DNA of 64,000 nucleotides from Paraspadella gotoi (taxonomy: Eukaryota > Animalia > Chaetognatha). The stretch covers positions 346,148 through 410,147 of the forward strand of contig CM119264.1 in the NCBI GenBank assembly GCA_051294375.1, written 5' to 3'. This document shows, piece after piece, positions 1-64,000 of the stretch. Below the pieces are notes generated by a model. The model saw only the letters and a list, made by a program, of their open reading frames with translations. It had not been told where the DNA came from and did no database searches. A program made the translations under genes and the position numbers. Position 1 is the stretch's first letter. The number at the start of each line of letters is the position of its first letter.

Positions 1-469
1 CAAGAAAGAGAAATTAGGTCAAACATTGTTTTGAACATGGCTTTACATGTAATCGCCGAAGCTGAATTAGGTCAAGAAGGTAAAATCGTGAATAATTGAG
101 TTTGTGAGATATTCGAGTCTCTTTAAAGGTAAAAAACGATTTATTTTACGTTTTTAATTTTTTATTTTGTTTTTTATTTTACTAATTTTATTTTTCTTTT
201 CCAGGTCATCGTGGGAGCTCCAATTTCGTCGCGGGATCATCGACATCGCGGGATCACGACATCGTGAGATCATCAGCGTCGCGGGATCAGGTAAGTGTTA
301 CTAACAGGTAAGTATTTGGTTTTCATTTTAATATTTTATTTCAGGACTTAACCTTTTTTTTTACAGGTCACCGACTTCAAGGATCATCGCGAAGGATTGG
401 TCTTCGAGGGATCGCCGTGGGATTTGTCTTCGAGGGATCTCGCAGAGGATCGGGTAAGTATAACATTTT

Positions 470-700
470 GCAGGATGGATCTTCGGCTTCTTCACTTCGC
501 GGATGGATCTTCGGTCTTCACTTCTAGGATGGATCTTAGCGTCTTCACTTCGTGGGATGATCTCGGCTTCTTCACTTCGCGGGAATGGATCTTCGGCGTC
601 TTCACTTCGCGGAATGGACATCTTCTGGCGTCTTCACTTCGCGGAGATCTGCGCATCTCATTCGCGTGTCTGGCGGACTTCAGGATTGGATCTTCGCTTA
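470..700. repeat. ~29-bp tandem repeat (GGATGGATCTTCGGCGTCTTCACTTCGCG)n in the cassette outer arm
   Basis: Direct reading. Inverted copies at 22220-22385 and 30725-30970; degraded copy at 14590-14735. Confidence 0.9.
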
Positions 701-949
701 CAGCAACCGTACTAGAGTGAGTAACGGTTGAGGCATCGGCCGGTCCTAAGCTATCCGAGACGGACGGCGGGACATGGCGGGACTCTCATCAATTGGAATT
801 CCCTTACAAGAGGTAAAGTATTTTGAATATTTGATATAATTTTTTNNNNNNNNNNNNNNNNNNNNNNNNNTTAAAGGATTTGCCAAGAAAAATTTATGAG
901 TTTGACGTACGCAAACGATTGAGACTTCCGACGTCGGTGTTTCGAGACT

Positions 950-1114
950 CGAGGCCGTCGCTTCGTTGACTGGGGTCGACGTTTCGTTGATTGGGGCCGA
1001 CGTTTCGTTGACTGAGGCCGACATTTCGTTGACTGAGGCCGACGTTTCATTGACTGAGGCCGACGTTTTGTTGATTGGGGCCGACGTTTCGTTGATTGGG
1101 GCCGACGTTTCCAT
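950..1114 (-). repeat. 21-bp tandem repeat encoding the 7-aa NETSASV unit
   Basis: (GGCCGACGTTTCGTTGACTGA)n. Also at about 15590-15715, 21095-21290 and 29600-29785. Confidence 0.9.
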
Positions 1115-1573
1115 TTTTTCTCAATTTGAGAGAGAGAGAAAGAGTTTGTGGAGATATCTATTTTTGACTGAAAGTAGAGGTTAATCACATTTTTAGAAAT
1201 AAGAAGTTTTTGTTTCACAATAGATCAACACAATTTGAGTTATGAGTGAAAATATTTAATGTTTAAAATATCGAATTCCATCCTCAAAGGTGAGAATTGT
1301 TTTTGTCAAGCTGTTGATCTTTTAGGTAGCAACNNNNNNNNNNGTATATATTATAATTTGTATTTTATTTTCAGGAACATACGAAAAAGACTGGGCCGGA
1401 AGGGTTGCTCGGAGGAGGCGGTGGAGGAGGCGGTGGAGGCACTCCTTGAGCCGGTCGCTGACGGTGGTCACGAGGTGAGTTTGGTTATTAAGGCTTAAAC
1501 TGAAATCAAATCATGTATATATAAAAATGTGAATTTCACCAATGATTTATCATCGTTTTTAATGATTCAGAGT

Positions 1574-1873
1574 TCATCGATCTCCGAGGCGATCTTTCAC
1601 TGATGGAAGATGGATTGGTGGATTTCCGGCGGCTGTCCATGGTCCTTGGACGGGTCGAAATTCTTCAGCTTGTCCTCTCCCTTGGGCCAGATGTTCACGT
1701 CGGTCTTCGGGATTGGCTTCGGAGGTTTCCCTTTCCTTCATTGCATCAACTTCCTTTCTTATCCGCTTTAGTTCGTCTGCGATCAGTTCCGAGATTGGCT
1801 GAGAACACATCTCTGCCGCTTGAAATCTAGCACGAGGCGTCGCTTTCTCAAGTTCTTTTTTGGTATTTTCCAT
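1574..1873 (-). CDS. Cassette gene B: 99-aa orphan
   Basis: ORF MENTKKELEK...WTAAGNPPIHLPSVKDRLGDR*. The paralogue at 16485-16910 keeps WTSAGKPPLRLP-IKDRL. Confidence 0.6.
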   Translation of the reverse strand: MENTKKELEKATPRARFQAAEMCSQPISELIADELKRIRKEVDAMKERETSEANPEDRREHLAQGRGQAEEFRPVQGPWTAAGNPPIHLPSVKDRLGDR

Positions 1874-1986
1874 TTTTGTAATTAATTGAAATGTGCCTGC
1901 GTATTTAAAAAAAACCATGAAAGAAAAATATCAATAAAAACGTACGAGTCTATCACACACTCTTTGTCAAATGAATTTATTGTTTT

Positions 1987-2370
1987 TTATTTATTTTTTT
2001 TAATGTAGACGATCCTCGCGTCAGTGGAATTTGGTGCGAGCTCAATCCTTTTGGCACTGGGAGCCCGCCTCAGGTAGTAGGCGCGTAACGAAAGTCCGGT
2101 GGAGAGAGTGCCGAGGAATTTTCTCATCTTTTCCCTCCTTTCTTCTGCCTCGTCCTCTTCCCACCCTGGAGTTGGGTAATAGGTGGCGGCTTTGTCATAG
2201 TATTCCAGTTTCTGTTGGGCAGGTAAGTATTATTTGATAGTTTTATTGTTTATATTATTATTATTTCTTTTTAGGTTTTCGTGAATTGACTTACTTTGGC
2301 CATCTTGATTCGGATTTCGATTCGAGAGTGAAAGTTTTCGAAATGTAACTGAATATCGACTGAACGTGAA
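1987..2370 (-). CDS. Cassette gene C (2 exons), orphan 'KLEYYD-YYPTPGWEED' protein
   Basis: Intron 2212-2294 (GTAAGT...CAG, phase 0). Exon 2 (2211-1987) reads KLEYYDKAATYYPTPGWEEDEAEERREKMRKFLGTLSTGLSLRAYYLRRAPSAKRIELAPNSTDARIVYIKKNK*. Start codon uncertain. Confidence 0.7.
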
Positions 2371-2467
2371 AGGTAAGTACAAATAAGAACGAATTATTTT
2401 TGAGAAGACAATTAATAATGAATAAATGTCAATGAACAAAACTAAGAAAATGGTAAGTGAAGTAGAG

Positions 2468-2968
2468 TTAAAAGGATCGTTCATGGCATTTTGATTCTTC
2501 GGAGATTTCCATTTGAGTGATCTTTGAGAGAATAGCGCGATCTCTCTTTCCTCTCGAGATCTTTCTCATTTTCTCGCGGGCATTTTCTAGAGCGCGACTC
2601 TCTCTCTCATTTAAAAGTTCATTCCTCATCTCAGCCACTCTTCTTTTCCAGTATTTCATTCTCGCCCTTCTTTTTTCCTCGCGTTTGTGATCGCGAGCGA
2701 TCTCGCGAGCTTTTTCGTGTGCCCATTTCTTTTTAAATTCGACGAGGCATTCCTCCGAAGTCGATTTCATCAGCTTGATCGGCTCGTCTTCAGATTCCGA
2801 CGAGGATGTTTCGTGGCGCCATTTTGAGACTTCGATGATTTCTATGATGTCATCGTCGAGAAACTCCGGAATGGATGGCGGCGAGTTTGGCAGTGAGTTT
2901 GGCGAAGGAAATTCCACCAAAGTTGGCATGTCTTCGTCGATGACTACGATCTCCATCGATTCTTCCAT
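2468..2968 (-). CDS. Cassette gene A: 166-aa orphan, acidic/Pro-Ser N-terminus and K/R/E-rich coiled-coil-like C-terminus
   Basis: Intact ORF MEESMEIVVIDED...SKCHERSF. Noisy copies at about 18774-19290 and 27303-27815. Diverged paralogue in the other arm (17510-17765 minus, 4070-4350 plus) keeps TSEECL, EKAREIA, LLNER.SRAL, REKMRKI and KITQM. Confidence 0.7.
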   Translation of the reverse strand: MEESMEIVVIDEDMPTLVEFPSPNSLPNSPPSIPEFLDDDIIEIIEVSKWRHETSSSESEDEPIKLMKSTSEECLVEFKKKWAHEKAREIARDHKREEKRRARMKYWKRRVAEMRNELLNERESRALENAREKMRKISRGKRDRAILSKITQMEISEESKCHERSF

Positions 2969-4496
2969 TTTGGAATGAGAATTAAACAAGCTGGATATCT
3001 GCAGGTAAGTTGGGTTGAAAACATGTTGAAATTTTCTAATATTTCCTTTACAGAATTTGGACTTCATCGGAACAGGTAAATTTAAAATGTTTGGTTTGTT
3101 TGTATTAATATTTTAATTTTATTATTTTTTATTTTAGGTTCGACGCGACGAGGGATTCGACGCGACGAGGGATTCGACGGCGACGAGGGATTCGACGGCG
3201 GCAAAGAATTCGACTGGACCAAGTGAATTTTTTGTATCTTATTTTTTTTGTGATAATTTACTAATATTTCTCTTTTTTTAGGTTTGGCGACGGCGGCGAG
3301 GGATTCATCGACGGCGGACAAGAAATTCAATTGTTTACTCGATGCGAAAAAATATACCCGCTCGTATTATTATTGCGTGAACTGATTTCCTCGTTTTTCT
3401 TCAGTTTGCGACCGCGGCCGTAGGCGAGGATTGCAATCGACGGCTGGCAAGAAATTCAACAGCGGCAACAAATGAGGGAGAAATTCCAACGGCGGCAAAT
3501 GGGTGACAAGGATTGCATCAATCGGCGTAAAAGGGGATCGGCGGAGACGAACTTCGAAGGTAATCTTTTACGGTTTAATTGGAGACGTTGAGACTACAGA
3601 ATTGATGAAGAGTAAAGTTTTTTCTCTTAGAAGGAGCCGTTGAATTGTGATCGATATCGCAATTTTCGCAAGTAAAATGGACCTATTTCAACTAGCGAGA
3701 CTGCAAACTAAGCAAACACCCTTTGGCAATAGCTATTTTGAATTACTCGATTAGTAATACAATAATTTGCGTAAAATAACTTTCAACAGGAAAACATACT
3801 CGAGCACTCGCGAAAGCAGATACCAAGATTCTTCGATGCACCTTTTATCATATATAAAAACTTCTGAGACCAATTCGAAAGCGAGATAAATTTCGGGAGC
3901 TTTCCGATACGGGCGAAAAAATCGAATTAATTCAAGGACGCGGGTACTAAAATATGAATTTGAAGTTTAAGAGAGAGAATGTCGTTCGTATCAAATAGAG
4001 CGAGAGACACGCGTATAGACTGGCCAAAAAGTCTAATTTAACTTTAAAGATTGGTTGATTTAACTTGTAAATGGCACTTCCGGAGGAAAATGTCGTGTCG
4101 AACATTTCAGAGAAAAAGAAAATAGGGGCGCGACGAAAAAGCGTCGCGAGATTGGGCTCGAGACGCAAAAAATGAGAATGAATCCCGGAAGGAAGATTGG
4201 CAGAAATGAAAGAACGAAACTATTTAAATGAGAAGAGAAAGTCGCGCTCTTAGAGAAAGGCGCGCGAGAAAGATGAAGGAAAGATCACAAGAGGAAAGAG
4301 AAGAGATCGTTAAGCGTTTAACAACTCATCAGGAAAAATAACGTCAAATTGGAAATAAATGGAGAGGAACAAATAAAAACTGTGGTTCAAATCCTCATGT
4401 TTATTAAAAAACCATCATTGATCATTCCTCATTAACATCCAGATGTGCGTTCAGTTGTGNNNNNNNNNNNNNNNNNNNNNNNNNGTTCCTTTCTCC

Positions 4497-4802
4497 ATGT
4501 TCAGTCGATATCTAGATATATTCACGAAATCGCTTAGGCACATCTGCGCCCACATCCTCGAATTCAAGGTGGCCAAAGTAAGTCAATCCACGAAAACCTA
4601 AAAGAAAATAATAATAACAATAAACAGTAAAACCACCAAATAATACTTACCTGCATTACAGAAATTAGAATACTATGACGAGTACGCCGCATACTACCCC
4701 ACTCCGGGGTGGGAGGAGGATGCCGCGGAGGAGAACCGGGAGAGGATGAGAAGGTTCCTCGGAATCCTCTCCACTGGGCGCCCTCTGCGCGCCTACTATT
4801 AG
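4497..4802 (+). CDS. Cassette gene C' (paralogue of C, 2 exons)
   Basis: Exons 4497-4577 and 4662-4802 read MFSRYLDIFTKSLRHICAHILEFKVAK|KLEYYDEYAAYYPTPGWEEDAAEENRERMRRFLGILSTGRPLRAYY. Same intron position and phase as gene C. The C-terminus is uncertain because indels differ between copies. Confidence 0.7.
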
Positions 4803-6719
4803 AGGCAGCCGCCCAGGGCCGAAGAAACCAGGCCCGCTCAAGGCAGCGGACCATACGCGTTTGCTCAAACTGTTTCTTAAAATGAAGTCACGTTGCTATT
4901 TTTCAACAAAACGTATAGATTAACCTGTTTAGGAAACAGTGAAATAACCAAAACAGAAAATCTTGTGGGGCAAAATCACCAAAACGTGATATCCGTTCAC
5001 TTGATCGATGAAACCGAATAATGAAAGCGATTCCTGGATTTTAGGAAAAGTCATAAGTTATTGCAAAAAACATATTTATTCAGCAGGTTGATTATATCTA
5101 GATATACATAATACCAAAGAATAAACTCGCATCAGGATAAATGTACAATAGAATAGCAAATGTGATATAGGAATCTTGAGCCTCTTTAAATAATGAGAAT
5201 TACTTCGTTTAAACAGAAATCGCTATATTTAGGCTTATTTTCTCAGCAAACGCCCATAAATATCTTAAATTCAAATATTCTCAAATATTCTGAAAACTTT
5301 TCCATTTACCACAATCATCCTGAAATAATTTTTTGAGAATTTGTCGCAACCAAGTGCTCGAACAAAGTTTTTCAAATGGTGATTGAGGCTGCGAACTCAA
5401 CACGTGTGGTTATTAACTAATAGGTGAAGCAATGTAAAAAACAGTATCATCCAAAATTATAATAACTCGATATAACTGATAGAATTATACATTGATGAGC
5501 CGGAGTTTCGTTCTTGCTCACTTACTGAGATAACTCAATACCGCTGGTTGAAACGCGAGATCTTGTGGGAAAACGTAAAACTAGAACTGGAGAGTAGCCC
5601 ACAACAACGCGATGGTATAACACAAAATATAAATGATCATCTCAGTAAGCTCGCTATTCAATAGCTAAGCACAAGAGATGGATGTAGAATACATATGAGT
5701 CATCACTTACGAAAACGGCAACAAACGCATAATAAATGTCCATACTTAAACGACGATGGTAATTAATATTAGATACAATCTGGTTAATGAAGGAACATAA
5801 TTAAAACATATAAATGAATTATAAAAACAATAATGTTTATAAACAATATTATATTGTTTATACTTTAAACACTTTACAAAAGGAAAGTTGAGAGGCGACG
5901 GAAAAATACAAACGAGAGTGATTGTCCTGACCAAATGATCATAGTCGCTTTTTCTTAAAATATGATTAGTGAAACTATTATTCAATTCTGCAGACTATCA
6001 TCGTTAATAAAGAAAGTTTAAAAAAAAAATCATATATAGAATTCTTGGGGTCATTTTGAATGAACCTCCTAAATAGGAGGCAAATCACATTTTCTGCTCT
6101 GATGCGCCAAGCAAGCTGTTAATTCTTCTCTTACTCTCTCACCTCTCCTCTTCTTCTCTCTCTCTCGGCTCTGTTCTCTTCTTCAGATGTATGAAATCAG
6201 GGTGGATGCGATTTCTATCTTAATTGTTTTCATTCTCATACCATTTTGTTTTTGTGTCGCTGTGCATTGGGCTCTCCTCTCCCTATAGTATATTTTTTCT
6301 TTTAGTCGCTAATTTACATGCTTTTATTTCTTTTATCTTTATTTTTCTTACTGATTCTGTTTTGTTTGCTGTCTTCTCCGTTACTTTTCTATGTTTCTTT
6401 CTTTTTTAATCTTTCTCTCTCTTTCTCCTCTCCTCTCCTCTCTCCCTCCTTTCTGTTCTATCAGACTCATCATGTCTGTCTCTCTCCTCTCATCTCTCTC
6501 TCTTCTCTCGCTCGTCTTTCTCTTCTCTTCTCCTCCCTCTATCGCTCCCTCTTCCTCTCTCTCATCTTTCTCTCTCTCTCTCTCTCTCATCTCTCTTCGC
6601 TCTCTTTTCTCTCTCATCTCCATCCTTCTTCCTCTCCTAACGACATATCGACGGATTTATCAACGAAAGAGATAATAAATGGTTTATTTGGGCGGGAATT
6701 GCGTAGTCTGTGTTAATAA

Positions 6720-7110
6720 CGTCGTCGTTTTCAAATCGTGTCGTTTCAATCGTCGTCGTCTTCATCGTCGTAGTCTTTAATAGCGTCGTTGTCGTCATCG
6801 TCGTCGTGCTCTTCATCGTCATCGTCATCTCGATCATCAATCAGTCATCAATCAGTATCATCATCATAATCATCATGAATATCATCATCACATCTCATCG
6901 TTTGTTGTCTTCATCGGTCGTCATCTACTTCAGTCATCATCGTCGCGTGCAGTTGTCATCCTTGTCAGTATTTGTACGTAGCATCATCGTCTTGCCTCGT
7001 TGTCGTCTTCTTCATCTCCATCATACGTCGTCTTCATGTGTAGTCTTCATGATCGTCGTCACTTTTCATCGTTAGTCTGGTGTCATCGTCGTTTGTCATG
7101 TCGTATCGTC
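6720..7110. repeat. (ATC/GTC)n trinucleotide low-complexity tract
   Basis: Direct reading. Inverted copies at 48485-48640 and 52000-52440. Confidence 0.85.
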
Positions 7111-10100
7111 TCATGAAAAGTCGAATATGAAGCCGGGTCAGATAGACGGCGAAAGAGGTCGGGGAGGTCACGGAGTTGAGGTGTTTTATTGAATTACTTT
7201 GTTAATTTATGTATTAATTATTTAATTGTTTTTCTAGAAAGAGAGAGGAGAGAGGAGAGAGAGAGAGAGAGATAGGAGGAGAGAGAGAGAGAGGATGGAA
7301 AGAGAGAGAGAATGAGAGAGAGAGAATGACAGGTGCATAACGAGAAGGGGTGCGCGGAGTGACAGTGCCAGTTACCTTTGGTGCTTGCAGTGGCGTCAGC
7401 GAATCGATTGAGAGTGTGAATAGAAAGGATGAATGCACAAGGAATGTGCAACTGAGGATGGCATCTGAGTGGGATAATTGCCATGAAGATGGATGCTACG
7501 ATTGGCGATGGAGATGCATCTGAGATGGGCTATTTCATAGGATGGACTCGATGAATTGAGATGGACTAGGATAGTAATTTGATGAGATGAGCGCTGAGGG
7601 GCAGAATTGTCTCGCCATTCCTACTCTCTCTCTCTCTTCCATTCTTCTTCTCTGTCCATCTTCCTCGTTCTCTCGTTCCCTTCCTTCCTTCTCCTCTCTC
7701 TCCTCTCTCTCCTACGCCATTCGAGACGTCGGGTCGACAAACGAACAAGAACAACAACAAGACAACAACAACACAAAAACAACAAAAACAACCAACACAA
7801 AAACGCACCTTAAAAATAAGTGCAGATATTCTGAATATACGGATTTTAAGCAGAGAGAGTATGATCTACGAGAAATTGAGGTTTTCGAGTGGGGCTGGCG
7901 GGGCTGGGGGGGCTGGGCGGTTGGCGCGCGGCGGGTGCGGCGGCTGGGGGACGCGGGGCGGGAGGCGGCGGCGGCAGGTGGCGAGACAGAAGCGGCTACG
8001 GATAACATTTGTTGGATGCAAAGTTAACGTATCAGTGAATCTGCGAACAGCGGAACAGTTTTAAGGAGGATGATTAATGTTTGGTGTAATTTCTTCATCC
8101 AGTATTATAGGGTGATTTGGGGTGATTTGGTAGAAAAAAATGAGCGATGTACCAGGTGATATATGTGAATTTAATGTACTGATAGATTAATTTGTGATCG
8201 CGTGGAAGATGATTATTGTTCATAGAGAGAGATAATTAGAACCTGATATATAAGATAGAAAGATATATGAAGAGATAGACAGTGAGCATAGAAAATATAG
8301 ATGAACAATGATAATTATCGAAGTGTCCAGCAGAAAAAAAATAGAGAGAGCTAATATATAGATATACATTATTGATGTAGAGCCGAATAGAGACAAAAAA
8401 TATGATGCGATAGAAATATAGATAGACGAGATATATGAATGACGATGATACGAAGAGAATAGAGATAACAAAATGATGGAAAGATGATAATAGATTTGTG
8501 ATGCGATGAAATATATTGATGATATAATAATGATAGTCAATGAATGCGATAATAGTCTTCATAATAATAGTCATTCATAAAAGAAAAAAAGTGTATGAGT
8601 CTACAAAAAGAGAAAGAGGAGAGAGAGGAGAGAGGTGTGTTGGAAAGAATATTGGGATGAATTATAATATTAATAGATATATATAAGAAGGAAAATATAT
8701 AATAATTTTTGGATTTTGTAAATAAAAAATTGGTTATTCAGTATGGTTGATTTAAGTAATTAATTTTATATATAACATTGAATAAGACTAGATTTTGGTC
8801 ATCTTTAAATGAGGTTTGAGACTTATTTTTTGGCATATTTTGAAATAATGAGATTGATATTGGATTGTTGAATGGAAAAATGTGCTATAGAGTAAAAACT
8901 ATTTTCATAATAAGGTCAAAAATGTATAATCTATGACAAAAATATATAAGGTAGAAATAGCTGTTAGAAACTAATTATTTCTTGCTTCAATATTTTTTTT
9001 TACTTATAAAAAATTTTATGTATCATTACTTGAAGTTTAATATTGGATGAAATTTTTGAGATTGTTCTTTATTTTTTTTAGAAGATAACGAGACGAGGTC
9101 ATTTTATATTTGCATATTTAAGCTAATTTATATATTTAAACATCAGAATATTATTATTTTAAAAGGATAAATGATGAAAATATATACACTAAAAAAATTT
9201 AAATTAAATTGTAAAAATTATTAGAATAACAAAAAAGTAATGTTTAATATGACTATATTTTTTTTCTCAACCTATTTTAGATATATTTGACCCAATAGGG
9301 ACATAGGTCGAAAGTAGTAAGTAATAACATGTGGATTAGAGCGCTAGGGCGGGCGTAGGTGAAGATGCCTGTCGTAGTTCTATAAGCCTCTAATAGCATG
9401 TGACGGGTTGGGCTTGGACGAGCTTAGAGGGTTTGCCATGCCCAAGGCGGCGTTACGGCGTTAGCTGTACAGCAGGTAGGTACCAATTGGTGGTTGGGAA
9501 TGTGCCACGGTACTAGTGGTCATGAAAGCTTGATGGTTTTACTCCAATGAGCAGGGTCATGACGTGTCATGATTCTGGTGGGGTAAACTAAGGCAATGCC
9601 GAATACAGCCAGACTTGTACCAACGCTGCCTGGCTTCAGTGGAGGGAGGGGAAGAATTAGTAGCAGGGCTGAATAGAAGGCTTGGAAAGCTGAAGGGATG
9701 GGCTCACGTGTGGATAAGGGCTAGTGGGCTGAAGATGATGTGCGATTTATAACCCTTGCAGCGATGGAGGGTCTAGGGTTGAACAGGCTTGAAAGGGTTT
9801 GCAATGTCCCAGGGCTTAAGGATGTCTCAGTTCGAGGGTGGTAAGGTTGGGATTGAACGGTATACTTAGTGGCATGAGCTGATGGTTACTCATGAGACGG
9901 GTCTGAGTGTATGATTTAGGCGGGTGAACTAGGATGCACGACTAAACCCAAAAATTTTTTTTAAAGTTAAACTAGCAATTAAATTATTCCGGCTTTGCCG
10001 GAGATATAAGAGCTGAATGTCAATGTGATTGCTGCATTATAAGATTTTTTCATTTTTTCTCAAATGACACGAAATCTGGATTAAATTGGGATTTTGTATT

Positions 10101-11529
10101 GAGAAAAAATAATGGGATAATAAGTTTTTAGATGTATAGGGAGAGAGAGAGATAGAAGTGAACAGACAGGAACTGTTTACATGTCTTACTTGTCGCTGGT
10201 GAAAAAAAGTGATAAAATTTTTTTGTAAAAAAAAAAAAAAAAGAGAGAGGAAAGAGCGCGGAATCCGTTTAATGTTTATCGTCGGCAGTGACCGGATGGT
10301 GAAAGAAAGTGACTAAAAATTATTTTTTGTACAAAAAAGAGACGATAGAGAGAAGATGATAGAAGAGGAGAGAGAGAGAGAGAGCGGATGAGAAGGAAAT
10401 CGTTTTACTGTCGTTGTGACGGTGGTGAAAAAAAGTGGAATAATTTTTTTTGTAAAAAAAACACACGAGCCACAGAGTGAGGGGGAGAGGAGAGAGGAGA
10501 GAGAGATAGAAGAGAGAGAGAGAAAGTTTTCCCGCAACGATAGCGCAATATTAGGTCATCTCGTTGTATATCGGGTGATTGGTCCAAGTAGTTTTTTTTA
10601 TAAACGTACGTTTCGGTGCATCGAACAGCGTTATTGTTCTGTTCTAGCGTTGTTCCCGTCGTTGCCGTCCTGACGGCACGAAATGACGGTCAAGTAGATT
10701 TCTTTTCATATTTTTCAAAAAAATCAGGAAAATTAGATGTAATTTGGGATTTTGTATTGATAAAGATTTGCGCGAATAGATGGCGGATAGATAAGCTTTT
10801 CAGAAGAGAAAACAAATTCAGATTTTTTTCATAAAACGATACGATAGGCATTGAGATCGTACAGAGAGAGACAGAGCACATGAGAGAGACTGAGAGAGGA
10901 CTGAGAGGACGCGAACTCGTTTTTTAAACAATTAGAAAAGGCAGGCCTGAAAAAATTTTATATTTAAAAATAAATAAAAGAAAGGAAAAATTTCTATGGT
11001 TTAATTGGAATTTTTTCCATTTTATTTTATTTTCAATTGTATTTAAATTAAGATATAGCTTTCATATAAAGTTTTTTGAGTTCACATTTTTTATTACTAG
11101 ATTTAAAAAAAATTATTTGATTTATTTCAATAATTTCTGAATATGTAAATTGATAAAGCTTTCTATATATAATTGGATATGTATAATGAGTATAGTAATT
11201 CATTTGATATTGCAGTAGAAAGCATAATGAAGTGGAAATTCAGAAACAAAAAATGACTTATCAATGTATAAGAAAATGTCATGTATATTCAAGATGTAGA
11301 ACCATATTAAATTTTTTAAGTTATATGATGGCACACTTTTGTAAACTGTTATCATACATTATAATAATTTTTTTATTTAAAAAAAAACGGTAATCACAGC
11401 AACTATAAGGCAGTAGTTTTTTTAAAACGATGACCGGAGAGCGAGACGGACGCTAATGTCAAAGAAGCAATCCCTAAATTATTATAGAGGCCAAGGCTTA
11501 TCGCCGGTCTGGGCTGAATAAAATCGGAC

Positions 11530-11960
11530 AGGAGTTTAGGGGTTAAGGATTAGGATTTGACGAGGGTTATTTGATTCTGAGGATAGGGATTAGGTTTGTG
11601 ATGTTGAGGATAGGAGTAGGTTAAGTGATTTGTGAAGGGATTGGTAGTGATTAGGGGTTAGGGATTAGGGGATAGAAGTTAATACGTTAGGGGTTAAGTT
11701 AAAAATTTGGTATGTAGAGTTTAGGGTTATAGGCTTGGATACAGATTAGGTAAGGGATTTTAAGGTTAGGGATTAGGGTTTTAGGAATAGTTTAAGGATT
11801 ACGGGATTAAGGTTAGGAAATTGGGTTAGTGATTATGATTAAGGATTAGGGATTATGATTTATAGGATAGGATTCAAGGTTGAGATTAGAATTGGGGATA
11901 GGGTAAAGATTGGGTTATGAATTAAGGTTAGGGAATTGTTAATTGAAATCGGGGTTAAAG
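11530..11960 (+). repeat. Degenerate telomere-like tract (TTAGGG/TTAGG/GATTAGG)
   Basis: Repeated ttaggg, gattaggg and taaggttagg. Interstitial. Confidence 0.8.
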
Positions 11961-14900
11961 TATATTGTAGGTGGGTTGAACTTGAAAATTTTGTATATGG
12001 GGAAGAAAGTGTGTGATTGAAGCAGAAATAGTTCGAGGAATGTCTAGGGTGAGAAATGAGTTTGAAATGGGAAAATAAGCTACTTTACCTGATTTTTTTC
12101 TTTTTTTTGTTTATATTATGATCGATGTAGAATAAATTTTGTATGTAGTAGGAATTGTGTGTGATTTGGGGAAAATAAGTTTTGATGATCGTGCAAGTGG
12201 AAATTGAGTTAAAATTAAAAAAAAATTTAACTATGTCTGATTAAGTTTTTTTCTTTTTATTAAATGTAAATGAGAGCTGTATAATTAATTATTTATATAT
12301 GTAAATTATAATGTTTTGACGCCTCGTGGCGGCGAAGCGTGTCGTTTTCCCGGCGGAATGAAACGTTCAACGTCCGGGAGTCCGGGCGGACGACTGGCGA
12401 TTGAGACGGCAATAAGTAGGGAAAAGTTTTACAACTGATTAAGTGCGAGAAAAGGGGGAAAATAAGGGGACAATTGGTATCCGTTTATATTTTAACTTTA
12501 GCGAATGTTTTAGAGAGAGAAAGAGTTGCCTTAGACGTTAAATCGTTTTTAACACGTTGGGGTTTATTTTTGATTGAATTTATTCTCACGTTTTATATTT
12601 AATCTCGGAAATTAAAGAATTAATTTTACACTCGTTTTTTATGAATACAAACATTTATATTCGTTCCTGTCGCCAAATTGTTTTGTTGATAAATAAACCG
12701 TCGTCAACTGTTGCAAACATGAAAGTTATTTAAATAAGAACTCAAGTCAGCAACGTGATCGAAACTAAGAGGCAAACAAATAAATTATATAATATGATTT
12801 GTAATGTGATTTAATTTATTAATTTAATTTTGTGTTCGAGATTTTAGTTTTGTGATTTAGAGGCGAGACAGAACTTTAAAAGATTTTTGAAAGAATAAAA
12901 AATAATTATAATAATAACTAATTAATTATTTAAATTCTATTAATTAAATTTCTTTACGTGCCTTTGATCGTGGACAGAATTCGGCATTGTTTGTCAACCA
13001 TTGTTTAATTAGTGGTTGAAGGAGTTAAGAAACATTCTGGGTTTTGGAGTGCTTTTAAGAAATTTAGTACTATATAAAATAGAACTTCATAGTTTTGGTA
13101 ACGGTTTTACTGTTTTTCTTCTTTCTTTCTTTTTTTTTCCTTTTTATTTTTATAGTTGTTTGATTTCTGCTTTTTTCGCCTTTTTACGTGCCTTTTTTTT
13201 GCTTTATTTCCTATTATCATAGTGCTCTCTTGTCTCTTCTCTCTTTCTCTTTCGTTTCTCTCTCTCTCTTTCGTGGTGAAAGCAACGATTGCAAGTTTAC
13301 CGCTTCTTTTCCATCCATCAATAGAAGGGAGAGAGGGAGAGAGAGAGTGAGAGAGACGCAGACGAGAGAGAGGTGAGTGAGGCAGAGAGACTAGAGAAGG
13401 AGAGAATAAAAAAGAAGTACGTGTATGCAATGTCAAAAAGCACACGTAATTTTTTTTTCTAATGTAAAAGTTGTGAAGAATGTAAACGGGTAATAGAATG
13501 AAAAGGAATAACATTGGAAGAGAATAAGTTAAAGAAAAAAGGGGAGAACAAGGTTTGAGCAAGCAGTGTCTGCTACGATAATTAGTGGTAATGCACTAAA
13601 TCCGATGATAAATCTAGTAATGTTTGTCTGACTCTATTTGTGATAATAAAATATAAGACTTCTTATAATCTAGAAAAGAAAAAATTATTTATCAATATTA
13701 CCAGTAGCATTGTCTCAGATACTAATTGATAATGGTAAACTTTCATAATGTGGGTCATCTCGCATAATTTGGGGTCAAACAGGCTAATTGGGTGAATTCG
13801 GCATAATATGGTCAAACTGGTAGATTTATATTTCATACTTGCAAAATGTGGTAAATTGCATAATTTGGTCAAGCCATGGGCATTAATTTGGTTAACTGGC
13901 AATTTTGGTCAACTTGTAAAAAATTGGTTTTGGGGTCAAGCTGAAATAATTTGGACAATGGCATAATTTGTTAACTTGGCATATATTGATAATTTGGACA
14001 ATGGCATAATTGGTTACCGTTGCTTATATTGGGTCATTGGTATATTAATTGAGTCAATGGCATAAGATTTTGGTTAACTTGCTTAATTTGGTCAACTGCA
14101 TACATGTTTTGATTTTATGTTTTGTGTGTAATGTGCCTGAAGCCAAGAAAGGGAAATTAGGTCAACATTGTTTTGAACATGGCTTTACATGTAATCGCCG
14201 AAGCTGAATTAGGTCAAGAAGGTAAAATCGTAATTGAAGTTTGTGAGATATTCGAGTCTCTTAAAAGGTAAAAAACGATTTATTTTATCGTTTTTAATTT
14301 TTTATGTTTTACTAATTTTATTTTTCTTTTCCAGTCATCGTGGGAGCTCCAATTAGTCGCGGGATCATCGACATTCGCGGGATCATCGACATGGTGAGAT
14401 CATCGCGTCGCGGGATCAGTAAGTGTTATCTAATGGGTAAGTATTTGTTCATTTTAATATTTATTTCAGACTTAACCTTTTTTTTTTTTACAGTCACGAT
14501 TTAACCGGATAGGTGAGGATTCGTCTTCGAGGGATCGCCGTGGGATTTGTCTTCGAGGGAATCGTCGCAGAGGATCGGGGTAAGTATACATTTTCGTGGA
14601 GATGGTGATCTTCCTGGGAATTCATCTTCATTGAGGAATTTCGCGTTAACGGGGATGATTTGGGTTTACTTTGCGGATCGATTGGCGTTTCATTGCGGGG
14701 GTTTCGGCTTTTTCGGGAGTGGATTTTGCTCATACAGGTAAGATATTGGTAAGTTTTAGTTGAATTTAATGTTTTATCTTTCAGAAATGAATCATCAATG
14801 AGAGGAAGGGGCGCACAACATAATTTTGGTTTTTTTTGAAAATATTGGAATTAATTTGGTAATTTTACCAATGAATATCAGCGAGTAAGAAGAAGATAAT

Positions 14901-16484
14901 AATGAACACTTAAATTGGGGGAGAACGATGATTAGTTACCTAGTGTAGGTGAGAGTCTAGATTAAAAACGGAGAACTTCCGTAGCGATTTTTGAAATAAT
15001 ATTGAGGATAGGAAATACTTTTGTCTCGTGAAAAGTGTTTACATGAATCGATCAATAAATGAAGTTCAGTGAGTGAGTTTTGCGTCGATCTAATACTACA
15101 AAAAAATTTTTATAGAAATGAAACTTAATGTAACGTCCCATACAATATTCGATCTTTCAAATCTTGCGTGCCTCTTCTCGTCTGGCAATGCTCAAGGGTG
15201 TCTTCGTCGGTGCGTTGATGATGGTCGCATAATGAACTCCGAGTAATGGAGTATTTGTTAACACGGATACAGAACTCTTGCGGAAAAATTGGGCCAAAGC
15301 ATCGTGACAAACTCGCCAGTAGGTGTTTCGTCGCAAACGGCTCGAGAATAGGGAGGTCCTGGGCGACGAAATTCCAGGATCTCGTGACCTCGAGAGTGGA
15401 GTAACGGTTGAGGCGATCGGGGTCCTACGCTATCTCGAGATGGACGCGGGGACGTGGCGGGACTTCATCATTGGATATCCCTACAAGAGGTAAGTATTTT
15501 GAAGTATTTAGATTATAATTAAAGGATTTGCCAAAGATTATGAGTTGTAAGTACCAAACGATTGAGACTTCCGACGTCGGTGTTCAATGCCGAGGCAGAC
15601 GTTCTTTGACTGGACCGAGTTTTCGTTGACTGAGGCGACGTTTTGTTGAGTTGACTTTCTGACGAGGTTTCGTTGATTGAGGCCGACACGTTTCGTTGAT
15701 TGGGCCGACGTTTCCATTTTTTTCTCAATTATGAGAAGAGAGAGAGTTTTGTGGAGATATCTATATTTTTGGACTTGAAAGTAAGTTGATAATTTTAGAA
15801 AGAGTTATGATTTTGTTTCACAATAGATCAACACAATTTGAGTTATGAGTGAAATATTTAATGTTTAAAATATGAATCCATCTCAAAGGTGAGAATTTTT
15901 TTTGTCAAGCTGTTGATCTTTAGGTAGCAACGACTTTCTCCTGGGTCTCTGAGATGAGCGGCTCAAAGCTTCGCGTAGATTGCGTGATCTGTAAGGATGG
16001 AGGTCGGGTTGGGCGTGGGTCAGGATCCATTGGATTTTCTGGGGGGTCGGGTGAGGGGGGGTGGGTGGAAGGGTTATTAATATTTAATTTTTATTTAATT
16101 TTTTTTTAGGTGTGGCGGCCGGCGACCGGACGACGACGGAGGGTCAACAAGGAGCGCGAGGGATTCGAACGAGGCGGCGATCGAGGGCGGTAAGTATCAG
16201 GTGAGTATATATTATATTATTTATTTTTATTTTCAGGTACGTATGAAAAAATTGACTGGTTGCACCCGGGAGGTGGTCGGAGGTGGGTGGAGGAGGGCGG
16301 CGGGTGGTGGGGCGCTCTCTTTGCGTATGATGCATCGTCGTTGTTCCATTTGACAGTCGTGCAGGTAAGTGAGGTAAGTTTGGTTATGAGAAAATAAATC
16401 ATGTATAAAAAAAAAAAGGTGTCGATTTCGCCGATGATTTTTGTAATCATTTTTTAAATATCTTAAATGATTATTCTTTTCAGA

Positions 16485-16910
16485 GTTTTATCGCTCTCAC
16501 AAGGCGATCTTTTATAGAGGAAGGCGGAGAGGAGGTTTCCCGGCTGAAGTCCACGTCCTTGGAGGACGGCGAATTCTTTCAGTTTGCTCTTTCCTTCTTG
16601 AGATTTAAATAAACGCGAAGATCTTGATCCTTCTTCACGGATTTTCTTTTATGCCTGGCGGCGTCTACCTCTCTTCGAATTCGTCGCGTCTTGCTTGACC
16701 ATCTCTTTGGGTTAGCGGAATTTTGGAGATCTTTCTGGAGGTAAGTTAATTTTATTTATTTGTATTTTTACCTTTTTATTTAGGTTTTTCTTACGGATTC
16801 ATTGGCGGGAGTTTGGCGAGTAGAAAGGACGAAGGGGTTGCGCAGCGTCGCTGTGTCGTGGAACTTGCTCGGAGTATCGACCTTTTCGAGTTCATTTTCA
16901 CTGGAGGTCC
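16485..16910 (-). CDS. Cassette gene B' (paralogue of B, 2 exons, frameshifted probably by read noise)
   Basis: Minus-strand intron 16735-16794 (GTAAG...CCAG). The C-terminal motif is shared with gene B. Confidence 0.5.
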
Positions 16911-18534
16911 ATCTTTAATTTTATTCTAACTGTACCTGGTACTTTAAAAAACAACAAAAAAAGCTATGAGTCACACAGTCTATCGCGCACCACTTATGTT
17001 CTATACACTAAGTCCGCAAGATTTTTTGTTTATTCGTTATCTATTCTTTTAAAGGGATGATCCTTCACCGGTGGTCTTGAGCGGGGCCTGGTTTCTTCGG
17101 CCCTGGGCGGGCTGCCTCTAGATAGTAGGCGCGAGAGGGCCAGTGGAGAGGATTCCGAGGAACCTTCTCATCATCTCCGGTTCTCCTCCGCGGCATCCTC
17201 CTCCACGACGGAGTGGGGTAGTAGCGGCGTACTCGTCATAGTATTCTAATTATTGTAATGCAGGTAAGTTATTATTTGGTGGTTTTACTGTTTTATTGTT
17301 TATTATTTTTTTTAGGTTTTCGTGGATTGACTTATTTGGCCACCTTGAATTCGAGGATGTGGGCGCAGATGTGCCTAAGCGATTTCTGAATATATCTAGA
17401 TATCGACTGAACATGGAGAAAGGAACAACTGAAACGAGGTAATGAGAATGATAATGATGGTTTTTAAAACATGAGGATTAAACACATTTTTTATTATTCC
17501 TCATTTTTCATTTGAGTTATTTTCGCGGATGGTAACAGAACGTATCTCTTTCCTTGTGATCTTTCTCATTTTCTCGCGAGTCTTTTTAGAGCGCGACTTT
17601 TCTCTCATTTAAAAGTTTGTTTCTTCATTTCTGAATCATCTTCTCGCAGGACTTCATTCTCATTTTGGGCGTTCTCTTCGCGTGCGGTTGGCAATCTCGC
17701 GAGCTTTTTTCGTTTTCGTCGCCGTTTTCTGAATGTCGACCAAGACATTCCTCCGAAGTCATTACAAGTTAAAAAAAGTTAAATTCGAATTTTGGCATCT
17801 CTACAGTTTGCTTATTGATTACGAAATTTTCTAACTCGAATTTTAGTACGCGTCCTTAATTATCTTTTTTCGCATCGAAAGCTCCGAAATTTATTCTTTC
17901 GAATTGTCGAATTTTTTACTATACGAAGCGCATCGCCAAATCGTATCTCTTTCGCGAGTCTCGTTATTTTTCCAATTGAAATTATTTAGCGAATTATTAT
18001 ACAATTCGAGTAATTCAAATACTATTGCATGATACTTAGTTTGCAAGTTCAGAATAGTCCATTTTTACTTGCGAAATTGAATATCGATACATCACGGCTA
18101 AGAGAAAAATTATTTCATATTATTCAACGTAATTAACATAAACAAAGTATTTCCTTCGAAGTCGTCTCGCCGATCCTTTACGCCGATTGAATCCTTCTCG
18201 TCACCCATTTGCCATCAGCGGTTGAATTTCTCCCTATTTGTTGCGCGGGTTGAATTTCTTCTTGTCCGCGTCGATGAAATCCCCTCGCCGCTGTCGCAGA
18301 AGCCTAAAAAAAAGAAGAAATATAGTAAGTTATCAAAAAAAATAAGGATACAAAATTCACGCGTCCAGTGAATTTTTGTCGCCGTCGAATCTCGGTCGCC
18401 GTCAAATCCTCGTCGGTCGAATCCCATAGTCGCGTCGACTAAATAAAAAATAATAAAATTAAAATTTAATTTCAAGAACAACAACATTGTATTAAATCGT
18501 GTTGATGAAGTCCATTCTGTAAAAGGAAATATTA

Positions 18535-18693
18535 ACATGGTGATTAAACTTTCTTTCGATTTGTGTTTTGTAGGTAATTGAAATAAGAGACAAGTCACAC
18601 TGATGAAGCGGCTTGAAATGAAAGGAACTGTCTTGTACATAAAATAAAATGCGTTGGCTGTAATACAAGAGACTTTGTCTTCATTTTTCAATT
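18535..18693 (+). mobile_element. 159-bp insertion with a hammerhead-like motif (Penelope pLTR/retrozyme-like)
   Basis: Flanked by direct repeat AGGAAATATTA (18524-18534 and 18694-18704), with a single empty site in copy 1 (3037-3047). Contains CTGATGA at 18600, then GGCTT-GAAAT-AAG, then GAAC/GATAC-TGTC, then AATAAA, and terminal stem AGACAAGTC/GACTTTGTCT. Second copy at 27058-27218. Confidence 0.5.
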
Positions 18694-21091
18694 AGGAAAT
18701 ATTAGAAAATTTCACATGTTTCAACCCCAACTTTACTGCAGATTATCCAGCTTGTTTAATTCTCATTTCACAAATGGAAGAATCGATGGAGGATGTAGTT
18801 CATCGACGAAGACATGCATACGTTTGGTGGAATTTCATTTCTGCCAAACCATCGCCAAACTCGCCGCATCCATTCCGGTGAGTTTCTTGAGCAGATGACA
18901 TATAGAAAATACATGAAGTCTGCAGAATGGCGCCTACGAAACATCCGGTCGTCGGAATCGAAGACGGAGCCGATGCAAGCTTGAATGAATCGACATTCGG
19001 AGGATGCTCGTCGAATTTAGAAAGAAATAGGGCAGCACGAAAAAGCTCGCGAGAAAAGTCGCTCGGCGATACAAAACGCGAAGAAAAAAGAAGGAGCGAG
19101 AATGAGAATTTGGAAAAGAGGAGTGGCTGAGATGAGAATTGCATTTTAAGATGAGAGAGAGAGTGCGACTCTAGAAAAATGCGACGCGGAAGATGAGAAA
19201 GATTCGAGAGGAAAGGAGAGATCGGCGCTATTCTCATCAAGCGCTAAATGTGGAATCTTCCAAGATATAAATGCCATGAACGTTCTTTTTGAACTCTAAC
19301 TTCAACTTACCATTTTTATAGTTTTGTTCATTTAGATGATTGATGATTATTATTAAGATGTTGGTCTTCTAGCAAAAAAATAGATGATTTGTTCTTTATT
19401 TTGATACTTAACTTTAACATTCAGGTCGTATTCAGTATACATTTCGAAAACTTTCAACATCTCGAGGAATATGAATCAGGAGATCAGAGATAGGCACAAG
19501 TAAGGTCATTTGCAGGAAAGACCTGAGAAGCATAATATTAATAATATATCAAGTAATAAAACTAACAATAATACTTACCTGCAGCCAACAGTCTAACTGG
19601 AAGTATGCAAGCCGCACTAGTTACGCAAGAGCATCCAGGTGGATAGATTAGGACTCATCCCGGGCGAGCGATGGCAGAAGAAAGGCGGGAATAAGATGAG
19701 AGAAATTTGCCATCAGGCAAACTGCGTCTCACCGGTATTCGTAATATACGCTGCACTACTACGCCTGGAGGCGGGTCCCAAGTGCGCACAAGGATTGGAG
19801 CTGACACACAATTCCACTGATGACGCGGGATGCGTCTCGATTAAAAAAAATAACATAAAAGAACAGAGAGTAAGTTGATTTTGACAAGGAGGAGTGTGAT
19901 GATCAAGGACTCCGTCCAGTTGTTGTTTGATATTTTTTCTTATGGTTTTTTTTAAATACGCAGTAGCACTTTCGAATTAGTTGACAAAATGAAAATATCT
20001 AAAACGAACTTGAAGAAGCGAGCTCAGTGTAAGATTCAACGCGGACAGAGATGTGTGTCGTCGAGCCATCTCGGAACTATTGCGAAGGACGACTAAAGCG
20101 AATAAGAAGGGCGAAAAAGTGAGGAAAGAGAGCAATCCCGTAAGCAACAGCCAAGGAAACGCTGAATTTGGCCATCCCAAAGATGACGAGCGTGAAGATT
20201 TGGCACCAGGATTGCAACTGAGACTCGATCCTGGACCGGCAAGCGCCAAATACAACCATCCATCTTCAACAGTGAAAGGATGCTGAGGTGGAGATCGGAA
20301 TGACTCTGATATCTAAAAGCGAGATAAATATGTGGTAAATCAATTTTTATTATACATGATTTGAATTTCAGTTAAAGCCTTAATACAAACTCACTCTCGT
20401 GACCACCGTCAAATGACCAAGTAGCAGACCGCTCAGGAGTGCCTCACCGATAGCTCTCACACGCCTCCTCGAGCCAAACCCTTCCGGCTCAGTCTTTTTC
20501 GTATGTTTCTGAAAATAAATACAGAATTATATATATACATAACTGCCAACGCTGACTACGTTCAGCCGTGTGCCGGCGTCGTCGATGCACTTCATGTTGT
20601 CACGGTCGTCGAAATCCGCTCGATGGCGTCACGTCCGAATCCTCGTGGCGTGTCGAATACTCGACGCCGGTCGTCATCTCATCCGTGGCAATCTTGTCGC
20701 CGCCTGCACTAAAAAAAAAAAATAATTAAAACTTAAAATTAATAACCTTCACCACCCCTCACCGACCCCCCAGAAAAATCAAATGGATCCTGACCCACGC
20801 CAACCCGACCTCCATCTTACCAATCGGCAATCTTTCGGAAGTCTTTGGGCGGCCAATCTCAGAGACCAGGAGAAAGTCGTTGCTACCTAAAGATCAACAG
20901 CTTGACAAAAACAATCTCACTTTGAGGATGGAATTCTATTTTAAACATTAAATATTTCACTCATAACTCAAATTGTGTTGATCTAATTGATAGAACGAAA
21001 ACTTCTAACTTGTTCTAAAATGTGATTACCTCTACTATTACAGTCAAAAATGATATTCAAAACTCTTTCTCTCTCTTCAAATTGAGATAAA

Positions 21092-21808
21092 ATGGAACAG
21101 TCGGCCCAATGGAACGAAACGGTGCGCCCGCAATCACGAAACGTTCGGCCTCAGTCAATGAAACGTCGGCCTCAGTCAGCAAAATGTGCCTCAGTCAATC
21201 GAAAGTCGGCCAATCAACAAAATGTCGGGCCTCAGTCAACGAAAGCGTCGGCCCCATCAACGGAGCGTCGACAGCAGTCAACGAAGCGACGGCTCGGAGT
21301 GCTCGAAACGCGAGTCGGAAGTCTTCATCGTTGCGNNNNNNNNNNNNNNNNNNNNNNNNNTACGTCAAACTCATAAATTTTTCTTGGCAAATCCTTTAAA
21401 AATTATATCTAAATACTTCAAAATACTTACCTCTTGTAGGGAATTCCAATGATGAGAGTCCCGCCACGTCCCCGCGTCCAGTCTCGAGATAGCGTAGGAC
21501 CCCGATCGCCTCAACCGTTACTCCACTCTCGAGGTCACGAGATCCTTGGAATTCGTCGCCCAGGACCTCCCTATTCTCGAGCCGTTTGCGACGAAACCAC
21601 CTACTGGCGAGTTGGTCACGATGCTTTGGCCCAATTTTTCGGCGAAGAGTTCTGGATCCGTGTAAACAATACTCCATTACTCGGAGTTCATTATCGCGAC
21701 CATCATCAACGCACCGACAAAGACACCCTTGAGCATTGGCGCCACGAGGAAGAGGTCATCGCAAGATTGGAAAGATCGAATATTGATTTTTGGGACGGTT
21801 ACATGTAA
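21092..21808 (+). CDS. Cassette gene D (2 exons): N-terminal (NETSASV/NETSAPI)n repeats plus a ~120-aa orphan domain
   Basis: Exon 1 is cleanest at 1114-911 (minus) as METSAPINETS...EVSIVC. Donor GTACGT (seen at 29826). Acceptor TTGTAG ends at 21439, and exon 2 at 21440-21808 is in frame: GIPMMRVPPRPR...FWDGYM*. Further copies at 15125-15717 (-), 23580-24172 (-) and 29595-30290 (+). Confidence 0.6.
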
Positions 21809-22597
21809 ATGTTTGCATTTCTAAGAAAATTTTTTTTGTAGTATTAGATCGACGGCGAAAACTCACGTCCAACTTTCATTTATTGATTCATTCATAAAAC
21901 ACTTTTCACGGAGACAGAAAGTTTCCTATCCTCAATATTATTTTCAAAAAATTGCTACGGAAGTTCTCCGTTTTTAATTCATAGACTCACCTACACCTAG
22001 GTGAACTAATCATCGTTCTCCCCCAATTTAAGTGTCATTAGTTATTTCTTCTTTCTATTACTCGTGTTATGTCATTGGTAAATTGTACCAAATAATTCCG
22101 AATATTTTCAAAAAACACAAAAATTATGTTTGCGCCCCGTTCTCTCTCATTGATGATTCATTTCTGAAAGATAAAACATTAAAAATTCAACAAAAACTTA
22201 CCAAATACTTACCTGATGAAGCGAAGATCCAATCCCGCGAAGTGAAGATGGGGAAGATCCATCCCGCGAAGTGAAGACGCCGAAGATCCATCCCGCAAAG
22301 TGAAGACGCCGAAGATCCATCCCGCGAAGTGAAGACGCCGAAGATCCATCCCGCGAAGTGAAGAAGCCGAAGATCCATCCCACGAAATGTATACTTACCC
22401 GATCCTCTGCGACGATCCCTCGAAGACAAATCCCACGGCGATCCCTCGAAGACCAATCCTTCGCGATGATCCGTTGCTTATATTGGGTCATTGGTATATT
22501 AATTGAGTCAATGGCATAAGATTTTGGTTAACTTGCTTAATTTGGTCAACTGCATACATGTTTTGATTTTATGTTTTGTGTGTAAAGTATGCCTGAA

Positions 22598-25500
22598 GCA
22601 AGAAAGGGAAATTAGGTCAACATTGTTTTGAATCATGGCTTTTAACATGTAATCGCCGAAGCTGATTCGGATCAAGAAGGGTAAATCGGTAATGCTGAGT
22701 TTTGTAGGTATTCGAGTCTCTTAAACGGTAAAAAGATTTATTTTACGTTTTTAAATTTTTGTATTTTTGTTTTATTTACATTTTATTTTTAGCTTTTCCA
22801 GTCATCGTGGGGAGCTCCAAATGTTCGCGGGGATCACGACATTCGCGGGATCATCGATCATGGTAGAGATCATTCAGCGTCGCGGGATCAGTAGCTGTTA
22901 TTAAGCAGGTAAGTATTTGGTTTTCATTTAATATTTATTTCAGACTTAACCTTTTTTTTTTTACAGTCAAACGATTTAATCAAGGATATCGGTGAAAGGA
23001 TTTGGCTCTTCGAGGGATCGCCGTGGGATTTTGTCTACGAGGGAATCGTCGCAGAGGATGGGCGTAAGTATCATTTTCGGGGATCGGCGGTCTTCCCGGG
23101 ATTACATCTTCATTGCAGATGGTAACTGGGATGTGGGTTATGTGGATGGGATTGCGTTCACGGGCGGCTCGAGTGGTATTTCTTCGTAAGTTTGAAGTTT
23201 TAGTGAATTAGTTTTATCTTTCAGAAATAAGAATCATCAATGAGAGGAAGGGGCGCAAAACATGAATTTTTTTTTTTTTGAAAAGATATTGGAATTATTT
23301 GGTGACAATTTTACCAATGAAAAGCGAGTAAAGAAAGAAGATAAAACTGAACCGACTTAAATTGGGGTGGAGTAACGATGATTAGATTACCTAGTGTAGG
23401 TAGGTCGTACGATTAAAAACGGAGAACTTCTGTAGCGATTTTGAAATAATATTGAGGATAGAAAGACTTTTCGTCTGTGAAAAGTTGTTTTCATGAATCG
23501 AATCAAGTAAATGAAAGCGAAGTGAGTTTTTGCGTGATTAATCACTAATAAAAATTTTGTTTTAGAAATGCGAAACATTGAATGTAACGTCCCATACAAT
23601 ATTGTCTTTCAATCTTGCGTAACTCTTTCCTCGTTGGCGCAACTGGTCAAGGGTGTCTTGTGGTGCGTTGATCGATGGTCGATAATGAACTCCGAGAATG
23701 GGTAATGTTTAACACGGATTAAGAATTTGCGCGAAAATTGGGCCAAAGTCATCGTGACACTGACCAGTAGGTGGTGTTCGTCGCAAAGGTCGAGATAGGG
23801 AGGTCGGGACGAATTCCAGGATCCTCGTGACTGCGAGTGGAGTACGGTTGAGGCGATCGGGTCACTATTATCCGAGACTGGACGCGGGACGATGGGGGAC
23901 TCTCATCATCATGTGATATCTACAAGAGGTGTATTTTGAAGTATTTAGATTATATTGTAAGGATTTGCAGAATAATTAATGAGTTGAGACGACGCAAACG
24001 ATTGAGATTGACCGAGTGGTGTCAATGCCGTACGGCAGTCACGTTGGGGCGTTCGGACTGAGGACCGATTCTTTCGTTGACTAGAGGCGACGTTCTTGAC
24101 TGAGGCCACGTTAGATTCTAGCGACACAATTTGTATTGGGTGCGACGTTCGTTGATTGGGCGACTTTACATTTTTCTCAATTTTGAGAGAGCAGAGAGAT
24201 TTTGAGGAGATTCTACTTTTTTGTGACTGAAAGTAAGTTGATATCAATTTTAGAAAAGTTAGATTTTCGGTTTCAAAATAGCATAAACAATTTAGTTATA
24301 GTGAAAATTTAATGTTTAAAATGATCATTCCATCTCAAAGGGATGAGAATTTTTTGTCAAGTGTTGATCTTAGGGTAGCAAGACTTTCTCCTTGGGTCTC
24401 TGTAGATGAGCGGCTCCAAAGTTCGTCAGATGCGTGATCTGGTAAGAATTAGGAGGTCGGGGTTGGGGTGGGAGGATCATTGGATTTTTGGGGGTCGGGT
24501 GAGGGGGGGTGGTGAGAAGGGTTATTAAATATTTCATTTTTAATTTAAATTTTTTTTTTAGGTGTGGCGGCCCACCGGACGGACGGAGGGTTCAACAAGG
24601 AGCGCGAGGGATTCGAACGATGGCGGCGATCAGGGCGGTGTATAGGTGAGTAGTATAGATTTATCATGTGATTTATTTTTATTTTCAGGTACGTAAGAAG
24701 AAAATTGTCAAGCGGTATTCACCGGGGAGGTGGTCGGAGGTGGGTGGAGGAGGTTTGGCGGCGGGTGGGGTGGGGCGCTCTACTTTGCGTATGATGCATC
24801 AGTCGTTGTTCATTTGACAGTCGTGCGAGGTAAGTGAGGTAAGTTTGGTTAGGAAAATAAATCATGTATAAAAAAAAAAAAGGTGTCGATTAGTCGCCGG
24901 AGTGATTTTTGTAATACATTTTTTAAAATATCTAAATGAGATTGATTCTTTTTCAGGAGTTTTATCAGCTCTCACAAGGCGATCTTTTATAGAGGAAGGC
25001 GGAGAGGAGGGTTCCCGGCTTGAAGTCCACAGGTCCTTGAACGGCCGATATTCTTTCAGTTTGCTCTTTACTTCTTTGAGATTTAAATAAACGCGAAGAT
25101 CTTGATCCTTCTTACGGATTTTCTTTTATGCCTTGGCGGCGTAATACCTCTCTCAATTGTCGCTGACATTCTCCTGGTAGCGGAATTTTGAATCTTCTGG
25201 AGGTAAAGTAATTTTATTTATTTGGTATTTTTACCTTTTTATTTAGGTTTTTCTTAGGATTCATTGGGCGGGAGTTTGACGAGTAAAGGACGAAGGGGTA
25301 TGCGAGCGTCGCTGGTCGTTGGAACTTGCTCGGAGTAATCGACTTTTCGAAGTTCATTTTCACTGGAGGTCCATCTTTAATTTTATTTAGCTGGTACCTG
25401 GTCTTTAAAAAACGAACGAAATAAAAGTATGAGTCACACAGTCTATCGCGCACACATTATGTCTATACACTAAGTCGAAGATTTTTTGTTTATCGTTACT

Positions 25501-28500
25501 ATTCTTTTAAAGGGAGATCCTTCGCCGGTTCTTCCGTTAGCGGGCCTGGTTTCTTTTTTCAGGCCCTGGGCGGGCTGCTTGATGAGTAGGCGCGAGAGGG
25601 CACAGTGGAGAGGATTCCGAGGAAGCCTTCTCATCATCTCCGGGTTCTCCTCCGCGGCATCCCCTCCACGACGGAGTGGGGTTAGTATGCGGCGTACTCG
25701 TCATAAGTATTCAATTATTGTAATGCAGGTAGTTATTATTTGGTGGTTTTACTGTTTATTGTTTATTTCACTTTTTTTTTTAGGTTTTCCGTGGATTAGA
25801 CTTACTTTGGAACCTTTGAATATCGAGGATGTGGGCAATGTGCCTTAAGCGATTCTTCATGATAGTATCTAAGATATCGACTGAACATAGGAGAAAGAGA
25901 ACACATGAAACGATAGGTACATGAGAATGATGCAATGATGGTTTTTAAAAAACATGAGAATAACAACCTTTTTTATTATTCCTCATTTATTTCATTTGAG
26001 GTTATTTTCGCGGGATGAGTAACAGAAGATATCTCTTTCCTTTGTGATCATTATCTCTTTTACTCGCGAAGTCTTTTTAGAGGCGGCGGACTTTTCTCTC
26101 ATTTTAAAGTTTGTTTCTTCTTTCTGACATCTTCTCGCAGGACTTTCATTCTCATTTTGGCGTTTCTCCTTCGCGCTGCGGTTAGAGCAATCTGCGGCTT
26201 TTTTCGTTTCGTGCGCCGTTTTCTTTGAAATCGACCAAGACATTCTCGAGAGTCATTACAATTAAAAAAAGTTAAATTCGAAATTTGGCATCTCTACAGT
26301 ATTCTTATTGATTACGCGAATTTTCTAAACTCGAATTAGTAGTACGCGTCCTTAATTATCTTTTTTGCTTCGAGCCTCCGAAAATTTATTCTTTGAATTG
26401 TCGAATTTTTTACTTAGAAGCGCATCGCCAAAAACTCGTATTCTTCGCGGCTCGTTATTTTCCATATTGAAAAATTATTTAGCGAATTATTATACAATTC
26501 GAGTAATTCAACATATATGCATTGAATACGTAGTTTTTGCAAGTTCAAAGTAGTCCATTTTTACTTGCCGAAATTTTCGAATATCGATACGCATGACGGT
26601 CTAAGAGAGAAAAATATTTCATTTAATTCAATCGTAATATAAACATAAACAAATATTTACCTTCGAAGTCGTCTCGCGATCCCTTTACAGCGCCGATTGA
26701 ATCCTTCTCGTCACCTCATTGGCCTAGCGTTTGAATTTCTCCCTATTTGTTGCCGGGCCTGGTGAAGTTTCTTTTGTCCGTGTCGAATGAAATCACCCTC
26801 GCTCGCCTGTCGCAGACCTAAAAGAAAGAAGAAATATAGTAAGTTATCAAAAAAAATAAGATACAAAATTCACTGCTGTCCAGTAAATTCTTTGTACGCC
26901 GTCGAAGTCCTCGGTCGCCGTCAACCTCGTCGGTGAATCCTGTCGCGGTCGAACTAAAATAAAAATAATAAAATTAACTATATTAATTACAGAACAACAA
27001 CATATTGTATTTAAATCCTGCTTCGATGAAAGTCCAATTCTGTAAAGGATAATATTAACATTGTGATTAAACTTTTCTTTCGATTGTGTTTTGAGGTAAT
27101 TGAAAGAAGGAGACAAGTCACTGATGAAGCGGCTTGAAATGAAGCGATACTTGTCTTGTACCAATAAAATGAAAATCGTTGCTGGTAAACAAGAGACTTT
27201 TGTCTTCATTGTTCAATTAGGAAATATTAGAAAATTTCAATCATGTTTCAACCCCGCAACTTTATGCAGATATCCAGCTTTGTTTAATTCTCATTCAACA
27301 AATGGAGAATCGATGGAGATCGTAGTCATCGACGAAGACAATGCCATACTTTGGTGGAATTTCATTTCTCGCAAACCATCGCCAAACTCGCCGCAATCCA
27401 TTCGTGAGTGTTCTCGAGCAGATGACATCATAGAAATACTGAAGTCTCAAAATGGCGGCCACGAAACATCCTCGTCGGAATCGAAGACGGAGCCGATGCA
27501 GCTTGATGAATCGATCATTCGGAAGGATGCTCGGTCGAATTTAGAAAGAAATAGGGCACGAAGACAAGCTCGCGAGAAAGTCGCTCGGCGAATCACAAAA
27601 CGCGAAGAAAAAAGAAGGGCGAGAAATGGAGAAATTGGAAAAGAAGAGTGGACTGAGATGAGAATGATGTTTTAAATGAGAGAGGAGAGTCGCGCTCTAG
27701 AAAAATGCGAGCGAAGATAGAAAGAGTCTCGAGCAGAAAGAGAGATCGGCGGCTATTCTATACGTCAAGACCCAAATGGAGAATCTCCAAGATAAAATGC
27801 CATGAACGTATCTTTTTGAACTCTAACTTCAACTTACCATTTTCTTAGTTTTTGTTCATTTGAATTATGGATTATTTTAAGATGTGTCTTCTACAAAAAT
27901 AATGTTTCGTTCTTTATTTTGGAGTACTTACTTTCACATTCAGGTCGCATATTCAGTATACATTTCAAAACCTTTCAACATCTCGAGAATGAATCCGAAT
28001 CAGAGTGGCAAAGTAAGTATATTCTAGTGGAAAGACTAAAAGCAAATATATAATATATAAGTAAGCATAGAAGTACTAGTACATAATACTTACCTGCCAA
28101 CAGTCCATAAGGAAGTATACAAAGGCACTAGTGAACGCAAGGCCCAGTGATAGATAGGGTACATCAGGGGGAGCTATGGCAGAAGAGAAGGAGGGAATAA
28201 GATGAGAGAAATTTGCCTCAGGCACTCGTCTCCACCGGTACTTTCGTAAGTATTCGCTGCCTACTACGACCTGGAGGCGGGATCCCAAGTGCGCACAAAG
28301 GATTGGAGCTGCACAATTCAGCTGACGACGAGGATCGTCTCATTAAAGAAAAAAATAACATAAAAGAAAGGAGGTAAGTTCATTATGAGAACATGTGAGT
28401 TGTGATAAAGGACTCCGTCCAGTTGTTGTATTGATATTTTGTTTTCATGGTTTTTTTTAAATCGCAGTAAGCACTTTCAATTAGATTGACAAAATGAAAA

Positions 28501-31209
28501 TATCTGCAAAACGAACTTGAGAAAGCGATCGCTCAGTGCTAGATTCAACGCGGGACAGAGATGTGGGTTGTCTCGAGCCAATCTCGGAACTATGCGAAGG
28601 ACGACTAAAGCGATAAGAATAGGGCGATGAAGCAAGGAGGAAGTGAGAAACTGCAAGCACAGCAAGCGAAACCTGAATCTGGCATCCAAAGATGACGTAG
28701 GCGTGAACATCTGCCCAAAGGTTACAAGCGAAGATTCGATCTGGACAGACAAGCCGCCGAAATACCACCAATCCATCTTCAACAGTGAAAGGATGCTAGT
28801 GAGATCGTAATGAACTCTGATTATCTTAAAGGAGATAATCATGTGGTGAAATGTCAATTTTTATATTACATGAATTTGAATTTCAGTTTAAGCCTTAATA
28901 CCAAACTCCTCGTGATGAACGTCAAATGACGAATCACGCGACCGTCAAGGAGTGCCTCCACCGTCCTCCACCGCCTCCTCCGAGCAAACCCTTCGGCCAG
29001 TCTTTTTCGTATGTTCTGAAATAAATACCAAATTATATATATACATATCACCTGATACTTCAGCCGTGTCGCCGGTCGTCGATCACTTGTCTCTCAGGTC
29101 GCTCAAAATCCGTCGTCGACCGTCGTCGAATCCCTCGTGCGCGTGTCGAATCTCGCGCCGGTCGTCAATCCCTCATCCGTGGTCAATCCTTGTCGCCGCC
29201 GCACTAAAAAAAAAAAATAATTAAAAAAACTTAAAATTAATAACCTTCACCACCCCCTCACCGACCCCCCAGAAAATCCAATGGACTTGCACACGCCAAC
29301 CCGACCTCCATCTTACCAATCGGCAATCTTTCGGAAGCTTTTGGGCGGCCACATCTCAGAGACCAGGAGAAAGTCGTTCTACCTAAAGATCAACAGCTTG
29401 ACAAAAAATTATCTCACTTTGAGGATGGAATTCTATATTTAAACATTAAATATTTTCACTCATAACTCAAATTGTGTTGAATCTAATTGATAGAACGAAA
29501 ATTCTAAACTTGTTTCTAAAAATGTGATTAACCTCTACTATTCAGTCAAAAATAGATATTCCACAAACTCTTTCTCTCTCTCTCAATTGAGAAAATGGAA
29601 CAGTCGGCCCCAATTGAACGAAACGTCGGCCCGAATCACGAAACGTCGGCCTCAGTCAATGAAACGTCGGCCTCAGTCAGCAAAATGTCTCAGTCAACGA
29701 AGTCGCCATCAACAAAATGTCGGCCTCAGTCAACGAAACGTCGGCCCCATCAACGAGCGTCGACCCAGTCAACGAAGCGACGGCCTCGAGTCTCGAAACC
29801 GACGTCGGAAGTCTCAATCGTTTGCGTACGTCAAACTCATAAATTTTTCTTGGCAATCCTTTAAAAATTATATCTAAATACTTCAAAATACTTACTCTTT
29901 GTAGGGAATTACCATGATGAGAGTCCCGCCATGTCCCGCGTCCAGTCTCGAGATAGCGTAGGACCCGATCGCCTCAACCGTTACTCCACTCTCGAGGGTC
30001 ACGGAGATCTCGAATTCGTCACCAATCAGGACTCCTATTCTCGGAGCCTGTTATGCCCGACAAAAGAACCCACGTAACGGCAATTGGTCACGATGCTGTT
30101 GGCCCAATTTTCGAGGCGAAGAGTTTCTGGAACCGTGTGTAGACATACTCCATTACTTTGGAAGTTCATTATCGCGACCGATTCAAACGCAACCGAGAAA
30201 GATACCCTTGAGCATTGGCGCCACGAGAAGAGGTAAACCGCAAGATTGGAAAGATCGAAATTTGATGATTTTGGAACGGTTACATGTAAGATGTTTCCAT
30301 TTCTAAAAAAAATTGTCTTTGTAAGTATTAGATGACGCGGGGAAAACATCACAGTCAGAACTTATCAATTTTTGATTGCGTTCATTAGAGACACTTTTAA
30401 ACGGAGGAAGTTTCCTATCCTACATTAATTATTTTCAAAAAATCGCTACGGAAGTTCTCCGTTTTTATTCATTAGACTTCTCACATGACACTAGGTGAAC
30501 TAAATCATTCGTCTCGCCCAATTTAATGTCGTTAGTTTATTTCTTCTTTTCTATTGCTCGCGATTTATGTCATCTGGTAAATTGTACCAAAGTAATTCTA
30601 ATATTTTCAAAAACGCACAAAATTAATGTTTTTGCGCGCCCGTGTCTCTCTCATTGATGATTCATTATCATGAAAGATAAAACATTAAAAATTCACAAAA
30701 ACTTCAACATATATACTGATGAGGGAAGATCAATCCGCGAAGTGAAGACGCGGAAGATCCATCCGTGAGTGAAGGACGCGAGATCCGATCCGCAAAAGTG
30801 AAAGCGTGCGAAGATCATCCGCGAAGTTGAAGAGCGCGAAGATCCATCCGGAAAGGGAGCCGAAGTCATCGGAAGATGCAGACGCCGAAGATACCATCCG
30901 GGTGACGGAATGACTCACGAGTCGCCGAAGATTCACCGCGCAAGCTCGAAGAAGCGGAAGTCCATACCGCAAAATGTAATACTTACTGCGATACTCTGCG
31001 ACAATCCCTCGAAGAAAACAGTAGACCACGGCGAGCCTCGAAGACGCAAATACCTCGCGTATGACTCTTTGAGTGGTGCTGTAAAAAAAAAGGTGTAAGT
31101 CTGAAATAATATTAAAATGAGAAAACAAGTACTTACCTGTTTAGATAACACTTACGCTGATGCCACCGCCGACGCTGATGATCTACGATGTCGATGATCC
31201 TGCGATGTG
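22598..31209. mobile_element. Palindromic multigene cassette, copy 3 (tandem direct repeat of copy 2, noisier)
   Basis: Colinear with 14150-22470 throughout, e.g. 16110~24562, 17055~25512, 18600~27121, 21092~29595. Confidence 0.75.
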
Positions 31210-31819
31210 NNNNNNNNNNNNNNNNNNNNNNNNNAGAGAAAAAAGAGCCATGAAGACGCGAATACTGCCTAACAGTTCCAAAGAGAACTAGAAACAGACA
31301 GGAGAAAGGAAGCCAGATACGGAACTATACAGCGATAAAGAAGAGAGAGGAGAGAGAGAGAGAGAACGAGAGAGAGGAGAGACAAGATCCCGGTGGATTG
31401 CTCGCTTCCGCGCAGCAGCCGAGAAGCAGAGAGAAAGAGATAATAGAAAGGAGAGCGAAAAGAGCCAGCTTACAGATACAGCGGACAAAAGAGCAGACCG
31501 AGAGAGAGAGAATTAAAATAAACATTCTGAAAAAGAAGAAGCCCAGAGAGAGATAGAAGAGGAATACTTTTTGCAGAAAAATTAGACTCCGAGCAGTAAA
31601 CTCATGAGTCATCATCATTCAACTCTTACGCGTCGGGAGAAAGACTTCACTTCGGAAAAACTTCACTAAATTAGTGACTCAACGCACAAAAAAAACAGAC
31701 AACAACAACGACGGACAAACAATAACATTACCATTCATCCATTTCTCCTCCAATCTAAGTACAACGCGAGTCCGTTTTAAAACACGACGGAGATGTAGAG
31801 GATAGAAGAAGTACAGATG

Positions 31820-32245
31820 GCATGATGGCCAGAGGAGAGGCATGCGACCAGCAGAGATAGTTATTTACTGTGCAGAGGGAGATGGCATTTACTGGCAAGA
31901 TGGTATTGGACTGGACCATAGGAGAGTTGGCAATTGCACTGTCAGAGGAGATGGTAGTGCACTGACAGAAGATGGGCATTGCACTGCAGTGGAGGAATGG
32001 TCTTTGACAGGCAGAGGAAGATGGCTTGACTGACAGAGGGAGAAAGGTCAAGACGACCGAGACAGATGTCATTGTACTGACCGAGCGAGACACTGTCATT
32101 GATGGACAGAGGAGATAGCATTCAATTGGCTGAGGAGACTGGCATTGACGGACAGAGGATATGTCATTGACTGACAGAGGAGAAGGTATTGACCGACCGA
32201 GAAGATGTCTATTGACCTGACAGAGGAGATGTCATTCACTGGCAA
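31820..32245 (+). repeat. ~22-bp minisatellite (GACAGAGGAGATGGCATTGACT)n
   Basis: Direct reading of degenerate units. Confidence 0.75.
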
Positions 32246-32389
32246 GGAGTGATTGTCGAGTGATGGCGTTGTCAGTGAGTGTGATGGATTGCCAGTCGCA
32301 GCCTATGGCTCGATTGCCAGGCATGCACGTGATGGCTATGTCAAATGAAGTAATGCATTTTCAAATGAGTTGATGGGATGGCCATTTTG

Positions 32390-33076
32390 AGTATGGCATT
32401 GCCAGTTGAGCAATATCGTAGCCCAGTCTAGTAATGGCATTGCCAAATCTAGTAATGCATTGCCAGTCTAGTAATGGCCCATTTACCAGTCTATGATGGC
32501 ATTGCCAGTCTAGTATTGCATTACTGTTAGATTAATATTCGACATCTTTGGCACAGAGAAAGGGACAGAACAGCCGATTGAATTACATCTAGACAGAGCC
32601 GGTCTAAGAGGTAAGTAAATATGACAGCTGAATAACTGGAAGCAGCCCTGACGAGTTTAGTTTATGAATCTGACTTTAGGAACAAACAAGGACGTTCAAA
32701 TTAAAGGATAAAAAGATTCCATATAAAATATGGCTGACTTCTAGAATCCATTTGTAATAAATGGCCGATAGTGGCAGGATACTCGATAAAGGCGATATTT
32801 TTCATGATCGATGAGTCCCGGGTTCGAGACTCTGATGTTTAAAAACATTTATTTACAATGATTCTATGCTCTGTATTAATTATTTAAATAAATGATATCA
32901 TTAATTTTATTTCCAAGGATTGGAAAGCTACATTACCAGCTAGTAAATGGCCATTGCCAGGTCTAATAATGGCAATTGCCATCTAGTAATGGCCATTACC
33001 AGTCTAGTAACGGAATTGCCAGTCTAGTAATGGCATGCCAGTTTAGTAATGGGCATCTGCTATCTAGTAATGGCAC
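32390..33076 (+). repeat. 20-bp minisatellite (GCCAGTCTAGTAATGGCATT)n in two blocks (32390-32525 and 32930-33076)
   Basis: Direct reading. Interrupted by ~400 bp of other sequence. Confidence 0.75.
32762..32835 (+). mobile_element. Possible tRNA-derived SINE head
   Basis: A-box-like TGGCCGATAGTGG and B-box-like GGTTCGAGAC with plausible spacing, in noisy sequence. Confidence 0.3.
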
Positions 33077-33661
33077 CCTTGAATACGAAAATATCTTTTT
33101 TTTTGCGTCTATCGAAAAAATTTTCGCTGTCGTCGGACAAAATCATTTTTTATTTCTCTCGCAAATTCGTTTTTACTCAACCCTTCCTCTCCCTTGCCCT
33201 CACTTCACTTCCTATCAATTTGTGGTTCATTTCAAATGAGCAATTGAGTTATTCATCTATTTTACATATTTTGTAGCAGTTTAGATTATTTCTCATATAC
33301 TTTTGATTAGATATTTATAAAAATTAACTTATTTTAAGTATTTTAACAATACATTTTCAATAGAGTTTAATTAATAATATAATTTTAGTTTCCAGTTTAT
33401 CATGCAGAGCGGGATCAAACTAGTAATAGAAATCGGAAGATAGACATGGAACCCTCTCATTGGCCAGGATGATATTTTACCTTTACCTCCGAATCCGATT
33501 GGAACTGTATACAATATGGAACAAAATTGTTATCTCTCCGTTGAACTTTATTCTTGCCTGGGGATATTTGACACCTGCGTCGTCGTGTTTTAATCTTCTG
33601 AGAAATAAATTCCATTCTGGTTTCTAAATTTAAATCCCTGTCTACTTACTTTAAATGTGGT

Positions 33662-33693
33662 TGCCAGCGGTAGGATTCGAACCCACGCTCCCC
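33662..33693 (-). pseudogene. 3' fragment of a tRNA-Leu-like sequence or tRNA-derived SINE
   Basis: Reverse complement GGGGAGCGTGGGTTCGAATCCTACCGCTGGCA resembles the T-arm and acceptor strand of eukaryotic tRNA-Leu. It is truncated at the HINE-like end, so it is not a complete tRNA. Confidence 0.5.
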
Positions 33694-33695
33694 TG

Positions 33696-34425
33696 TTATC
33701 GGATCGGTTAGCAAGCAGATCCGGACTCTACTAATATCACTTTGTCGGTCGGTCATCCACCCCCTAAAATCTTGTCGGTAAATCATTTTATCTTATCGAA
33801 CATTCGAATTATGATAAATTGCAAAAAAAATGATGCGCCTATCCGTCATATCGTCCGTCCCCCTTAGCAATAATACCAATTTTGTCAATGACAAGAATTA
33901 TTACAAAGTTGACCAAATTATGGCGCTGATTGACCAAATTATGCCAATTGAATCCAATTATGTCAGTTGACCATCTTTTCCAGTTGACAATATATACAAG
34001 GTTATACAATTATACAAGTTGATGTATTATTATTGAGTTGACCGAAGATTAAGCAAGTTAACCAATATCGGTTGACATGTTGCCGTTTGGATCAAATATA
34101 TGCCCAGCATGACCAAATTTTATGCAGCAGTTGCCAAATTATGTCAGTTGACAAAATTATTCAGTTGATACCAATTGCCAAGTTAACCAAATGTTATGCC
34201 AGTTGACAAATTATGCCTGTAGACCAAATTATCTCAGTGATCAAATATGTTCCATTGACCTTAGTTCCGTTGACTAAAAAATGCAAGTTGATTAAATTAT
34301 ACAAGTTTGATTAAATTATGCAAGTGACCAAATTAATGCCATGTCCGAAATTATGGCAGTTGACCAAATTAAGCAAGTTAACCAAATTATCCATTGACAA
34401 AATCCAAATTTGACCCAATAAGCAG
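33696..34425 (+). mobile_element. HINE-like 5' end followed by an 18-bp tandem array
   Basis: ATCGGATCGGTTAGCAAGCAGATCCGGACTCTAC..TTTGTCGGTCGGTC..ATGATAAATTGCAAAAAAAA..CGTCCGTCC matches the 63186 and 54870 ends. It is followed by (GTTGACCAAATTATGCCA)n from about 33890 to 34420. Confidence 0.55.
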
Positions 34426-34429
34426 TACA

Positions 34430-36862
34430 TAGCAGTAAATATATCAGAAATTCTCATAAAAGAGTTCAAGTGATCAAGGTCAGATTCGTCATCTCAATCA
34501 CTCAGTGTCCTTTCCTAGCCAGTTGCATCTTTTTTCCTTATGGCCTCTCTTTGCCCATTCCTTGCCTAGATGGGAAATCTTTTTTGTGTATTTTCATATA
34601 AATATACTTGGTAGAGAAAGTTTTTCTCTCTATTCGTTTCTTAGCTCGTAAAAATATTTTAACGTATATATCACGATGAATCTCGGGAAAAACGTCCATG
34701 ATTGATTGAAGTTGGAACTTTGAAAAATAAAAATTTTAGAAAAATATTTCAATACTTCACTTTCCACGAAATTGTCTTCTTTGTTTGAAGTTGTATTTGT
34801 CTATTACCAGAGGACCCCGGTTTTTCGGGCTTGGTCTTCAAGGATCTTTGATCGTCTTGGCGATCTCAATCGTAGACCTTCCGCGATTGGAGGTTTTATT
34901 TCTTTTGCTTCATTGCACTCAGTCGACTCTCCATTCGCAGTGTTCCTTGTAGGACGTTTCAGACGCCATGACTGACTTTGCTGGATTTCTATTCGTTCTT
35001 CTTTTCCCTCTCTCTTTCGTCTCGCTTTCAGTTCCCAGTTCGTCTGAAGACGAGACTTTCACTCCTAAAGTTCTCTTGATCGTTTCTCATCAGCTTGACT
35101 CTCTCCCATTCTTTTCGAGATTTCGGACTTGGATCTCTTCATATGGATTTTTCCCTGGCCATGATGCAAGGTAAGTTATCAAATTAAACGTTTTAATGGT
35201 AAATAAATTCGCCAGAAAGAGTAATTCTATAATAAAGTTGACGGGAATGAACCAATCAGAAGTGTAAGTTAAATTTTTATCTTGGCGGAGTATGAGCGAT
35301 AAGTCGATGTGACTTATAGTTTGGACGGCTTCTGAAAATTATAATGATGCGAATTTGAGTTCATTGATCGCGTCTGCGTCCAGTTTGCGCGGATAATGGG
35401 CGCTTTCCTCCGTCCATTATAATATTCCTGACCGGGTGGATTATTCTTCTGGCTGTTCCTCGCCCACTTCATGTATACAGCTTCAAATTCTTTTTGAGCG
35501 GCTCCGGAATTGAAGTTTTTAAACTTGCGGCGAGATGTTCATTCTCTGCCAAGGAGTCGAGGTAATAGCGAACGAGTTGTCCGACATTATCTGGAAGTGG
35601 ACGTGAAGAAAAAAAGGATGTAATAAAAAGTATAATATTTAACAAGAATGAGTTCTTGCTTTTAATAATTCAATGATCTGCAAGATGAAGGTTTTATCAT
35701 TATTTAATATGGGAACTGAGTGATAATTTGTTCCAGAAGGATCCCAATCGCCAATGTTTCTCCTTCCATCATTGCGAACGGATTGTTGAGGTTGAGAACT
35801 CTCTCACGATCCACGTAGATTTCCTTCCAAGGCCTCCTTTCGATGTGAGCAAAGATTTTCCCGGTCTCTTGCGGAGATCACCGTCGGGAGACGCGGCGTG
35901 TCTCTCGTCGACGGCTTGTTCATCTGATTCCGTCCTTTCCTTCCATTAAGTTTATATTTTTTCGTTTCGTAAATCGTTTAAAAACGAGGTGAAATATGTT
36001 CTTTTAAAATGTTTCATATGTAATTCCCCTCAGATTTGGATATTCGAGCGAGAATTATCTGAAAGATGGCACTGAAAGAAAATGGTTTCAAAATTAACGA
36101 AATGTTAGTGCAATTCAATGAACACGGGTAAGTCTCTTTCACACTTGGCGTTAAAAAAAAAAAATTTGATTAAAGTTGACAGAGTTCAGTTTTCACTCTG
36201 TTTCGAAAATCTAACAATGATTTTTTCTGAGCTTTATCTCGTCTTCTCTTGATCGCTTCCGATAGTCTCGAGCTTTCTTGATCTTCTCCAGCTGCTCTCG
36301 TCTTGTTGAACCAATGGTCGAATCTTCTTTTGAACTCGATGTAAAATTCGAAAAGGATTAGGTTCAAATATCGTATTGAAACATTGACTCTGCGGCGTTA
36401 AGCCATTTTAGCTGAAGCTAAAGGGGAAAAAAATTAGGTCAATCAAGATTTATGTTTGTGTGTGTAATTGCTGAAGCAAGAAAGGGAAATTACAGGTCAA
36501 CATTGTTTGAACATGGCTTTACATGTTAATCGCCGAAGCTGAATTACGGTCAAGAAGGGTAAAATCGAATAATTGAGTTTGTGAGATATCGTGTCTCTTA
36601 AAGGTAAAAAACGATTTATTTTTTTAATTTTTTATTTTTGTTTTTATTTTTACTAATTTTATTTTTCTTTTCCAGTCATCGTGGGAGCTCCAATCGTCAC
36701 GGTATCCGATACGACATTCGCAGGATCATCGACATGTGAGATCATCAGCGTCGCGGGGATCAGGTAAGTGCTTATTAAAGGGTAAGTACTTGGTTCCATT
36801 TTGAAATATTATTTCAGTGACTTAACCTTTTTTGTTTACAAGTAACCGACTTCAAAGAATCA
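34430..36862 (-). other. Additional cassette segment with degraded minus-strand K/R/E-rich ORFs, running into the cassette outer-arm start (36477-36862)
   Basis: ORF 36170-36367 (..FYIEFKRRFDHWFNKTRAAGEDQESSRLSEAIKRRRDKAQKK..), coding-like blocks at 34770-35165 and 35740-35947, and plus-strand GTAAGT donors at 35171 and 36128. 36477-36862 matches 1-390. Confidence 0.4.
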
Positions 36863-36864
36863 TA

Positions 36865-37150
36865 GCAAGTTAACCAAATTATGCCAGTTGTCCAAATTAT
36901 GCCAATAAGCAAGTTAACCAAATTATGCCAGTTGTCCAAATTATTTCAGTTGACCACATTTTACAAGTTGACCAAATTATGCCAGTTAACCAAATTATGC
37001 CAGTTGACCAAATTATGTCAGTTGACCACATTTTGCAAGTTGAAAAAAATCTACCAGTTGACCATATTATGCCAATTCACCAAATTATGCCTGTTGACCA
37101 AATTATGCGAGATGACCACATTATGAAAGTTGACCTAATTATGCAAGTTA
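36865..37150 (+). repeat. 18-bp minisatellite (GTTGACCAAATTATGCCA)n
   Basis: Direct reading. Also at 33890-34420 (+), and inverted at 13740-14100 and 22475-22555. Confidence 0.9.
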
Positions 37151-37645
37151 GTATTGACAAAGCTACTGGTAATGATTGATAGAATAATTTATTTATTTTT
37201 TTTTTCATAGATTTATTAAGAAGTCTGTTATGATTTGTATAATCACAAAGTGAGAGTCAGACAAATTACTATGATTTATCATCGGATTAGCTTATTACCA
37301 CTTAATTATCGTAGGCAGACATTGCTTGCTCAAACTTGTTTCTCCCCCTTTTTGGTTTTAACGTTATTTTCTTCAATGTTTTAGTTCCTTTTTCTATTCT
37401 ATGACCCGTGTTACATTTCTTTCACAACTTTTTACATAGAAAAAAAATTACGTTGTTCTTTTTTGCATATTGCATACACTACTTTCTTTTGTTACTTCTC
37501 TCGCTTCTCTACGTCTCTCTCCCTCACTCCCTCTCTCTCTGTCTGTCTCTCTCACTCTCTCTCTCCCTCTCTCCTTCTATGATGGATGGAAAAAAGCGTA
37601 AACTGCAAATCGTTGCTTCACCACGGAAAGAGAGAGAGAGAAAGA

Positions 37646-37676
<31 letters not shown>

Positions 37677-38954
37677 CGACTGAGATGATAATAGAGAAAT
37701 AAAGCAAAAAGAAAAGGCGTAAAAGCGAAAAAAGCAGAAAAAATCAACTATAAAAATAAAAAGGAAAAAAAGAAAGAAAGAAAACAGTAGAATCGTTTAC
37801 CAACTATGTAGTTCTATTTTTATATAGTACTAGATTTCGTTTTTAAAAGGCACTCAAAACCCAGAATGTTTTTAACTCCTTCAACCACTAATTAAACAAG
37901 GTTGAGCAAACAATGCCGAATCTGTCCACGATCATAGGCAGTAAGAAATTAATTAATAAATTAAATAATTAATTAGTTAATATTAATTTTTTTTATTCGT
38001 TTCAAAATCGTTTTAAAGTTTGTCTCGCCTCTAAATCACAAAACTAAAATCTCGAGCACAAAATTAATTAATAAATTAAATAATTACAAATCAATTAATA
38101 ATTTATTTGTTTGTGCCTCTGTAGTTTCGATCACGTTGGCTGATACTTTAGTTCTTATTAAATAACGTTCAGTTTTTGGAACAGGTTGGCGAGTTTATTT
38201 ATACAACAAAACAATTGGCGACGAGGAACGGAGATAAAAATGTTGTTTCATAAAAACGAGTGTGAAATTAATTCTTTAATTTCGAGATTAAAATAAAAAA
38301 ACGTGAGAATAAAATCAATCAAAATAACCCCCACGGTGGTAAAAACGTTGAACGTTCTAGAGGCAACGACTTCTCTCTCTCTCTAAAACATTGCTAAAGT
38401 TAAAAATAAGACGGATACCAATTGTCCCCCTTTTTACCCTTTTCTTCCCGCGACTGAATCAGTTGTAAAACTTTTCCCTATTATTTGGGCCGTCTCAATC
38501 GCGATGTCGTCCGCCGGTGCGTCCGGACGTTGAACTTTCATTCCGCGCGGGAACGCACGCGTCGGCCGCCACGAGCGTCAAAACATTATTAATTACTAAT
38601 TTATTAATAATTAATTAATACAGCTCGCATTTACATTTAATAAAAAAGAAAAAAAGCTTAATCAAATAGTGAAAATTTTTTTTTGCAATTTAACTCATTT
38701 CCACTTAAACGATTTCATCGAAACTTTATTTCCGGCTCAATCAACACACATTCCTACCTACATACGAAAATTTAATTCTAATCGATCCATGTAATTATAA
38801 ATAAAAAAAGAAAAAAATTCAGGTAAATGTAGCTTATTTTTTCCATTTTAACTCATTTTCACCTAGACGATTCCTTCGAGACTTGATTTCCTGCTCAATC
38901 ACACACTTTTCTTCCCATATACAAAATTTCAAGTCAATCGCCACCTACAATTAT

Positions 38955-39372
38955 TACTTTAACCCCGATTTCAATTTTAATCCAATCCCTAACCTTAATT
39001 CCTAACCCTAATTCTTTACCCTAATCCCTAATCCTAATCTCTAACCTTAATCCTTATCCTTAATCCATAATCCTAATCCTTAATCATAATCACTAACCCT
39101 AATTCCTAACCTTAATCCCTAATCCTAAACGTAATCCCTAACCCTAATCCCTAACCTTAATCCCTAACCTTAATCTTATCCTGAACCCTATAACCCTAAA
39201 CCCTCATACCAAATTTTTAACCTTAAATCCTAATCCCTAATCCCTAACCCCTAATCACTTACCTAATCCCTATCATCAAATCACTAACCTACTCTCTATC
39301 CNNNNNNNNNNNNNNNNNNNNNNNNNCTTTACAATCAACTACCGTCTATATCTAATATCTTAACCCTAAACT
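38955..39372 (-). repeat. Degenerate telomere-like tract (CCCTAA/CCTAAT)
   Basis: Reverse-complement counterpart of 11530-11960. Confidence 0.85.
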
Positions 39373-39789
39373 CCGTTTTGTTATTTTTCGTTTATTCTGA
39401 CACATTCAGTAATGTCATTGTCACTCGTCACTTGTCATAATATTATTGCCTCACTATTTGTCTGACTGTCACCTGTCAAAACTCATGTCCACTGTCAGTT
39501 ACATGTAACTGTCACAATGACTGTACCGCCGGTCTTCCAACACGAATATCATTTTCCGCGTCACAAAGTTAATCTAACGTCATTAATCAAAATCACGTAA
39601 TTCGTGATTTTTCACCATATCATCCCAATCACCCTATAAACTGGTGAATGATTTACCAAACTAATTCCACCCTGTAAAAACCTGTTTCCGCAGTCTGTCG
39701 CAGATCACTGATTAGTGACTTGATCCAGAAAAATGCTTAACTCGATGCTCGCTGTTCGTCGCCAGCCGCGCCGCCGCCGCCCCCCGTTG

Positions 39790-42700
39790 TATATATTAAT
39801 GTACCATGCGTCGGGGTTAGTATTGGTTTCATATTGCGGTTGTGCTGGTTTTCGTCAGGTATTAACTCATATGTCATTCACCATCCCATTCTAGTGCTTA
39901 GCTATTGAAAGGCGGAAGCTACCTGAAATTTTCATATTCTCGATCTTATACGATGCTTCGACTTTTTTGCTTACCTCAGTTCTAGTTTACGTTTGTTCCA
40001 AAAGACTCGCGTTCACTCGTAGATCATCTGAAGGGTCAGCAAGAGTACGGAAAAAACTCCGTCATCAATATTAATTATATTACTTTATCAGTTATTATAA
40101 TTTTATTATTTTTTTTGACAATTGATTTCCCACCTAGTTAGTTAACACCCCTACTGTGATGGTTTGCACCTAATCAGCCATTTGAAAAAAACTTTTGTTC
40201 ACACTTTTTGCCGCAAATTGCAAAATATTTCAGATTGTGGATGTGTGAGTAAATGGGAAAAGTGAGGAATATTTAGAAATATTTGCAATTTTAAAGAATC
40301 TTAGGTCGTTTCTGAGAAAATAACGGCCTAAAAAAGGCATTTTGTGTTAAAGAACTATTCTCATTTAATTTAAAGTAGCTCCAAGATCCTATATATTTTT
40401 TTCTATGTACATTTATTCCGAGCGTATTTAAATTGTTTGTATATAATTATAAACACCTGTAATAAAATTTATTTTTTGCAATAACTATGACTTTTCAACT
40501 TAGAAATCCAGGATCCGGCTTCCATTATTGGTTTTCATCCGTAGACGATGTTCCAGGTTTTTGATTTTCCCAAACTTTTCTGTTTTGTTGTTTATGTCAC
40601 CGTTTTCTAAACAGTAATTATAGTTTTGTGAAAATTTAGCAAGGCTTCATTAGAAACAAGTTTGGAGCAATATTGCGCATTTATATTTAATTAAAAAGTC
40701 TAATCCAATGGAGAAAAAAAGTTTTTTTTTCATTAACTATTTATAAGATATATCGAATTAATTTCAACAACAACTTACAAAAAAATACAAAACCCATACA
40801 ATTCAATTAACTGTCCAAATCATAGGGTATAAAACACAAACGTCGATGAATCATTTTGACATTATCAGAGATTCCCGGATGCTGACATAATTAGTAATTG
40901 CATGCAATACTCTAAATCAGATCTTAGTCATTGAGACAATCACTTGGCCTCTTAGTACACTAGCTTACACTATCGCCTGTTCTCAATATCGTCTACTGTC
41001 TCCCCTACATCCTCTCTACTCATCGTCACACGACACTCTTCACTCGTACTCATCTCCGTCTCTTACTCCATCTGCTTCTGGCGCCACTCCTGTCTTTCCA
41101 CATCTGGATTCACCCGCGCGTTCGGGCTCACGTCTCATCTAACTCACCGTCTCCTTTGAGTTTGGGATGGAGTCTCTCTCTGGCTACCTCCTCGGCCGCC
41201 TAGCACAGCGTTGCTGCTGCATATTTGTTCAGACCGTCCATGTCAATCGGTCTCGGTTATGAAAAATTACCCCTCCTCTTCTATCCCAGACCTCTGACAG
41301 CCTTCCAATCTACTCTCGGAAACCCCTTGCTTCCTCCTCATCTCATCAGCTTATACCTTCTATCTTCCAAGGAGTTATGTTTTTCCCACAGCTACCCAGA
41401 ATTCATTGCTAAACCTCGAGAGGTAATTAAAATGAAATAAGTTAACTTATTTCGATTTAGGCTTTTAGAGATCATTTTCCTTCCTAATTGATGGAGCCTT
41501 GTATTACCCAATAAAACGCGATCCGTCGCAACGAGAGACGGAAGCGCCAAGAGTGTCTTAGTAATACTCTCTCTCGATCAATTGTATTTTCTATGTCGGC
41601 CTATAGAGCTCTCGGAGATGTGGCATCGATGCGACTGCCGAACTGTATTTGACCATTTGCCACGTTTTGAATCTCGCAGGTTGGCCTAGATTCCTCCAGA
41701 GGTGGAACGAATACCCATCAGCCTCAAACTGAGGACCATTAAGGGATATACCCAGGGAATATAAGGTTTCTACCCTAAATTTAAGCTGGCACGTGCACGG
41801 CCATCTCCACCAACAGCAGCCTTTGGGAGGATGAGACTTTGGCCCTTACCAAATCATCTCTCACAGCTAACTGGCGCGCCTGGTTTCTCAGCGCCCGCCA
41901 CCCACTCCCGATGTTTTGAGACCCGTTTTGCAATGGACAGTCCCTTTTAGAGCGCGCTTAAAGTTGTGGATAAAGGAGATAAACTGAAATCAGACTACTG
42001 ATTAAGGCGCCTCATCCATCAATATTACCGCGTTTCTTGTAATCATACGTAGACGCAGACGGTTGAAGATATCAAATTGTTTCTCAACTTTCCTTTTTTC
42101 AATAGATTAATTTACAACTCTTTTCGACGATCGATCCCCATTTCTAGTTTATGTTGAATATTCTGAATAATATACGGAGCTTGAATCTCTCCTATTATTC
42201 AGCGCCAAGCTGTTGCGCCTCTGTGTTTAAGGCTAATCCGGTGGCAACCGTTTTTGCTACCAATTTACGTTCGCTAGAGGCGCGTTTCTAACCAATCTCG
42301 ATATTGCCAGACTTCGCTCCAAAGATCCAGAGTATTACCTATTTTTAGAGACGAAGGAGATGCCTGTCGAGTGAGGAGAATTAAAGTATATTACTTTTTT
42401 GTCGTGCCGAGCTGTCAGAGAAATGCATATTTTTGTTGTGTTCCGACTTACTCGTTATAGCCAAATACTATTCCTCCACATTCCCATTTTCCTAGAGTTG
42501 CGTAATATTCTTGTTTATCCTCAGAGATCGGATTTTTCCATTCTCCAACTTCTCCTGGGGGCCACCGGCATTGCTGAGATTGGAACGGAGTAGCTATGCA
42601 TGGTTAAAGAATTTCGTCTTTTTTAACTAAATATCTTCAGGCAGTCTTTTAGTACTCTTGGGTCGGTCTACTGGTTTGCGTTTAGTTTAATTTTGATATT

Positions 42701-44750
42701 TTAAAGCCCCTTAATGAGATTGGTGCGTTTGTCATGTCCATGCTACTTCCCTACCACCTTCATGCAGGCGGTGCATTTTCTGCTATTGCTTTCTCCTAAT
42801 GAGAGCTAACTAGTACAGTTGCCATTATGTGAATATAACCAAGATATTCTCTCGGTTTCTTCGTCAATTAATATATTATTTTTCTGTTGTGCGATGTGAT
42901 ATTATATATTTGTGTGATTCGCGTTTCATATTTAATAGTTTATTATTCTTTTTAAATTGAGCACATAACCTCCACCTTTCTCTTTCAACAATTTCTCACT
43001 TACACTTTGTATAAATTTAATTCTACTTCAAAGATAAAATACAATATGTTTAAATTAAAAAATTTACACAAACAATACGCTTAGTCGTATCTCTATAAGT
43101 GCTCGCTAGATATAGATATATATTTTATTTTTTTTTTTTATTTCATTTCACTATTTATTATATATTTGAAACTCATATACAACGTAGATAGGCGCTCAGT
43201 ATAATGATCATGCTCGATGATAATAAATGTGTCTCTCTAAACGTAAGTATAATTGTATTTGGACTCTGAAATATCGTAAATGTGATAAGCACGGCTCAAC
43301 TCTCATTTTTTCGGCAGTCATATAAGATTATAATAAGTTTTTATTGATTAAACATTGTGTTCTCTAAATAAGAGGTGACCACCTCGCAACAAGAGCAGGC
43401 GAAAATGCAAATATTACATCTACTCATTCATTTTTAAATATCCACAGAACTCTTAGTTTACTAAGAGATTGATCGGTGAACTAAGAAAAATTATTAGTGA
43501 TAATCTTACATCTACATAATGCGAGCCCTAATTAACAGAAGGTGGGAAGTGGATAGGATTAAAAAAACATTTACCGCCAAACCCAGATTTTCCATGATAT
43601 TCCGCGGCCATTGGTGCCTCGGTAGGTGTCTTATAAGTCATCGTGTCCTCTACAACCCAAAAAGTCGCCAGTTGGGTTTTCTTATGTTGGGGCCCCCCTA
43701 CTTTTGTTGTTGTGGTCGCCTGGCAGTTGATAGAGAGGGACGGGGCCGCTTTACCCGCCGACACTGGTTATAAAAGCCAATAGTTAATATCTTTTTGTTT
43801 TAACTATCCAACTCACGACCGAAGCATATTACTTGATTCCTCGAATATAGGAAGCTCAGCGCGAACTGCTAATTTATAAGATTGAACGGTATCTGCTCCA
43901 ACGTTATACATACCTGGCATATACAATTATATTATGTCTCGTTCAAGAAGTCTAATCAATCTCCAAGAAACTCAAATCTATTGCTTATCTTTGTTACCCA
44001 ATTTTAATAGAATGAAGGTCTTGCGTTTCGATGAGAGACACTAGAACTACCATCCCGCCCACCCACAGATCGGCCACCGCAACTATTCGCACTGCGGCTG
44101 CTTAAAGCCTTTCTCTGGGTCTGGCCCGCCGTGAGTCCCAGGATCCGGGAAAAACCGCCCAAGAGGGAAATCCTTATCTCCCGCATTGTCGTGCTCGTCG
44201 ACTTTCTTCTCTGGGCGCCAAATCGTACGACATTAACGCCCCCAAACCCGGTTTGGAAGAACCGAACCGGGTGCTGAGGGAGGAGCAGCGTCTATCGACG
44301 ACCGAGTCCGGCAGAGATGGTTATACTTGTGTACTAGTAAAGCTGATGGGCTGTGAGGTAACAAGACCGAAGAAAAGACTGGTAATGTCCAATATGAGAA
44401 AGAGGATGAGAGCGGAAAAGTGGACAATAAGTAGTAAGTGAATGATATAGGGGTTTTTCGGGTTTTACGTCTGTCCCGTCCCCGTATTTTTTTTTTATTT
44501 TTTTTTATCTCGCGTTGCGAACGAGCGACGCTTGTCAACTACATTTTTGTCTTAAAGACGAGACGGAACGATCCTAGCGTTTTAGCTTTATATAGCCACG
44601 GTTTTTTTTGTTTGATATTACAATTAATAAAATTGAAAACCTTTAACGGTTATAACACTATATTTACTACACATCTTGTGATAGCCGATCGCGCGAAGAA
44701 TCCCTTCTTCACGGGAGAACTGAAAAGCGTTTTTACAGCGAAACAGATGA
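39790..44750 (+). other. Highly noisy duplicate of about 53620-57410, including the ankyrin exons; likely uncorrected long-read sequence
   Basis: Colinear anchors such as CAGATCGGC..GCTTAAAGCC (44086~56630) and GACATTAACGCCCC..CGGTTTGGAA (44228~56742), with dense single-base insertions. Confidence 0.7.
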
Positions 44751-45307
44751 AGCACAAAACACAAAATTTCTGAGCCGATTTTCTTTCGATTTTTATGAAA
44801 AAAAACAACGAAAAAATATTTTTTTAAAAAACATAACTAAACACAAACGAATTAAAAATAAACATGGCGCCGTTTCAAACGGTTCTAAAGATACGTAGCT
44901 TTTTTTTTTGCGCAGCATACGATAGTATTTATTTAATTCTAGTCCTATCACATTCGATGTGTCTGCACCATATGAGACAACTGGCTGGAAGTGCGAGAGA
45001 GAGAGAGAGAGAGAGTGGGGAGAGCAATTCTGCCCTCTCAGGCGCCATCTCATGGCAATTATGCTATCCTAGGTGCCATCTCAATTGCCATCCGAGGTGC
45101 CATCTTATGAAAATTATGCCATCTCAGATGCCATCTCCATCGCCATCGTAGCATCCATCTCATGGCAATTATGCCATCTCAGATGCCATCTCAATTGCCA
45201 TCTCCTCTGCCATTCATCGTTTTCTTATCTCAATCGATTCGACGCCACAAGCAAAGAGGCGATAACTCGGCACCTGTCCTCCGGCACCTGCTCGTTTGCG
45301 ACCTGTC

Positions 45308-45344
<37 letters not shown>

Positions 45345-46804
45345 CTCTCTCTTTCTCCCTTCTCTCCTTCTATGATGGATGAAAAAAGCTGGTAAAACTG
45401 CAAATCGTTTGCTTCACCACGGAAGAGAAGAGAGAGAAAGAAAAGAGAAAGAGAGAGAGAGAGAGCGGACTGAGCATGATAAGAGAAGATAAAGCAAAAA
45501 GAAAAGGCGGTAAAAGCGAAAAAAGCAGAGTAAAAATCAACTATAAAAATAAAAAGGAAAAAAAGAAAGAAGAAAACAGTAGAATCGCTTTTACCAACTA
45601 TGCTAGTTCTTTATTTTTACTTATAGTACTAGATTTTCGTTTTTAAAAGGCACTCAAAAACCCAGATGTTTTTAACTCGGTCAACCACTAATTAAACAAG
45701 GTTGAGCAAACAATGCCGAATCTGTCCACGATCATAGCTCCAATAAGAAATTAATTATAAATTAAATAAATTAATTAGTTAATATTATTTTTTTTTATTC
45801 GTTTCAAAATTCGTTTTTTAAAAGTTTGTCTCGCCTCTAAATCACAAAAACTTTAAAATCTCGAGCACAAAATTAATTAATAAATTTTAAATTAATACAA
45901 TCAATTAATAATTTTATTGTTTGTGCCCTCTGTAGTTTCGATCACGTTGGCTGACCTTTTAGTTTCTCCCATATTAAAGTAACGTTTCAGTTTGGACACA
46001 GGTTTGGCGAGTTTATTTATCAAAAACAAAACAATTGGCGACGAGGGAACGGAGATAAAATGTTTGTTTTCATAAAAAACGAGTGTGAAATTAATTCTTT
46101 TAATTTCGAGCATTAAAATTAAAAACGTGAGAATAAAATCAATCCAAAATAAACCCCAACGGTGGTTAAAAACGTGAACGTTCTAGAGCGCAACGACTTC
46201 TCTCTTCTCTAAAACATTGCTAAAGTTTAAAAATAAGACGGATACTAATTGTGGCGCTTATTACCCTTTCCTTGCAGCGGACATTAGACAACTGAATCAT
46301 TTGTAAAACTTTTCCCTATTTTTGGGCCGTCTCGATCGCGATGTCGTCCCGCCGGTGGCTCCACGGACGGTTTGACTTTCATTCCGCGCCCGGAACGCAC
46401 GCGTTCGGCCGCCGCCCAACGAGCGGCACCATTACTAATTACAAATTATTAATAATTAAATATACAGCTCGCATTTACATTTAATAAAAAGAAAAAAGCT
46501 TAATCAAATAGTGAAAATTTTTTGCAATTTTAACTCATTCCAACTTAAACGATTTCATCGAAACTTTATCCGGCTTCAATCACACACATTCCTTACCTAC
46601 ATACAAAATTTATTCTAATCGATCCATGTTAATATAAATAAAAAAAATGAAAAAAATTCAGAATTAAATGTAGCTTATTTTTTCCATTTTAACTCATTTT
46701 CACCTAGACATTTCCTTCGAGACTTGATTTCCTGCCTCAATCACACACTTTTCTTCCCCACTATACAAAATTTTTTCAGTCAATCGCCACCTACAATTAT
46801 TACT

Positions 46805-47202
46805 TTAACCCCGATTTGAATTTTAATCCAATCCCTAACCTGTAATTCCTAACCCTAATTCTCTTTCCCCCCTTACCCTAATCCCTAATCCTAATCCTAA
46901 CCTTAATCCTTATCCTTAATCCAATAATCCTAATCCTAATCATAATCACTAAACCCTAATTCCTAACCTTTATCCCTAATCCTAAACGTTAATCCCTAAC
47001 CCTTAATCCCTAACCTTAAATCCCTAACCTAATCTTATCCTGAACCCTATAACCCTAAACCCCATACCAAATCTTTAACCTTAAATCCTAATCCCTAATC
47101 CCTAACCCCTAATCACTTACCTAATCCCTATCATCAAATCAACTAACCTACTCTCTATCCTAAATCAATTAACCTCGTCTAATCTAATCGCTAACCCTAA
47201 AA
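46805..47202 (-). repeat. Degenerate telomere-like tract (CCCTAA/CCTAAT)
   Basis: Same block as 38955. An exact duplicate lies at 50204-50601. Confidence 0.85.
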
Positions 47203-47239
47203 CTCCGTTTTTTGTCTATTTTTTTCTGTCTTTATTCTG

Positions 47240-47375
47240 ACGACTGTCATAATTCATTGTCACTGTCACTGTCATAATAGTCATTGTCCTGTCCACTGTC
47301 ATTAATTGTCATGCACTGTCACTGTCAAAAATTGTCACTGTCACTGCTCACTGTAAGTTACAGTGTAACTGTCAA
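47240..47375. repeat. (TGTCAC)n hexamer tract
   Basis: Direct reading. Copies at 39410-39525 and 50640-50790. Confidence 0.75.
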
Positions 47376-47629
47376 CAATTGAACTTGAAATACCGCGGCT
47401 TCCCAAACCGAATAATTCATTTTCACGCGCTCACAAAGTAATCTACGTCATTTAACTCAAAATCACGGTACATCGTGATTTTTTTTCACCATTTCACCCA
47501 CATCACCCTATAACTGGTGGAATGAATTTACCAAACATAATCACCACCTGTAAAACCTGTTCCGCAGTTTCGCAGATTCACTGATTACGTGAACTTTTGA
47601 TCGAAGAAAATGTGACTCGATGTCGCTTC

Positions 47630-47745
47630 GTCGTCGCCAGCCGCCGCCGGCCGCCGCCGCCGCCGCCGCCAGCCGCCGCCGCCGCCCGCCGCGCCCCGCC
47701 CTCGCCGCCCCCCCCTCCGCCGCCGCCGCAGCCGCCAGCCGCCGA
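47630..47745. repeat. (CCG)n GC-rich tract
   Basis: Direct reading. Copies at 51070-51190, 39760-39786 and, inverted, 7890-7985. Confidence 0.85.
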
Positions 47746-48276
47746 CTTTCCGAAACCCAAATTGTTGCTTCGTAATCAAACCTTGTGATTAAATCGTCTT
47801 CAGGAATCTCACTTATTTTTTAAGGTCGGCAGTTGTTTTGTCGACCGATCGTCGGTCGATGGCGGATAGAGAGAGAGGGAAGAGAGAGAAAGGAGAGGGA
47901 GAGAGAGAGACAAGGGAGAGAGAGATGAAAGAAAGAAAGAAGAGAGAGAGAGAGAGAGAGAGTGGAAGAGCAATTCTGCCTCTTCAGGGCGCCATCTCAT
48001 TGGCAATATGCTATCCCTAGGTGCCAATCTCAAATTGCCATCGAAGCGTGCATCTATTGAAAAATTATGCCATCTCAGATTGCCATTTCTCCATCGCCAT
48101 CGTAAGCATCCATCTCATGGCAAGTTATTGCCATCTCAGATTGCCATCTTCAATTTGCATCTCCTCTGCCATTCATCGTTTTCTTATCTCAATCGATTCG
48201 ACGCCACAGCAAGAGGGGGGAGGCGCATAACTCCGGCACCCTGCCTCCGGCACCTGCCTCGTTTGCGACCTGTCAT

Positions 48277-48322
<46 letters not shown>

Positions 48323-51300
48323 CTTCTCTCTCTCTCTCTCTTTTCTTTAAAAACATAAAAATTAATCNNNNNNNNNNNNNNNNNNNNNNNNNATAAATTA
48401 ACAAAGAATCAATAAAATCGCCTCAACTCGTGACATCCCCGACTTCTTTCCCTCGTTATTGACCGGGCGTCATATCGACTTTTCATGAGGACGATGACGA
48501 CGATGACAACGACGATGACGACGACAACGATGAAGAAGATGACGACGACGATGAAGACGACGACGATGAAGACGACGATGATGATGAGGATGAAGAAGAC
48601 GACAACGAGGAAGACGATGATGACGACAAATATGACAAGGATNNNNNNNNNNTTTATCTCTTCGTTGATAGAATCGCGTCGATATGTCGTTAGGAGAGGA
48701 AGAAGGGGAGGGAGAGAGAGGAGAGAGAGAGAGAGAGAGAGCACTCTCTCTTTCTCCCTTCTCTCCTTCTATGATGGATGAAAAAAGCTGGTAAAACTGC
48801 AAATCGTTTGCTTCACCACGGAAGAGAAGAGAGAGAAAGAAAAGAGAAAGAGAGAGAGAGAGAGCGGACTGAGCATGATAAGAGAAGATAAAGCAAAAAG
48901 AAAAGGCGGTAAAAGCGAAAAAAGCAGAGTAAAAATCAACTATAAAAATAAAAAGGAAAAAAAGAAAGAAGAAAACAGTAGAATCGCTTTTACCAACTAT
49001 GCTAGTTCTTTATTTTTACTTATAGTACTAGATTTTCGTTTTTAAAAGGCACTCAAAAACCCAGATGTTTTTAACTCGGTCAACCACTAATTAAACAAGG
49101 TTGAGCAAACAATGCCGAATCTGTCCACGATCATAGCTCCAATAAGAAATTAATTATAAATTAAATAAATTAATTAGTTAATATTATTTTTTTTTATTCG
49201 TTTCAAAATTCGTTTTTTAAAAGTTTGTCTCGCCTCTAAATCACAAAAACTTTAAAATCTCGAGCACAAAATTAATTAATAAATTTTAAATTAATACAAT
49301 CAATTAATAATTTTATTGTTTGTGCCCTCTGTAGTTTCGATCACGTTGGCTGACCTTTTAGTTTCTCCCATATTAAAGTAACGTTTCAGTTTGGACACAG
49401 GTTTGGCGAGTTTATTTATCAAAAACAAAACAATTGGCGACGAGGGAACGGAGATAAAATGTTTGTTTTCATAAAAAACGAGTGTGAAATTAATTCTTTT
49501 AATTTCGAGCATTAAAATTAAAAACGTGAGAATAAAATCAATCCAAAATAAACCCCAACGGTGGTTAAAAACGTGAACGTTCTAGAGCGCAACGACTTCT
49601 CTCTTCTCTAAAACATTGCTAAAGTTTAAAAATAAGACGGATACTAATTGTGGCGCTTATTACCCTTTCCTTGCAGCGGACATTAGACAACTGAATCATT
49701 TGTAAAACTTTTCCCTATTTTTGGGCCGTCTCGATCGCGATGTCGTCCCGCCGGTGGCTCCACGGACGGTTTGACTTTCATTCCGCGCCCGGAACGCACG
49801 CGTTCGGCCGCCGCCCAACGAGCGGCACCATTACTAATTACAAATTATTAATAATTAAATATACAGCTCGCATTTACATTTAATAAAAAGAAAAAAGCTT
49901 AATCAAATAGTGAAAATTTTTTGCAATTTTAACTCATTCCAACTTAAACGATTTCATCGAAACTTTATCCGGCTTCAATCACACACATTCCTTACCTACA
50001 TACAAAATTTATTCTAATCGATCCATGTTAATATAAATAAAAAAAATGAAAAAAATTCAGAATTAAATGTAGCTTATTTTTTCCATTTTAACTCATTTTC
50101 ACCTAGACATTTCCTTCGAGACTTGATTTCCTGCCTCAATCACACACTTTTCTTCCCCACTATACAAAATTTTTTCAGTCAATCGCCACCTACAATTATT
50201 ACTTTAACCCCGATTTGAATTTTAATCCAATCCCTAACCTGTAATTCCTAACCCTAATTCTCTTTCCCCCCTTACCCTAATCCCTAATCCTAATCCTAAC
50301 CTTAATCCTTATCCTTAATCCAATAATCCTAATCCTAATCATAATCACTAAACCCTAATTCCTAACCTTTATCCCTAATCCTAAACGTTAATCCCTAACC
50401 CTTAATCCCTAACCTTAAATCCCTAACCTAATCTTATCCTGAACCCTATAACCCTAAACCCCATACCAAATCTTTAACCTTAAATCCTAATCCCTAATCC
50501 CTAACCCCTAATCACTTACCTAATCCCTATCATCAAATCAACTAACCTACTCTCTATCCTAAATCAATTAACCTCGTCTAATCTAATCGCTAACCCTAAA
50601 ACTCCGTTTTTTGTCTATTTTTTTCTGTCTTTATTCTGACGACTGTCATAATTCATTGTCACTGTCACTGTCATAATAGTCACTTCGTGCCCTGTCCACT
50701 GTCATTAATTGTCATTGTCAGGCTTGGTCACTGTTCAAAAATTGTCACTGTGCACTCGTCACTGTAAGTTAAGTGTAACCTGTCAACAATTGACTTGAGA
50801 TACCAACAGCGGCTTCCGCAAACGTTAATAATGATCATTCTTCAGCGCGTCAGCAAAGTAATCTAGCGTCATTAATCTTACAAAATCATGCGGTAGCAGT
50901 CGTGAATTTTTTTCACGCATATTTCACCACATCACGGATACGCTATAGTACTGGTGAATGAATTTACCAAACATAATCACACCTGTAAAACCTGTTCGCG
51001 GCAGTTTGCGCAGATTCACTGATTACGTGAACTTTTGATCCGAGAAAATTGTGACTCGATGTCGCTCCGTCGTCGCCAGCGCGCCGGCCGCCGGCCGCAC
51101 GCCGGCCAGCCGCCGCCGGCCGCCACGCGGCGCCGCCCTCGGCCGGCCCCCCCTGGCCGCCGCCGCCGGCAGCCGCCAGCCGCCGCTTCCGAAACACAAC
51201 ACTTGTTGCTTGGCGTAATCAAACCTTGTGATTAAATCGTGCTTGCAGAGATCTCAGCTTATTTTTTAAGGTGGCATTTGTGTTCTTGTTGTTTGTCGAC

Positions 51301-53228
51301 GGCGTCGGTCGGTCCGATGGTGAAGAGAGAGAGGAGAGAGAGAGAGAGGAAGGGAGAGGGAGACGAGAGAGAGCAGAAGGGAGAAGAGAGATGAAAGAAA
51401 GAAGAGAAGAGAGAGAGAGCAGAGAGAGAGCTGGGGAGAGGGCAATTACTGGCCTCTCTCTAGGGCGCATCTCATTGGCAATATGCTAGTCGCCTAGGTG
51501 CCATCTCAAATTGCGGGCATCAGCGATAGGTGATAAAAATTTATGGCCATCCAGAATGCCATTCTCCATCGCGCATCGTAGCATCTCATCTCATGGGCAA
51601 ATTATTGCGCATCTCAGATTGGCCATCTCAATCTCGCATCGCGATACTCTGCCATTCATCTGCGTTTTCTTATCTCAATCTGATTCAGACTGCGCACAAG
51701 GCAAGAGGGAGGCGCGATAACTCGGCACGGGACCTGCCTCCCGGCAGCCTGCTCGTCGTTGCGACCTGTGCATTTTCTCTCTTCTCTCTCTGCCTCTCTC
51801 TCTCTCGTCTCTCATCTCTTCCTTCTATCTCTCTGCTCTCCTCTCTCTGCTGTCTTGGTAAAAAACATAAAAATTAATCATAAATTAACATACAGAATCT
51901 CAATTAAAATCGCGCTCAAACTCGTGACATCGGTTCCTCGCGGGCTGAGGTCTTTCCCTCGTTATGTATGAGGCCGGGTCGTCATATCGTACTGTTTGGG
52001 CATGAGGACTGATGACGACGAAATGACAACAGACGATGACGACGCGAACAACGATGAAGAAGAAGACGACGGAGCGATGAAGACAGGGACGACGATGAAG
52101 ACGACGATGATAGATCTGAGGATGAAGAACGAGCGACAAACGAGGAAGGAGCGAGATAGAGGCGTACAAAATATGACCAAGGATGACCAATGACGGCGAC
52201 GATGATGCGATAAATACGGATGACTGAGGCGATGAAGGACAAACTACGATGAGTGAATGATGAAGAGATGATGAAGATGATGATGGATCGATGATTCGAT
52301 GATGATGATGTCAGATGATGATTGATGAACGATGACGATGAAGGCGGACGACGATCGATGACGACAACGACACGGCGATAAAGACTACGACGATTGAAGA
52401 GACGACTGAGATGAAAAGCGACACGATGAAGACGAACGAAGCGATTCGCCGCCATATAACCATTGTATTCTCTTCGATTGATAGAATTCGCGTCGATTAT
52501 GTCGTTAGTGGTAGGAGAAGAAGGGGAGGGGAGAGAGAGGGGCCTAGAGAGAGAGAGCAGAAGAGAGAAGAGAGAGAGAGAGAAGAAGGAGGTGAGGGCA
52601 TGGAGAGAGAGAAGAGGAGGAGATGAGAACGACAGGAAAGAGAGAGAGAGTGAGCAGGATAGAGAGAAGAGACGAGAGACAAGCGAGANNNNNNNNNNNN
52701 NNNNNNNNNNNNNGAGAGAGAGAGAGAAAGAAAGGGAGGGAGAGAGGAGAGGGAGAGGGAGAAAGAGAGAGAAAGATTAAAAAAGAAAGAAAGAGATAGA
52801 AAAGTAACGGAGAGAGACAGAAACAGAAACAGAATCAGTAAAAAAAAAAGAAAGAGAATAAAAGCATGGAAAATTAGCGATAAAAGAAAAAAAATTACTA
52901 GATTGGGAGAGGGAGAGCAATAGCGACAGCGAGACACAAAAGACAAAATGATGAGAAGGAAAAATCTAATTAAGATAGAAAATCGCATCCACGCCTGATT
53001 TCATTACATCTTGTGAAGAGAGAGAGAGAGAGAGANNNNNNNNNNNNNNNNNNNNNNNNNNNNNNNNNNNNNNNNNNNNNNNNNNNNNNNNNNNNNNNNN
53101 NNNNNNNNNNNNNNNNNNNNNNNNNNNNNNNNNNNNNNNNNNNNNNNNNNNNNNNNNNNNNNNNNNNNNNNNNNNNNNNNNNNNNNNNNNNNNNNNNNNN
53201 NNNNNNNNNNNNNNNNNNNNNNNNNNNN

Positions 53229-53263
<35 letters not shown>

Positions 53264-54554
53264 AACAAGGCTGTGCTGGCGGCATCAGAGCAGAAAATGG
53301 ATTTGCCTCCTATTTTTATGAGGTTCATTCAAAATGACCCAAAGGAATTCGATATATTGATTTTTTTTTTAAACTTTTTCCTTATTCACGATGAAAGTCT
53401 GAGATTTGAATAATAGTTTTCATAATCAATTTTAAGAAAAAGCGACTTATGATCATTTTGTAGGACATCAACTCTCGTTGTCGTTCGTCGCTCTCAACTT
53501 CCTTTTGTAAAAGTGTTTAAAAGTATAAACAATAAATATATGTTTATAAACATTATTGTTTGTTATAATTCCATTTATATGTTTTAATTATGTTTTCCTT
53601 TCATACAGATTGTGATAATATTAATTAGCCATCGTCGGGGTTTAGTATTGGTTTATTATTGGTTTGGTGCTGGTTTCGTAAGTGTATTACTCATATGTCA
53701 TTCTACATCCATTCTATGTGCTTAGCTATTGAATAGGCGGAGCTTACCTGAGAGATCATTTATATTCTGATTGTATACCGATGCTTGCTTTTGCTTACCT
53801 CCAGTTCTAGTTTACGTTTGTTCCCAAAGACTCGCGTTTCAACCAGCGTTATTGATAATCTCAGAAGGGTGAGCAAGAGACGGAAAACTCCGCTCATCAA
53901 TTATAATCTATCAGTTATTATCAGTTATTATAATTTTATGATACTGTTTTTTTACCATTGTTCACCTAAGTTAGTTAAAACCCTACGTGTTGATGTTTCG
54001 CACCTAATCAGCCATTGAAAAAACTTTTGTTCACACTTTTGCGCAAATTGCAAAAATATTTCAGATGTGGATTGTGGAGTAAATGGAAAAGTGTAGGAAT
54101 ATTTAGAATATTTGAATTTTAAGAATTTAAGGGGCGTTCTGAGAAAATAAGGCCTAAAAAAGGCATTTTGTTTAAAGAATAATTCTCATTTATTTTAAAG
54201 AGCTCAAGATCCTATATACATTTTTTCTATGTACATTTATTCGAGCGATTTATTGTTTGGTATTATTAATCTAATAAACAACCTGTAATAAATATTTTTT
54301 TTGCAATAACTATGACCTTTTCCTAGAAATCCAGGATCGGCTTTCATTATTGGTTTTCATCGATCAAGACGATGATCAGGTTTTTGATTTTCCCAAAGAT
54401 TTTCTGGTTTTTGTGTTTATTTCACGTTTCTAAACAGGTAATTATAGTTTTGTGAAAAATTAGCCAAGGTTTCATTAGAAACAAGTTTGAGCAAATGCCG
54501 TATGTGCCCATTTATATTTAATATAAAAAAGTCTAATCAATGAGAAAAAGAAGT

Positions 54555-54870
54555 TTTTTTTTCATTTAACTCATTTCCACTAGGACGATTCCAGCGAAAC
54601 TTAATTTCTTGCTCAATCACACACTTTTCTACCCACATACAAAATTACAAGTATATCGCCCCATACAATCATGAGTAATTGGTGTTCAAATCTAAGGGAA
54701 ACCAACGGACAGACAGACAAACGGATGGACATCGATTTTTTTGCATCATTTATCAGAATTCGATGTTCTGACATCATTTAAGTAACTTACCGACAAGATT
54801 GTGGGGGCCGACCGATGGACTGACAAAATGAATTATAGAGTCAGAATCTGTTTAACAGGTCCGGCTAAAA
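54555..54870 (-). mobile_element. HINE-like element 5' end (same family as 63186)
   Basis: Reverse complement reads TTTTAGCCGGACCTGTT-AAACAGATTCTGACTCTATAA ... GTCCATCCGTTTGTCTGTCTGTCCG ... followed by the core module. Aligns with 63186-63490. Confidence 0.6.
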
Positions 54871-54876
54871 ACAAGT

Positions 54877-55220
54877 TGTAGCGGTAGTATTTCATACCCC
54901 GTTACTCGTCCGAGAATCGTCAGAGGTAGCACGAGCTCCTCCCAACCCAAAGGACTCGGCTTTTCGCCCTGCTTTTTCACACAATAAAGTGCGATGGGGC
55001 GTCTAAACCACCTGTAGTGATAGACGACAGCCCTATCCAAAGTTCGGGATCTTGTGTGCAACGGATGGTGAACTGCACGCGGCATCGTCTTCCACATTGG
55101 ATCACGTCGGGCTCACGTAAACCTCAGTCCTTTGAGTTTGGAGGAGCTCGTGCTACCTCCGGCGCCAGAGGTGCTGCTGATTGTCAGACGAGTAACGGGG
55201 TATGAAATACTACCGCTACA
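54877..55220. mobile_element. Non-autonomous TIR element (MITE), Ginger-like
   Basis: Perfect 34-bp terminal inverted repeats TGTAGCGGTAGTATTTCATACCCCGTTACTCGTC at 54877-54910 and 55187-55220. TGT...ACA termini. 4-bp TSD AAGT at 54873-54876 and 55221-55224. Confidence 0.85.
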
Positions 55221-55680
55221 AAGTAATATTAAGTTATTAAATACGTTTTTAATGGTAATTAAATGAAATAAGTTAACTTAAGATACTTTTAAAATTTTCT
55301 TGATACCTTTTACTAAATCCTGAAAGAGAGAGCATAATATTATCATTGTATTGCGGCAAGTTCAAGCATATGAGCATGATACCTTCAGTTTGACACAGTG
55401 GCTAATCGAGTAATACCATCAGCTCATGACCATTAGGTACAATTAGGTTTCTACCCTAATTTAAGCTTGATGACGGCCATCAACCACCTTGGGGGTGTGG
55501 TAAATCCTCAAGCCTGGTTCCAAGCCCAGGACCCGTTCCATGGCTTTTAGAGGGGCTTAAAGTTGTGGATAGAACTATTCAGACTATTTAGCGCCTCATC
55601 CACAATATTACGGTTCTTTGTAAGTCATCAACTTGAATTTTATTTCCTTTTTTCAAAATTAACAACTCTTTTATCCCCAG

Positions 55681-58600
55681 TTTATTGATAAAGACTTCAT
55701 CAAGCAATGTTGGAATTGCAACGTCTCAATCGCAGAGGATTCCGTCAATTCCTCAATCAGAGCAAGAGACGAAGATGGCAGCAGTTGTCTTCATGAAGCA
55801 GCGGCCGCTCTTTGCCTCCATCTGGTGGATGACCTGATACAATTGGGGGCAGTTGTGAATGAGAGAGACAGGTAAAATTGTTTTACTAGACTAGGTTAAT
55901 GGGTCTACTGGTTTCAGTTAACATTGTTTTTCAGTCATTTAGCGGTTTTTAGGTACTAGCAGTTCAATAAACCAGTTTTAGTTTCAAAAATTGCAAGATT
56001 ATTTGTTTTACTATATTAGACTAAATTATACTAAATTTTAAAACAAATAAAAAATTCAAACATTTGATTTAAGTGTTAAATTTAATTTTTATTTAATTCA
56101 TTTCATATTTATAAACGTAATGGGGAGATGGATGTTAGTGTCACCGTAAGTATTTGATACTGATTTACTCACCGGCAGCATAAAAAAGGATTTTATTGTA
56201 AATTGTAGGACCACAGTATGATTAATCATAATTTTAACCCCAGAACTCTTTTTTCAGGGTAGGAACTAAGAAAATTATTAGTAGTAATCTTACATCTACT
56301 AAGCGCCTAATTAACAGAGTATGGTGGACTAAAATCTACCAACCGTTCATCAGCGGCCATTGGTGCCGGAGGCAAGTCATTCGCCTCCCAACCCAAAAGT
56401 CCGTGGTTCTAGCCCGGTGGTCGCCTGGCAGTTAAGAGGGACGGGGCGCTTAACCCGCCTGTAACACAGTGTTACAGCCTGATCCGAAGCTCAGGGACTG
56501 CTTATATTGAACGGTTCTGTCACTAACACATAACAATAATTACTGTCTCTTCAAGAGCTTAACCAAATCATCGTTCATATCTTTGTTACAAGAATGAGCC
56601 TTTCATAGACCTAACTACATCGCCCACCACAGATTCGGCGCAACTCCTCTGCTTAAAGCCTTCTCTGGTGCCGTATCCAGATCCGGACCCGAGGGGAATC
56701 TTCTCCCAGTCGCTCGTCGACTTCTCTCTGCGCCAACCGTAGACATTAACGCCCCCAACCGGTTTGGAACGACGGTGCTCAGAGAAGCCCTCGTCTTTTA
56801 TCAACGACACGAGTCGCCGCAAGTGTTGGTGGAACTGGTCGCTAGCGGAGCTGATGTTGCTGTTGCTAAGACAACGGCTCCGAGATGGGATTCGTTCAGA
56901 AAAGACTGGGAGAAGAATTTGAAGAATGATAAAGTTAAGGAAGCGTTGAAGAGAGGTTTGATAGGTAAGAGGACAAAATGGATAGATCACCAGTGGCTGC
57001 GCCAATATATGTAAGTTGCTTTCAAGGGTTTAAACTGAACTGTTACTGCGGCAAAACTAATATTTTGTTACTTGAAATTACTTTTTATAAATTAGTATTT
57101 TGGATATTTTTTTCTTTCAACTATTTTGCCTGCATGATTTTGTCAACCTGCATCATTTTTTAAACTTGCATATTTTTTTCAAAGAGAAAAATATACCCGT
57201 CTGATGTATTAACTAGATAGGTTGCTACAAAGACAAAGTATCTATAGTCTTGTATGTATGTATTTACCGCATAAAAATTGAAAACAAAAATTTAACAGTT
57301 TAATAAATTGATTCACCCACTGGATGAGACTACTCCATGTTAAGTTATCTCTGAACTTAATAATCACGGGTCTATCTCTTAGAAAGAATGGCGATCCCCT
57401 CTCTTGTCATCTAATTTACAGAATTTTGCTCCTCCTGTTTGAACGCTACGTGCACAGTGGATGACGACTCTGTCCGGTGCAACTGTGCCAAAGGATGGAA
57501 GGGAAAGACGTGCGAATTACGTAAGAAGCAAAAGATAATTGGTAGGATAAAGAGTTTTAAGTGAAGGAGAAAAAAATCTCGTTAAGGGAGATTTAAGATG
57601 AGGAGGGAACCTCATTTGTGAGTTGGTTATTTTGTGAGAACGTGTTCGGAGAAAAAAATGATCAGATTTTAGTGATTACATTTGCCATGCGCGATGTTGG
57701 CAAAACTTTGGCAGTCTTTAAGTCCTTTTAACAACCTTAAGTATTTGTGTCTCCTAGTTGTTATTGCAATTAAAAAAGGTGGTCATGATTCAGCAACTTG
57801 GCGCATTCCGTACAGTTTAATCTTTACTTTTGCATTTTGCTGCCATTCAATAGACTGTAGTCATTTAAAGTATTTCTTTTTTTATTTCAGCAACCTGTTC
57901 TTCATGCTTTGATGAATCCTGCATGTTTGATGGCAACAGAGATGATTGCAATTGTTCATTGGAACAGCGCAACAATTATTGTAGAAAAAGTGAATATTTA
58001 TTATATTTTATTTTGGGTCACTTGAGCGGTTAAAATATTTTTAAAATTTGATGTTAAATAATAATCCTTTTTTTTAAATTGCCTTGTTACAACCATGAAA
58101 TTGACATTTTTATTTACAGATGGAACATATTGTAAACTAGATCCCTGTAAGGAAAAGGGAATATGTTTATATACTGATGGTTTACCTTCTTGTAATTGCA
58201 GTTTTGGTTGGATAGGAAAATTTTGTAATCAAGGTGATCAATTTAAAATTGATATCATCATCGTTCATAATGAAATCATATCAAAAAAGCATTTTAACTT
58301 TGTGTTGTATAGATGCTCCCTCTATTTCCAAAAAAACAACACTAACATTCCTTTCCCCATTCTAAAATACAAAACTTTAAATAAGCCTGTTATATTATAG
58401 CTTTATATTTATATTTATAAATCTGGCACTTTATTGTTGAAAAAATATAATACAATGGAATCAAAAGACTTTTAATTTATATCAATTTTCATATCATGAC
58501 CTCCAGATCCCAACTGGCAGGTAATCAGCTCTCATTTACCATTTTGTCTCCACTTTTCAGATTCTCCGTGTCCGACTCCACGGCTCGGCTCAGAATTCTC

Positions 58601-61600
58601 TAACCCCGTGGGTATTCGGCCTGAATGTCGCCATTTTTCCAAAAAGGAAACTCTGACGCGCTGTTGCCAGGAAGGATATTTCTCAGAAATGTCGGATTCC
58701 CTCATCTGCGACTTAAACCGGACATCAAAATCCATTAAGTGGAAAGGATTTCTGTCCTGTTTAACTTACGTCACCAAATACAAAGGAGATCGAGCTTTCA
58801 TTGGTGGAGACAATCAGCAATGCTGGAAAGATGGAGAGCGTTTGAGTGGAAATGAAAATAAAGATGGAAATCGCTGGTGTGGAAATGAAAATAAAGATGG
58901 AAATCGCTTGAGTGGAAATGAGATTAAAGATGGAAAGCGCTTGAGTGGAAGTGAGATTAAAGATGGAAAGCGCTTTAGTGGAAAGGAGATTAAAGATGGA
59001 AAGCGCTTGAGTGGAAGTGAGATTAAAGATAGAAAACGCTTTAGTGGAAACGAGATTATTTTTGATGCAAAAAAAACCAGCTTCGTTTACGTCGAGTGTA
59101 AAGGGGAAAATGAGAGGAGGGCCTTTTCTTACCTGGTTTGCGCCTATTCAACTGAACAAAGCTCACTTGTAATGTTGAGCGGTGGGTTGATAATAATATT
59201 GTTGGTGGCATTTTGTTTGTTGCAAAGGGGAAAAAAATATTGGGTAAAGGTTGCGATTGTCTCGAACGGAGATAATAAAAATAACCAGGGAAGAACTAAT
59301 ATATTTACAAAATTAAATTTAATTGATGAAAATAAACTTCTCATAATCCAAGATTACTGTAAACTATTGGCTTCTGTATTAATACCAATTCAAAGTTTGG
59401 TGTTGTACACAGTGGACGTCGGCTCCGACTGGGTTTCTGTACTCGTTTATGCCCAAAGAGGCTTTTCTTTCTTTTCCCTATTGACGCTGAGTTTTGTGTT
59501 ACTCTGTTTATTTGTCAACTTTATTTTTGGGACTTTGATGTTTCTCAATCACCGACATCTTTATCCACGATTGTCCAGTACTGATGGAAGGAGTGTTTTA
59601 TTCTTTGTTGCCTTTTTGATCAACATGGGACCCGCGTTGTTGATGTACGACATTGTCAGAGATCGAGTAGACAAGTGGAAGCGAACAAGGCACGGGTCTC
59701 AAGAAGAAGAAAGAAATCAAAGAGACTCAACCGAGTTTAAGCTGAAAAACTTGGAGAAACTTAGCTTAGTTGAACTTTTCTGTGAAGGCGTTGGTCAAAC
59801 AATGTTGCAGCTCTTTATACTTAGCTATTCTCTCGGAAGAGAATTGTTATTTGTTCCCAAAAACATTGAGATAATTTTACAGAGTAAACTTTGGTCCAAC
59901 GTTCAGATTGATAAAATTAACGATTATGGACAGGTAATTGCACTAAAGTTAAGTGTACAATGAAATCTGAGATTTTTGTCCACCCAAATGAAAAAATCAT
60001 CTTACAGGTTCGCGGCACTGTCGACCATTGCAACAGCTGGACCGCCCAAGGACCCCATCATTGCTGGACAGCTCAGTACAGTGATCAAATGCGGCCTACT
60101 TTATTGTGTCGCATCGCGGATTGTGGAAACGAGTCAGCTTTTTCTGATGCAACAATTTGGTTGCCACTGATTCAATTGTCAACGAGCATAATTCAGTTTG
60201 GATTTGCTACAGTCCATCGCTTTTATCGTCCAAATCTTCAATGTTTAGCCTCTTATCGCTCGAACCTCAAAGTCATTGGCTTTTATCTCATCTTCATTCC
60301 TTTTATTTCATATTCATTCTTCTCTTCGGTAATTCTTTCTGCGTTTATGGGCGTGTCCCTCTCTTCATTGATGTCCAATCAGAATTTCAGACTCTTGACC
60401 GGATTTGCGTTGGTGGCATCAGTTCCTCGTGTTGTTCTTGGTGATGTCTTGCAACAGGTAGCTTGAATTATGATATTTTAGATATTATGCAATACATATT
60501 ACAATTGTGACATTTTATAAATATTGTACCACTTCATTGATAGGGAAGCCATTTACTCTGGGAGTGAATAACCAGACTGTTAGGGCGTCTTGATTGAAAG
60601 CTTACAGGGACCTGCTATGTCATTATCTTGTAAGAGTGATGGAGGCCTTAAACCACCGAAGTATGTCCAAAGTCAGGGCGCAGAGATAACTTATTTATTA
60701 AATGATTTGATAATTTTTATTTTGGTTGTAGCCATTTCATATATTTTATTGGTTGTGCCCATTTCAAATGTATTTCCCAATTTTTGAAGATACAATGATG
60801 ATAAAGCTTTAAAAAATAGATTATACACACAATTATGGAATTGAATTTCAGATAAAACCACAATGGAAACGTTCTACAGCTTTGTGGGTTTGGAAGCTGC
60901 TTGGACCATATTCTGGATTTTTACTTTATTTCGCCGTTGCTGTTTATTATCATCTGACCAAAGGCTGTGCATCAATTCCGCAGCATCGACTTACATTATA
61001 CAGAGATGCCACAAACATTTATTATGAAGCCCCTTCTTCTTGGGACTCTGCACTGAAGATCTATGTACGTATTGTTAATTACAAGTTACACATGACACCT
61101 TCAGTCAGCTTATGACTCTTAGGTACAGAGATCGATCACTCATGGTACCTACTCTTTTGGAAGCGTGAGGGGGCCTGGAAAAACTCCAAGCCTGATTTAA
61201 AGCCTGATGTAAAGCCTGATTCCAAGGCTGCAAGAGGGGATGGAAGAAGTTGCAGATAATCATCCTCAGCCCACTTAGCGCCTTATCCACAAGTTTTACT
61301 GTTATGTTGTAATGACAAAATTTGTTCAAGAGATGCTTCATTAGATGATGCCTTTAACAGTTCATCAGTTTTTGTTCAGCTGATCCCTTTAGCTGAGGGT
61401 TTTATGCAACATCCCTGCTACTCAGCGTTCTGGCTTTTGTTCCATCTACTTAATTTTGTTGCACAGTTAGGTCAGGTTTTGCCACACAAATGGTAGGAGG
61501 TGGATGTCAAAGTTCTAAATCTTCCATGCCTTACAAGCAATTTTAGCCAAATGCTAATTGTGAAATTGATCTAAAAAGATTATTTGTTTAAATAATATTA

Positions 61601-61978
61601 TATCAAAAGCAGTTGTCTTAAACAAGACCAGAGAAAAAAACGTGCCAATGATCCAGATCCATATGATTTAGATCCAGATAACAAAAAAGTATTATTGAAT
61701 CATTTTGTAAATAACCCAAACAAATTTTTTCACTTCAGTATGAAAATGGCGCTGATTCCCTCGGTCTAAATCCGATGCCAATAGACAAACTTCGCAACAA
61801 GACTGAAATCGAGGAAGCCTTTCAAGTTAGGGCTGACTTTGATTTCTTCGCTGGGATGCACGATTTCTTCGGAGTCGCTTGCGTCGTCGATGTCATCCTC
61901 TCTGCCATCGCCTTTGGATACTTTTATGGGGTCATGGATCCGTGGACAACGATCGGGGGGAATAGGAAAGGGGGTTAG
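55681..61978 (+). CDS. Multi-exon gene, 5' end not found: ankyrin repeats - 3 EGF-like domains - 11-aa repeats - TM - XK-related (XKR scramblase-like) multipass domain
   Basis: Phase-compatible GT-AG exons at 55681-55871, 56633-56964, 57422-57520, 57891-57989, 58120-58233, 58561-59933, 60008-60457, 60584-60769, 60852-61064, possibly 61380-61475, and 61739-61978 (stop). Ankyrin motifs: DEDGSSCLHEAA..LIQLGAVVNERDRFGATPLLKA and VDINAPNRFGTTVL. EGF motifs: CNCAKGWKGKTC and CNCSFGWIGKFC. XK-like motifs: LYTVDVGSDWVSVLVY and LVELFCEGVGQTMLQLFIL. Confidence 0.85.
58830..59058 (+). repeat. 33-bp coding tandem repeat, about 7 copies of SGxEIKDGKR(L/F)
   Basis: Visible in ORF 58608..59963 as DGERLSGNENKDGNRWCGNENKDGNRLSGNEIKDGKRLSGSEIK... 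Confidence 0.9.
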
Positions 61979-62402
61979 ATAGGAAAGGGGGTTAGATAGG
62001 AAAGGGGGTTAGATAGGAAAGGGGGTTAGATAGGAAGGGGGTTAGATAGGAAAGGGTGTTGGATAGGAAAGGGGATTAAATAGGATAGGGGGTTAGATAG
62101 GAAAGGGGGTAGATAGGAAAGGGGGTTAGATAGGAAAGGGGTTAGATAGGAAAGGGGGTTAGATAGGACAGAGGGTTAGATAGGAAAGGGGTTAGATATG
62201 AAAGGGGTTAGAAAGGAAAAGGGGTTGGATAGGAAAGGGAGTTAGATAGGAAAGGGGTTAGATAGGAAAGAGGGTTAGATAGGAAAGGGGATTAGATAGG
62301 ATAGGGGGTTAGATCGGAAAGGGAATTAGATAGGAAAGGGGATTAGATAGGATAGGGGGTTAGATCGGAAAGGGGGTAAGATAAGAAAGAGGGTGAGATA
62401 GG
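61960..62402 (+). repeat. 17-bp G-rich minisatellite (AGGAAAGGGGGTTAGAT)n, about 25 units
   Basis: Direct reading of tandem units with small variants. Confidence 0.95.
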
Positions 62403-63185
62403 AAAGAGCGAAAAAGTGGGGTGCAGTGGACTTAAGGGCAGAAAGCGATGGGGTTGAGGGTGAACGTTTGGGATTGAAATTAACATCGATGATATGAAAA
62501 GATTGATAAAGATGGAAAGAGGAAAGTGAAAAAAGTGAAACTAATTTCAGATCGTAATAAGAAGTTAGCTCGGCATCAGGTGACTGTTCTTGGCGTCTGT
62601 ACAGTTGATAATAGTTATTTAATCTCAAAATGAAACTCACTGATTTAAAACATTCAAAAAATCTTAAAAGGAAACTACCCAGATATCCAACAGAACCACT
62701 TTTTTTTCTAAATCACTACTCAAAAATTAATTCTCCATTTTGAGGAAGAAAAGAAAATCTGGATTCTTGAAATCTGAAAGGAAAAATTCCTAGCTCAACT
62801 TTGTCCCAAGTTTATTAAAATATGACAAAATTAGTTTGACTGCTAGGAAGGTTTTTGTAAAATTGGGTCACTTGACAATTAACATTTATGTAACATCCGT
62901 GTCAAGTAATTTTATCTCTCTCAATATATTGTCAATTCATCTTCAATAGTCCATTGTCCCCCCGAAGCTCAGGTCGTTTCCATGTAGACCCTACTGTATG
63001 TATGTGTGTATTTCTAACAACTGGTCTCTTGTTTACTTTTTTGCACCAAATAAATTCGTTGCCAAGACTCATTTTGTTCGATTGATCTCATAAAAAACTC
63101 CATCTGCCATCGACGCCTTTTGGAACGAGGCAAAACGCCCACTCTCTCTCTCTCTCTCTCTCACTCTCTCTCTCTTCTCTCTCCG

Positions 63186-63720
63186 TTTTTAGTCGGATCT
63201 GCTTTTCAGCAGATCCGACTCTATAATTCACTTGTCGCTCCGTCGGTTTAGTCGGGCATTCACTTATATCATGTCAGAATATCAAATTATGATAAATTAT
63301 GCAAAAAAACTATATGCGTCCGTCCGTTCATCCGTCTGTCCCACCTGAGCAAAAAACTCCCATTACTCGTTATTGGATGGATGAAGTGGAATGAAATGTT
63401 GTGTGTGGGTAGGAAAGTGTGTAATTGAGCTGCATATGAGGTTTCAATGGAATCGTCCAAGTGGAAATGAGTTTAAATGGAAAAAACAAAAAATATATTT
63501 CACTATTTAAACACTAAATACTCATGAGTGGAGGGGGCAATTGACTTGAAATTTTGTATGTGGGTAGCAAAGTGTGTGTTGAAGCTGGAAATCAAGATTT
63601 GATGGAATCGTTTGAGTGGAAATGAGTTTAAATGGAAAAAAAACAAAAAACCTGTTTCACTAATTAATTATGCTTATTTTTATTTTATATTAAATGTAAA
63701 TATAAGATGTAATAATTGAT
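63186..63720 (+). mobile_element. Helentron-associated (HINE/DINE-1-like) element, 5' part
   Basis: T-run, then perfect hairpin AGTCGGATCTGCT-tttc-AGCAGATCCGACT (63191-63220), then a (GTCY)-like microsatellite at 63317-63341, then two ~90-bp core modules (TGTATGTGGGTAG..AAGTGTGT..GTGGAAATGAGTT). Confidence 0.65.
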
Positions 63721-63890
63721 CAAATAATTAATCAGTTAATTAATCAATTAGTTAATTATTTAATCAATAATTAATTAATCAATTAGTCAATATTAATTAT
63801 TCAATTAATCAAATTATTTATTAATTAATTAATTATTTATCAATCAATGAAACAATGAATCAATCAATCAATCAATTCAATCAATCAGGT
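63715..63890. repeat. (AATT/AATC)n low-complexity tract
   Basis: Direct reading. Confidence 0.8.
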
Positions 63891-64000
63891 CAATTGTCAT
63901 CGGCATTATTGTTGTCGTCGCCATCATCGTCGTTGTTGCTTTTGTCGTGGTCAGTGACAAAAAGACCTAAAAACAATCATTTCGGATCAAAATAATTAAT

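Follow-up and report, generated by a model that had tools for sequence, protein, structure and literature searches.

Introduction

The Drosophila telomeric retroelements HeT-A and TART both give rise to spliced antisense RNAs, that of HeT-A being described as non-coding and as containing several introns (PMC2615633; PMC1636488). In the sections cited, these RNAs have been linked to small-RNA silencing (PMC2615633). Natural antisense transcripts of fungi and nematodes likewise contain GT-AG introns that overlap annotated genes, as predicted for the cluster analysed here, but the examples given in these sources are scattered single cases (PMC3739942, PMC3778014, PMC4994411). The Ustilago antisense introns described as coinciding with sense introns are CU/AC complements and not independent nested GT-AG introns, while the nematode cases presented are whole genes lying inside long introns.

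Here we analyse a duplicated cluster of small, animal-type genes in 64,000 nucleotides of Paraspadella gotoi DNA (the window), where short introns on one strand enclose intron-shaped stretches on the other. Our literature search on nested opposite-strand introns and on spliced antisense RNA of mobile elements returned no description of this arrangement; subscription papers fell mostly outside the search, and supplements (e.g., the splice-site table of PMC3778014) may hold cases.

Results

Layout of the cluster

The window is eukaryotic: its 55-61 kb stretch holds frames of the EGF, ankyrin and XK-related kinds. The host gene or genes at 56598-60466 (plus strand) match ankyrin and EGF weakly and contain an XK-related domain (E 6e-15); the XK-related frame has no relative among the longer proteins searched. 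The cluster consists of small head-to-tail frames, disposed in two paralogous arms, X and Y, that form a quasi-palindrome (Table 1). The assembly is rough and contains 25-N gaps, the usual mark of long-read gap filling. Aligning 14017-22351 with 22471-30849 gives 552 mismatches and 604 gap openings, a pattern from which we infer that both stretches are raw long reads derived from a single locus. The window holds six arm renderings that truly represent two diverged versions, most copies being noisy long-read renderings. By eye, 41200-44450 also looks like a noisy copy of the host region (55200-57000), a further sign of gap-fill duplication. Degenerate telomere-like TTAGG(G) arrays lie at 11536-11880 and 38964-39301, some 2 kb off the cassette ends. 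More small head-to-tail frames, with no evident sense introns, occupy 34400-36450 (minus strand) and continue from the arm end at 36449-36866; antisense donors are found among them at 35171 and 36128. These frames indicate that the cluster is longer than the palindrome.

Table 1. Predicted genes, introns and repeat units of the cluster, in window coordinates.
Feature	Position	Strand	Remark
Antisense intron candidate outside sense genes	308..344	+	Donor 11/11; alternative acceptor near 366
Antisense intron candidate	1475..1570	+	Ends 4 nt from gene B stop
Gene B, about 96 codons, intronless	1574..1864	-	Reading frame
T-rich sense intron candidate upstream of gene B	1897..1945	-	No nested partner; may be TATA region
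Gene C exon 2, about 74 codons, protein-coding	1987..2211	-	Substitutions 7/7/23 by codon position
Gene C sense intron, 83 nt, phase 0, A-rich	2212..2294	-	One AATAAA and an in-frame stop inside
Nested antisense intron in C, 52 nt, T-rich	2223..2274	+	Donor 11/11 to U1 complement
Gene C exon 1, coding part (ATG GCC AAA)	2295..2303	-	Donor directly after
Gene E, 166 codons, intronless	2468..2968	-	Acidic-hydrophobic stretches, then basic, charged region
Antisense intron candidate upstream of gene E	3005..3053	+	Branch-like YTRAY near acceptor
Antisense intron candidate outside sense genes	3076..3137	+	Splice signals
Antisense intron candidate outside sense genes	3224..3281	+	Branch-like YTRAY near acceptor
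C' exon 1, ATG and 26 codons, in frame with exon 2	4497..4577	+	Reading frame
C' sense intron, 84 nt	4578..4661	+	Retention gives in-frame stop
Nested antisense intron in C', 53 nt	4598..4650	-	Donor 11/11
Quasi-palindromic unit, arms Y then inverted X	14017..22460	.	Outer part alike within read noise, inner part diverged
B' sense intron, 60 nt	16735..16794	-	Retention gives in-frame stop
Nested antisense intron in B', 43 nt	16741..16783	+	Donor 8/11
Gene D sense intron	21361..21439	+	First base in N gap; weaker support
Nested antisense intron in D, 37 nt (35-37)	21394..21430	-	Donor 10/11, AAG acceptor
Gene D exon 2, 122 codons	21440..21808	+	Reading frame
Second noisy rendering of the 14017-22460 unit	22471..31208	.	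Probably an assembly duplicate

Homology searches recovered no relatives of gene C, gene E or gene D exon 2, and gene B gave neither a family match nor an exact record. Exact look-ups (0/4) and PHROGs (0/8) were equally negative for the cluster proteins, whose relatives were also absent from the viral contigs and phages searched, with no match to a viral family. The lone match of D exon 2, to the 725-aa repeat protein P0001 (E 7.8e-4), was judged to be due to chance; its SGNH-like matches, at 0.75-0.82, lie inside the range of shuffled proteins. Predicted folds were poor (pLDDT 41 for D exon 2 and 57 for C exon 2) and unfit for fold search. Two hydrophobic-acidic stretches in gene E resemble SUMO-interacting motifs. 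Gene D exon 1 (911-1114, minus strand) is made of a 21-base repeat coding for repeated N-x-T sequons.

The cluster was also compared with known element classes. No Pfam match to gag or reverse transcriptase, the frames expected of a HeT-A/TART-type telomeric retroelement, was obtained among 11 + 89 selected frames, which were taken from outside the noisy rendering at 22471-31208 and the 41-54 kb frames. The proteins that would mark a Polinton/Maverick or an endogenous DNA virus (DNA polymerase, integrase, capsid or packaging ATPase) were absent from the frames scanned, and the cluster may extend past the readable sequence. Penelope-like and Terminon elements are distinguished by hammerhead ribozymes in flanking repeats and by a reverse transcriptase. 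This class was set aside, Rfam having revealed no ribozyme and the scanned frames no reverse transcriptase: the window gave 0 Rfam matches at gathering score, and 4 weak miRNA-like microsatellite ones in 11000-22500.

Nested introns on opposite strands

A preliminary description of this DNA had reported four sense introns, each enclosing a canonical intron on the opposite strand. All four pairs sit where it placed them, with GT..AG on both strands in every case: each sense intron (60-84 bases) surrounds a shorter opposite-strand stretch with the shape of an intron. With 46 substitutions and one gap between them over 227 bases, genes C and C' are true paralogues; counting them once leaves three independent nested cases (C/C', B' and D). 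The further claim that every definable sense intron encloses such a partner holds for the four introns inside reading frames (4/4) but not for the T-rich minus-strand candidate at 1897-1945, which has no partner. This candidate forms, with another at 1942-2008 (plus strand), a back-to-back opposite-strand pair spanning 1897-2008, the two donors sharing the palindrome CGTACG. Sense introns had also been called A-rich; this holds for C, C' and B' (52-58% A) but not for D (37% A, 38% T). As proposed, the complement of the antisense donor is the main source of the sense pyrimidine tract, 10-11 of the final 15 bases being pyrimidines.

The likelihood of such nesting by chance was estimated from 5000 dinucleotide shuffles per sense intron, using criteria fixed after seeing the data. 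With the interior shuffled, a nested antisense intron arose at frequencies of 0.026 (C), 0.027 (C'), 0.026 (B') and 0.007 (D). When the last 22 bases were held fixed, an antisense acceptor appeared in 17-57% of shuffles. So high a rate with a fixed 3' end suggests that the signal consists of a strong donor combined with a reversed base composition, and not of the acceptor alone. None of eight candidate host introns (hand-picked, 56-61 kb) contained a nested antisense intron. We also considered that removal of the antisense intron alone might mend the sense frame; this was rejected, the leftovers (31, 31, 17 and 43 bases) being in no case divisible by three.

Sequence evidence for sense splicing

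The reading frames of C, C' and B' need sense splicing, retention of the intron producing an in-frame stop. Purifying selection acts on gene C exon 2 (pS 0.82, pN 0.12), the 7/7/23 distribution of substitutions being that of 46 codons compared between C and C'. Its first methionine is codon 29, and the preceding 28 codons show 11 synonymous versus 6 amino-acid-changing differences. Constraint in this segment implies that the start must come joined from upstream. In B', splicing puts an upstream block and a gene-B-like block in one frame; the downstream block alone scored when B' and B were compared by blastp (E 6e-5), and the paralogue B has no intron on either strand at the corresponding site. 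Gene D is the weaker case, an in-frame join of 68 to 122 codons having a one-in-three chance, and its inner intron is the weakest of the four; the copy of the D intron at 29826-29904 is whole, with its GT visible. At 17.2 and 25.7 kb, where C' is rendered again, the G of the sense acceptor is missing both times, so that sense splicing may have been lost at this locus.

In C, C' and B' alike, the first in-frame stop met on retention is formed by the complement of the antisense acceptor, with an AATAAA after it. This combination hints that the gaps in these genes began as, or might still act as, spacers between reading frames. A more far-reaching account would confine cis-splicing to the antisense strand and make the sense gaps operon-like spacers, each with a poly(A) signal and a trans-splice acceptor, the downstream frame being opened by a spliced leader. 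Flatworms have such a leader, its last bases being AUG, and all three sense junctions are in phase 0. Nematode operon spacers are described as measuring 50-200 nt and containing Ur elements (10.1101/642082). We find this account improbable: the sense donor and the in-frame codons upstream of it are identical in C and C', and the first exon of C' runs in frame for 27 codons.

Conservation of the C and C' introns

The introns of C and C' are identical at 73/83 aligned bases, while synonymous sites in the exons are 82% diverged. Differences avoid the splice signals: 0/30 bases differ in the four signals as opposed to 10/53 elsewhere (p about 0.01 by hand, with zones picked post hoc). This conservation may be enhanced, or even fully explained, by gene conversion between the arms, and faster change at GC-rich third positions is a conceivable alternative account of the contrast between intron and exon.

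The same data bear on whether the antisense signals are relics or by-products, left by an old antisense unit or by AT-rich sequence spread through gene conversion, with a noisy assembly inflating their number. The similarity of the outer arm parts to within read noise would fit, as would the gap-dominated differences between units 14017-22460 and 22471-31208 and the presence of 25-N gaps. Nonetheless, the status of C and C' as true paralogues and the sparing of the four signals from substitution both speak against relics, and read noise cannot make strand-locked 11/11 donors. On balance this explanation seems quite unlikely.

A protein overlapping C on the antisense strand was also considered. 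The antisense frame that shares the wobble position of C contains several stops in both C and C', and the longest ATG frame in a hand-spliced antisense model reaches 78 aa; an overlapping antisense protein was thus dismissed. Pairing between the sense donor and the ACTTAC motif is weak, amounting to only about -2.3 kcal/mol in the C and C' folds and absent in B'.

Antisense splice signals along the arms

Donors were scored against the U1 complement. Those matching at least 9/11 positions are almost all antisense, the antisense:sense counts in the six arm renderings being 7:0, 1:0, 9:0, 4:0, 5:0 and 3:1. Local shuffles produce a mean of 0.3-0.4 such donors and at most 3. Antisense donors in C, C' and B' score 8-11/11, versus 6-7/11 for the sense donors. 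T-rich short introns are called on the antisense strand in 25/25 instances across three cassette regions, with some calls sharing an acceptor and with the caller's demand for T-richness making it blind to A-rich sense introns. The strand of the calls flips at the palindrome centre, and shuffles yield about 0.25 calls per region. The poly(A) signal has the opposite bias (AATAAA sense:antisense 11:2 and 13:3). The stops of B, B', C and D each have an antisense acceptor some 20 bases away at most. A crude rule finds antisense introns at 5/13 and 5/16 AT-rich gaps and none on the sense strand; in the host region it finds 1 and 2 in 28 gaps. These figures do not support the notion that all AT-rich gaps are antisense introns, many gaps being used but not all. 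No T-rich tract closely follows the donors at 454, 2373 and 2453. The 1475-1570 candidate and its paralogue at 16374-16483 have preserved ends and an altered interior.

Some putative antisense exons (229-289, 475-645, 3139-3214, 22222-22386) derive from tandem repeats of 17, 18 or 27-29 bases, a make-up found in some long non-coding RNAs. Within 2976-3423 (plus strand), the candidate introns starting at 3005, 3076 and 3224 seem, when removed by hand, to leave an open frame some 90 codons long, whose ATG lies a few bases from the opposite-strand ATG of gene E; the scripted model has a maximum of 78 aa. Given the GC-rich repeats, this frame is likely to be fortuitous.

Could sense splicing alone account for these signals? 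The ACTTAC-pyrimidine segment would then be a branch point, a pyrimidine tract or a U1 mimic of the sense intron, the A-rich segments poly(A) regions, and the antisense introns mirror images. ACTTAC does fit the loose branch consensus yUnAy and precedes the sense AG by 6-11 nt in the nested cases; AATAAA occurs in the introns of C, C' and B' and also in spacers; and an antisense acceptor easily arises by chance. The difficulty is that equally strong antisense donors have no sense AG within 25 nt (291, 16190, 16201, 16365, 16374), that antisense introns with a branch-like motif and a T tract lie outside sense genes, and that the match of the antisense donor reaches positions +7/+8. We therefore regard sense-only splicing as unlikely.

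Another explanation would make the nested pairs copies of one small mobile element, spliceable in either orientation. A gapped pattern common to C, C' and B' occurs 3 times in the window and in 0 of 100 shuffles, having been drawn from these very sites, and gene B lacks both introns. Introners that function in either orientation have been described (10.1101/2020.10.14.339549). However, the pattern is found nowhere else in the window and has 0 matches in metagenome contigs, and gene D is laid out otherwise. An introner is likewise disfavoured: no target-site duplication is seen by eye, and there is no clean presence/absence, B and B' differing beyond the intron. A mobile intron is accordingly highly improbable.

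Most candidate antisense introns lie in spacers without any intron on the sense strand, which makes the nested pairs look like a single instance of a transcript-wide pattern of antisense splicing. The preliminary description had viewed the short spacers as maintained for splicing in both directions. The part of this view that stands is the keeping of signals on both strands of the C and C' introns, which is compatible with such maintenance; its framing appears too narrow.

Discussion

The reading that we favour, with a probability of roughly 60%, is that each arm is covered by a multi-exon non-coding antisense RNA whose introns fall only in non-coding gaps, and that the sense intron borrows the complement of the antisense donor. 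Judging from the distribution of signals, a long non-coding antisense RNA would be transcribed across the whole cluster and spliced wherever the DNA carries no codons. It would begin near the arm ends and read inwards, presumably protected by its strong U1 sites and by the scarcity of poly(A) signals, while the sense genes would be short units rich in such signals. Antisense introns would be found in spacers and sense introns because they cannot occupy codons. Where the two share a gap, the antisense intron may set base composition and polarity, leaving the sense intron as the weaker partner, for which the complement of the antisense donor could serve as branch point and pyrimidine tract. By analogy with what has been proposed for HeT-A/TART antisense RNA, the predicted antisense RNA would probably serve to silence or time the genes of the cluster itself.

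A stronger proposal, which we advance only tentatively and consider doubtful, is that the pairs are true two-way introns: spacers of 60-84 bases spliced from both strands and selected as such since synonymous sites became saturated. The antisense donor would then provide the branch point and pyrimidine tract of the sense intron and also mimic U1 exactly, so that it could pair with the sense donor; the antisense acceptor would supply the stop of unspliced sense RNA, and the intronic poly(A) signal would act as a switch coupling the two transcripts. If both strands are spliced, four splice sites, two opposite transcripts and single motifs with two jobs are packed into 60-84 bases, and the nested pairs become a small, testable reporter of strand choice in splicing. 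There would also be a warning for annotation in that the better-looking intron at such loci is on the non-coding strand.

Returning to a multi-exon antisense RNA over each arm, several systems invite comparison. In varicella-zoster virus, the latency transcript VLT is a spliced antisense RNA over a protein gene (ORF61) in a compact array (PMC5862956). VZV is a herpesvirus, whereas the cluster has no viral family match, and as far as the VLT account cited goes, the likeness is in antisense splicing. The introner-like elements of Polarella and Aureococcus resemble the nested pairs in that one short sequence carries splice signals on both strands; there, each insertion is described as mobile, with a target-site duplication, and makes an intron in a host gene (10.1101/2020.10.14.339549). 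Unlike these elements, the cluster would use both strands at one locus, and it gives no sign of mobility. The closest known parallel is HeT-A/TART: these too are repeated, and their non-coding antisense RNA has several introns whose splice sites fit the consensus well, a likeness that applies here at the level of sequence. They differ in that their sense template transcripts are usually unspliced, the sections cited describing no nested opposite-strand introns (PMC2615633), and in that our cluster has no gag or reverse transcriptase in the frames scanned and its antisense RNA is a prediction. With HeT-A/TART the cluster would nevertheless share one puzzle on which it bears, namely why the non-coding antisense RNA of repeats should retain its introns, a feature that has been called enigmatic (PMC2615633).

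What the first reader, a model, noticed from the sequence alone, without database searches (positions are those of the whole stretch)
14150..22470. ~8 kb palindromic, repeated cassette of divergently arranged orphan genes with no recognisable mobility enzyme
Seen in sequence: two inverted arms each carry the gene order A-C-B-D, reading outward from a centre near 17800-18700. The unit occurs three times here, flanked by minisatellites, HINE-like ends and telomere-like tracts. Established knowledge: multi-ORF co-oriented cargo occurs in giant Helitron/Helentron elements, in Polinton-like elements and in rotifer Terminons (Athena Penelope-like elements). None of their hallmark proteins (RepHel, pPolB/integrase/capsid, RT) is visible. 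Inference: a non-autonomous or cargo portion of an undescribed large mobile or selfish element.
Basis: partly seen in the sequence, partly recalled or inferred. Interest (0 to 1): 0.85.

Follow-up and report, generated by a model that had tools for sequence, protein, structure and literature searches.

The report
Orphan gene chain with backwards introns
In a small invertebrate genome, two back-to-back runs of small genes with no known relatives carry their strongest intron signals on the opposite DNA strand, which likely means a spliced antisense RNA overlies them; this is likely a low-copy piece of a large mobile element, while two of the three copies in the window are probably one locus assembled twice.

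Summary
The inverted arms with gene order A-C-B-D are real. Short-read contigs bridge the junction, and gene C is under purifying selection between arms (pN/pS 0.14). The proteins have no detectable relatives. (1) Copies 2 and 3 differ only as raw long reads do (2.8% substitutions, 9.3% indel events), and contig depth in three DNA runs is about 1-2 times single-copy, so this is a small, strain-variable family and not a shown tandem array. (2) It is not a symmetric cassette: the left arm is a 5'-truncated paralog fused head-to-head, and the gene chain runs on beyond the outer end (four more ORFs at 34400-36420). (3) The unreported key feature: strong GT-AG introns lie on the non-coding strand (12 inward against 0 outward in the finding), and at least two intron positions nest inside in-frame introns of the coding strand. 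The closest precedents are rotifer Terminons (multi-ORF chain) and Drosophila TART/HeT-A (spliced antisense RNA). No reverse transcriptase, ribozyme or other mobility enzyme is in the window, and splicing was not shown in RNA.

The parts
13750..14100 (.). 18-bp minisatellite abutting the left end; same repeat at 33900-34400 and 36868-37149
   Evidence: whether it belongs to the element is unknown
14114..14790 (+). Outer non-coding block T of the left arm: short tandem repeats in small exons between inward introns 14222-14334, 14419-14469, 14437-14493, 14749-14784
   Evidence: contig depth 1151 in X1 (about 5x single copy), 15.4 in X5, 13.6 in X7
14960..15717 (-). Gene D', left-arm paralog (error-frameshifted here)
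   Evidence: tblastn; alignment; end approximate
16051..16483 (+). Inward introns 16051-16109, 16190-16236, 16365-16483 in the B-D spacer
   Evidence: same positions in the right arm
16490..16912 (-). Gene B', with an outward intron 16794-16735 that encloses inward intron 16741-16783
   Evidence: noisy copy, frame not verifiable
17065..17414 (-). Gene C', two exons; its intron encloses inward intron 17264-17315
   Evidence: clean equivalent 4497-4802 splices in frame
17470..17762 (-). Gene A', lacking about the first 67 codons of A
17766..17796 (.). Head-to-head junction between the truncated left arm and the upstream DNA of the right arm
   Evidence: homology ends 17766; bridged by X1:2 and X5:10; a 6635-nt X8 contig leaves the window sequence at 17772
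17796..18740 (+). Centre: upstream non-coding region of the right arm, with inward-type intron signals and 17-18-bp repeats
   Evidence: contig depth 520.5 in X1 (about 2.4x), 13.1 X5, 11.9 X7
18774..19290 (+). Gene A, 166 aa in the clean copy (2968-2471 minus): acidic disordered N-part and one long helix
   Evidence: pN/pS 0.41 on 55 of 166 codons
19490..19850 (+). Gene C, 77 aa in the clean copy (2303-1987 minus), two exons
   Evidence: pN/pS 0.14 between clean arms
19989..20300 (+). Gene B, about 98 aa in the clean copy (1873-1574 minus), highly charged
   Evidence: pN/pS 0.43 against the left arm, 0.87 against this copy
20313..20762 (-). Inward introns 20394-20313 and 20762-20709
21092..21977 (+). 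Gene D, predicted three exons (21-bp repeat exon, exon 21440-21804, 37-nt intron, exon 21842-21977), about 234 aa
   Evidence: both joins keep frame; weak esterase-like lead
22164..22470 (-). Right-arm T block (29-bp repeats) with inward intron 22212-22164; cut by the junction to copy 3
22471..31205 (+). Copy 3: same variant as the finding, probably redundant gap fill
1..4850 (-). Copy 1: partial, different variant, with the cleanest A, C and B sequence
34400..36420 (-). Extension beyond T: four further orphan ORFs in the same orientation (starts 36406, 35946, 35162, 34699), the last cut by the minisatellite
   Evidence: read from a noisy single copy; contigs of all four runs continue T with this junction sequence at 14137 (loose ends)

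Best explanation
This is likely an inner piece of a large, low-copy, multi-gene retroelement that works like a rotifer Terminon: a chain of at least eight small same-direction genes, with a second, 5'-truncated relative fused head-to-head, overlaid by a predicted multi-intron antisense RNA that would serve to silence or tune it. Shown: the gene chain and its order, selection on the outward frame, strand-biased intron signals, the truncation point, low copy number, and different variants in different samples. Inferred: that the inward strand is transcribed and spliced; that this RNA is non-coding and regulatory, as proposed for TART and HeT-A; that the reverse complement of the inward donor (CTTAC) serves as branch point for the enclosing outward intron; that the genes are expressed from a polycistronic or alternatively spliced RNA; and that a reverse transcriptase lies further along the chain or acts in trans, keeping introns as Penelope-like elements do.
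For: Co-oriented chain A-C-B-D-T-E-F-G-H with short AT-rich spacers. A is predicted as one helix of residues 61-165, like the coiled-coil ORFs of Terminons (PMC6431247 section 8). An inverted 5'-truncated copy next to the 5' end is described as typical of Penelope-like insertions (bioRxiv 2021.04.23.441226 passages); here left-arm homology stops at 17766. Introns by one strict finder: 12 inward, 0 outward in the finding, 30 and 0 over all copies (not independent), against shuffle means of at most 0.6 per arm. The spliced inward product of the clean arm has no ATG-ORF above 75 aa in 1581 nt, like TART antisense introns of 53-104 nt without long ORFs (PMC1636488 passages) and conserved HeT-A antisense splice sites (PMC3235214 passages). 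The C intron is 70 of 81 columns identical between arms whose synonymous sites differ at 81%. D's best language-model neighbours are SGNH/PC-esterase-like at 0.75-0.82, and catalytically dead PC-esterase-like ORFs occur in Athena-L Terminons (PMC5408684 passages); this is a lead only. Centre and T are at higher depth than inner arms in X1, so relatives exist elsewhere in the genome.
Against: No RT, endonuclease, hammerhead ribozyme or telomeric repeat at any junction. The arms are old paralogs with saturated synonymous sites, whereas a fresh inverted copy would be near-identical. Inner arms are near single-copy, so there is no evidence of recent movement and no target-site duplication or empty site. 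The esterase lead is below the tool's own reliability line (recognition 1897, scores under 0.9; a third of shuffled proteins score 0.8) and HMMER did not reproduce it. Terminons are described only from bdelloid rotifers in the papers I read, and the host here is unidentified. The intron finder's thresholds were set after seeing the sequence.
Confidence: 0.4

Rival explanations
1. A non-mobile cluster of young host or selfish genes (for example germline or drive factors), expanded by segmental and inverted duplication and kept in check by a spliced antisense RNA.
For: Near single-copy depth; purifying selection and intact introns; mosaic paralogs (C of the clean right arm is closer to the left arm than to the right arm of copies 2 and 3); variants differ among samples; small charged orphan proteins; no mobility enzyme.
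Against: Eight unrelated orphan genes packed in one direction with very short spacers, and shared non-coding blocks (centre, T) at 2.4-5x depth in X1, are more element-like than host-like; the neighbouring host genes are widely spaced and recognisable.
Confidence: 0.3
2. Cargo of a large DNA element (Helentron, Polinton/Maverick-like or an unknown virus-like element), with the antisense introns added later by the host as a silencing locus.
Against: No RepHel, pPolB, integrase, ATPase or capsid signal; no relative in viral contigs; the arms are not terminal repeats because T continues into further ORFs; genes carry spliceosomal-type introns on the coding strand too.
Confidence: 0.2
3. The whole palindrome is an artefact of chimeric or fold-back long reads.
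For: The region is raw-read gap fill with about 10% indel errors and repeated flanks.
Against: Arms differ by synonymous-biased substitutions (23 of 37 at third positions); short-read contigs of two studies bridge the junction and cover each arm.
Confidence: 0.03

Closest known systems
Terminons (giant Athena Penelope-like retroelements of bdelloid rotifers; PMC6431247 section 8 and PMC5408684 passages read; the primary 2017 paper was not held)
   Same: Long chain of co-oriented small ORFs, long-helix ORFs, possible dead PC-esterase-like ORF, truncated low-copy units, introns kept.
   Different: No Athena RT, no 3' hammerhead with telomeric stretch, no telomeric repeats at the truncation, head-to-head instead of head-to-tail, host not shown to be a rotifer. 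Dense antisense introns are not mentioned in the passages I could read.
Drosophila TART and HeT-A telomeric retrotransposons (PMC1636488, PMC3235214 passages)
   Same: Several short introns on the antisense strand, conserved between diverged subfamilies, no long ORF in the spliced product.
   Different: There the introns lie mostly in UTRs of a one- or two-ORF gag/pol element; here they run through an eight-gene orphan chain and some nest inside coding-strand introns. No gag or pol, no telomeric array shown.
Canonical Penelope-like elements, including Naiad/Chlamys (PMC3846280 and bioRxiv 2021.04.23.441226 passages)
   Same: Inverted 5'-truncated copy at the 5' end; intron retention; bidirectional transcription proposed.
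   Different: Single RT-endonuclease ORF of 3-6 kb, absent here; arms here are long-diverged paralogs.
Drosophila hairpin-RNA suppressors of meiotic drive (search listing and abstract starts only)
   Same: Inverted duplication of young genes that could yield double-stranded RNA.
   Different: Both arms here keep coding frames under purifying selection, and inner arms are only about 65-70% alike.
HINE/Helentron (PMC4067079 passages)
   Same: Only a neighbouring dispersed repeat and a minisatellite.
   Different: No sub-terminal inverted repeats with 3' stem-loop at the cassette edges, no RepHel.

Membership tests
Terminon / Athena | Athena-type reverse transcriptase in the unit | tested here: inconclusive
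   No Pfam hit in ORF fragments; two YxDD-like matches lie in non-coding or noisy sequence; the chain runs out of the window and much is frameshifted
Terminon / Athena | 3' hammerhead ribozyme followed by reverse-complement telomeric repeats | tested here: inconclusive
   None in the window by Rfam or a core-motif scan, but the 3' end is not in the window
Terminon / Athena | Many co-oriented ORFs including coiled-coil ORFs | tested here: met
Terminon / Athena | Accessory GDSL/PC-esterase, DEDDy, Rep or GIY-YIG ORFs | tested here: inconclusive
   D scores 0.75-0.82 to SGNH-like clusters; Pfam, PDB sequence and fold searches gave nothing (model pLDDT 40.6)
Terminon / Athena | 5' truncation capped by telomeric repeats, head-to-tail arrays | tested here: not met
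   Truncation at 17766 joins an inverted paralog directly with no repeat tract; TTAGGG-like tracts are degenerate and 2 kb away
Terminon / Athena | Telomeric location | not testable with these tools
   No genome is held for the window
Canonical Penelope-like element | RT plus GIY-YIG ORF, pseudo-LTRs, target-site duplication | tested here: inconclusive
   Inverted 5'-truncated geometry present; no RT or GIY-YIG motif; ends undefined
TART / HeT-A | Conserved antisense introns in a non-coding antisense RNA | tested here: inconclusive
   Signals present and conserved; splicing not shown in RNA
TART / HeT-A | gag-like and pol ORFs of a non-LTR element in telomeric arrays | tested here: not met
   Clean A, B, C and D match no Pfam family above cut-off
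Helentron / HINE | Sub-terminal inverted repeats, 3' stem-loop, TT target, RepHel in the partner | tested here: inconclusive
   Only weak inverted pairs at 13700-14600 and 36300-37200; no RepHel hit; true ends unknown
Polinton / Maverick | pPolB, integrase, ATPase, protease, capsid proteins (PMC5718144 passage) and terminal inverted repeats (recalled) | tested here: inconclusive
   No Pfam, PHROG or viral-contig hit; arms are not terminal; rest of the element unseen
Hairpin-RNA suppressor locus | Non-coding, near-perfect inverted repeat (recalled) | tested here: not met
   Both arms coding under purifying selection; inner arms differ at about 36% of clean columns

The most novel reading that the evidence does not exclude
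A new kind of giant multi-gene element outside bdelloid rotifers, at least 7 kb and possibly over 13 kb long, whose whole orphan gene chain is overlaid by its own spliced antisense RNA, and in which single AT-rich spacers are spliced on both strands, the antisense donor doubling as the branch point of the sense intron. The element would carry its silencer built into its coding region.
Probability: 0.25. Interest if true: 0.85.

Novelty: new variant of a known kind. Interest (0 to 1): 0.6.

Why it matters
Conserved antisense splicing is known from Drosophila telomeric retrotransposons and its function is open. A gene chain in which the antisense introns are more conserved than synonymous sites, and nest inside sense introns, would be a compact test case for what such splicing does. 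If an RT is found further along, it would extend Terminon-like giant retroelements beyond rotifers. It also shows how gap-filled assemblies can inflate the apparent copy number of such loci.

Tried and rejected
Homologue searches all blank: A, D exon 2, exact look-ups of 8 ORFs. The host XK-related protein also found no relative, so the databases cover this lineage poorly and 'orphan' is weaker than it sounds. Pfam and PHROG hits to cassette ORFs were all below cut-off. The D model was low confidence and its fold search reached only Z 3.5; SGNH folds are not excluded. Comparison of D with E. coli TesA was not significant; a PC-esterase search rang in no control genome. No RNA holder listed; X8 is only guessed to be RNA, and no GT-AG joint was among the 15 of 19 joints shown, which says nothing on splicing. 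No joint for the copy 2 to copy 3 junction was among those shown, and bins 14583-15431 and 19960-20242 had little or no cover; neither is used as evidence. The inward strand as the coding strand was rejected: inward frames give pN/pS 1.58 and 1.65, and the frame sharing third positions gives 0.31 with 5 stop-codon positions. Trans-splicing of the genes is a weak lead only: 3 of 11 starts have an acceptor scoring 3 or more within 70 nt, against 3 of 99 other ATGs. Inward introns in the extension proper were not found by the strict finder (donors 4 against 1). No tRNA genes. The noisy ankyrin-like copy at 41944-44354 was not used as proof of redundancy, since one ankyrin exon contig is at about twice single-copy depth in X5 and X7. 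Earlier scan notes gave nothing relevant. Nine literature searches found no description of this architecture; subscription papers, including the primary Terminon paper, were not searchable.
Full report
Setting. The window has two kinds of DNA. Positions 53229-64000 are clean and hold ordinary animal genes (XK-related, E 4.6e-15; a weak ankyrin match). Positions 1-53035 are indel-rich, broken by short N gaps, and contain repeated stretches 70-91% alike. Clean flank DNA differs from its two copies inside this part by 3.0-3.3% substitutions and 9.9-10.8% indel events, which I read as raw long-read gap fill (inference). No genome is held. The host is an unidentified animal with short introns; two runs total 124-127 million letters of contigs.

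The observation. Self-BLAST shows the inverted arms and two further copies. Proteins read from clean stretches map to both arms in the order A, C, B, D reading outward. The palindrome is real. In the outer arms 65 of 1038 clean columns separate both left arms from both right arms. In the second exon of C, clean in both arms of copy 1, 23 of 37 differences are at third positions, with pN 0.113 and pS 0.808. Contigs from two studies bridge the central junction (X1:2, X5:10).

Copy number. Copies 2 and 3 differ by 2.8% substitutions and 9.3% indel events, the read-error signature. Single host contigs have depth 139-263 in X1, 9.8-20.9 in X5 and 9.5-18.8 in X7 (the 8, 7 and 8 listed records). Inner left-arm contigs have 180 and 184 in X1, 8.6-17.7 in X5, 11.9-18.4 in X7; the D region 273-358 in X1 (one further variant contig at 79); the centre 520 and block T 1151 in X1. 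The tool warns that depth is a rough measure; I used single contigs, not summed bins. So inner arms are about single-copy and some non-coding blocks have a few relatives. One limit matters: these runs do not carry the exact variant of copies 2 and 3. At 23 of 30 places tested (30 of the 40 rows shown, 148 in all; the rest fell outside my alignment or duplicated a place) copy 3 has the window letter and not the run's. A true tandem pair in the assembled sample is therefore unlikely but not excluded. Copy 1 is a different variant (166 of 1152 columns).

True anatomy. The unit is asymmetric. Homology of the left arm to the right arm ends at 17766, at about codon 67 of A. The centre is the upstream region of the right arm and has no counterpart on the left. 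In X1 a centre contig at 2.4 times single-copy depth starts at 17796, and in X8 a 6635-nt contig follows the centre from 18019 to 17772 and then runs on in other sequence; whether that is more element or flank is unknown. At the outer end, block T is not a terminus: at 36420 it continues into four more same-strand ORFs, and loose ends at 14137 in all four runs match that continuation. The chain is thus A-C-B-D-T-E-F-G-H, at least 7 kb, cut by the 18-bp minisatellite.

Opposite-strand introns. GTAAGT occurs 12 times on the inward strand and never on the outward strand of the left arm; T-rich acceptors 17 against 1. A strict donor-acceptor finder gives 9 inward and 0 outward introns in the left arm and 3 and 0 in the right, against means of 0.6/0.1 and 0.2/0.4 in 30 local shuffles; over all copies 30 and 0; the 10.8 kb of host DNA gives 4. 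Lengths in the finding are 36-119 nt, mostly 43-59. Thresholds were chosen after viewing the sequence, and the copies are not independent. The outward strand is the coding one, and the spliced inward product of the clean arm has no ATG-ORF above 75 aa. The coding strand has its own A-rich introns, which the finder misses: removing 2294-2212 or 4578-4661 gives intact C frames in both arms, and each encloses an inward intron (2223-2274, 4650-4598); B' has the same nesting (16794-16735 around 16741-16783); both D joins keep frame. The C intron is 70 of 81 columns identical between arms whose synonymous sites are saturated; constraint is the simpler reading, gene conversion is possible. The reverse complement of the inward donor reads CTTAC, which fits the metazoan branch-point consensus (recalled) and lies about 10 nt before the outward acceptor; its double use is inferred. 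No RNA evidence of splicing was obtained.

The proteins. A (166 aa, 43% charged) is predicted as a disordered acidic start and one helix over residues 61-165; the left-arm version keeps the helix only. B and C are small and charged. Selection estimates from noisy copies, using only codons where two copies agree, are 0.32-0.43 in five of six comparisons and 0.87 for B between right-arm variants. No homologue was found in any collection, but neither was one for the host XK protein. D gave a weak language-model lead to SGNH/PC-esterase-like clusters that HMMER and fold searches did not support or exclude.

Mechanism. The best-supported reading (0.4) is an inner piece of a giant multi-ORF retroelement working like a Terminon, with a truncated relative fused head-to-head as in Penelope-like insertions and a spliced antisense RNA as in TART and HeT-A. 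A non-mobile cluster of host or selfish genes with an antisense regulator is a close rival (0.3), and DNA-element cargo follows (0.2). It cannot be filed as a Terminon: the telomeric-repeat cap was tested and not met, and RT and hammerhead are not in the window.

Literature seen. PMC6431247: passages and section 8. Passages only: PMC5408684, PMC3846280, PMC5537684, PMC1636488, PMC3235214, PMC5718144, PMC4067079, bioRxiv 2021.04.23.441226 (74) and 2020.09.15.297952 (97). Hairpin-RNA papers: listing only (89). The primary Terminon paper (PMC5850863) was not held, so whether Terminons already have antisense introns is unchecked, and this bears directly on novelty. No supplements were read.

Verdict. 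A real, unusual, low-copy locus. Interest 0.6.

Noticed in passing
window 56320-56553: A 234-bp very high-copy dispersed repeat inside an intron of the ankyrin-like gene, with sharp loose ends in all four runs; no tRNA or Rfam match. Other high-copy repeats lie near 55130-55560 and 60519-60690.
   Followed up: no
window 58827-59058: The XK-related ORF has seven 33-bp (11-aa) repeats; a contig of X5 skips 99 bp (three units), so the repeat number likely varies in frame.
   Followed up: partly
window 58500-60466: XK-related gene preceded by EGF-like exons near 57880-58230; no relative found in the protein search.
   Followed up: partly
window 11604-14024, 36864-39301, 45320-47164, 48746-50563: A 2-2.5 kb unit with GA tracts, a dispersed-repeat piece and a degenerate CCCTAA-type tract occurs four times in the gap fill; two copies end in the 18-bp minisatellite that abuts block T.
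   Followed up: partly
window 31900-33075: Arrays of 20-23-bp minisatellites between copy 3 and the extension.
   Followed up: no
window 14150-14220 and 36420-36560: The outer part of block T carries degenerate motifs resembling the 18-bp minisatellite, which could give microhomology for the minisatellite junctions.
   Followed up: no
window 17578 and 22161 (run X8 loose ends): X8 contigs diverge here for 130 and 237 bases, pointing to further variants of A and of the T region in another sample.
   Followed up: no
window 871-1224: The 21-bp repeat exon of D is open in three frames, one of them a very basic Lys-Arg-Arg-Pro repeat; only the ATG-led frame joins D in phase.
   Followed up: partly
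window 61962-62406: A 17-bp G-rich tandem array of 26 copies in clean host DNA.
   Followed up: no
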